Positions 1 to 64,000 of a stretch of 64,000 nucleotides of DNA are shown one piece after another (the stretch's first letter is position 1; each line of letters begins with the position of its first letter). The notes under the pieces are model-generated. The model was not told where the DNA came from and made no database searches. It saw only the letters and a program-made list of their open reading frames with translations. The position numbers were made by a program, and so were the translations under genes. This DNA is from Zootoca vivipara (Eukaryota), in the NCBI RefSeq assembly GCF_963506605.1, contig NC_083284.1, positions 24,490,001 through 24,554,000 of the forward strand, written 5' to 3'.

Positions 1-1135
1 GCTGTAAGGCTGTAGCCCTCCTCTAGAAAGAAAATGTAATTGACTAGACATAAAAATGGTTAGCATTCAAGAGTGTGTACCAATGCTTCCACTTGACAAA
101 AATAAAACATGATATACAGGCTGCTGGCAGGGTGGTAGAGGATATACACATCACCTGTGATGAAACCCAACACAAAAAAGCCACTAGCGTGACATATGCT
201 GTTTCTAACCACAATTCCTCCAACCCCCAAAAGCTTTCCCTGCCAGCTGGGTAGAGCATAAGTATGGTCCACAAACTGTAGGGGGAGTTGTTGAAAATGG
301 GTTGTCTCATATTATTAGCAGAAGCACATTTGCTGACACAAAGCTACCATTGACTGCAACCCAGTAACTTAAATTGGCCTTAAGTCTAAGGATCTATCCC
401 TACTTACATGGGAGTGAGCTCCAATGAATCCACTGGGACTAACTCCTGAGACATATATAGGATTGTGCAAGTTGGCAACTTCCAGAGGGATCGCTGTCTG
501 TAGGTGCACAAGTTTCTTCAAAAGGCTGGCAATTTCCCACTTAGTGCCACTTAAACCTGGTGTCTTTTGTGGTGACCACTTCCAGGACAGCCTGATTAAC
601 ATTACAGGAAGCTGCCTAGGTCCACCTAGGTCTGCATGTTCTACAATGGATGGTGGGGTTTCAGGTGGGAGCATTTCCCAGCTCTCTATGCAGAGATAGA
701 GACTGAACATGTGCTCTACCATTGTGTTACGACACTCCTATATAAGAATCGCCTTTTCTTTCCAAACTACCAGTTTAAACCTTGGTCACGGAATCTTTGA
801 TCTTAGTCACAGTTGTGTCAACCCTGTGCTAACATAAATAAAACTATCACAGTAGTTTTATTTATCAGGGTCACAGTAACCAGATTTCTGACCCATATAC
901 TGTATAAATTTATTCAGTTTGCATTAACAATAAATAATAATCCCAGACACATATTGACATGCTGTAACCTTTTATTGTTCACTTTAATTATCTTTTAAAT
1001 TGTTTAAATTATTTGGTTTTAACTGGTTTTCACTGATAATTTTAATATTTCTTGTAAACTGTTTAAAAGTTTTATGACAGTCAAGCAGTATACAAATCTT
1101 TAAATTGTGGAGGAAGACAAATGAGCTATGTAGAG

Positions 1136-1271
1136 CAGGCATCCCCAAACTGCAGCCCTCCAGATGTTTTGGCCTACAACTCCCATGATCCCTAGCCAAC
1201 AGGACCAGTGGCCAGGGGTGATGGGAATTGTAGTCCAAAACATCTGGAGGGCCGAAGTTTGGGGATGCCTG
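1136..1271. mobile_element. 136-bp palindromic hAT MITE
   Basis: TIR caggcatccccaaact...agtttggggatgcctg; 8-bp TSD atgtagag. Confidence 0.9.
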
Positions 1272-4017
1272 ATGTAGAGTATGGAAGCCCAAGCACCACC
1301 TGTAACTAGAAATTATCTTCAGAGCTGCAGACGCCTTTCCTTCTGCGCCTAATATTTTGCCAGGCATTACTTTTACGCTTTCAAGCCAATCATCTCAATA
1401 TAAATGGCTAGAAATAAACTTCCTTTTTCAGAAACAAAAGCAGATATTTTTCAGGATATTGTACCAAGTGCAATAGTTTATAAATGTATTGACATTTTTT
1501 TCAATATTCAGAAGGAACCTTGGTCACTATTTATATAACTGATATTTCATTGCCAAAAAAAGTGTTATGCCATGCTTGTTGAATTAACATTTTTTAAGAA
1601 TGCAATGGGAACATAGCTCAGCATTCTATAACTGGCCAGAACCTTTATATTCCCCAGCATTAAATGGCCAATATAAATGCTTCTACCCCAAAGTGTGTTT
1701 TAGCAGGGGGGTATGTGACTGTACCAGTTCTGGATTTTAGATCCATGATTAAAGTTTACGTTCCTTCAAACTTCTCCAAATTGAAGTTCTCTTGCTTCTG
1801 GCTTGCCATTGCTTTCATTAAAATATCTAGAGAAAGTAATTTGCTCTTCCTTTCCTCTGGCTTTGGTTTGTGTCTCACAGATTGCTCCTGCTGAACTTTG
1901 TACCTACAGCAAGCTAATAATATAAACTACTAGCTTTGAGTCACATTGCTAGGAATGCTCTTGGCAGGCCACACTAGTAACTGAAATTTGCTGTTTGAAT
2001 TGCATCTTCATTGCAGTTGTGTATTTGGATGAAAGGTTGTTATACACTTGTGTACTTTTTGGAGCCTTGTATTAAATACTTCACCACAAACCTACAGCTT
2101 TAGTTCTGAACCTACTCTTAACCAGAGTTTTATTGAAACAAGCCAGCTTCGTAAGTCACTTACCAGCTTGCGCCAGTAAACAAAAGTTACGACTAACCAC
2201 AGTTTGTCTAGCTTCAGACAATTACAGCTAGCCAAAAATAGAAGGGAAAGTTTCTGACCTTGGAGCCACACTGGGTGCTGCAGGCTCTCATTTTACATCC
2301 AAATGCAGCTAGAATAAAGGCTTGTAAAATGAATCCTGCAGATTTTCCTCAGTATAGTATGCTACTCAGTTAAGTTTTATTTATAGCAAAATGAGAGGAC
2401 ACATACATAGCTTTGACTCTTTAATTCTTCTCCCCCACTTTACACAAATACAGTTCTTTCCCCCCACAAATTTTCACACTAAAGAAATCCCTTATTTCCC
2501 AGAATATATCACAGACCACTTTTCAAGTAATTTCATTCAGTAGTTTCTAGTGCTTGAGTGTTCAGAACTTGAGAACAACTCAGCATTAAAAGTTCACATT
2601 CTTTCAAAAAAGACAAAATACATTTGACAAAAAACCTCTATAAAATCCAAGATTAAAAAATGGAACACCCATTTTGTAGGTTTCGATCCAACTCAAGTTG
2701 GTTGTGACCAAGACCTATTAAAATTAATAGGGCAAACAGCCCCACTGTTTTCATTGGGTCAGTTATAATTAACATTAGCAGCATGGAAACAGATTATTTC
2801 TCACAAATGACATCATTTTAAAATATATATATAGAAAAGATTAAGAGAATTTTTTTCTATTAATGTCAAATAGCAAAGTACAGACAAATAAATTAGAATC
2901 TTTTTCTATTAAAGTGAAATGTGAAAGTACAAATAAATTATTAAAAATCAAGTGGGAAATAACCCTTGCAGAGTTCTCAAAGCAATTCCATAAGCCTAAA
3001 ACACAGAAACAATGGTAAAAGTATTCATTAGTCTTATCGTTTAGTTCTGAAACAGTACAGAAGAAACATGTTTGATACTCAAATGCTCTGCACACTAAAT
3101 GCAAATATTTCTCATGCTCAGGCCAATAATACATATTAAGACACCTTTACTTCCGCAGAATGTCTATGTGTCTAAAACACTTGATTAGAGATCAAAAATA
3201 ATTTTAAAAATTTATAATGTTCTTGGATAATTGGGGGGCAGGGGAATCAATAGCTTGGTTTCACTGCTTTGGCAGATGGATTTGATGCACCCTAGAATTC
3301 CAACATGTAAACGACTTAACTTTGTCAGTTAATTATTTTACATAGCATTTAAATTTTTAAGGGAGATATGCAACTAAGTAATCCTCAAGAGTAGATCCAA
3401 TGAGGTTCATGTGCTTAAAGTACACAGTAGTGGATTTACTCCGAATACGAGTCAGTTGGATACCATCTATAGTTTTAAGGCACTTGAGAATCTGCTGTAT
3501 AAATGGATTCAGATGCATCTAAGTCCCATTAAGGTAATCCTTAAACATTGAGATTAATAATCTGACATGCTATAATTGTTGCTAGAGGCGAATAGTGATC
3601 TGGCGCCTATTCACTCAAAAGTAAGCTCCACTGGAATCCTAGGTGAGCCAAGAGGTGGTTTGGGGGTCGATGCTGGAGCTGGTAGGAAGCGGTCGGTGAG
3701 TAAGCAGCAGGATGGCTGCCACTTTTGCTGCTCGGTACAGAAAGGACCTAAGTACAGAGACTTTGAAGGCAAATCTTGCCCACCAAAAGTCCATTTCCCG
3801 AAAGGAGAGCAGGCACAAGGAGTTTCATAAAGAACTTCGGAAGTTAAAAGAGCAGAGAAAGCCCATAGACCACCGCATTCGGTGATGGTACTTAGCAAGA
3901 GCTCCACTTTTCAAACAGCTCAGCATAACCAGAGGCAGATCTACGTAGACAAACCCCCCAAAGAGAGGAAATGGGTGCAGCCTACAACTTCCACAACTGC
4001 TGATGGAAGAGTTACAG

Positions 4018-4153
4018 CAGGCATCCCCAAACTGCGGCCCTCCAGATGTTTTGGCCTACAACTCCCATGATTCCTAGCTAACAGGACCAGTGCTCAGGGA
4101 TGATGGGAATTGTAGTCCAAAACATCTGGAGGGCCAAAGTTTGGGGATGCCTG
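4018..4153. mobile_element. 136-bp palindromic hAT MITE
   Basis: Same family; TSD agttacag. Confidence 0.9.
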
Positions 4154-5171
4154 AGTTACAGGGACCACAGCTGCTGCTCTGACCAAAATATCACAGATAT
4201 CCCGGCCTGCTGTGAATGCAGGTCTTCCGCTGCAGAAAAGCGAAACAAGTACAGTAACAGAAAACAGCACCAGAGGGGTCAAAAATGCAAAGGCCACAGT
4301 GTTGTGTGGCATGAAAGAGAATCATTCAGTGGAGCCTCTTAAAGAAGGTGTTAGGGCGCCAACATGTTGGCCTGCTGAAGGCTGATTTTTATTTACAAAC
4401 CGGGGTGGGTAGAAAGAAAATTTACTGTGGTTTTTCTTTGTTAAGTACCGGTACTATTGAATGTTTAATAAAGCTTGGTCTGTGTCTTCTGGGGGGAAGT
4501 AAGCTCCACTGTTTTTAATGGGGCTTACTCCTAGGTAAGCACGCAGAGGATTGCTGTGTAAGGCTGAAAAATCTAAATATACTTACTAAGTGGTAAGTAA
4601 GCCTCAGTGAACAGTGAGACTTAATTGAACATTCATAAGGTTCATTAATTAATTGAACATACACAGGACTGAACTATAGAAGCAAAAACAGAATATCTAC
4701 TCAAGGGAATGTTCCACTATAACAGCAGCATAAGATTGCAAACAAAACCCATACATTTTTAAGGCATTTCCCTTCTTTCCATAAAGCAAAGCTCTGAGGA
4801 GATGCCAAATGCTGGTAAGACCAAAGTTTGACCTACTTTTTACCCCACGCAATAGTTAGGGGTGTTCACCTCTATCAGTTTAAGAGCAGCATCCACAATC
4901 CCCTCAAGAGGAAAAAACTCATGTAGAGGTACCACTCCGAGGCCAGTTGCCGAAATTGCAATTTTGGCTTTCAAAGTTGTATGCAAAAGATCCTTAAAGA
5001 TTAAGGATGTGTGCAAAGGTGACAGAGGGAAGAAGTGCTATATAAAAAAGTAGTGTCTTCTACAGAAGTGTAGACCACCTTGACGCTCCGACGGTATGCT
5101 TTAAACAGCTTTGTAACAACAAAAGAGCTCTCACAATACAGATGAACTGAACCAGGTCGAAAGCTTCTCTC

Positions 5172-8100
5172 TTAAAGGTCTGTCTTGTCTTCATACCGAC
5201 ACATACATGCTGCTCTTTGACTGTCAAGGTATGGCTTGCATCCTAAATGTATGACTGCGTCAAACACTAGTTGAACTGTTGATTCACACGCTGCAAGGAG
5301 GAAAAAGCAAATCAATTTTTAAATCCTTGTACTGAGGCCCAGTTGTCACTATAAAGAAACAAAGCATCCACTTAACCTGGACCCAAGGCAAGGTATGAAG
5401 CTTATTCTGCTGATTGACATAAGATGAAATTTCAATCTATTGAACAACCAATTTATACTTGTCACTTCCAACACCATCATTGCACACAGCAATCCAGAGT
5501 AAGACCACCACCATGGGAATTGGGGTGGATGTGGAAATATGATCCATGTAGAGGTACCAGCTCCACACGTGCTTGAGATAATGACATGTAGTCAGCTATA
5601 ATGTGAGTGAGCCCTATACAGTGGTACCTCACAAGACGAAATTAATTCATTCCATGAGTCTTTTCATGTTGCGATAATTTCATCTTGCAAAGTGCGGTTT
5701 CCCATAGGAATGCACTGAAATTTAATTCATGCGTTCCTATGGGGGGGGGGAGCGCAAAAAAAAAAGGTGCCGACTCACCCACCACTGCCGGAGGTTTTTC
5801 AGGGGGAAGCAGGAGGAGGGCCAGGGAGAGGCTCCCTCCCTCCTTCCCCAGCAGCCGAACCGTCATGCCCAACCAGACAGACAGCCCGTTCGCGTGCAGG
5901 CAGGCAGGCTTAAGGTGAGGGAGGATCCGGCTGCTGCGGAAGCCGGGCGATGGCGGGCAGTGGAAGCGGAAGTGCGAGGCGGGCAGGCTCTCGGTCTGAC
6001 TTTCTCCTCGCGGCGCCCTGCTTCCTTTTGCGAAGTTTTCTATGGCACGGCCATAGAAAACTTCATCTTGCGAGTCTGCCAAAAAATCGCAAAACATTTT
6101 CGTCTTGCGATTTTTTTTGTGCCACGAGGCGTTCGTCTAGCGAGGTACCACTGTATCTGTTTGGGCAAGTTTAAGGTTTGGTGGGCATTAGGTTCATAGC
6201 AATACACAAGCAATTCAGCTCCTGCAATAGGACAGAAGTTGCTTGTATTTTGCACTGCGCTGTTCACAAATACAGTCTACACTGTGTCAAAAGTAGAATT
6301 AGCCCCAGAAAAAGACATTATGTTGTGACCTCCTCTGCACCAAACTTGCAGAAATCAAAACTGCAATGAAGATAACTGGCAGATAATAAACCATCAAGAG
6401 AAGCTTTTTATTCATCCATCATATAGGAAATCTAATGCTCACTCTCCACACTACTATAGCAATTGCTACATGCTAATGGCTTTGCTTAGGTAGGACATCT
6501 GCTAGGAGGACATGTCTTTTTCACATTCTACTGTAAGGGGAAGAATGTTCAGTGGTGACACAAGACAGAGCAGCATTTGCAAACATGATACCCTCCAGAT
6601 GTTTCGGACTAGTCGAAAACCTATTCCAGTCCAGGACTACACTCCAAAACCTATTGACCCAGCCAAAACATTATCTTACAGAGCTGCACAAGGAGAGAAG
6701 AATTCACCCAAACTGGGCAGCATAATCTTGCATTGCTCATGCAAGATTTCCAATTTCAGGCAAATCCTTCCACTTTTGTGCAAAGATGGACACAATCCAT
6801 ACTTCATCATGTTAGAAAGTGCTCTTCTTTATTAGCTGCACACAGGCACCGGGAAAACTAAACAGAGTTAAGTCACATTACTTTGTGCCCCCTGGTTCAG
6901 ATTTCCAATAAAACACTACCCACAGTTATATGTAAGTTCTGTAAATATCCATTACAGCAGCATTATTCCAGACAAGCTTACCTTGTACGCTCTCTGGTAT
7001 TCCCAGTGTTTTCTGTACATCTCTACAGATCTTAGAGAGGCAATATTGAAACTCCTCGTCGCAATCGTGTTTTTTGTTGCCACAGGTATCGTAACACCTG
7101 TCATGTTGATTGCAGCATTTTGTCATTGAAGGAATGCCAATGTCAAACTGAGAAGCAAATTCTAATAGTTAGCATTCCTTGAGAACAGTTGTGTACTACA
7201 CAATGAAATGGTGTCTCCTGAGGGAAACTCATGTATTTTATGGTTTTTATATTGTAATTTTATATTGTGAAGCACCCTGAGATCTGCAGATGAAGCGTGG
7301 TATATAAATTTTAACAACAACTCAGAACCAGCTAGAAGAGGTATGAGTTTATACTCCAAAAATATATCAAGAAGTTAATAAAACAGATCAAGTCTTAAAG
7401 GAGAATTTTAATAAACCAAATAAAGGCCCACAGGAAATTTAAGATGGAAATTGGGAAAGGATTTTCATCAGAGAAACCAAATTATAAAAGTTTCTCTAAA
7501 GCAGTCATGGGAGCAAAGAAACACATTTCACTCTAACAGGGCTAGATGAGTTTACCATGGTAATATATGCTTTCTTCTGATGTTTCAGCTGTGCCATAGA
7601 AGGCAGGGATGGCTAACCTATGGCTCTCTAGATATTATTGGATTCGAGCTCCCATCAGCCTCAGCCAGCATGGCCAATGGTTAGTGATGGTGGCAGATGT
7701 AGTCTAAAACATCTGGAGGACCACACATCTTAAAGTAACTAGGAAAAGTGGACCCCAGTTACTCAGTCTGGAGAAACTAAACATAGCACTTTGTTGTTCT
7801 AGCCAAGCATATATTCCAGAGGAGCAGAAACCTAGAATTTGCACATTCAGAGACAAACTGATAATCACATAGGGGGTCAGAGAGGACTTTTTGACCATAT
7901 TGGCTGATAACCTTGTAATGTGGTTTCCTGTAACAAAATTTACCGATACTAGTTTCTGCCGCACAGGTTAGTTCTATTATCATATTTTCAATGCATCCTG
8001 CACCCCGCCTAATACCCTCAGCAAAAAAAGAAAAAGAAAAGAAAAGAGTTGATCTATCTACAGGACGAAGAGACAGCCTTTGCGGGACAGGAGCATTTAG

Positions 8101-11100
8101 GGTGGCAGAATAATGTGTCTTGACATGTGAGATGACAATGAAGGAGAAACAATTCCACGGTGCTTCTTCATGCATCACATGGTTAAACTATGGGATTCGG
8201 ATTCATGGGAGGCAGTGATCCATGATCAACCTAGATGGCTTTAAAAGAGGATTGGACAAAGCCATGGAGGTGAAGGCTACTGATGATGGCAGTAATGCTT
8301 CAGAATACCAGTTCCTGGGAAACAGAGCAGTGAAGAGTGCTGTTGCGTTCAAACCTTGCTTGTGTGTTTCCCACAAGCATCTGGTTGGCCACTGTGAGAA
8401 TAGGATGCCAAACTAAATGGGCCATTGGCAAGACCCGGCAGGCTCTTCTTATGTGTGGTGGGATCGGACTCAGCTGATGTAGTCAGCTGAATGCAAATAT
8501 GGTGCTGGCAGCTTAGGCGCCTAACTACATTTTCTCTAGACTTCTGCGCCTCTTGGCTTACTGAATCTAGCAGAGAGGGTTTGACTAGTTGGGTGCAGAG
8601 AATGGTTAATGCAGGCATCCCCAAACTTCGGCCCTTCAGATGTTTTAGAACTACAATTCCCATCTTCCCTGACCACTGGTCCTGTTAGCTAGGGATCATG
8701 GGAGTTGTAGGCCAAAACATCTGGAGGGCTACAGTTTGGGGATGCACGGACGGGTGGTCCCTTCAGCCTTGAAAGAGGCGGTGGTGTCACTACTTATAAG
8801 GAACCAGCTGTGGACCCCTTAGACTGGAATAACTACTGACCAATCACAAATAACCCCTTCCTGGGGAAGGTAGTGGAGAGAGTAGTGGTGGAACAGCTGA
8901 AAACATTCTTGTACAACATAATCCCAATGTGGGTTTGGGCCTGGCCATGTAACTTTTTGTACTAAAGCACCTGCACAAAGCATTTTTGTTTATCAAAGCC
9001 TATCTAGACACAGATGTTGAATGGTTCGATCTTTTTCCTGTTGATTTTAATTATCTTTAAATGTTTAAAATCTTTTTAAACTGTTTTTATTAATATTATC
9101 TGTAAATTGTTTAGCGGTTCTACTACAATCAAGCGGAATATAATTTAATAAATAATAATAATAATAACTGGCCACTGTCTCGGAATGAAGGTTTTCATAT
9201 TTTAGACCTATAGTTCTGAGGCTGCGAAGACTCCTCTTGGGAGACTGAGAGATTTAGTTTTGAATAATCACAACACTTTGTGCCAGGCATCCCCAAACTG
9301 TGGCCCTCCAGATGTTTTGGCCTACAACTCCCATGATTCTTAGCTAAGAGGACCAGTGGTCAGGGATGATGGGAATTGTAGTCCAAAACATCTGGAGGGC
9401 CGAAGTCTGGGGATGTCTGCTTTGTGCTTAGACGAAAACAATAGCCTACTATTTACTTAAACTAGTTGCATATTTACTATTTATATATTACAGTCTCATG
9501 TGAGTGTTTTCATAAATTTAATACAGGTTAATCCAGATGCATTGCCATTTAAGCATCTTTCCTTCTTTTCATCCAAACACAGAAGAAGCTAGTGAGCAGG
9601 ATGAAGTACTTGATAAGAAGATACTTACGTGAACTCCAAAAAGGGGAGAACCACAGCCATTGGGTGGTGAAGGCTTATAGCCATAGCGAGGCAACGGCTT
9701 ATATCCTGTAAAATATAAAGAACTCTGAATACTCCACATGCTTCATTTCCACCTGATTAGATGTTTCAAGGCAAGAGCCCGGGAATAATATTCAACTAGT
9801 ACAGATTTATATAAATTAACTGTTCAATAAAATAACTCAGTATAAGCTGTTATATACACTTGTGTGTTTAGAGACTTTGGCATAAAGAAAATTAATTTAT
9901 TACTACATCTAGATTCTACCTTTCCTCCAAGGATTTCAAAGGGGAGTCCACATTTTATCCTCACAAAAAACCAGTGTGGGTTAGATTGAGATGTGGTGAC
10001 TGACTCAAGTATCATCATGGCTGAGTGAGTAAGTGAATCCTCACCTTCCAGGTCCTAGCCCAACTCTAACCACTACACCATTAGCTTGGAACCATTCTGT
10101 ACTAAGGGAGCAATCCTATGGAGGGCAGCTGAGTGGGGTGGGGAGGGACAGGATGATGGGAGACCTTTCTGGGGGTGGAGAGAGTGTTCTGCTGCTGGAG
10201 GTGTTCCTAGGGCAACAACAGAAAGCTCTGCTGCTCTTACTCGTCCACCATACCCAGACATAGGCTGTTTTATGGGAATTTCAGAGGAGGCTGTGAATCA
10301 TCAGGATCCTAATTCCCCTCATGCGGCCTTCAGGAGATTGCCTAGAAGGGAATGTGACCCTTGAAAATAGCTTTCTTGCGCCTTCAGAAGTAGCATCTCC
10401 TGCACCACAGAATCTCCCTTCCCTTAGGATTATTTAAAAAGATGCATTTCTCAAAACACACAGCATATCTAACAATTTAGGGAAAGGGTATACAACCATA
10501 GTTATGAAGTTATATTTATAAGCAACACCATTTAAAAAGTAGCTTGTTTTCCACATAGCCATCTTCTCATCTCCTTCACCAGAGATAACTAGGGGTAAAC
10601 CTCAATCAAATTGGTTTTAAAAACTGGGCTCCAACTGGTTAACCTGAACTTTCAGCGCTGATGAAGGAAGAATGGATTATTTTACACCATGATTTCCAAT
10701 ACTTCAATCCACAGTTTATCAAAGTGGTGCCTAAACACAGAAGAATGTATTTATAAAAGCTTAGTCTTTCTGTAATATAATCATTTGGCACCATTACAAG
10801 TTAACCTCAGACCTGATAACACTAACTGCAGCTTAAGAAGAACTCTGCTGGATCTGATCAGGCCCATCTAGTCCAGCATCCTAAACAAAGAGAACTTTGA
10901 GGTCATGATAAAACAACCAACAATACTAACGCAGGCTTATTATGTATCCAGGAACCAAGAGAACAATGCATTAATCTTTACAGTCAACGTTTTAAAAGGT
11001 CACTGTTGTTGGCTAGCATCACAAGCGAGATCCTACGGACGCATGTTCAAGTATGCAAAGCTTTAAGATTGAACTGCCATAAGGTTGGCAAATGTATTTT

Positions 11101-11877
11101 AGGCTGCAGCCTTTACTCCTTTACATATAATATGCCCCATTAAAACTCAGTAGAACTTATAGGTCTGCAGTGTATTAATATCTGCATCTTTCAACCAAAT
11201 GGACCCAGTGTGCACCTTCTGATCTAAAGCAAGTTTATTTATAACATTTATACGCCAGTGCCGCAAAATAGTTACAGTGTTGAACTAGGACCTGGGAGAG
11301 CAGGGTTCGAATTCCCACTCTGCCATTGAAGCTCAATGGGTTACCTCGGGCCAGTCACTATCTCTTAGCCTAACCTACCTCATGGGGTGGTTGTGAGGAT
11401 GAAATGGGAAGCAGAACAATGTACACCACCTTGAGATCATTGGAAGATAAAGGTGGTACCGGTATATAAATGTAATAAATAAAAAATCCCTTGCCTTCTG
11501 GAACCAAAGGATTATCAAGAGATCCCTTTTCTGATCACACGTCATGCCCCTTCCAAACCGTTTAGACTTGAACCTAACGCTTTCAAGATTCGGTAGCAAC
11601 CGGGAATTACCGCGTTAACCTCCACCCCGTTCCCCCCACTTCTTTGGGCACTCTCGGCATTACCATCGCTGCACTTATACTGACAGAGCCCATCCTCTCC
11701 TCCCAGGAGATCCAAAGCAGCATTCAGGTAAGTGTCGATCTTGTGGACGCCGTTCCTGATGGTCTTCAGCGTCATCCTCCAGTCCGGGGTCTGGGCCTCC
11801 TGGCACTGGGCGGGCAGGGGCCGCATCCCCAGCAAGCCGCAGGTCACAAGAAGCGACAGCAGCAGGGCCCAGCTCAT
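5172..11877 (-). CDS. PLA2G12A: Group XIIA secretory phospholipase A2, 4 coding exons, 191 aa
   Basis: Exons 11877-11664, 9705-9629, 7147-6982, 5290-5172, all GT-AG, total 576 nt. Signal peptide, then QTPDWRMTLKTIRNGVHKIDTYLNAALDLLGGEDGLCQYKCSDG, PNGCGSPLFG, catalytic CCNQHDRCYDTC, and C-terminus CMCRYEDKTDL*. Synteny with CFI. Confidence 0.97.
5619..6153. mobile_element. Non-autonomous Tc1/mariner (Tigger-like) element
   Basis: TA|cagtggtacctc ... gaggtaccactg|TA with a GC-rich interior. Confidence 0.85.
8612..8747. mobile_element. Palindromic hAT MITE (opposite orientation)
   Basis: Same family; TSD not clear. Confidence 0.8.
9284..9419. mobile_element. 136-bp palindromic hAT MITE
   Basis: Same family; TSD ctttgtgc. 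Confidence 0.9.
11255..11482 (+). mobile_element. tRNA-derived MIR/Squam3-like SINE
   Basis: B-box ggttcgaattccc, core ggccagtcact...cctaacctacctca...ttgtgaggat, A-rich tail. Confidence 0.65.
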
Positions 11878-12500
11878 CGTCTCTCCCGAGCGCGCAGGGG
11901 CCAGAGTACCAGAACGCCACCCACGCGCGGCGCAACGGAGCTCCACGGATTCGGAGGGCTCGGGCGGGACGCGCGCGCGCCGGCTAGTCTCCGGTTCCTC
12001 CCGCGGGCAGCTGCATTACGCACGTACAGTCGCCGCCGCAGGCAGCCGCCTTGCCTCCACGGCGATTACCGCTCGGAGACCACGGAAGCGCTACCATCCC
12101 GGACAAGCCCCTCCGGTCCCTGTTTGCAGTGCGCCGTCCGCCTCCAGCAGCCCCGCCTCAGTCGCGCTCGCGTCAGGGCGCTTCGGGCGCAGGGAAGGAA
12201 AGGGGGTGCGGTTAACGCTCTCCCGGTAGGGAAAGAGGTCGTGGCGGCTGGAGGTAGGCGGTGCGCGGTGGCCGTGGCGGCTGGGCAGGCGCTTGAAGCT
12301 CTTCCAGAGGCCTTAAAGGAAAAGGGCGCATTCTTTCCCTGGATCCCACGGCTTCCATTTCGGGGGTAGGTGGGTGACGGACCTGTATTACGGGGACAAA
12401 AGTCACCTTTCCACTGCGGGCCCAACCGCGCGCGAGAGAGAGCGCACTGCTGAGCGAGTGTAGTTCTGCCTCCACCGCCTTGCCTGAGCTCTTTTCACAC
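11600..12500. promoter_or_regulatory. CpG island / promoter of PLA2G12A
   Basis: GC- and CpG-rich stretch covering exon 1 and its upstream region, in otherwise CpG-poor DNA. Confidence 0.75.
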
Positions 12501-12543
12501 CACGCTGTTCCTATTTTTCCTTTCGGGGCTAGTTACCACAATT

Positions 12544-12868
12544 GCGGGTGGCGCTGTGGGTTAATTCACAGAGCCTAGACTCTAGAGCTTGCCGATCAGA
12601 AGGTCGGCGGTTCGAATCCCCACGACGTGGTGAGCTCCCGTTGCTCGGTCCCAGCTCCTGCCAGCCTAGCACGTCAAAGTGCAAGTAGATAAATACGTAC
12701 CACTCCAATGGGAAGGTAAACGGCGTTTCCGTGTGCTTGCTCTGGTTCGCCAGAAGCGGCTTAGTCATGCTGGCCACATGACCTGGAAGCTGCACGCCGG
12801 CTCCCTCGGCCAGTAAAGCGAGATAAGCACCGCAACCCTAGAGTCGGTCATGACTGGACATTTACTTT
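12544..12868 (+). mobile_element. Sauria SINE
   Basis: gcgggtggcgctgtgggttaa head, B-box ggttcgaatccc, body matching other copies in the window. Confidence 0.85.
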
Positions 12869-13528
12869 TACCACAATTGGTAGTCTTCTGGGGAAAGACA
12901 CAAAAATGGTTTGGGAGGAGCTAAATCCTTATTCTGGAGGTAAAAATTTAATAAATACAACTGTGGTGAGCCAGGGAGGGGGGGTGAACACAAAGCCCCT
13001 CTCCCTTGCCCCCCCTCGCCCAGTCCTCCTGTTCCAAGGCGAACCGGAAGAGGCAGGGAAAAGGGGAAGACACAGTCTTTTCCAGACTTATGCAACACAA
13101 ACAGTAACGGCTGCCACCACTCTTTTTTAATCCACCAGTAACCCTGAGGCAGAGGGTAAAAAGAGCAACCCCCTAGTCGCCTTACTGACCCAGGGAAAAC
13201 TTCAGTAGCGGTGTTAAGCAGTCATGCACCAGTTTAGCTTTGCAGATGGAGGCACACAAAATAAGGAAACAAAATGGTCTTTTCAGAATTTATTTAAAAG
13301 GAAGAGCAACTAATATATAAGTATTTCCACAATTCTCAAGGAAAGGATTACAGGCAAGCAAAATAAAAAACATTGTATAATATTTTCTAGCTAGACTTGT
13401 ATACTCACAGGAGAAACTTGAAAAGAAACACAGAGTTCAAATCCCTTTCCCCTCAGGCAGGAATCAAACAGAGCATGGCTGGCACCTCCCAGGAACAATG
13501 GCATTCAGCAATTAGCATTTCCAACCCA

Positions 13529-13884
13529 GGTAAAGGTAAAGGTAAAGGGACCCCTGACCCTTTACCACTACCCTAAGGAGTCTCAAAGCGGTTGACAATC
13601 TCTTTTTCCCTTCCTCCCCCACAACAAACACTGTGAGGTGAGTGGGGCTGAGAGACTTCAGAGAAGTGTGACTAGCCCAAGGTCACCCAGCAGCTGCATG
13701 TGGAGGAGCGGAGACGCGAACCTGGTTCCCCAGTTTAGGAGTCTACCGCTCTTAACCACTACACCACACTGGCTGGGACAGAGCAATGGGAGCTCACCCC
13801 GTTGTGCAGATTTGAACTGCCAACCTTGTGATCGGCAAGCCCATGAGGCTCAGTGGTTTACACCACAGCACCACCCGCGTCCCT
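13529..13884 (-). mobile_element. Sauria SINE remnant with nested Squam3-like SINE (~13560-13773)
   Basis: (ggtaaa)n tail and Sauria head separated by a different tRNA-derived SINE. Confidence 0.75.
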
Positions 13885-13964
13885 TTTAACTATGCTTCTA
13901 TGTCTATATTTGAGGTGGTATAGAGCCTATATTGTATAGACCCATGTTGTACTTTGTTTGACAA

Positions 13965-14180
13965 TGGAAAACTGGTAGAATGTGAAGTGAAGATGGAGCC
14001 ATACAGTATCAAGGCCTAAAAGGCCACTTTGTTCTGTATCTTGATGCAAGGCAAGGCCACCTGCCCACCATTCCCATTTGAGAGTTGCCCAAGCCTAACA
14101 GTGCGCAGATGTCAAAACCCAACAGCCCCCCCAATATAAACTCAGCTGCAGTTCATTGTGGTCCTTTCACCTCTAGTGGC
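13965..14180 (-). pseudogene. Decayed orphan copy of the CFI catalytic-His exon plus adjacent intron
   Basis: Minus strand reads ATRGERTTMNCS*VYIGG(frameshift)CWVLTSAHC. It aligns to 18420-18630 and 37370-37580, including intron sequence. In-frame TGA at 14142-14144; donor site lost. Confidence 0.85.
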
Positions 14181-14776
14181 TTCAGCTGCTTTAGCTAGCT
14201 ACATTAAAGGGCTTGAATCATGTTCTGCATTTGCTGGCTTCTGAAGGTTAGAATAATGATAACCTAGTTGAGGAATATTCCCCAGAGCCTTCTTGCTCAT
14301 TGGAGGAGTCTGAAGTCTACTCCTCAGAGTCTGGGTGGTGATGACAGCGTTGTTGTTTAGATACCACCCTTCCATCTGAGGATCACAGGGCAGTTTACAA
14401 TACTTCCCTGGGTTTTAGCAGGTTGGGTGCAGGATCCAAGCATAGGTCCTCCCCTAAAACCAGGCTCTGACTTTTCTTCTGAGCTACTGCTGGGCTGGAT
14501 CACTAAATCTCTGAAGTTTATTGGCCCAAGGCCATGACAGTCTCCATGCATTTTTTTTAAACAATAGGGAAAATAGCACCAAAACAGGACTTCAGAGTTT
14601 TAAGGATTCTGCAACTGTTTGAAATGTTTGAAAATGGTCTATACTATATAGTAAGATACCTGAATATTCTCTGTCCATAGGTATTATGCCATCCTGTGTA
14701 CGGTGGAGCCTGCTTAGCAAATCTCAATACAAAACCCACAATAAAAACAAACATTTCCTTGGTGGTATACATCACT

Positions 14777-14782
14777 TTTATT
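14777..14782 (-). terminator. Candidate polyadenylation signal (AATAAA), CFI copy A
   Basis: AATAAA on the minus strand ~500 nt after the stop; conserved in copy B. Confidence 0.55.
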
Positions 14783-15283
14783 TGAATATACAATGTTTAC
14801 AAAAGAAATGCAGTAACTGTTTACAGAAGCACACATACTTTAAAATTTATTAAATGCTAAATTTCACAACTCATAACTGATGATCTTCTGCAGCATAATC
14901 CAGCCAGAGCGGAACACTTTTAACTTTCACAGATGAGAGATGGGAAATCAATGGCCTTCCACGTGTTAATGGACTACAGATCCCATCATCCCTGACTGCT
15001 GGCCATGCTGGCTGGGGCTAATGGGAACTGGAGCCTGAAACATCTGGAGGGCCAAAGATTCCTCCCCCATCCCTGCCACAGTTTTCAGCAGGCTTAAAGC
15101 TGCAACTGCACACATATTTACTTGGGAGTAAGTTGCGTCTTCTGAGTAAACTTAATCGTGTTGTACATTTCTCTCATTGAAACCACTAGGACAATGCTTC
15201 ACTTTGGCTGGATTGAGCCACAAGTTCTGTAGCCTATCTTTAGTTATTGCCAAGGCAGAAAGAGGTGATATTTACATTCAAAA

Positions 15284-30825
<15,542 letters not shown>

Positions 30826-30894
30826 GGTGAAGAGTGTCTGTCCGTATTTAGAATATTTTCTTTCCCTAAAACTTTTCCCCAGTCTCAGACTTCT

Positions 30895-30940
30895 GCTATG
30901 TGTTTAATTTTTAACCATTAGCAAATATTTATAAAGATGG
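30895..30940 (-). promoter_or_regulatory. CFI-A proximal promoter: HNF1-like and FOXA-like sites
   Basis: gtttaatttttaac resembles GTTAATNATTAAC; gcaaatattt is forkhead-like. Both lie ~80-110 nt upstream of the ATG and are identical in copy B. Confidence 0.5.
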
Positions 30941-32884
30941 TTCCGAAACAACTACGGAGAACATCCATGTGCATGGATGGTTCTCAGCTCTTAGACAAGA
31001 TCCTGCTTAAACCTCAATTCACTGTTCACTGCAAAAATGATAAGAGAAGCAAACAAGTAAAAAGACTGGTAGATCCCTAAAGGAATGTGCTGTCCTGTGC
31101 TGTCCTCTCACACAACTTTCTTAATACTCTCACTTATTTATGTAGCTGCTTTGTATTTGCCTGCTTCTCTGGAACAGAAGAAAATGGATGATTTGCATAT
31201 TTAACTGACAGGGGACTAAGATTTCAAGGTTGTGTTTGGCCAGTTGCTCAATGCCTTGGCAAACGGATAAAAAAAGTATTTGTGCACTAAGCTCTGGGAG
31301 TGCCAGTTTCCGGGAATGGCTAAGCTACTAGCCCTAAAAAAATCAACAAATAGTGGGGCCGTACAGTTCAAAAATCCCTCTATTTAATAAGAGCAAGGGA
31401 AGAAGGTTTGTGTTTTAGTTTTTCTCCTTAGGAACATAGGAAGCTCCCTTATACCGAGTCAGACCATAGGTCCATCTAACTCAGTGTTATCTGCAGCCTG
31501 TAGCAGCAACCTCTTCACATAAGCCTTTCCACCAGGGGCCGCCTCCAAGTTTATGTTACAGTACATAGTTCTTGCTCCCTCCCTTTCAGCTGTACTGATA
31601 CTTGGGGGACCACACCATAAAACAGTTGTAGGGGGAGTGGAGCAACAAATGCTCTTTGTCAGGGCTTTTTTTCAGCTGGGACTCACCGGAACTGAGTTCC
31701 TGCACCTGAGGGCGGGCACCGTTGCCATTATAAGAGAACAAGGTTCATGGTGAGTTCCGGCACCTCTTTTTCTGGAAAAAAAAACACTGAGCACCTTAAG
31801 ACATGCAAGAAAACGGGTTACCTCCAGGAATTTTGAAATGGGTTTAGTGACCCTGGAAGTCTGCATCTCTACATTCTGTAACTTCTCCTGCTGTACGCCA
31901 ATAGCTATTTGGAAAGAACATTTCTGTTTTGGCCATGCCTGCTTAGAAATAAGCACCACTCAGTTCAGTAGGGATTAATCTCAAATCAGGGTGCAGAAGA
32001 CTGTGGGATTTGTGTGATTACAATACAAATATTTCTTTCACTTTAAAACACAGCTGATTTCTCAGTAATTCTTGTCACTGATGATTAGGAAACAAGGAAG
32101 TAAACAGAAAATTAGCCCTACAGGTATTTCCCACACTTTGCCTGATTTAGGCTAGTAATATATGCGACTTTTCTATTGGTTCTGTGCAACAAATTCCCAG
32201 TAATCAAATGCAGAGTCAATGAAGCTTCTTAATAACTAGCATTCAAAACACTAGTTTGGAAACAATTTCTGCATGTAAAATTTTGAATGTAAAATTCAAA
32301 ATGAAGTGATAAGGTATGTTAAGGCTTCCTTATGGAAGTATCTAAAGGTATAGATTCAAAGGTATAGATTTAAAGGTAAAGGTAAAGGTAAGGAAGCCTG
32401 CAGCTGCAATAGACATTCTAATTCTGCTTACTGTTATAATAATTTGATTTATTATATGATTACATAAGGAAAGACCATAAGATTGAGGAAAAATTCAATA
32501 ATAATAAAGAAATTCTGGAACGTGATTCATCAGATGTTTTGGACTACGACTCTCATCAGCCCCAACCAGCTGTAATCAGGGATACAGACATATATTTTGT
32601 CCACAGATGTTGAAGTTTATTGGCCCAAGGCCATGACATCATCCATGCATTTCATTTGAACAATAGGGAAAATAGCACCTAAACAGGACTTCAGAGTTTA
32701 AAGGATTCTGCAACTGTTTGAAATGAAAATTTATAGCAGTGGGATTCTAGGCTGTACAGTAAGATACCTGAATATTCTCTGTCCATAGGTATTATGCCAT
32801 TTTGTGCACGGTGGAGCCTGCTTAGCAAATCTCAATACAATACCCAAAATAAAAACAAACATTTTCTTGGTGGTATACATCACT

Positions 32885-32890
32885 TTTATT
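32885..32890 (-). terminator. Candidate polyadenylation signal (AATAAA), CFI copy B
   Basis: Paralogous to 14777-14782. Confidence 0.55.
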
Positions 32891-33396
32891 TGAATATACA
32901 AGGAGTACAAACGAAATGCAGTAACTGTTTACAGAAGAACACATACTTCAAAATTTATTAAATGCTAAATTTCACAACTCATAACTGATGATCTTTTGCA
33001 GCATAATCCAGCCAGAGCGGAGCACTTTTAACTTTCACAGGTGAGAGATGGGAAATCAATGGCCTTCCACGTTTTAATGGACTACAAATCCCATCATCCC
33101 TGACTGCTGGCCATGCTGGCTGGGGCTAATGGGAACTGGAGCCTGAAACATCTGGAGGGCCAAAGGTTCCTTCCCCATCCCTGCCACAGTTTTCAGCAAG
33201 CTTAAAGCTGCAACTGCACACATATTTACTTGGGAGTAAGTTACGCCTTCTGAGTAAACATAATCATGCTGTACATTTCTCTCATTGAAACCACTAGGAC
33301 AATGCTTCACTTTGGCTGGATTGAGTCACAAGTTCTGCAGCCTATCTTCAGTTATTGCCGAGGCAGAAAAAAAAGAAATATTTACATTCCAAATCA

Positions 33397-36300
33397 CTAG
33401 TTATATCGCGAAATGAGATTCAGTCCAGTGTGATAGCCAATCCAACTGAAATAATGTGCCACTTTTGTATAAATCCCAGGGCGTCCTTTTTCACCACAAG
33501 TTTCCCTCCAGCTCACAACACCCCAAACATACCCCACATTATTAGAGTCAAAACAAACTAAGGGTCCTCCTGAGTCACCTTTACAGGAATCCACAGAGCC
33601 ATCATGCGTACCTGAACAGAGAAAAACCAAGTACAGTAAGTTGTTGAATGCATATTTTAATGGCAAGGATGCTACAGGTACCCTCACCCACAACAAAGGG
33701 AATTGTGGGTGCAGTTTCATTCCCAAACTATATTATTGATACTGGATACAGTCATAATAGAGTAGAAAGGCTGATCCTTGTCAAAGACTGACATAATTAT
33801 TCAGTGAACTGGTGTTATTCTGGATATTATCTTTAAATGCTGGTGATTTAGGGAGCAATCCAAACTCCTGCTAGTCCAGTGGAGTCACGTGGGGCAATGA
33901 GGCCATGGCTGCATCCACAGCCCTGCCATGCATGACAACCAAGGCAGAAAGGAGAAGGCAGATAAACATCCCCTCTTCCTGTTAACTTGTTAATAGTCAT
34001 GTGGGGAGCTATTTGTGTGTTTGTTTTGTCTCAGGCAATGATATGTGTTGACCTGTCTCTGCTTACTTAATACTGGCTCACAGGGCCGGCGCGTCCATTT
34101 AGGTAAACTAGGCAGCTGCCTAGGGCGCCAAAATGGAGGGTTCCCCCCCTGAGAATTTACCCCGGCGCAGGCAGGTCACTGTGGAGCCGCGCGACCAGAT
34201 CGCCTCGCGCTCTCGCTCGCTCCCCCGCTGCCACTCCTCTTCCCTCCGCCCACCCCGCCTCGCTCCGGCAGCAGCACGCAGCCTCCTCCCGCCGCGAGGA
34301 CCGCCCCCTCCACAAAGAAGGGAAGCACCGCGCGCTCGCACGCCAAGACACCGATGGAGAGAGAGGCTTTGTTCAGTGTTCCAACGTTGGCCGTTTCCAA
34401 CGTCCCCTTTGTTCAGAGGGTTTGTTCAGTGTTCCAACGTGGGCCGTTTCCGGCGTCACAGCGACCCCCTTCCCCGCCCCACCCTGCACAAAAAGAGGCT
34501 TCCGCTATAACAAGATCGGGGTAAATTCTGGTAAAAAATCCAGCAAAGGCGTTGCTAATCACCATCAGTAACAACAGTTCCATGTCATTTGGCAACCGTC
34601 CAAAGGGAGATTCCAAGCAGGGGCAAATTTAGAAATGATTTAATTATTTATTAAATTTGTATACCGCCCTATCTACTATACCTGTAGCTCTCAGAGCCGT
34701 TCACAACAGAAAATTACAATATACACAGAATACACAATGAAAATAAAAACAAGGACATGAAATGATTACATATGCTTTTGTTATGGGAATATCACACCCT
34801 TCAAATAAGTTGGTAAGCAGCAATTCTCTTGGATTCAACACTTTCCAGCTCCCCACCCCACAGTAAATATCATAGTAACCTAATGTATGATACTGAGTCA
34901 GACCATTGGTCTATCTACCACAGCATTCTAGTGTTTCCCAAAACTGGGTCACCAATTGTTTTTGGACTACAATTCCCATCATTCCTGACCACTTGTCCTG
35001 CTAGCTAGGGAACATGTGAGTTGTAGTCAAAAAAACAGCTGCCAACTCAAGACAGCCGCAGTGGAGGCGGCCTCAGGCTTGCGCTCCCCGTGTGAAGCTC
35101 CAGAGGCGCGCGAGCCTGGGGCTGCCTCCTCTGCGCCTGTCACTGTTGAGCGGCTTCAGGCCGCTATCCCGAGGCGCGTGCGTGCCTCTGGAGAGCAGGC
35201 TGAAGCCGCTCAACAGCTGACAGCCACAGTGGAGCCGGCCCCAGGCTCGCGCTCCCCGCGTGAAGCTCCGGAGGCGCGCGGGGGGCGCAAGCCTGGGGCC
35301 ACTTCGCTGCGCCTCTCAGCTGTTTTTTATTTTTATTTTATTTTTTCTATTTTCAATTTTTTCTATTTTCTATTTTTATTTATTATTTATTATATTTTTT
35401 AGAAGGTGATCTCACCTAGGGCGCAAAAAACCCTAGCACCGGCCCTGCTGGCTCATTAGTTTGCGTCCAGATGGGTGTCAAAAATGATAAGAGTTCATAT
35501 TCACCCGCACATTCCATGCCTTCAAAGTACCGGTTCCCGTAGATTTCAGAACAGTTTTCCATTAGATAAATGTAGCCCCACTTAAGGCCAAATTGCTTTT
35601 CAAACTCTAAAGAAGAAATAAATAACAGTTGGTGTTTCATTTTACCATTTATTAATTGTTCACACTTCAATACCGTACTTTCATTCACCGTCTATAAACT
35701 TATCCCATTTCAACCATGGTCGGGTTAATCTGATTTCCAAACCAGTTAGCAACAGTTATCTCCAAAGAGCTCACGCTGTAGTAGCTGAAACTTGAAGAGA
35801 CTCCCGAATCCACCTGCGGATTCCGTCCCTGAGAATTTCACAGGTGCTTTCTTTCCCCTTTGAGAATTTTAGAATGTAATTTCTTTTCTCATGACTTGAT
35901 GCAGGATGGTGGGGGAGGAGGAAGAAGGGGGTGAGATGTTCAGCTGAGACCAATAGGAAATGCTAGTGACACAGCTTTTAATGAGCTGTTATATAGAAGA
36001 GTTGAAAGGAAGTGCTTTTGTAGCTTAGCAAAGTATGAGGCCAGAAGAGATGAGGAAATTGTAACCATAATTCAAAGAAGTAATTAGCCTATTCCATTTA
36101 CCTTCATTGAGTCCCCAGCCGGACACTTTGCACTGGTGGCCACCTTTGAACATGTATTTTGACCAAGGGACACAGACTGGCACAGAGTCATGCGAGGAAC
36201 ATGTTGATTGGTTCTTGTCCCTGGGTTTCATCTCCAGCAAAGCAATGTCATTTTCATATGTTTTGGGGTTGTAATTCTCGTGAACTATTACTTTAACTAC

Positions 36301-39300
36301 TTGAAATACTTCTATTATACCATACTGTACTGCTGTGTTCAGCAGTCCAATCCATACCGTATAAGTATTTGCACGGTTCTCTCTGCAAAGAAGAAATGTG
36401 TTTCAAAGAGTGCAAGCAGAAACACAAACTTTGGATTATGAAACATTTTCCAGCTACAGTACTGAATCAAGTAGTCAAATGGATTATATACACAAGCACC
36501 CACTTTCAGCAATAGACTCCTGCACAGTTTTCCACGCCTTTATGAAATCCATTAGATTAAATCCATTAGATGAGAAAAGCTGAGATTCGTCTGAGATACA
36601 GCAAAAATAGCTGAGGCCTGGCTACAAATTTATTTATTTATTATTGCATTCATTTTAATATTTATTTAATCAAAACTTAATTATTTGCATTTCGGGGGGG
36701 GGGGAATCCATGGAAAATGAGACAATCAAACTGTTAAAAAAGCACAATAAAACGACATGCCAGCTGGAACAAGAAACTCTTCAGTCATGAACCTGAAGTT
36801 CAACAGAGAGTGTATCTCTTTAATTACAGTTGTGAGGGAGTTCAACAGTTTAGAGAAGGGCTCAGCAACCTTTCTCAGCCGTGGGCCAGTCCAATGTCCC
36901 CCAGACCATGTGGTGGGCTGGACTATATTTTGGAGGAGAAAAATGAGCAAATTCCTATGCCCCACAAATAACCCAGAGATGTATTTTAAATAAAAGCACA
37001 CATTCTACTCATGTAAAAACACCAGGCAGGTCCCACAAATAACCCAGAGATGCATTTTAAATAAAAGGAAATATTCTACTCATGTAAAAACACACTGATT
37101 CCCGGGACATCCACGGGCCAGATTGAGAAGGCGATTGGGCCGCATCTGGCCCATGGGCCGTAGGTTGCCTACCCCTGGTCTAGAGTTCACTTCTACTAGA
37201 TATTAGCAATGTGTTTGAGCCATGGGGGACCACCAACAGCGATTCCCCCAAAGATCTCAAACAATTTTTTAAAAAACTATAAGGGACCAGTTAAGTATTT
37301 TCTTTTATTTACTTGATGGGGGGGGCTGTCCCTCCTGCCCCCCCCACTACACCCATGTCAATTAAGCCAATATAGAACTGCTAGACAGTTGTAACATAGA
37401 TGGAGCCGTAGACGTCCAAGACCCTAAAAGTTCCTTTTGTTCTGTCTCTTGCTGCAAGGCAATTCCCACTTGAGAGTCGCCAAATCCACTTACCTAACAC
37501 AGTGTGCAGCCGTCAAAACCCAGCAGCCCCCAATATAAACGCCACTGCACTTCACTTCTGTCCCTTCCCCTTTAATGGCCACGTGCCAAGGAAATTCATC
37601 CTGCAAATACATGAGGCATGATGTTACACTTTTCTAGACCAGTTCTCCTACTAATATTACTTATGTCTATGTATGGGACGCGGGTGGCGCTGTGGGTTAA
37701 ACCATAGAGCCTAGGGCTTGCCGATCAGAAGGTCAGCGGTTCGGATCCCTGCCACGGGGTGAGCTCCCGTTGCTCGGTCCCAGCTCCTGCCAACCTAGCA
37801 GTTCGAAAGCACCTCAAAGTGCAAGTAGATAAAAAGGTACCACTACAGCGGGAAGTAAACGGCGTTTCCGTGTGCTGCTCTGGTTCGCCAGAAGCGGCTT
37901 TGTCATGCTGGCCACATGAGCTGGAAGCTGTACCCTTGGTCAATAACGCGAGATGAGTGCCGCAACCCCAGAGTTGTTCACGACTGGATCTAATGGTCAG
38001 GGTTCCCTTTACCTTTACCTATGTATGTGGTCACCGGATGGAACTGCAAGTAGGAGCAAAAATCAAGGTTGACAAAGTATGGTAGATATTTATTTCAGAC
38101 CCTACTGTTTCTACTCTACCTTCTTCAGGAAAAGTCAGAGAAACAAAGGTTCAGCATTTTGATGTGCTGCCTCTTCTTTTCCTGTTGGATAAAGAAATAG
38201 CTCCTTCGTCCATTCCACTTTTTGGGTTCCTACTTCTAGTTGGATTTTTAAAAATAATATTTGATGTACTAAAATGTCCTATAGAAAAAAAAATCTACCA
38301 TAGGCCCTTAACTGGAGTGTTTCACTGATTTCAACTGTGCTGCCGATTCAGATTCCCTAGCTCATGACTAGAGGGAGGGAAGGTTGAGGAGGAGGAAAGG
38401 GGGGGTATTGCTTGGCAATATTGTAAAAGACTGAAAATTAACTCTTTGCTTTCCTACTTATACTGTACTCAAAAAGCTTATGCTTTGCCATAGATTTCTA
38501 GGTTTTATCCATTGTCACCATTCCTGCAGGTCTAAAAAATGCATTAAAAGCACAGACTTGACATTACAGACACAACATTATAGTAGCTGTATTGTTACCG
38601 GTAGCTATGGCTGATTTTCCTTTTACCTTTCTTGCAGTGAATCCACCTGCGATTCGCTTCTGACGAGTAACAGTGTGGTTTGCAATGCCGCACTGTAATT
38701 GAGGTAACAATGTTTTGATCTTTCTTCTTTCTTTAATAAAAGAGATAAGCAGTGTCATGCTTACAACTCGTTCCCTTGCATTTGTTGAAATAAACTGCTT
38801 TGTGGTTTGATTTTTTAAAATGGCTTTTAAAGCCCTCTTTGGGCATTTAGTTTACATACGTGCATTGACGATAATGGAACGAAGGAGAGTTGGGTGCACT
38901 GGCAAATCCCACCTCCTCCAGCACATCACAGTCCCTGTCCTTCCAGTCCTTCACAGGATGGAGTGTCAACTTCTGAACTGGGGACCTCTTGTGGAGGCCG
39001 GCTGTGCAATCTAGAACCCCCACATATTAGGGATAATTGCTTGCAAAATGCACATTTTATAAGAAGTGCATTCAAAAATGTTATACCTACTTTAATGTAT
39101 TTTATTTTTCCTTTAAAAAATAATAATCACAAACTATTGCAGAAATTGGGTGTACTGAAGATTGAAAAAATGAGAAACCAAAACTGGCAGATTCAATTAA
39201 CCCTAACACTTATACAATAATTCATTTTAAGCACATATCCTCCAACATCCTGGGGACCAAAACAGAGGTGCTTATTTCTGGTCTCGTGACTCGCGCCAGA

Positions 39301-42300
39301 GTGCCAGACCAAAAAATGGGGCATTCCAGGATCCAATCAGAAGTCAGGATTGGCTGTTGTAATTCTGGGATATCCCACTTAAATCAGGACTGTTGAGCAA
39401 ATGTAAGCAGCTTTTTAAAAGGTTTCCTTTCAGGGAGTTGATGCGTGGCACTTTCCTGAGAAAAGAATCAAGACTCATGGGTTTCAAGGCCAGCTCTTTC
39501 CTTTGATGGTTGTTTTCAAAGGTGGAAAGGGGTTTGTTAAGCAACATACTCCTGTGTAGCCTTGAAGGCTTCATCCTCCGTTCATATATTCATGTGCTTT
39601 ACACAGCTGTTCACGTGAGCAGCTTCCAGTACCTTTCTGACAGCACACTGTCAAAAGTGCCCCGGAAGAGGTGATAAACCAACATGGTGAAAATCATTGG
39701 AAGCTCAGGAGAAAGCATGATTTGACACAAGCAGCTTCCCCATGGAGTAGTTTCCAATTTGCAAGAGCGATTAGTGAATGCATGTAATAAGTTCCATTGA
39801 GCAAAGCAGACTTCACTTATGAGTAAGCATGCATAGGACTGGACTGCTGAATCAGTCCAAGCAACTGTCATATTGTCTATTGATGATGATGATATAGTGT
39901 ATTTACCTTCATCCATAGACTGTTCAGCGTCTTCTGTTCCTTCTGAAATAAAATAAGAGTGTACAACTACATTAAATTATTGTAACTGAAAATCTAGTTT
40001 CAGATCCATGAACCTATGAACATTCCTGCAGCTGAGCCTTCACAGCTCTTTGATCTATAGCAATTAGCAAGTGATAGTGTTTATTTTCATGCTGCAAAGA
40101 ACTTAGTGATGTCCAGGAAATAATATTAAAACACAAAATGTTACCTCTTGCATTTGGTTCAGCTCTCCTATTGCGTATTTAAAACATACACAGACACACA
40201 TATATAAAAATGTAAAATGTCCATGTTTGTGTGCGATGACTTTTCTCCGAAACAGCTAGACCGATTGTGTTCAAATTTTGACACAACGTTCCATTCCAAT
40301 ATGCGAGTGTTTGCATAGCCTTAGATTTATACAGACATCACACCTGTCACAGGTAAAAACATGATATAGCGCCTTCCAGTGGTCGGCAAAGGAACAGACG
40401 CCATATCTTTTTGCGTAGCAATAGCGCCATCTGTTGGACGTCAAAGGAAAGGATCCTATAGAACATTCTATGGGGGGGGGGGGAAACAACATTTCCAGAC
40501 TCCCACCCCCTCCTCATCCTCCTCCACCTACCTCACCATTCCACAACCATAGCCGCCGGTGGGAGAGGGAGGATGGCAGGTAGCCCGGGAGTCAGGAAGG
40601 GCCTCACCGCTGCTCACCTCCAACCACCCGCAGACGTAGCCTCCACCGCTGCCACCGACACCGGGACACTCAGGCCAGGCCACGAGAGACAAGTCGGGCC
40701 CCACCGCCGCTGCCTCCGCCTCCGCCACCGCCTCTGTCACCAACGCCTCGAGAGGCAGGCCAGGCCTCCCCATGAGAGGCAGGCCGAGCCCCAAAGCCAC
40801 CGCCCCAGCCACCGTTGTGAGAGGCAGGCCAGGCCTCTCCGCAAGAGTCAAACTAGACCCCACTTCTGCCTCCGACGCCTACACTGGGAGACTCAGGCCG
40901 GACCGCAAGAGCCAGGCTGGGCCCCACACCCACCGCTGCATTCGCCGCCGATGTCGCGAGAGCCCGGTCAGGCCTCGCTGCAAGAGGTAGGCTGGGCCCC
41001 AAACTCAACGCCTCATCCACTGCTGACGTTGTAAGACGCAGGCCAGTCCTTGCTTCTCCTCGCCCCCATCACCGGGCAGAGAGGAAGGCTGGTAGGCAGG
41101 CTGGGCCTCACCTACCCTCACCTCCACCGCTCCTCACCTCCCATGCCGACACCACGAGAGCCACAGCAACGCATGGCCGGGTACAGCTAGTATTATATAC
41201 AGTATAAGTAGGATGTACACAGAAAAAAAAACATACATCAACGCACACTATGCTATGAATTAGACTGGATTGCTGGATATTGGTGTTTGAGAATCTAAAT
41301 GTTGGACGTCCAATAATGCCTGCATCATACTTGACCATTGGCTATGCTAAGATACCCTTCCATGTTTAGCCTTGCAGGGGTGAAGTTCTTGAAGAGTTCA
41401 GAGGAAGAAATTGCTTTGTTCAGCTGGGAAGCCAAATAATATTTTGGGGTAGATCACCCTGTACAACTTAAATCGCATTTTCTTATATGCATGAGTAATT
41501 AGCATGGAGTTGCAGAGTCTGTTCTTGCAGAGTTGCAATTTGTAAGTTGCCAATTGCCATTGTCCTCTCATTGTGGGACTAAGGCTGATTGCAGAGAGCA
41601 ACTCGGAAGCCTTCTTCACCTTGGTAGACAAGAGCAGCCTCTCCCAACCTTGGGTTTCCAGGTGTTGTTAAACTACAACTCTCATCAGCCCCAGCCAGCA
41701 TGGCCCAATGGTCAAGGATGACGAGCATTGTAGTCCAACAACATTTGAGGACCCAAGTTTGGGAATAGGACAGAGGAACATGTAAATGGGCTGATCACAA
41801 AATTTGCAAGCAATAATATGTACATTTTTTTCTTCTGACTCATTGGTTACATTGTTCTTTTTTCAAATAGTTTCAAAGTGTGCATTTATTTATTTGCTCT
41901 GTATAACTGTGGTTCCATGAATGGGCTGCAAATTAGAGACTGGTTTTTTCCTGAGCTATTCCTGCCCAATAAGCTGACCTATAAAAAGCAGGACACTCCT
42001 GAGAGAACCCAGAGAGAAACATAAGAATAGAGTTATAAAATAATATATATATATGAAAATTACCCGAATGTTCATTTCCTTCAGCTCTTTTTTTATCACC
42101 TATTTAAAACATGCACATATACATAAAATAAGTAAGGTGAACACATAAAAAACCAATCCACCAACAAACAATGAACTAGACTGACTTCCATTATATTAAG
42201 GGTCTGTAGTCCTGCAGATATTGTTAAACTCCACCTCTAAACTGGAAGGATTGTGGGGAGTGGTTCAAAACTACATATGAACCTTGCTCAGTAATACAGA

Positions 42301-45300
42301 TGACGAAGGGCCAAAGTAGACATTGGGAATCCCTATTAGCTTTCCTCTTAGGGCTAATAGCAGTTGTGCTGATGGGGTGATTTCTTTCTCTTTGTGCCTC
42401 TCTTGCTATTAATTTTTCTAGCATCATGTTTAATATGGACCTAGGCTCCATTCACTCATTTTGCTCTGCAGGGTGAAGTGACGTGACAAGTGTGATATAT
42501 AGACCAAACACACGCTCACTTTTTGATGAACTTTAAATGAAATTGTTAATAGTTGGATGGGTAGTGCTGCATTGCAGTGATAGTATAACTTCTATTGTGT
42601 TTTATATAGATATAGATACGTACACACTTTTCTACCATGATACCCAAGGTGGTTTACATTTCTTTAAAAATGTGATTAAATTACAATTCATTACGATTAT
42701 CACATTATTATGATTATGTCCTATTGCTGTGGACTGCTTTGTGCACAATGTGGAAAATGCAGAATATTGAACAGGGATGATTGCCTTCATTGAGAAAATA
42801 CATAGATATACTTGCAAACGGCTTCTGCTTCTATTATGAGAATGAGAAGGGTTTGGTTTTCCAATAGTATAAATCAACCTGGGAAGGTGACATGTGCTTT
42901 TAGAAACAAAATAAAAAAGTTCCTTCCAGTAGCACCTAAGAGACCAACTAAGTTTGTTATTGGTATGAGCTTTCGTGTGCACATGATGTGTTTTTAGCTT
43001 ACTGTTAATTTTAATTATGTTTTGAACCTTTTAAAATACCTGTTTTCAGCTGCCTTTTATTGACAACACCGCTATTAATGTTTTTTGGGTTTTTTTGTAA
43101 ATTGTTTAGGGGTTCTTTTTACAATCGAAAGGTATATATTTTTGTTAAATAAACAGAAAGCATTCCCTTTATGAGCCCCATTGAAATGAATGCTGCTCGT
43201 TTTCTTGAGCTGTTCTCTGTGTTTTTAGCTACAACAACCTCTTTGGATGGGGCAAGCTGTATGCCTACGATGAACAAAAATACAGCTGCAAATCATATAT
43301 CAGTAAGTGGAGCTCAAACCTCAAATCAAGTAAGCTATTAGGCTGCAATTGTTGTACTGTGAGTTGTGCGGGAGCACTGTTTAGGTTTTGATATTGCTTC
43401 TCTGGGTTAAACCTCAGAGCCTAGGGCTTGCTGATCAGAATCACCGCGACGGGGCGAGCTCCTGTTGCTCGGTCCCAGCTCCTGCCAACTTAGCAGTTTG
43501 AAAGCACGTCAAAGTGCAAGTAGATACAGGGGAAGGTAAACAGCATTTCCAAGTGCTGCTCTGGTTCACCAGAAGCGGCTTTGTCATGCTGGCCACATGA
43601 CCTGGAAGCTGTACGCCAGCTCCATCGGCCAATAAAGCGAGATGAGCGCCACAACCCCAGAGTCGGTCACGACTGGCCCTAATGATCAGGGGTCCCTTTA
43701 CCTTTACCTTTTAGACTGTTCTAAGCTTATCCAAACCTATTACATAGCCGGGGGGATTATTGTTTGAATGCAGCCACAAATAAATGGAAAGTATACTCTT
43801 ACACTCTTGGCGAGTCTCATCTTCTCCTGTTAAACAGTCCACTTCGTTGTCACAGACGTATTTTCTTGGAATACACACATCTGAATGACAGTGGAAGTTT
43901 CCCCCCCTGCATGCTATCAGAAAGAGATCAGTCAGAATATAAAACACAAAATGGTCCATAAGTAGCACAGTGGTTTAAGGCCTAAGCACAAAGAATTGTA
44001 GAGTTGGAAGGGACCATGAGGGTCATCTAGTCCAACCCCCTGCAATGTGGGAATCTTTTTGCACAACCCTGAGATTAAGAGTCTCATGCTCTATCGTTTG
44101 AACTATTCAGTTATTTTTTTATAATTAAGCAATGTAACTTTGAAATATTCTACATTCTTTTTGGAACCGACAGCTTTCCTGCTCCTTTGTGTGTATAAAG
44201 TTGAATGCAATTATTTCTCTTTTTGGGAGCAATGAAAACACCCCCACCCCACCCCATATGTTCATGGTTACTGTTACTGTTTTTAGTTCTGATCCATTGA
44301 TTTTGATTGGTGAAGCTTATGTTTGCTTTGTTCTGAGTTTTGAGTTAAAGTTGGTATATAAATCTGAGAAATATGACTTGAATATTTTAACCTTTTGTTT
44401 ACAAGCATTTTTTGACAAGCACATAGCTTTAAAGTAGCTTTCAGAGGCTTTTGTTTATGTGACTGATAATACACGAAAACAAGAATGATTACATAGCATA
44501 GAACATACCTTTGCAGCATACTTCATCACTTAAGTCTCCACAGTCGTTGACGCCATTGCATGTCTTACCGGAAGGGATGCATTTTCTATTGACACAACGG
44601 AATTCTCTTGGGGAACATTCTGTCAAGTGGGATGAGAAACAAATAATGTTTTGGTTAGATATTCTGCAGCAGAAAAAGAAATATATAACTCCATAGGTTT
44701 GTTTTCTGGGATGGGTGCACTGTAGCTGAAGGCATGAAACTATTGTGTTCAGCATAACTGTCTGTCTCTGGTTTAATTATTAAGAACATTTCTATGTTTC
44801 CTTTTCATCAGTGACAAATCCAAGAAAGCAAACAAAATCCAACACAGCAAACAAAAAGATGAATTCATCATAGCATTCACAAGGATTTTTTTAACCAAAA
44901 AAAAAAAAATCAGAAGGAGAGATTTAAAACTGTATGTTGTGGGGAGGGGAACAGGCCCTGGCTGGCCCTGGGGGGGCGGTCACTTTGAAAGTTGAGTGGG
45001 GCCTGTTTACCCGACTTCATTCAGGACTCATGATGATTATCATTTACAGTAGTCATTTTCCTTGCAGCAGTGTCCCAAAGCAACTAACATTAAATCCAGC
45101 TAAAACAAACACAACCAGTAAGAACCTAAAAACACAGCAGCACGTCTTCAGGTAGCCCAATTGACTATGAACACTGACTGCGTTGTTTCAAAGAATCCAC
45201 AGTGTAGTTTGACTAAATATGCAGCAACAGAAGCAGTAATTAAGAGGCATCCTTTCTATCATATTGACTGAGTGACTGCATTTATGCAATGCCTTTCTGC

Positions 45301-47833
45301 CAAGGCTCCCAAGCTGGTTTACTTTTTTTTAAAGTAGAGCATGAGGCTATTTCAGGGTTGCGGGTTCTAGCCCCACATTGGGCAAAAGATTCCTGCATTT
45401 CAGGGGGTTGGACTAGATGACCCTCGTGGTCCCTCTTATGGTTCTAAGATTCTATTCTATGAAATGGTAGAAGATATAAAGCAAAAGTGTCCTGCCATTC
45501 CAAAAGTCTCTTCTTGGCCTGGTGGTATAAGATCCCTGGCCTGGGCCTTGTTGCCTCAGGGTACACTAGTTTTTCTTAAGCCACCCCAGGGAAAGTGAGA
45601 GAGGGACTGCACCAACATGTCATTTACAGGCAGATACTAACACTGTAATGAACTCAGGTGCTGAGTTACAACAGCTCTGTATCCACAAGAGCGATATCAA
45701 CACGCTAAAACCCTGTGACATGTTCAGTGACTACAGAATGTTGAGTTATCTCTTCCAAGGGGAGTTAATGCCAGTGGAGGGTGAGGAGAGGAGGAATGGA
45801 ATGGAATGGAGTCTCCTGTAAGAGGGCATGGCTAGCACATTGAAGAGGAATATTTCATATTGCAGTATTTTGTTCCAAGTTGGAGAATTTGATTATCAAG
45901 CCAGAAATGGCTAACTACAGACAATTCCCCCCACCCACCCACAAAAACTTCTTTTACCAACCTCTATGTGTTGTATGGCACACCACTTTTGCCACTTTCT
46001 CCTTAGTTTTATTCACTCTAGTTAAAGTACATTCTGCTAGGCTGGTCTCTATTCCTCTGCATCTTGCCTTAAGGCATTCCAATGAATTGGAGTCTTCTTC
46101 TGGGTCAACAGTGTCTGTACGATCAGCCCCTCTGAGCAATGCAAGAAAGAAGAAGAGAAGTAATCATTGGCCCTTTGTTACTTTTGGAATATAAAATGCA
46201 TTCTCTATAACATGGTTTGCTAGAAAACTAACATGTGTTATATATTAAAAGTACCGTTTATTCAGACAATAAGTGTGTGTGTGTGTGTGTGTGTAGCTAC
46301 TGAACTGTAAGGAGCCTAGCCTCTCTTTGGTTTTGCCAGTTTATGGGGAGCAGCCAAAAACACCTCAAGACAGAAAAGACAACAGCAGGCTAGATGGGCA
46401 AATAATATGACCTTCCAGAAGGTTCAGTAGTGTTCAGTAGTGCTCCGTGGACTCAAGAAAGGTCTTCCCAAGCGCTGCTACTTCAAAGGGTACCTACCTC
46501 AAACTGCATACGGTACTCTTGAGTACCCCCTGAATAAAAAGCACTGGCTGTATGAACTATGGCCCTGACCTCGTAATCCACAGATGGAAATTAGAACCCT
46601 CTCAGGTGTTGTTAGACCCTCAGCTCCTGTCACATACTAAAACCCTCCCTTGCACCCAGATGAGACCCTTGCATGGGGAAGAACACAGGCATGATGGGAG
46701 TTTGAGTCCAAGAACACCTGCAGGGCCACAGATTCCCCATCCCTGCTCAAATCCATCATAAAGATGGATGCCACGAATTCAGAGTTTTTCTTAAGATTTA
46801 TTTAAGTAACATTTTATCCATATAAGCAGCTCTCCATTCCACCCCAGAATCTTACTCTGGAAAACCAAGATGTCTGCAGGCCACATTTGCTTCATTCATA
46901 CCCCAATGAAATCCACACACAGGTGTCTTTGGGGATTGATTCACTTCCACTTGGATAATTCCTGTTGATGTTGCATTTTCAGGCTTCAACGAAACTTGAA
47001 AAGTCTCTAGAAAGCAAAGCAAAATCTGCTCATGTTTAGGTCGGTAAGGTTTACAAAAGACAGCAATGTGGACAAAACCCACTTTGTTGTATGCAAGGCG
47101 CCATGTGCATAGTTCTGTTGGCGTTGTTTGTCTGAAGGGTGGAGTTAAAATAAGTGAAAAGATAAATTAACCTTGAATGGGAAGACAGGTACAGTATTAT
47201 TTAATCAAATGCCACATTCTTTGTCAATTTGCTTCCTCTCTGGGATGCCAGATTTGAATTTCTACAACAATTCACACAAATGCATACCAGGAAATAGCTG
47301 GATGTTTTATATAGATACAAAAAGCACAGGGTTTTTCCCCCAATTACAGGGCATTGTTTATACACTTCTTCTTACCTTGAGAGCTGCATCTTCCTCTGTA
47401 CATAAATCTGCTCTTTTTACGCTGACATTCCAAGCTCTTTAGCTGGCAGTAATTTAAAGTCCTCTTCTCTGTAGAACAAACCAAGGTTCCCTTTCTTGGG
47501 CATTGGTAAGGTAGCTTACAGATACAGGAGCCATCCACACACCTCTGCCATGGCGGGCAAAACACTTTCTCGCAAGACTTCTGTGTGTATCCATTGTTTA
47601 CACATTCTTCTATCAGATATGTATCGTCCTAAAAACAAATACTATTCAGTAACAGAAGTTGATTTGTTGTTTTCACACTTCCTTCAGATCCATGCAAGCC
47701 TTAAAGTATTACCAAAAAAATGTGTTTCTTACAATGCCAACCATTTTTTAAAAGAAATAAAAATCCTTACCTTTTGTTGAAAAATTCCAAGTGGTAAGCA
47801 CAAAATAAACACGAGAGCTGATAATGATTTCAT
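33397..47833 (-). CDS. CFI: Complement factor I-like, copy B (diverged paralogue), ~579 aa if the 30-nt micro-exon is skipped
   Basis: Exons 47833-47771, 47628-47376, 47006-46856, 46131-45962, 44619-44509, 43913-43803, 42099-42064, [40174-40145 acceptor mutated], 39942-39907, 38730-38627, 37600-37494, 36382-36102, 35606-35505, 33611-33397. No internal stop or frameshift; triad intact; TAG one codon earlier than copy A. Confidence 0.9.
34081..35447. mobile_element. Non-autonomous hAT element, CFI-B specific
   Basis: TIR cagggccgg...ccggccctg; perfect 8-bp TSD ctggctca; GC-rich subterminal repeats. Confidence 0.9.
36856..37177. mobile_element. hAT MITE, CFI-B specific
   Basis: Ends aggg..agcaacct / aggttgcctacccctg; TSD gt(t/c)tagag; internal ~70-bp direct repeat; absent in copy A. 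Confidence 0.75.
37676..38018 (+). mobile_element. Full-length Sauria SINE, CFI-B specific
   Basis: gggacgcgggtggcgctgtggg head, (ccttta)n tail, TSD ctatgtatg. Confidence 0.88.
40195..41190 (+). mobile_element. Non-autonomous Helitron-like element, CFI-B specific
   Basis: AT-rich start tatataaaaatgtaaaatgtcc; 3' hairpin gccacagcaacgcatggc followed by gggtacagCTAG|T; no TSD; absent at ~20170. Confidence 0.7.
43403..43711 (+). mobile_element. Sauria SINE, CFI-B specific
   Basis: Sauria body with (ccttta)n tail; absent from copy A. Confidence 0.85.
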
Positions 47834-47902
47834 GGTGAAGAGTGTCTGTCCGTATTTAGAATATTTTCTTTCCCTAAAACTTTTCCCCAGTCTCAGACTT
47901 CT

Positions 47903-47948
47903 GCTATGTGTTTAATTTTTAACCATTAGCAAATATTTATAAAGATGG
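47903..47948 (-). promoter_or_regulatory. CFI-B proximal promoter: HNF1-like and FOXA-like sites
   Basis: Same motifs as the copy A promoter. Confidence 0.5.
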
Positions 47949-49949
47949 TTCTGAAACAACTACGGAGAACATCCATGTGCATGGATGGTTCTCAGCTCTT
48001 AGACAAGATCCTGCTTAAACCTCAGTTCACTGTTCACTGCAAAAATGATAAGAGAAGCAAACAAGTAAAAAGACTGGTAGATCCCTGAAGGGATGTGCTG
48101 TCCTGTGCTGTCCTCTCACACAACTTTCTTAATACTCTCACTTATTTATGTAGCTGCTTTTTATTGGCATGCTATTCTGGAGCAGAAGAGAATGGATGAT
48201 TTGCATATTTAACTGACAGGGGATTAAGATTTCAAGGTTGTGTTTGGCCAGTTGCTCAATGCCTTGCCAAAGGGTAAAAAAGGTATTTGTGCACTAAGCT
48301 CTGGGAGTGCCAGTTTCTGGGAATGGCTAAGCAACTAGCCCAAAAAAATAAACGAATAGTGGGGCAGTTCAAAAAAGAAGGTTTGTGTTTTAATTTTTCT
48401 CCTTAGGAACATAGGAAGCTCCCTTATACCGAGTCAGACCATAGGTCCATCTAACTCAGTGTTGTCTGCAGCCTGTAGCAGCAACCTCTTCACATAAGCC
48501 TTTCCACCAGGGGCCGCCTCCAACTTTATGGTACAGTACATAGTTCTTGCCCCCTCCCTTTCAGCTGTACTGATACTTGGGGGACCACACCATAAAACAG
48601 TTGTAGGGGGAGTGGAGCAACAAATGCTCTGTGTCAGGGCTTTTTTTCAGCTGGGACTCACCGGAACTGAGTTCCTGCACCTGAGGGCGGGCACCGTTGC
48701 CATTATAAGAGAACAAGGTTCATGGTGAGTTCCGGCACCTCTTTTTCTGGAAAAAAACACTGAGCACCTTAAGACATGCAAGAAAACGGGTTACCTCCAG
48801 GAATTTTGAAATGGGTTTAGTGACCCTGGAAGTCTGCATCTCTACATTCTGTAACTTCTCCTGCTGTACGCCAATAGCTATTTGGAAAGAACATTTCTGT
48901 TTTGGCCATGCCTGCTTAGAAATAAGCACCACTCAGTTCAGTAGGGATTAATCTCAAATCAGGGTGCAGAAGACTGTGGGCTTTGTGTGATTACAATACA
49001 AATATTTCTTTCACTTTAAAAACACAGCTGATTTCTCAGTAATTCTTATCACTGATGATTAGGAAACAAGGAAGTAAACAGAAAATTCGCCCTACAGGTA
49101 TTTCCCGCACTTTGCCTGATTTAGACTAGTAATGTATGCGACTCATAAAAACTTTTCTATTGTTTCCGTCCAAAAAATTCCCAGCAATCAAATGCAGTCA
49201 GGTAAGCTTCTTAATAACTAGCATTCAAAACACTAGTTTGGAAATAATTTTCGCATGTAAAATTCAAAATAAAGCGAATAGGTATGTTCAGATATTTCCA
49301 TAACAATGCCCGCAGCTACAATAGACATTCTTATTCTTACTGTTATAATAATTTATTTTCTTCTTCTTATTATTAAGGATTTTCTTGATTTACAAAGCTA
49401 TACAATGCAATGTCTCTCGTAACATTTTTGCAAATCAGTTTCATTTGTTGAGACATTGGGAAGAAAGGGGAAAAGATATAGATGGGGGAGAGATGGGTGG
49501 GGGTGGGTGATTTGATTTATTTTATGATACATAAGGAAACACCAAACGATTGAGGAAAAAATAGAAAAAGTTTTTTTCTCTGGAACCTGATTCATTAGAT
49601 GTTTGTGACTACGATTCTCATCAGCCCCAACCGGGGATACAGACATACATTTTGTCCACAGCAGTTGACAAAAAGATTCACTTTGGAAGTTTCGCTTAAA
49701 TTTTCGGAGGGGTAGCAAGTGTCCCACCGGTGTGGCAGCACAAACTTATTGCGACACCATCTTCCATCAGGTGCATGCAAACTACACAGCAATGTGGAAA
49801 CAAGCGAATTACGAAAACAGACACGGTGTTCATTTTTTTAGCAATATGATTTATTACAAGTTGCGGCTTCTGCTGCAGCCAGTGACATCCGAACTGTGCT
49901 AAATGCCGCAAATTTATAAAATGCTGCAATTTTCTCTGTGTGTGTGTGT

Positions 49950-50900
49950 GTTTCTGCAGCACACGAATACACATTCCGTGAGATAATCCGTAAGGTAATA
50001 CATATTCCACGAGACAATCTGCCATAGAACCTGCACCTTGCGGAGCTTTGGGCGCCCGTCAATCCGCCTGCCTCGCTTCGCTTATGGGATCGCCCTTCCT
50101 CGTTTCCCAAGCGGCGGGGAAACAACAAGCTGGAGAAACAACACTTCTCTATGGTTGGCTAAACGTCGTAAAAGGGAAGCGCGTGATTTTACGGCAGGCC
50201 CGCGATTGGCTGGATCGCCGGCAAGCGTGGAAGGGGAAGAGGAGGGTCGCCGGAAGTGGCCTTCGCGCGTGAGTCCTTGGCGGAAGAGCGGTGCGGCCAC
50301 GTGGGGAGGAAGAGCGAAGCGTGCTGCGCTTAGGTGGGAGATCCTCGTAGAGTCGGAAGGGACCCTGAGGGTCATCCAGCCCGACCCCCTGCAATGTTGC
50401 TTGCAGGGGCTTGCCTCGCCTTGCAGGCTCTTGGAGCCCGTGTGGGCTGGGAGGAGGGGCGGGGGTCGTGGTTGCTGCTGCTGCTGCTTTGCAAAACTCC
50501 GGGTTGGGCACCTGCTTCTGAGTCGCTGTTTCTCCCAGTTTCCTCCCTTGAGCCTCCTGGCCGTTTATGAAGCGGGACTGTGTTGGGAAATACGTGCCTC
50601 TTAGGTTGGGATGTGGAACGCACTTACTTGCGAGTAAACCCCATTGAACTCGGTGAGGCTTACTCCTAAGGCGATGCGTGATATTAAAACGACTCCCTTC
50701 CTCATATGCTGGGTTTTGCCCGAACTATTCATACCGAATAGTTTTTTGGGTTTTGACGGGCAGGTTTTTTCCCTACACCTGAAGCACTGCGCTTTGTTGT
50801 TATTTTTAAAGAAACACCACGAATGTCGGAAGCACAAGATTCGGATCGCTTGTTGGGTTTTTCGAGGCTAGGCAGCATCGCTGTGCACGTTTTGAGAAAT
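49950..50900 (+). promoter_or_regulatory. CpG-island promoter and probable non-coding first exon of GAR1
   Basis: CpG-rich, with an ETS motif ccggaagtg at ~50250 and an inverted CCAAT (gattgg) at ~50204. Lies ~2.4 kb upstream of the GAR1 ATG exon. Confidence 0.7.
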
Positions 50901-51846
50901 GGTGTGGGAGAAGAAAGGGAGAAGAGAAGCTTGTGAGGAAGGTAGCAGCATCAAAAGTTTGGGGTTTAGGCGTTTTGCAACACTGCCACTGCAGAGTGGT
51001 CATTTCCCCACCTGTAATTGCCATGAGCTTCAAGTACCTGCTTGGGGAGGGGCCCTGGTCCCTAGGGACTTTTGAAAAAAAATGGTGTTCTGTGGTGTTG
51101 GTTTCAAGGTTGCACAGTTGGGATAGTTCTCTGCCAATCATGGAACCTTAAAACTACAGTCGTTGCAGCAGCAAAAGTCATTAAGGCTGTCTCCCTTAAT
51201 GTAATATCCTCCAGATGTTCTGGACTACAGTTTTCATCACACCTGATCGTTGGGAATCAATAGTTCAAAACTTATGGAGGGCACCAGATTGGGAAGGCTG
51301 GTTTAAGGGCTAAAGAGTAGCTCTTACATAATTGTTTAACAGTTTTCATTACCTAAAAATGAAAAAATTTCTATACTGAAGAGTAAATAACACTTCAGTA
51401 TAAGTTTAGTGTAATATTTGAAATTGAAAGTGGTGCAAGGAAGATAACAGTGGGTGAAGAAATAGCTGTTCGCCTTCTCCCCTTTTAAAATAAAAACAAC
51501 AACAGTACTTGCCTTGCTTCTTTTCATAACACTGATACAATGCCTGTGATGATTTGAGTATTTAGGTAAGGTTTTGGTTCACTTTCATGGGCCAAATGAT
51601 AAAGTTGTACCATTTTAAAGAATAATGGTTCAAGCTAAAGGTAGCTTCACTCCTTGAATAGTACCTCATTTCTTAATCTCGCCTTTTGTTGGAATAAAGT
51701 TGTGTTGTATAACAGAATTAAAATGTAGGGAGTCCTATTCATTTATTTGGTGTCTTAGACTCATGGTGGCCTTTGGCAGATAGTACCTTCCTACTCCCTC
51801 ATTTAGCTCATGAATGGGGTAAACTTGCTTTCGAAAACTACAAGTA

Positions 51847-52071
51847 CAGTGGTACCTTGGAAGTCAAATGGAATCCGTTCTGGAAGTGCATTCGACTTCC
51901 GAAACGTTCGGAAATCAAGGCACGGCTTCCGATTGGCTGCAGGAAGCTACTGCAGCCAATCGGAGCCGCATTAGACATTCAAGTTCCAAAGAATGTTCAC
52001 AAACCAGAACACTCACTTCTGGGTTTGCTGCATTCGGGAGCCAAAATGTTCGAGTCAACCAAGATATGACT
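51847..52071. mobile_element. Tc1/mariner MITE
   Basis: ta|cagtggtaccttgg ... ccaagatatgactg|ta. Confidence 0.7.
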
Positions 52072-52091
52072 GTATCTGTTTGATTCATATA

Positions 52092-52325
52092 CAGTGGTAC
52101 CTCGGTTTTTGAGTGTCTCAGAAGCCAAACGTTTTGGATGCCGAAAACCTGGAAGTAAATGCTTTTATTTTCAAACGCTCAGAAGTGGAATGGCTTCCGC
52201 TGCATGTTTTTCCATTTTTTTTTTCATTGAACTTGCATCCAGCCCCTTTGTGCCTCGGTTTTTGAACATTTCAGAAGTCAAACGGTCTTCCAGAATGGAT
52301 TACGTTTGAGAACCAAGTACCACTG
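52092..52325. mobile_element. Tc1/mariner MITE
   Basis: ta|cagtggtacctcggtt ... aaccaagtaccactg|ta. Confidence 0.75.
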
Positions 52326-52705
52326 TATTACAACTGCTGTGTGGAAGCCACAGGAACAGCTAAGGAATCAAATATATCTGTGCATCTAGTTTTTGGATGG
52401 TTGGTGCAACTGAAATGTGAAAAAAGAATTTTTTTATGGGAGAAAAAAATCTCTTGGTACAGGAATTTTATGAGGATTAAGTGACTGATTTCAATAACGT
52501 AAAAAACCCAAACTCAAAACCTAACGTCTTATACCTTCAAGGTAACTGATCTTTTGAAAAGTATTTTGGATGATGTAGATTAATACATGATGACGCTAGT
52601 GAATGCATGCAGTGAAATGACTGGCACAAGTCTAGAGTCAAGCTCTACAGAGATATATAGGAATGCTATTGATTTTCATGAATTTTTATTGAACAGAAGG
52701 GAGTC

Positions 52706-55700
52706 ATGTCGTATCGAGGAAGAGGCGGTGGTGGAAGCTTCAATCGTGGTGGTGGGAGCTTCAATAGAGGTGGTGGCGGCGGCGGCGGCTTCAGTCGAGG
52801 TGGTGGTGGCTTCAATAGAGGTGGACGGGGTGGAGGAAGAGGTGGATTTGGCCGTGGAGGTGGTGGACGAGGAGGCTTCAACAGATCATATGACCAAGGA
52901 CCTCCAGAAAGTGTAGTCAGTAAGTTACAGTCATTTCTTAATGTACATGAAATAAAACGTTTAGATCCTGACTTTGAATTCCTGATCTCAATATGTTTCC
53001 CTTTTTTATTTACAGTCCTGGGAGAGTTTATGCACCCCTGTGAAGATGACATTGTTTGCAAATGTGTGACTCAGGAGAGCAAAGTACCTTATTTCAATGC
53101 ACCCGTCTATTTAGAAAATAAGGAACAGATTGGGAAAGTGGATGAAATCTTTGGGCAGCTCAGAGACTTTGTATCCTTTAGTTGTGTACTTTTGAATGTT
53201 TGCAGAAGATAAATTACTAGCATTTTCTCTTTCTTTAATTTTCTAGTGTTCCATAATCTAGAATCTAATTTCAGTGTATCTTTTAAGATGAATCTCAGCC
53301 TTGTATTCAACCATTTACCTGGTTTATGTAGTTCATTCAAGCAAATGGGCTGTTGAAGAAAGGGTGAAATGCAACCCCACAAATTACCTTTGCACCCAGC
53401 ATAGAAACTTTTTGTGTGGCTATCCTGTGTTTTTACTCACGCAAGGGGCTTGTATAGAGATGGAATCGTATATCTGCCATCCCTTCCTATGAGGAAAAAG
53501 CAGGCTATTAATTTTTTTTTTTGCAAAGGTAGTTTGTTGGGATCCCCATTTGGTTTCTCTGTTTGTGAGAGAAGACAGCTTAATGCCCACATAGGGATGT
53601 GTGTAAGAGCATCTCCACCTCCATCGTTCAGTCTGGACACTAGCAGTTCCCTCCCTGCGAAAAGTGAAGTTACAGGGAACCAGGCAGAGGGCCTTCTCAG
53701 CAGTGGTGCCTTTCCTGTGGAATGCTCTCTCATCAGATGTCAAAGAGATAAATAGCTATAAAACTTTTAGAAGACATCTGAAGGCAGCCCTGTATCATGA
53801 GGTTTTTAATGTTTGATGTTTTATGATGATTTTATGTGTTTTGGAAGTTGCCCAGGGTGGGTGGGGCAACCCAGCTGCATGGACAGGGCATGATTAGTTG
53901 TTGCTGTTATTGTTATTGTTGCTGTTATTATTATTATTATATTGGGACCTACCGGTATTGCTTGTACATTTCATAATTACAAGGTACTTTTTCACCCTTT
54001 TCACAATTGTGCTGTGTTCATACATAACACTAAGCCATGGTTTACATCAGCCAATATTTATAAGCCAACATGGCACTCACTGCTTCTAAAATGAAAGTGT
54101 TCTGATGGCAACTGTTGCCTCTGTCACATTTTAAAGTTCAATGGCAGCGTCTTTATAGATTTTGAAGCCAGTGTGCACCGCTGTATCAATCATGTCTGAA
54201 ATCCAAAGTGAAAAAGAGGATAGTGCATTCTCAATTTCTTTCGGAATGCTAGGTCTTTGTTTTCTAATATAAATGACATAAAGGCTATAATAAGACTCAA
54301 CCATTGCTTGAGGCACTTTTCATCCATATGAAAAGAATTGTAGATGCATTCAATGTAACCTTTCCTAAACAAGTCAAATAGTATTTTTCAGTCAAATTGT
54401 CGGAAAACATGAAAGCTGCTTCCTTCAAAAAGTTGCAAAAGGTAAGATTACTTGGAAACACTAATAACCAGTGTTTCAAAATTCTGAACTTGGATAAGGT
54501 GCATGAAAGCTCTCATCCCATGGGGTGTTATTTAAGCTTACCTTCTAAATGCATGTGCAACAAGTATTCATGGTGTTTAAGTAGTCATTGAGTGTATGTA
54601 TGTGTGTGCATGCATGTCTGCCAATTGCAAAATTATAGTGTAGACCAGGGGTCCCTACCACTTACTAGTGGGTGTTTCAGGATTCTAGGTGGGCGGTAGG
54701 GGGTTCTACGGCACAAGCTGAATCCTCCTTCCATCAAGCACTGGTAGGCGGTAAGGAAATTTTACCATCAAGAAAGATGCATTAGTGAGCGGTAGGTATA
54801 AAAAGGTTGACTACCCCTGGTGTAGACCTAGTGTTAGCCTTATTAATTTAAACAGGTTGGACCTAGAGTTTCCCTTCCAAGAATGAAAAGGCTCCCTTTG
54901 CGAAAGGAACTGACAGAGATACGGCGGAGGTTCCTGCTGGAGGAAGGGATGTTGATTTCTGTCCATTTTACCCACCCTTTGCACCAGCTCCCACCCTGTT
55001 TGATAGCTGTTGTCTCCCAACCCTCCAAAGCAGTTTTTTTAGGAGCCGTGGCTGCTGCAGAGCAAATAAGGGATTAGCAAAAACCCCATGAGTAGAGTTC
55101 ACATTGTGGCCCCTCTTCATCCAAGCCATAGCGTATTCTTGCTGCTAAGTGACAGGGCACATTGAGATGATGTTCACCTTGTTTAGTCGCTTGGATTCAG
55201 CTACCACTGCAGTTAAGCCCTACGTTTTGAGACTGGACTGGGATTTTGACTTGGTGATGACTTTACTGAGATCAAGAAAGCAGTGAAACATAGGGTTGCA
55301 GCAACACCTAGTTTTAATAGCTGTTAAATGTAAAGTAAACTTGTTTACTCTATAACCTTTAAGTTCTATACACATGTAAGAAAGGTTTTGGACAAAACCT
55401 AACCTTGGCCTTTCCTCTCTCTCCCCCCCCCCCGTCCTGCAGTTTTATATCGATCCAGCAAAATTGCTCCCTCTGCAGAGATTTTTGCCAAGGCCTCCAG
55501 GTGAAAAAGGACCTCCGAGAGGTGGAAGAGGAGGCCGTGGTGGAAGAGGAGGTGGCAGAGGTGGAGGTGGCAGAGGGGGAGGTAGGTATTCTTGTCTGGA
55601 TGCATGCAATAACGTGGTAGACACCCCCCCTCCCAGGCAGAAAGTTTGAAAATCCAGGTCTGGAAGCAAGATGTTCCTGAAAACATTTGTGTATATTTTA

Positions 55701-64000: not shown

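Follow-up and report, generated by a model that had tools for sequence, protein, structure and literature searches.

Copy B, the second of two tandem complement factor I (CFI) genes in the lizard Zootoca vivipara, is probably (we put this at about 55%) a young, still-coding paralog of CFI that has lost canonical proteolysis. A recent duplication in the Zootoca lineage generated a complete second CFI, and copy B encodes a secretable, furin-activatable five-domain protein in which His57, Asp102, Ser195, Asp189, and Gly226 are in place (chymotrypsin numbering). Replacement of Gly216 by Arg at the opening of the S1 pocket would likely leave a triad-intact, non-cutting factor I (FI)-like protein, and canonical FI function would stay with copy A.

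Factor I is a single-copy, essential complement brake in most vertebrates, and its partial loss in humans leads to kidney and eye disease. The Zootoca locus provides a natural case in which an otherwise intact second copy carries the substitution that kills the human enzyme.

Tandem duplication of the CFI locus

The window, a stretch of 64,000 nucleotides from Z. vivipara (assembly GCF_963506605.1, contig NC_083284.1, positions 24,490,001 to 24,554,000 of the forward strand), is the CFI locus and contains a tandem duplication of ~17 to 18 kb with two complete 14-exon genes. The two units are as follows.

14512..32613, minus strand: duplication unit A, containing the canonical CFI gene (exons from 30825 to 15284; identical to XP_034967715.1)
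32611..49668, minus strand: duplication unit B, containing an entire CFI-like gene and ~1.8 kb upstream of it, in colinear blastn blocks

In blastn comparisons, unit B was 79 to 97% identical to unit A, and 91 to 97% identical in all blocks except the two shortest. The units diverge by 3.5 to 6% and differ by 88 indels and by insertions of kilobase scale; intron divergence reaches at most 7.9%. RefSeq annotates copy A as CFI (XP_034967715.1) and copy B as the protein-coding "complement factor I-like" (XP_060134483.1), with several isoforms listed for the latter, and the exons match in both cases. The exons of copy B are as follows.

47771..47833, minus strand: exon 1, signal peptide, same as in copy A
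47376..47628, minus strand: exon 2, FIMAC/Kazal, with six B-derived residue changes and loss of a conserved NGT sequon
46856..47006, minus strand: exon 3, first half of SRCR
45962..46131, minus strand: exon 4, second half of SRCR
44509..44619, minus strand: exon 5, LDLa1
43803..43913, minus strand: exon 6, LDLa2
42064..42099, minus strand: exon 7, linker
40145..40174, minus strand: 30-nt equivalent of exon 8, with AC instead of AG at the acceptor; skipped in frame in XP_060134483.1
39907..39942, minus strand: exon 9, linker
38627..38730, minus strand: exon 10, RQKR activation site followed by IAGG (IVGG in copy A)
37494..37600, minus strand: exon 11, protease, His57, with Q30H and G43S at otherwise invariant sites
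36102..36382, minus strand: exon 12, protease, Asp102, with 18 nonsynonymous and 0 synonymous differences from copy A
35505..35606, minus strand: exon 13, protease, with intact AG/GT splice sites
33397..33611, minus strand: exon 14, last protease exon and TAG stop codon, with Asp189, Ser195, R216, T219, R224, and I227

All 14 exons are equal in length in the two copies, and the splice sites of copy B are canonical apart from the acceptor of exon 8, an in-frame exon that one isoform of copy A also lacks. Exons were analyzed singly, and the full-length proteins considered here are the database entries identical to the exons of A and B.

In a phylogenetic tree, obtained like the others reported here by a quick search with SH-aLRT support, copies A and B were sisters within the Lacertidae (SH-aLRT 98), and the Podarcis and Lacerta proteins had Gly216 only. 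On this sequence evidence, copy B is a young duplicate of the Zootoca lineage. The sister relationship of A and B, the ceiling of intron divergence, and the exclusive presence of Gly216 in the Podarcis and Lacerta proteins led us to reject, for Zootoca, an ancient R216 paralog surviving gene conversion. A third, relic CFI copy is ~78% identical, and copy B has only two states in common with it, including one at a CpG. Gene conversion from this relic is an unlikely source of the differences seen in copy B, given that level of identity and the two common states, and is also disfavored by the lack of synonymous differences in exon 12.

Copy B retains the architecture and catalytic residues of factor I

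Both copies contained the complete set of FI domains detected by Pfam, namely, FIMAC_N, Kazal_CFAI, SRCR, two LDLa, and Trypsin, with matches of copy B to PF21286, PF21287, PF00530, PF00057 (two stretches), and PF00089 above the curated cut-offs, and likewise for copy A. The best structure matches of the last exon of copy B were 5O32_I, 2XRC_A, and 9B3H_A (E values of 2e-32 to 4e-30), the next family after factor I being TMPRSS11D (3e-18). The dibasic, furin-type activation site is present in both proteins (TRQKR/IAGG in B and TRQKR/IVGG in A), although the Ala at position 17 that distinguishes copy B was found in 0 of 135 canonical CFIs. All 43 cysteines (43/43) are kept in copy B. The catalytic triad His57, Asp102, and Ser195 is present together with Asp194 and Gly193, in the motifs TAAHC, YENDIAL, and CKGDSGGP, and Gly226 is also conserved. 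Copy B does not resemble a classical pseudoprotease, which has lost at least one residue of the triad.

Substitution of Arg for Gly216 and its predicted effect

On the minus strand, codon 216 is AGG (Arg) in copy B (positions 33505-33507) and GGT (Gly) in copy A (positions 15395-15397), the surrounding codons reading TGG AGG GAA ACT TGT (W R E T C) and TGG GGT GAA AAT TGT (W G E N C), respectively. The codons differ at two bases, in codon positions 1 and 3. The resulting motif is SWRETCG in copy B, as in XP_060134483.1, versus SWGENCG in copy A. In the same exon, PGVY of copy A is replaced by PGIY (GTT to ATT), and the segment [10 protein letters not shown], which comprises Asp189, Asp194, and Ser195, is the same in both copies. 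These comparisons confirmed the initial annotation, which had reported the replacement of Gly216 by Arg (GGT to AGG; SWG to SWR), the change from PGVY to PGIY, and the conservation of Asp189. HMMER aligned the Arg of copy B with the glycine of the SWGENCG motif in two human factor I structures (5O32 and 2XRC; E values of ~1e-32), a position corresponding to G547 of human FI. Gly216 was present in 135 of 135 canonical CFIs, from amphibians to birds, and the change to Arg is, judging by this 100% conservation, more than chance. Thus, copy B has an incomplete version of the Arg-specific S1 pocket of CFI, with Asp189 and Gly226 kept and Gly216 replaced by Arg.

The two-base nature of the codon change was rejected as a sign of selection, since adjacent double mismatches accounted for similar fractions of all mismatches in introns (0.108) and exons (0.099).

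The identical substitution has been characterized in human FI. The G547R variant (rs746522519; SWRENCG according to the mutagenic primer) is secreted, is processed by furin, and yields the heavy and light chains (PMC11792236). Its IC50 was 6.0 μg/ml, versus 0.0196 μg/ml for the wild-type protein and 2.7 μg/ml for the catalytic mutant S525A (PMC11792236). Cleavage of C3b and C4b by G547R was almost nil, and none was seen in the fluid phase; the variant was as inactive as S525A, and supplying C3b together with factor H, or C4b together with its cofactor, did not change this (PMC11792236). This rare heterozygous variant has been classified as a "type 2" functional variant and linked to the risk of macular degeneration (PMC11792236). 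The corresponding residue of MASP-3, Gly216, is the site of a 3MC syndrome mutation. Copy B is most likely non-cutting, because human FI with the identical substitution loses C3b and C4b cleavage; transferred to the lizard protein, the human result predicts loss of the cofactor-dependent cleavage of both substrates. The initial annotation had proposed that Arg216 restricts S1, making copy B either a triad-intact pseudo-protease or a protease of altered specificity. The core of this proposal is supported by human G547R (PMC11792236), and the question of altered specificity is considered below.

The human variant and copy B are alike in the replacement of the Gly of SWGENCG by Arg and in the unaltered triad and Asp189. 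They differ in context, since the human substitution affects the only CFI gene, whereas the lizard Arg is found in a second copy beside an intact copy A. Unlike human G547R, copy B additionally carries N219T, H224R, V227I, G43S, Q30H, and V17A. The substitutions N219T, H224R, and V227I could offset R216, which would weaken the transfer from the human variant. If copy B is non-cutting, a decoy role, in which the protein would compete for C3b or for a cofactor, is plausible (see below).

Recurrent alteration of the S1 entrance in squamate CFI copies

Extra or aberrant CFI-like copies were found in Hemicordylus capensis (XP_053113088.1), Thamnophis (XP_013909891.1), Thamnophis elegans (isoform X2), Gekko kuhli (KAL8176374.1), Varanus komodoensis (A0A8D2L1C6), Erythrolamprus reginae, Liasis olivaceus, and Phrynosoma platyrhinos (JD844_026565). 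These copies are not orthologues of copy B, because each groups in the tree with its own species or clade. Their changes cluster at residues 214 to 219 and 226 to 227, the most often altered positions in the aberrant squamate copies, and include G216R (three further lineages), G216D, N219T/R/G, and V227I/L. According to the tree, Gly216 has been replaced separately at least five times, four of them by Arg (P = 0.003 for four of five, if the GGT codon of Zootoca can change in a single step to six outcomes of equal probability). The triad itself has been lost elsewhere, with H57Q/S195L in one Liasis copy (Liasis_2), D102N in one Erythrolamprus copy (Erythrolamprus_b), D102G in Varanus, and H57S/D102N/S195A in one Phrynosoma copy (Phrynosoma_2). 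Together with Zootoca, these genera form a comparative series in which a few active-site positions have been altered repeatedly. Our literature searches retrieved nothing on CFI duplicates in squamates or in Zootoca.

A tentative extension, to which we attach much less weight than to the loss of proteolysis in copy B, is that squamates repeatedly duplicate FI and that the extra copy becomes a non-cutting competitor holding C3b-cofactor complexes, by blockage or remodeling of the S1 entrance (Arg216 in at least four lineages) or by loss of the triad.

Possible coding constraint on copy B

An alternative, which we regard as unlikely but deserving of weight, is early pseudogenization of copy B as a redundant duplicate, in which constraint would have ceased once the gene was duplicated, G216R would be one of many neutral changes, and the open reading frame would be intact only through youth. 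The locus would then illustrate ordinary gene birth and death. In agreement with this view, derived residue changes were more numerous in B than in A (32 versus 8; P = 2e-4), the pairwise dN/dS ratio was 0.93, and the double-base codon changes follow the intronic mutation pattern. In addition to Gly216, copy B is altered at invariant sites by Q30H, G43S, V227I, and V17A, one of which (G43S) lies at a CpG and is also present in the relic copy, and it has lost a conserved glycosylation sequon and the exon 8 splice acceptor. The invariant-site changes and the loss of the glycan site are compatible with relaxed constraint. The overall amino acid substitution rate of copy B is approximately neutral, with an omega value of the B lineage of ~0.8 for the heavy chain and ~1.5 to 1.6 for the protease domain, and a decaying copy would look alike.

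Several observations argue against pseudogenization. The coding sequence of copy B contained no frameshifting indel versus ~4.9 predicted from the rate in non-repeat intron sequence (P = 0.0076), in a test that takes mutation to be the same in exons as in introns and assigns half of the events to B. It contained no premature stop versus ~1.95 expected, the sole new stop codon, located one codon before that of copy A, removing only the last residue. Thus, frameshifts, premature stops, loss of the start codon, and loss of essential splice sites were absent from copy B, the exon 8 acceptor excepted. Complete retention of the cysteines and the protein-coding status of copy B in RefSeq, with several isoforms, point in the same direction, as does the number of invariant protease sites that were changed (4 to 5 of 25), which is below the neutral expectation of ~9 (P = 0.02 to 0.05). 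The distribution of B-derived changes was uneven, with few in SRCR, LDLa, and linkers (3/208) and many in FIMAC (6/84; P = 0.019) and in the protease domain (23/265; P = 0.0004), and this unevenness between domains exceeds the 1.7-fold difference in intron divergence. The exon 12 differences between A and B were all located within the first 64 codons (P = 0.015 for 0 of 18 being synonymous). Finally, in a permutation test (P = 0.0086), five of five invariant-site changes of copy B coincided with sites that have also changed in paralogs of other squamates, and Arg appears repeatedly at position 216. These patterns suggest continued selection on copy B as a coding gene, whose reading frame may still be held open.

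Possible retention of proteolytic activity

We consider it doubtful that copy B has kept protease activity, whether held by a reversible Arg216-Asp189 lock of the factor D type that opens when substrate or cofactor binds or endowed with a remodeled 216/219/224/227 pocket that accepts a different P1 residue and hence a new substrate. In favor of this reading, copy B has kept the triad, Asp189, Asp194, Gly193, and Gly226, along with the activation site and every disulfide cysteine, and its protease domain shows an omega value of ~1.5 and co-changes around S1. Searches in T. elegans revealed the R216 copy only, a second, canonical CFI not being found in them; if the R216 protein is the sole FI of this snake, then R216 is not always inactivating. 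Factor D provides a precedent for a releasable self-inhibitory lock, formed by a salt bridge between Arg218 and Asp189 (PMC3949522). Factor D belongs to the complement serine proteases and, like copy B, has an intact triad and an Arg in the 214-219 loop. The Arg of factor D is at position 218 and pairs with Asp189, which leaves the free enzyme inactive until binding to C3bB opens the lock, whereas that of copy B is at position 216. The natural substrate complex fails to unlock human G547R (PMC11792236), and, unlike with factor D, the presence of C3b and cofactor affords no rescue of this variant. The outright loss of the triad in extra copies of other squamates also points to catalysis being dispensable in such copies.

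It is highly improbable that an error of sequencing or assembly, such as a haplotype set in tandem, created the second copy or its Arg codon, since the divergence, indels, and insertions that separate the units are far above heterozygosity, copy-B-specific 31-mers were present at 0.52 to 0.84 in DNA runs that covered six samples and three studies (versus 0.13 for an A-only genome), and the Arg codon differs from that of copy A at two bases, among nine further differences in exon 14.

In two possible RNA runs, the k-mer shares were 0.13 and 0.16, with 0.124 corresponding to mRNA of copy B and 0.132 to DNA of unit A. As both sources fit, these shares were dropped as evidence for expression of copy B.

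Comparison with inactive relatives of complement regulators and serine proteases

The locus makes an old idea directly testable, in which complement regulators give rise to inactive competitors with a tuning function, as suggested for the factor H-related proteins. CFHR1 to CFHR5 are encoded by tandem duplicates of a complement regulator and keep its ligand-binding parts but have no regulatory activity. Competition with the parent protein is their presumed mode of action, and copy B would play this role if it acts as a decoy. The CFHR proteins consist of CCP repeats rather than of a protease, and their function was lost by loss of domains rather than by a point change. If recurrent squamate decoys do exist, they would parallel the factor H-related "de-regulators" but derive from a protease, and copy B of Zootoca would be the youngest example, with the triad still whole. 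Serine protease homologues, such as haptoglobin, HGF, and azurocidin, keep the trypsin fold for binding and not for cutting. The classical members of this group lack triad residues, whereas copy B has a whole triad and a predicted disabling change at the entrance of the S1 pocket.

Structure of the CFI locus and of its tandem duplicate

Self-comparison of the window revealed a tandem duplication made of two colinear units that are 91 to 97% identical outside the two shortest blocks. Exons were mapped with lacertid CFI proteins as guides, and the splice sites were then read. Each unit contains 14 exons, coding for the signal peptide, the FIMAC, SRCR, and two LDLa domains, three short linkers (one exon each), and the protease domain (five exons). 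Exon lengths are equal in the two units, except that the stop codon of copy B is located one codon earlier.

Features of the duplicated locus
14512-32613, minus strand: unit A, canonical CFI (copy A)
32611-49668, minus strand: unit B, CFI-like duplicate (copy B)
15395-15397, minus strand: GGT codon for Gly216 of copy A
33505-33507, minus strand: AGG codon for Arg216 of copy B, last protease exon
20149-20150, minus strand: AG acceptor of exon 8 of copy A
40145-40176, minus strand: exon 8 of copy B with an AC acceptor
47491-47493, minus strand: Asn-to-Lys codon in exon 2 of copy B
14060-14180, minus strand: CFI exon relic just outside unit A

The exon peptides of copy A match Zootoca vivipara XP_034967715.1 (CFI isoform X1) exactly, and those of copy B, without exon 8, match XP_060134483.1 exactly (complement factor I-like isoform X1, 579 residues). 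By Pfam, each of the two proteins has the complete domain architecture of factor I. The window is thus the CFI locus of the common lizard, in which copy B is a complete gene rather than a fragment. Approximately 1.8 kb of upstream sequence was duplicated along with the gene. RefSeq labels copy B merely as CFI-like, and literature searches found no paper on squamate CFI duplicates.

All splice sites are of the AG/GT type in both copies save the AC acceptor of the 30-nucleotide exon 8 of copy B. Since this exon is in frame and an isoform of copy A lacking exon 8 is also annotated, loss of the acceptor made an existing alternative splice constitutive without disabling the gene. If used, a cryptic AG located 7 nucleotides downstream would shift the frame. 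Exons were analyzed singly, and the full-length sequences used were database entries. Two withdrawn RefSeq models of Zootoca CFI-like (P0303 and P0307) join exons 3 to 5 of copy A to exons 6 to 14 of copy B, an order that is not colinear in the window; these models may be artifacts, or they may reflect a hybrid copy or a structural variant.

Replacement of Gly216 by Arg in copy B

The initial annotation reported a Gly-to-Arg replacement at the entrance of the S1 pocket of copy B, which is borne out as written: the codon is AGG in copy B and GGT in copy A, within equivalent 21-residue stretches of the last protease exon. An 11-residue stretch is the same in both copies, so that Asp189, Asp194, and Ser195 are all kept. 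In HMMER searches, the copy B exon aligned over its full length with human factor I structures 5O32, 2XRC, and 9B3H (E values of ~1e-32 to 1e-30), the Arg facing the Gly of SWGENCG. The two-base nature of the change is uninformative, because adjacent double mismatches between the units are about as frequent in introns as in exons. Gly216, Gln30, Gly43, and Val227 are invariant in 135 canonical CFI sequences, and all four are altered in copy B.

Reality and age of the duplicate

Copy B exists in several animals, since 0.52 to 0.84 of the 31-mers sampled from its protease half were present in DNA runs from six samples in three studies, whereas only 0.13 of them also occur in unit A. In quick protein trees of 38 to 39 squamate and outgroup CFIs, copies A and B were sisters (SH-aLRT support of 98) within Lacertidae, beside Lacerta and Podarcis, with terminal branches of 0.069 for copy B versus 0.019 for copy A. 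Protein searches returned only Gly216 proteins from Podarcis muralis, P. raffonei, P. lilfordi, and Lacerta agilis.

The introns of the two units have diverged by 3.5% in the 5' half and by 5.9% in the 3' half, and single introns range from 1.5% to 7.9%. Divergence forms a mosaic along 14512-49668 (~1.5% in introns 1 and 8, 2.5% in intron 12, and 7.9% in intron 11), which suggests a fairly recent duplication followed by patchy gene conversion. The relic outside unit A comprises CFI exon 11, which carries His57, and a piece of the downstream intron. It is ~78% identical to both copies, contains one stop and one frameshift, and points to an older third CFI copy, mostly deleted. With copy B it shares a Gly-Glu pair and the Ser of codon 43.

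Substitution pattern and probable constraint in copy B

With polarity set by Lacerta and Podarcis, the 45 residue differences between the copies comprise 32 B-derived, 8 A-derived, and 5 ambiguous changes (P = 2e-4). Pairwise dN/dS is 0.93 overall, 0.51 for the heavy chain, and 1.35 to 1.44 for the protease exons; exon 12 displays 18 nonsynonymous and no synonymous differences (P = 0.015). Relative to a neutral expectation of half the intron divergence for one lineage, omega of copy B is ~1.5 to 1.6 in the protease domain (P of 0.009 to 0.04) and ~0.8 in the heavy chain.

A gene in early pseudogenization would resemble copy B in its overall dN/dS, its excess of derived changes, and its protease omega, and this is the main rival explanation. 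We nevertheless consider it the less likely reading. Frame-breaking non-repeat indels occur in the introns at 0.0055 per base, predicting ~4.9 in the coding sequence of copy B, in which none was seen (P = 0.0076). Premature stops are also absent, versus ~2 expected, the sole new stop removing the last residue. All 43 cysteines are kept, and changes at invariant protease sites (4 to 5 of ~25) are fewer than the ~9 expected by chance. The changes are also very uneven among domains, affecting 3 of 208 codons in the SRCR, LDLa, and linker regions, 6 of 84 in FIMAC (P = 0.019), and 23 of 265 in the protease domain (P = 0.0004). Taken together, these comparisons argue against simple decay of copy B.

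In the ternary complex, factor I contacts C3b and factor H through its FIMAC and protease domains. The six B-derived FIMAC changes, versus none A-derived, include the Asn-to-Lys change in exon 2, which abolishes the NGT glycosylation sequon; 130 of 133 canonical CFIs retain the Asn.

Aberrant CFI copies in other squamates

Protein searches also identified aberrant CFI copies in other squamates.

Aberrant squamate CFI copies and their altered motifs or residues
Hemicordylus CFI-like: SWDKGCG...RPGIY
Thamnophis sirtalis and T. elegans CFI-like: GRRETCG...QPGLY
Gekko kuhli CFI copy: GLRERCG
Varanus komodoensis CFI copy: S-RERCG; D102G, G226S
Erythrolamprus copy b: V17A, D102N, W215G, G226S
Liasis copy 2: Q30H, G43S, H57Q, D194V, S195L
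Phrynosoma JD844_026565: H57S, D102N, S195A, 215-216 altered, V227I

In the protein tree, the majority of these copies (Hemicordylus, Erythrolamprus, Thamnophis, Gekko kuhli, and Varanus) group with their own species or clade, so that Gly216 must have been replaced on at least five separate occasions, with Arg as the new residue in four (P = 0.003 for four of five, assuming six equally likely one-step outcomes from GGT as in Zootoca). Across seven copies, changes at otherwise invariant protease sites fall at positions 216 (5), 219 (5), 215 (4), 227 (4), and 226 (3), and all five such changes in copy B are at sites also altered in another copy (permutation P = 0.0086). G43S lies at a CpG and recurs in the exon relic; this site may be a mutational hotspot.

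The second CFI genes of Phrynosoma platyrhinos (P0331) and Liasis olivaceus (CFI-like; P0275), both with a destroyed triad, pair weakly on long branches (SH-aLRT support of 88) and could represent an older CFI paralog of iguanians and snakes that has lost the triad. A CFI-like entry labeled Ailuropoda melanoleuca (P0256; UniProt A0A7N5P2Y7) is 69 to 72% identical to squamate CFIs, with snake-like motifs, and looks like reptile contamination of that proteome.

Other features of the window

Several features lie in the introns and flanks of the two units.

Additional features
23128-25590: ~2.4 kb of copy A intron 5 absent from copy B; no large tandem array within it (Tandem Repeats Finder)
24001-26000: strong GC skew (0.32)
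12544-12858, 15845-16203, 37674-38020, 43438-43713, 62241-62582, both orientations: five copies of a ~300-bp repeat, 79 to 90% identical
50000-62000: sustained positive GC skew upstream of copy B
52669-53070, minus strand: Pro-rich low-complexity open frame upstream of copy B

The ~300-bp repeat is probably a SINE-type element, and some of its copies explain intron length differences between the units.

Predicted effect of Arg216 and comparison with known proteases

In the trypsin fold, Gly216 and Gly226 keep S1 open to P1 Arg or Lys, and the backbone of residues 214 to 216 pairs with the substrate. The same residue as Arg216 has been introduced in human factor I as G547R, the mutagenic primer coding for SWRENCG (PMC11792236). 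That protein was secreted and fully processed into two chains, but fluid-phase cleavage of C3b or C4b was undetectable, and its IC50 in a bead assay was 6.0 μg/ml, versus 0.0196 μg/ml for the wild type and 2.7 μg/ml for the catalytic S525A mutant (PMC11792236). If the human result carries over, copy B, which also carries N219T, H224R, and V227I close to Arg216, would be made, secreted, and activated and yet should fail to cleave C3b or C4b. The triad-intact pseudoprotease put forward in the initial annotation thus gains support, by analogy, from an experiment on the same residue. We predict that copy B is an inactive complement-regulator paralog disabled at the S1 entrance instead of at the triad. 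As the initial annotation proposed, such a protein might serve as a decoy that competes with copy A for C3b or cofactors, and its Arg216 might pair with Asp189.

That copy B is a still-active protease, re-specified or lockable, appears less probable again than pseudogenization, given the G547R results, although R216 would not always be inactivating if Thamnophis elegans, for which protein searches found no canonical second copy, has the R216 protein alone. For the predicted inactive paralog, Gly216 of MASP-3 offers a further parallel as the site of a 3MC syndrome mutation (PMC3701661). Pairing of an Arg with Asp189 that locks S1 is known for factor D, in which the Arg belongs to the same loop as Arg216 of copy B and the locking is reversible (PMC3949522).

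Follow-up and report, generated by a model that had tools for sequence, protein, structure and literature searches.

The window analysed here, a stretch of 64,000 nucleotides of Zootoca vivipara contig NC_083284.1 (positions 24,490,001 to 24,554,000), was found by self-blastn to carry two 14-exon CFI genes on the minus strand, arranged as a tandem duplication of ~18 kb and termed copy A and copy B (Table 1). Our exon model of copy A is identical to RefSeq XP_034967715.1 (CFI X1, 590 aa) and that of copy B, minus the micro-exon e8, to XP_060134483.1 (CFI-like X1). RefSeq holds six isoforms of copy B, all of them missing e8 and one having a read-through terminal exon at 31731-31769; older RefSeq CFI-like models join A-type exons 3-5 to B-type exons 6-14. 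A relic of the His exon, 70% identical, lies at 13960-14240 and has the Gly366 and Ser374 states in common with B. Two small sequencing runs, guessed to be RNA, contained 13-16% of the window's words, against 12.4% expected for the B exons and 4.4% for A mRNA alone. Copies A and B were recovered as sisters in the tree (SH-aLRT 99), so that the Zootoca duplication is separate from other squamate CFI duplications. The non-coding DNA of the duplication unit shows 4.3% A/B divergence with many indels, and neutral divergence since the duplication is ~2% per lineage.

Table 1. Features of the CFI pair, in coordinates of the window. Numbering of hot patch 1 was anchored on the FPWQ, C42 and AAHC motifs; that of the S1-entrance segment was counted from the S214-W215-G216 and P225-G226-V227 motifs.
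Feature	Position	Strand	Content	Basis or counterpart
Copy A, 'complement factor I'	14512..32613	(-)	14 exons; ATG 30825; stop 15284-15286	self-blastn and exon model
Copy B, 'complement factor I-like'	32611..49668	(-)	14 exons; ATG 47833; stop 33397-33399	self-blastn and exon model
B micro-exon e8, 30 nt	40145..40176	(-)	acceptor AG -> AC at 40175-40176	
B exon 10	38627..38730	(-)	linker end, furin site RQKR, new N-terminus IAGG; V348A, G354R	exon model
B exon 11 (His57 exon)	37494..37600	(-)	6 replaced codons, 1 silent	A counterpart 18543-18649
Hot patch 1, codons 361-374	37547..37588	(-)	Q30H, 37-loop, N41K, G43S; 7 differences/42 nt	
B exon 12 (Asp102 exon)	36102..36382	(-)	15 replaced codons, 18 nt changes, 0 silent	A counterpart 17517-17797
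Hot patch 2, codons 393-416	36307..36378	(-)	60-loop to 70-80 loop; 13 differences/72 nt, all non-synonymous	
B exon 13	35505..35606	(-)	S487E, T488K beside F490; 4 silent changes, omega 0.2	
B exon 14 (Ser195 exon)	33397..33611	(-)	stop TAG one codon before A's	
S1-entrance segment	33472..33507	(-)	G216R 33505-33507, N219T 33499-33501, H224R 33481-33483, V227I 33472-33474	

The 1,770-nt reading frame of copy B is free of frameshifts and premature stops and its exon lengths match those of A. At the intron indel rate, ~5.4 frameshifting indels would be expected on the B lineage and none was seen (P(0) ~0.004); the joint probability that the coding sequence would have escaped both indels and stops is ~7e-4. 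Canonical splice dinucleotides were found at 25 of 26 sites, the exception being the acceptor of the optional in-frame exon e8, and none of the lesions that mark an unprocessed pseudogene (frameshift, premature stop, broken essential splice site) is present. Both copies have the domain order FIMAC/Kazal, SRCR, two LDLa and trypsin-like protease, with Pfam matches in both translations (P0382 for A, P0373 for B) to PF21286, PF21287, PF00530, PF00057 (two stretches) and PF00089, and the signal peptide is retained in B. This architecture, including the furin-cleaved linker, is common to copy B and vertebrate factor I (FI; human 2XRC and 5O32, bovine 9B3H, peptidase family S1), and the best PDB match for each protease exon was FI. 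The furin site RQKR is present in both copies, followed by IVGG in A and IAGG in B. His57, Asp102, Ser195 and the S1 residue Asp189 are unchanged in both, the motifs TAAHC, NDIAL and [10 protein letters not shown] were found, and no Cys codon differs between A and B, as the sequence-only reading had stated for the cysteines and the triad. Judged by these features, copy B is a lineage-specific tandem CFI duplicate and still an intact gene for a predicted secreted protease.

Copy B nevertheless departs from FI in having Arg in place of an otherwise invariant Gly216, together with N219T, H224R, V227I, Q30H and G43S; its 37-loop and 70-80 loop are rebuilt, and two elements are missing, the otherwise conserved N67 glycosylation sequon (NGT) and the 10 residues of the micro-exon. 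The S1-entrance strand reads SWGENCG in A and SWRETCG in B. Since Gly216 (residue 554) and Asn219 (residue 556) are invariant across 22 canonical squamate CFIs, and SWGENCG is also found in turtle, alligator and bird CFI, B is a CFI paralogue by descent that lies outside the canonical active-site frame. In all, five residues invariant in the 22 canonical CFIs are altered in B (Q30H, G43S, G216R, N219T, V227I), but changes derived in B hit invariant sites less often than expected (5/23 versus a 42% baseline, p=0.046). That copy B is decaying neutrally is unlikely.

Recounting codon differences from the exact exon models upheld the tallies previously made by eye: those for the His and Asp exons were reproduced (Table 1), the light chain counted from I347 gave 32 replacements and 7 silent changes (~32 and ~6 by eye) and the heavy chain 13 and 9, or 12 and 7 without e8 (~12 and ~6 by eye). 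The His exon has a further silent third-position change, within D366G. The strong non-synonymous excess that had been read from these counts for the protease domain survives in exons 11 and 12 only, omega being not significantly above 1 in the whole light chain or the whole gene. By NG86, omega was 1.25 in the light chain (binomial p=0.37), 0.44 in the heavy chain and 0.82 in the whole gene; by maximum likelihood (GY94) it was 1.59 in the light chain (p=0.25 versus 1), 0.54 in exons 13 and 14 and 0.93 in the whole gene. It is to be noted that the light chain has only 8 synonymous changes, so that tests relying on local dS alone have little power. For exons 11 and 12 alone, a partition picked after inspection of the data, GY94 gave an omega of 7.8 (LRT p=0.0056), and with a shared neutral clock omega was 2.19 in these exons versus 0.61 elsewhere (heterogeneity p=1.1e-5; omega>1 p=0.016). 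Their dN of 0.084 compares with an intron divergence of 0.043 (p=0.0015). The two hot patches together hold 20 differences in 114 nt (17.5%) versus 16 in 507 nt (3.2%) of adjoining intron (Fisher p=2.4e-7), with a scan-statistic probability of 6.5e-4 for the clustering and only 0.5 synonymous change inside the patches. In exons 11-12, replacements outpace synonymous changes as well as divergence in the adjoining introns and in non-coding DNA across the unit.

Non-coding 45-nt windows of like mismatch density do occur, mostly beside indels or homopolymers, and the 7.9% divergence of intron 11 is largely due to homopolymer and indel misalignment. With immediate intron flanks only 3.2% divergent, an older or hyper-mutable neighbourhood of exons 11-12 was ruled out. 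Recent conversion between A and B over large tracts was also discarded: the longest run of identity is 259 nt, only mildly above expectation. The heavy chain of B is indistinguishable from neutral, its dN on the B lineage being not significantly below neutral.

The analysis comprised two nucleotide sequences and protein-only outgroups, and polarity was assigned to replacements, not to synonymous changes. Polarised in this manner, 21 light-chain replacements are B-derived and 5 are A-derived; about three quarters of the replacements fall on copy B. Terminal branches in the tree measure 0.07 for B and 0.019 for A, and amino-acid replacement since duplication has run at 3 to 4 times A's rate in B. 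Between the single-copy genes of Podarcis and Lacerta, the hot region is the most conserved part of the protein (1/45 and 1/39 differences), whereas A and B differ there at 8/45 and 12/39 positions. As polarised here, the replacement signal is specific to the B lineage.

Replacements in B are concentrated in the N-terminal half of the protease domain (37-, 60- and 70-80 loops) and at the S1 entrance. The Pasteurella multocida protein PmSLP-1 binds the light-chain face of ruminant FI formed by the segment after His57, and FH is reported to bind the same FI region, binding being host-specific (PMC12080921, from which the FH-face residues were taken). Hot patch 2 aligns with bovine FI 403-426, including the PmSLP-1/FH contacts W411, W417, L418, F422 and V426, and F490, which adjoins S487E and T488K, aligns with bovine Y499, also a PmSLP-1 contact; in this alignment to bovine FI the changed residues of B interleave with those that bind PmSLP-1. 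These findings, which come from a mammalian system, make selection on this face of FI plausible. The pattern in exons 11-12 fits selection on what would be a cofactor-contact surface.

Independent CFI-like duplicates are also found in Hemicordylus capensis and Erythrolamprus reginae and, putatively, in Thamnophis elegans and T. sirtalis, with divergent and likewise putative models in Varanus and Gekko kuhli. In these duplicates, too, divergence peaks in the e12a region, and divergent copies alter sites that are changed in B, namely c41, c216 (Arg in 4 lineages, Asp in 1), c219 (Thr/Arg) and c227 (Ile/Leu), so that G216R, N219T and V227I of B recur in independent squamate CFI lineages. Unlike in Zootoca, however, divergence of these duplicates is older and protein-wide, and several are unverified gene models. 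Overlap of changed sites is ~2.3 times the uniform expectation among divergent squamate lineages and ~1.9 times for canonical sisters; being nearly as high in the latter, it reflects mostly site heterogeneity, and c216, c219 and c227 alone stand out. Older squamate CFI-like paralogues (Anolis, Phrynosoma, Candoia, Liasis) are without the AAHC and GDSGGP motifs, indicating that non-catalytic CFI paralogues do persist. The protein collection searched contained no transcript-derived B-like proteins and no B-like protease domains in other lacertids, and the literature searched contained no paper on squamate CFI duplication.

In serine proteases, access of P1 and backbone pairing of P3 depend on Gly216, and in factor D the self-inhibitory loop 214-218 blocks Asp189 through an Arg218-Asp189 salt bridge. 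Copy B resembles factor D in having a basic residue in the 214-219 strand, and may be compared with it as a complement protease whose activity is tied to substrate-cofactor binding; this residue lies at 216 in copy B versus 218 in factor D, and a contact of Arg216 with Asp189 would be hypothetical.

On balance we favour the explanation that copy B is intact, has been positively selected at a presumed cofactor-docking surface and has functionally diverged from A. Post-duplication positive selection on B is likely but not proven. Since B is intact and yet, on the putative cofactor-binding surface of the protease, has replaced amino acids at a rate above the neutral one, its immune function has probably been altered. 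Directional selection would have re-tuned the surface that docks the cofactor-substrate complex, with Arg216 probably altering P1 specificity or activation behaviour as well; copy A would still do the ancestral work of FI, cleaving C3b and C4b with the help of a cofactor, while copy B would have changed its partner, its substrate or its mode of regulation. The sequence-only reading had proposed diversifying selection in place of neutral decay: the pattern is consistent with the proposal in that decay is unlikely and selection on the cofactor surface fits, but a pathogen arms race and neofunctionalisation, both named there, are not told apart.

We regard as rather unlikely the alternative that B, as a recent and redundant duplicate, is simply under relaxed constraint and on its way to losing function; the cluster in exons 11-12 would then be a peak raised by chance at an omega near 1. 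The whole-gene omega of 0.93 and light-chain values of 1.25-1.6, neither significantly different from 1, would agree with it, as would a B-lineage heavy-chain dN not significantly below neutral, the five invariant residues struck, the missing N67 sequon, the lost e8 acceptor and a stop one codon early. However, relaxation alone cannot yield a dN above the neutral rate as seen in exons 11 and 12, and it sits poorly with the strong heterogeneity of omega along the gene, a coding sequence lacking both indels and stops, the avoidance of invariant sites by B-derived changes and the alteration of the same rare sites in other lineages. It is highly improbable that a non-selective local process made the clusters, whether a third, divergent CFI paralogue acting as conversion donor, mutations arising in a clustered burst, or misassembly of the duplicates. 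The two B states of the relic His exon and the mixed older RefSeq models could be cited for it, but an imported or hyper-mutated tract should bring synonymous and intronic differences, which the patches and their flanking introns scarcely contain. Between the two shared sites B has no base peculiar to the relic, which rules out conversion from the relic, while misassembly is countered by the identity of the A and B models with current RefSeq proteins and by 4.3% divergence with many indels, which far exceeds allelic variation.

Located at the S1 entrance, G216R might just as well mean that normal catalysis was lost. B might then have been selected for its binding surface while no longer being an Arg-specific protease, acting as an impaired or self-inhibited decoy or competitor for cofactors or pathogen FI-binding proteins; we consider this improbable, and it is a sub-case of the favoured explanation, not its opposite. 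Arg at 216 despite the remaining Asp189 and triad, the general role of Gly216 at P1 and P3, the Arg218 block of factor D and the persistence of non-catalytic paralogues in Anolis, Phrynosoma, Candoia and Liasis speak for it. So does the binding of a bacterial protein to this FI face (PMC12080921). Against it, ~2% of neutral divergence per lineage has cost B neither the triad nor the oxyanion motif GDSGGP, and neither its furin site nor its Ile16 N-terminus. Beyond the favoured explanation of copy B, a broader proposal would hold that squamates repeatedly duplicated CFI, with one copy each time driven to Arg216, Thr/Arg219, Ile/Leu227, loss of Asn41 and a rebuilt cofactor-binding exosite, B being the youngest and best-dated case of an undescribed class of FI-like proteases with changed specificity or self-inhibition; we advance it as speculative and hold it to be doubtful.

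Factor I of mammals is a single-copy, conserved brake on complement, the loss of which causes disease. Copy B is a young extra CFI that can be dated by its own introns and whose changes are largely confined to the putative cofactor-docking face and the S1 entrance; it thus offers a natural experiment on cofactor-substrate recognition by FI and on new roles of immune proteases. The recurrent sites (41, 216, 219, 224, 227 and the 70-80 loop) provide a shortlist for mutagenesis of FI, and their recurrence suggests that complement regulation in reptiles is more elaborate than in the mammalian model.

Self-comparison of the window revealed a tandem duplication of about 18 kb whose aligned blocks are 90-97% identical, with one complement factor I (CFI) gene per unit, termed here copy A and copy B; the top PDB matches of the last protease exon are human and bovine complement factor I. 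Protein searches, together with tblastn against the window, assign it to a lacertid lizard. Models of 14 exons (e1 to e14) were made for each copy on the minus strand, and all splice sites are canonical with the sole exception of the acceptor of micro-exon e8 in copy B. The copy A model equals XP_034967715.1 exactly ("complement factor I isoform X1", Zootoca vivipara, 590 aa) and the copy B model, minus the 30-nt e8, equals XP_060134483.1 exactly ("complement factor I-like isoform X1", 579 aa). RefSeq already has an entry for each gene, and Pfam finds the full factor I (FI) architecture in both proteins. Copy A has in its intron 5 an insertion of 2.4 kb that copy B lacks; a strong G-over-C skew (0.32 at 24-26 kb) lies at the same place, and only short tandem repeats were detected inside the insertion. 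The insertion of about 1.4 kb in intron 13, specific to copy B, has a high GC content and contains long spurious ORFs. Two dispersed repeat families, found in both orientations and also within CFI introns, probably represent transposable elements, SINE-like or of another kind. Older RefSeq "CFI-like" models of Zootoca (P0384, P0370, P0371) show A-type residues in exons 3-5 and B-type residues from exon 10 on, P0384 having in addition a B-type exon 6; such mixtures possibly reflect another joining of the copies in an earlier assembly, or a haplotype with a gene-conversion tract.

Features of the CFI duplication and its surroundings (window positions)
Feature	Positions	Strand	Basis or remark
Copy A unit	14512-32613	-	self-comparison
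Copy B unit	32611-49668	-	self-comparison
Hot patch 1 (codons 361-374)	37588-37547	-	difference density, A versus B
Hot patch 2 (codons 393-416)	36378-36307	-	difference density, A versus B
Duplicated small exon	31731-31769 and 48706-48744	-	acceptor ...tttccag followed by AAAAAGAG; encodes EKEVPELTMNLVLL and a stop
Insertion, copy A intron 5	23160-25593		
Insertion, copy B intron 13	34073-35448		
His-exon relic	13960-14240	-	
Repeat family, ~140 nt	1131-1272, 4013-4154, 8611-8745, 9284-9421		plus weaker copies
Repeat family, ~320-350 nt	12544-12858, 15849-16202, 37674-38020, 43405-43713, 62241-62581		

Codon counts on the exon models bore out the tallies of the sequence-only reading, namely 6 replaced codons and 1 silent in the exon of the catalytic His (e11) and 15 replaced and 0 silent in that of the catalytic Asp (e12; 18 nucleotide changes). 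Its estimates of about 32 replaced and 6 silent for the light chain and about 12 and 6 for the heavy chain were essentially right (32 and 7 from Ile347, and 13 and 9, respectively), and, as it had also stated, the triad is intact and no cysteine codon differs between the copies. Asp189 and the RQKR furin site are conserved as well. Such raw counts exaggerate the excess, there being about 3.7 non-synonymous sites for each synonymous one. Omega was 1.25 for the light chain (p = 0.37 versus neutrality), 0.44 for the heavy chain and 0.82 overall by the Nei-Gojobori method, and by pairwise maximum likelihood (ML; GY94, F3x4) it was 1.59 (p = 0.25), 0.57 and 0.93, respectively, with 0.54 for e13+e14 and 7.8 for e11+e12 by themselves (LRT versus 1, p = 0.0056). 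A shared-clock model, imposing one neutral time and one kappa across the whole gene, gave an omega of 2.19 in e11+e12 versus 0.61 in the rest of the gene (heterogeneity p = 1.1e-5; omega > 1 in e11+e12, p = 0.016). Since omega does not differ significantly from 1 for the light chain and the whole gene and is high in e11+e12, the excess is local: the "strong excess" first noted across the protease domain is real in these two exons, yet too strong a term for the entire domain, as the light chain yields p = 0.25-0.37.

As the two copies have equal age, their introns gauge neutral divergence, which amounts to 4.3% in non-coding DNA (414 mismatches in 9,666 well-aligned columns; ts/tv 1.34), and synonymous sites over the entire CDS, at 0.046, agree with this yardstick. 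Heavy-chain dN lies below it (0.018, p = 4e-4) whereas light-chain dN exceeds it (0.067, p = 0.01) and that of e11+e12 is about twice the yardstick (0.084, p = 0.0015). The differences are densest in two hot patches, together holding 20 in 114 nt (17.5%), non-synonymous except for half a change, versus 16 in 507 nt (3.2%) in the four 150-nt intron flanks (Fisher p = 2.4e-7). For the CDS, the scan statistic has P = 6.5e-4 on the assumption of uniform neutral divergence; permuting the observed differences gives 5e-5. Similarly dense non-coding windows occur, and those inspected (intron 11) adjoin indels or homopolymers.

Polarization with three Podarcis proteins and one Lacerta agilis protein assigned 21 light-chain replacements to copy B and 5 to copy A, 3 having changed in both and 1 being ambiguous; the corresponding heavy-chain numbers are 9, 3 and 1 changed in both. 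At sites 370, 399 and 488 both copies have left the ancestral residue in different directions. The ML tree nests A and B within lacertids as a sister pair (SH-aLRT 99), with a terminal branch of 0.07 for B versus 0.019 for A. If the two lineages share the neutral divergence evenly, arithmetic from the counts puts the dN of the B lineage in e11+e12 at about threefold the neutral rate. These segments differ less than any other part of CFI between single-copy Podarcis and Lacerta (1/45 and 1/39 differences) and are the most divergent part between A and B (8/45 and 12/39).

With 87 small indels over 11,117 aligned intron sites, about 5.4 frameshifting indels would be expected over 1,770 nt in the B lineage, and none was observed (P ~0.004); the probability of zero new stop codons in B was 0.16. 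Only 5 of 23 B-derived replacements in the protease domain fall on residues unchanged across 22 canonical squamate CFIs, versus a baseline of 42% (p = 0.046), and variable positions are enriched (p = 0.014). The sole broken signal is the e8 acceptor (AG>AC, 40175-40176). This micro-exon is in frame and missing in every RefSeq B isoform; the RefSeq A isoforms X2 (P0374, 580 aa) and X4 (P0286) skip it as well, the latter along with exon 6. The absence of frameshifts, the shunning of invariant sites and the loss of an optional exon's signal alone therefore make neutral decay of B as a pseudogene unlikely. Counting against its integrity are the five invariant residues altered (Q30H, G43S, G216R, N219T and V227I). 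In addition, codon 67 (47426-47428) has turned an N-glycosylation sequon from NGT to KGT, Asn67 being invariant in all CFIs compared, and a TAG stop at 33397-33399, where A has TTG, shortens B by one residue at its end. RefSeq holds six B isoforms, of which "CFI-like isoform X5" continues from B exon 13 beyond the last B exon and terminates within the spacer, in the small exon at 31769-31731, about 0.9 kb before the ATG of A on the coding strand; it is therefore a B-to-A read-through transcript model. In two small runs, guessed to be RNA, 13-16% of the window's sampled words were present, the reference values being 12.4% of the window for B exonic words and 4.4% if A mRNA alone were present. 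Isoforms and word counts are weak, indirect hints that B is transcribed.

Hot patch 1 corresponds to the 37-loop, adjoining Cys42. In serine proteases the 37-loop and the 70-80 loop jointly form an exosite-I-like face flanking the prime side of the cleft. Bovine FI (9B3H) was aligned exon by exon, the residue numbers of PMC12080921 being chain positions. The Pasteurella protein PmSLP-1 contacts the FI light chain via W411, W417, L418, F422, V426 and Y499, and factor H (FH) uses the same region (PMC12080921). These residues align with Zootoca 401, 407, 409, 413, 416 and 490, which fall within hot patch 2 and beside S487E and T488K; residue 416 itself changed from Ala to Val on the B lineage. 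Both patch mapping and contact alignment support the earlier view that changes cluster in surface loops by the catalytic His.

CFI has been duplicated independently in Hemicordylus, Erythrolamprus, pleurodont iguanians, booid and pythonid snakes and Zootoca. Residues 554 (Gly216 in serine-protease numbering), 556 (Asn219) and 565 (Val227) are invariant in 22/22 canonical squamate CFIs, and SWGENCG is unaltered in turtle, alligator and bird rows too. In six divergent lineages (Zootoca B, Hemicordylus CFI-like, Erythrolamprus like-2, Thamnophis, Varanus and a Gekko kuhli model), part of whose proteins are unverified gene models, Gly216 became Arg four times and Asp once, Asn219 became Thr twice, Arg twice and Gly once, Val227 became Ile three times and Leu once, and Asn41 was lost five times. 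Repeated replacement in the S214-W215-G216-E-N219 strand, Val227 and Asn41 was seen in proteins P0275, P0291, P0293, P0018, P0289 and P0307. Total site overlap, about 2.3 times the uniform expectation in the divergent lineages versus 1.9 times in canonical sisters, is about what site heterogeneity predicts, and only the specific invariant positions are remarkable. Older CFI paralogues of Anolis, Phrynosoma, Candoia and Liasis entirely lack the AAHC and GDSGGP motifs. The literature searched yielded no paper on duplication or selection of squamate CFI. Relative to the existing RefSeq annotation, the new findings are that the acceleration is local and lineage-specific and that it recurs across squamates.

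The main rival to selection is relaxed constraint on B, with the exon 11-12 cluster arising by chance. It accounts for a gene-wide omega near 1 and for the changes at invariant residues, but fails to account for dN above the neutral rate, for the intact frame and for the recurrent sites across squamates, and we hold it to be rather doubtful. We think a non-selective local process (gene conversion, a mutation cluster, misassembly) unlikely, since neither synonymous sites nor flanking introns are elevated and the relic His exon is no donor. This relic matches e11 of either copy at about 70% identity, but its frame is interrupted by a stop and its donor region has been deleted. Gly366 and Ser374 are common to the relic and B, yet it was rejected as a conversion source for want of a contiguous common tract.

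Diversifying selection, as proposed in the sequence-only reading, is plausible and has partial support, given dN above neutral in e11+e12 and the cofactor face being hit, although omega over the whole domain is not significant. The favoured reading, which we consider somewhat probable, is that B is a maintained paralogue in which positive selection after duplication has reshaped the cofactor- and substrate-docking face and the S1 entrance. Gly216 is normally required for P1 access in serine proteases, and factor D is locked by Arg218-Asp189. By analogy with this known protease biology, the Arg at 216 in B could alter specificity, or could keep the protease inactive as long as no partner is bound.
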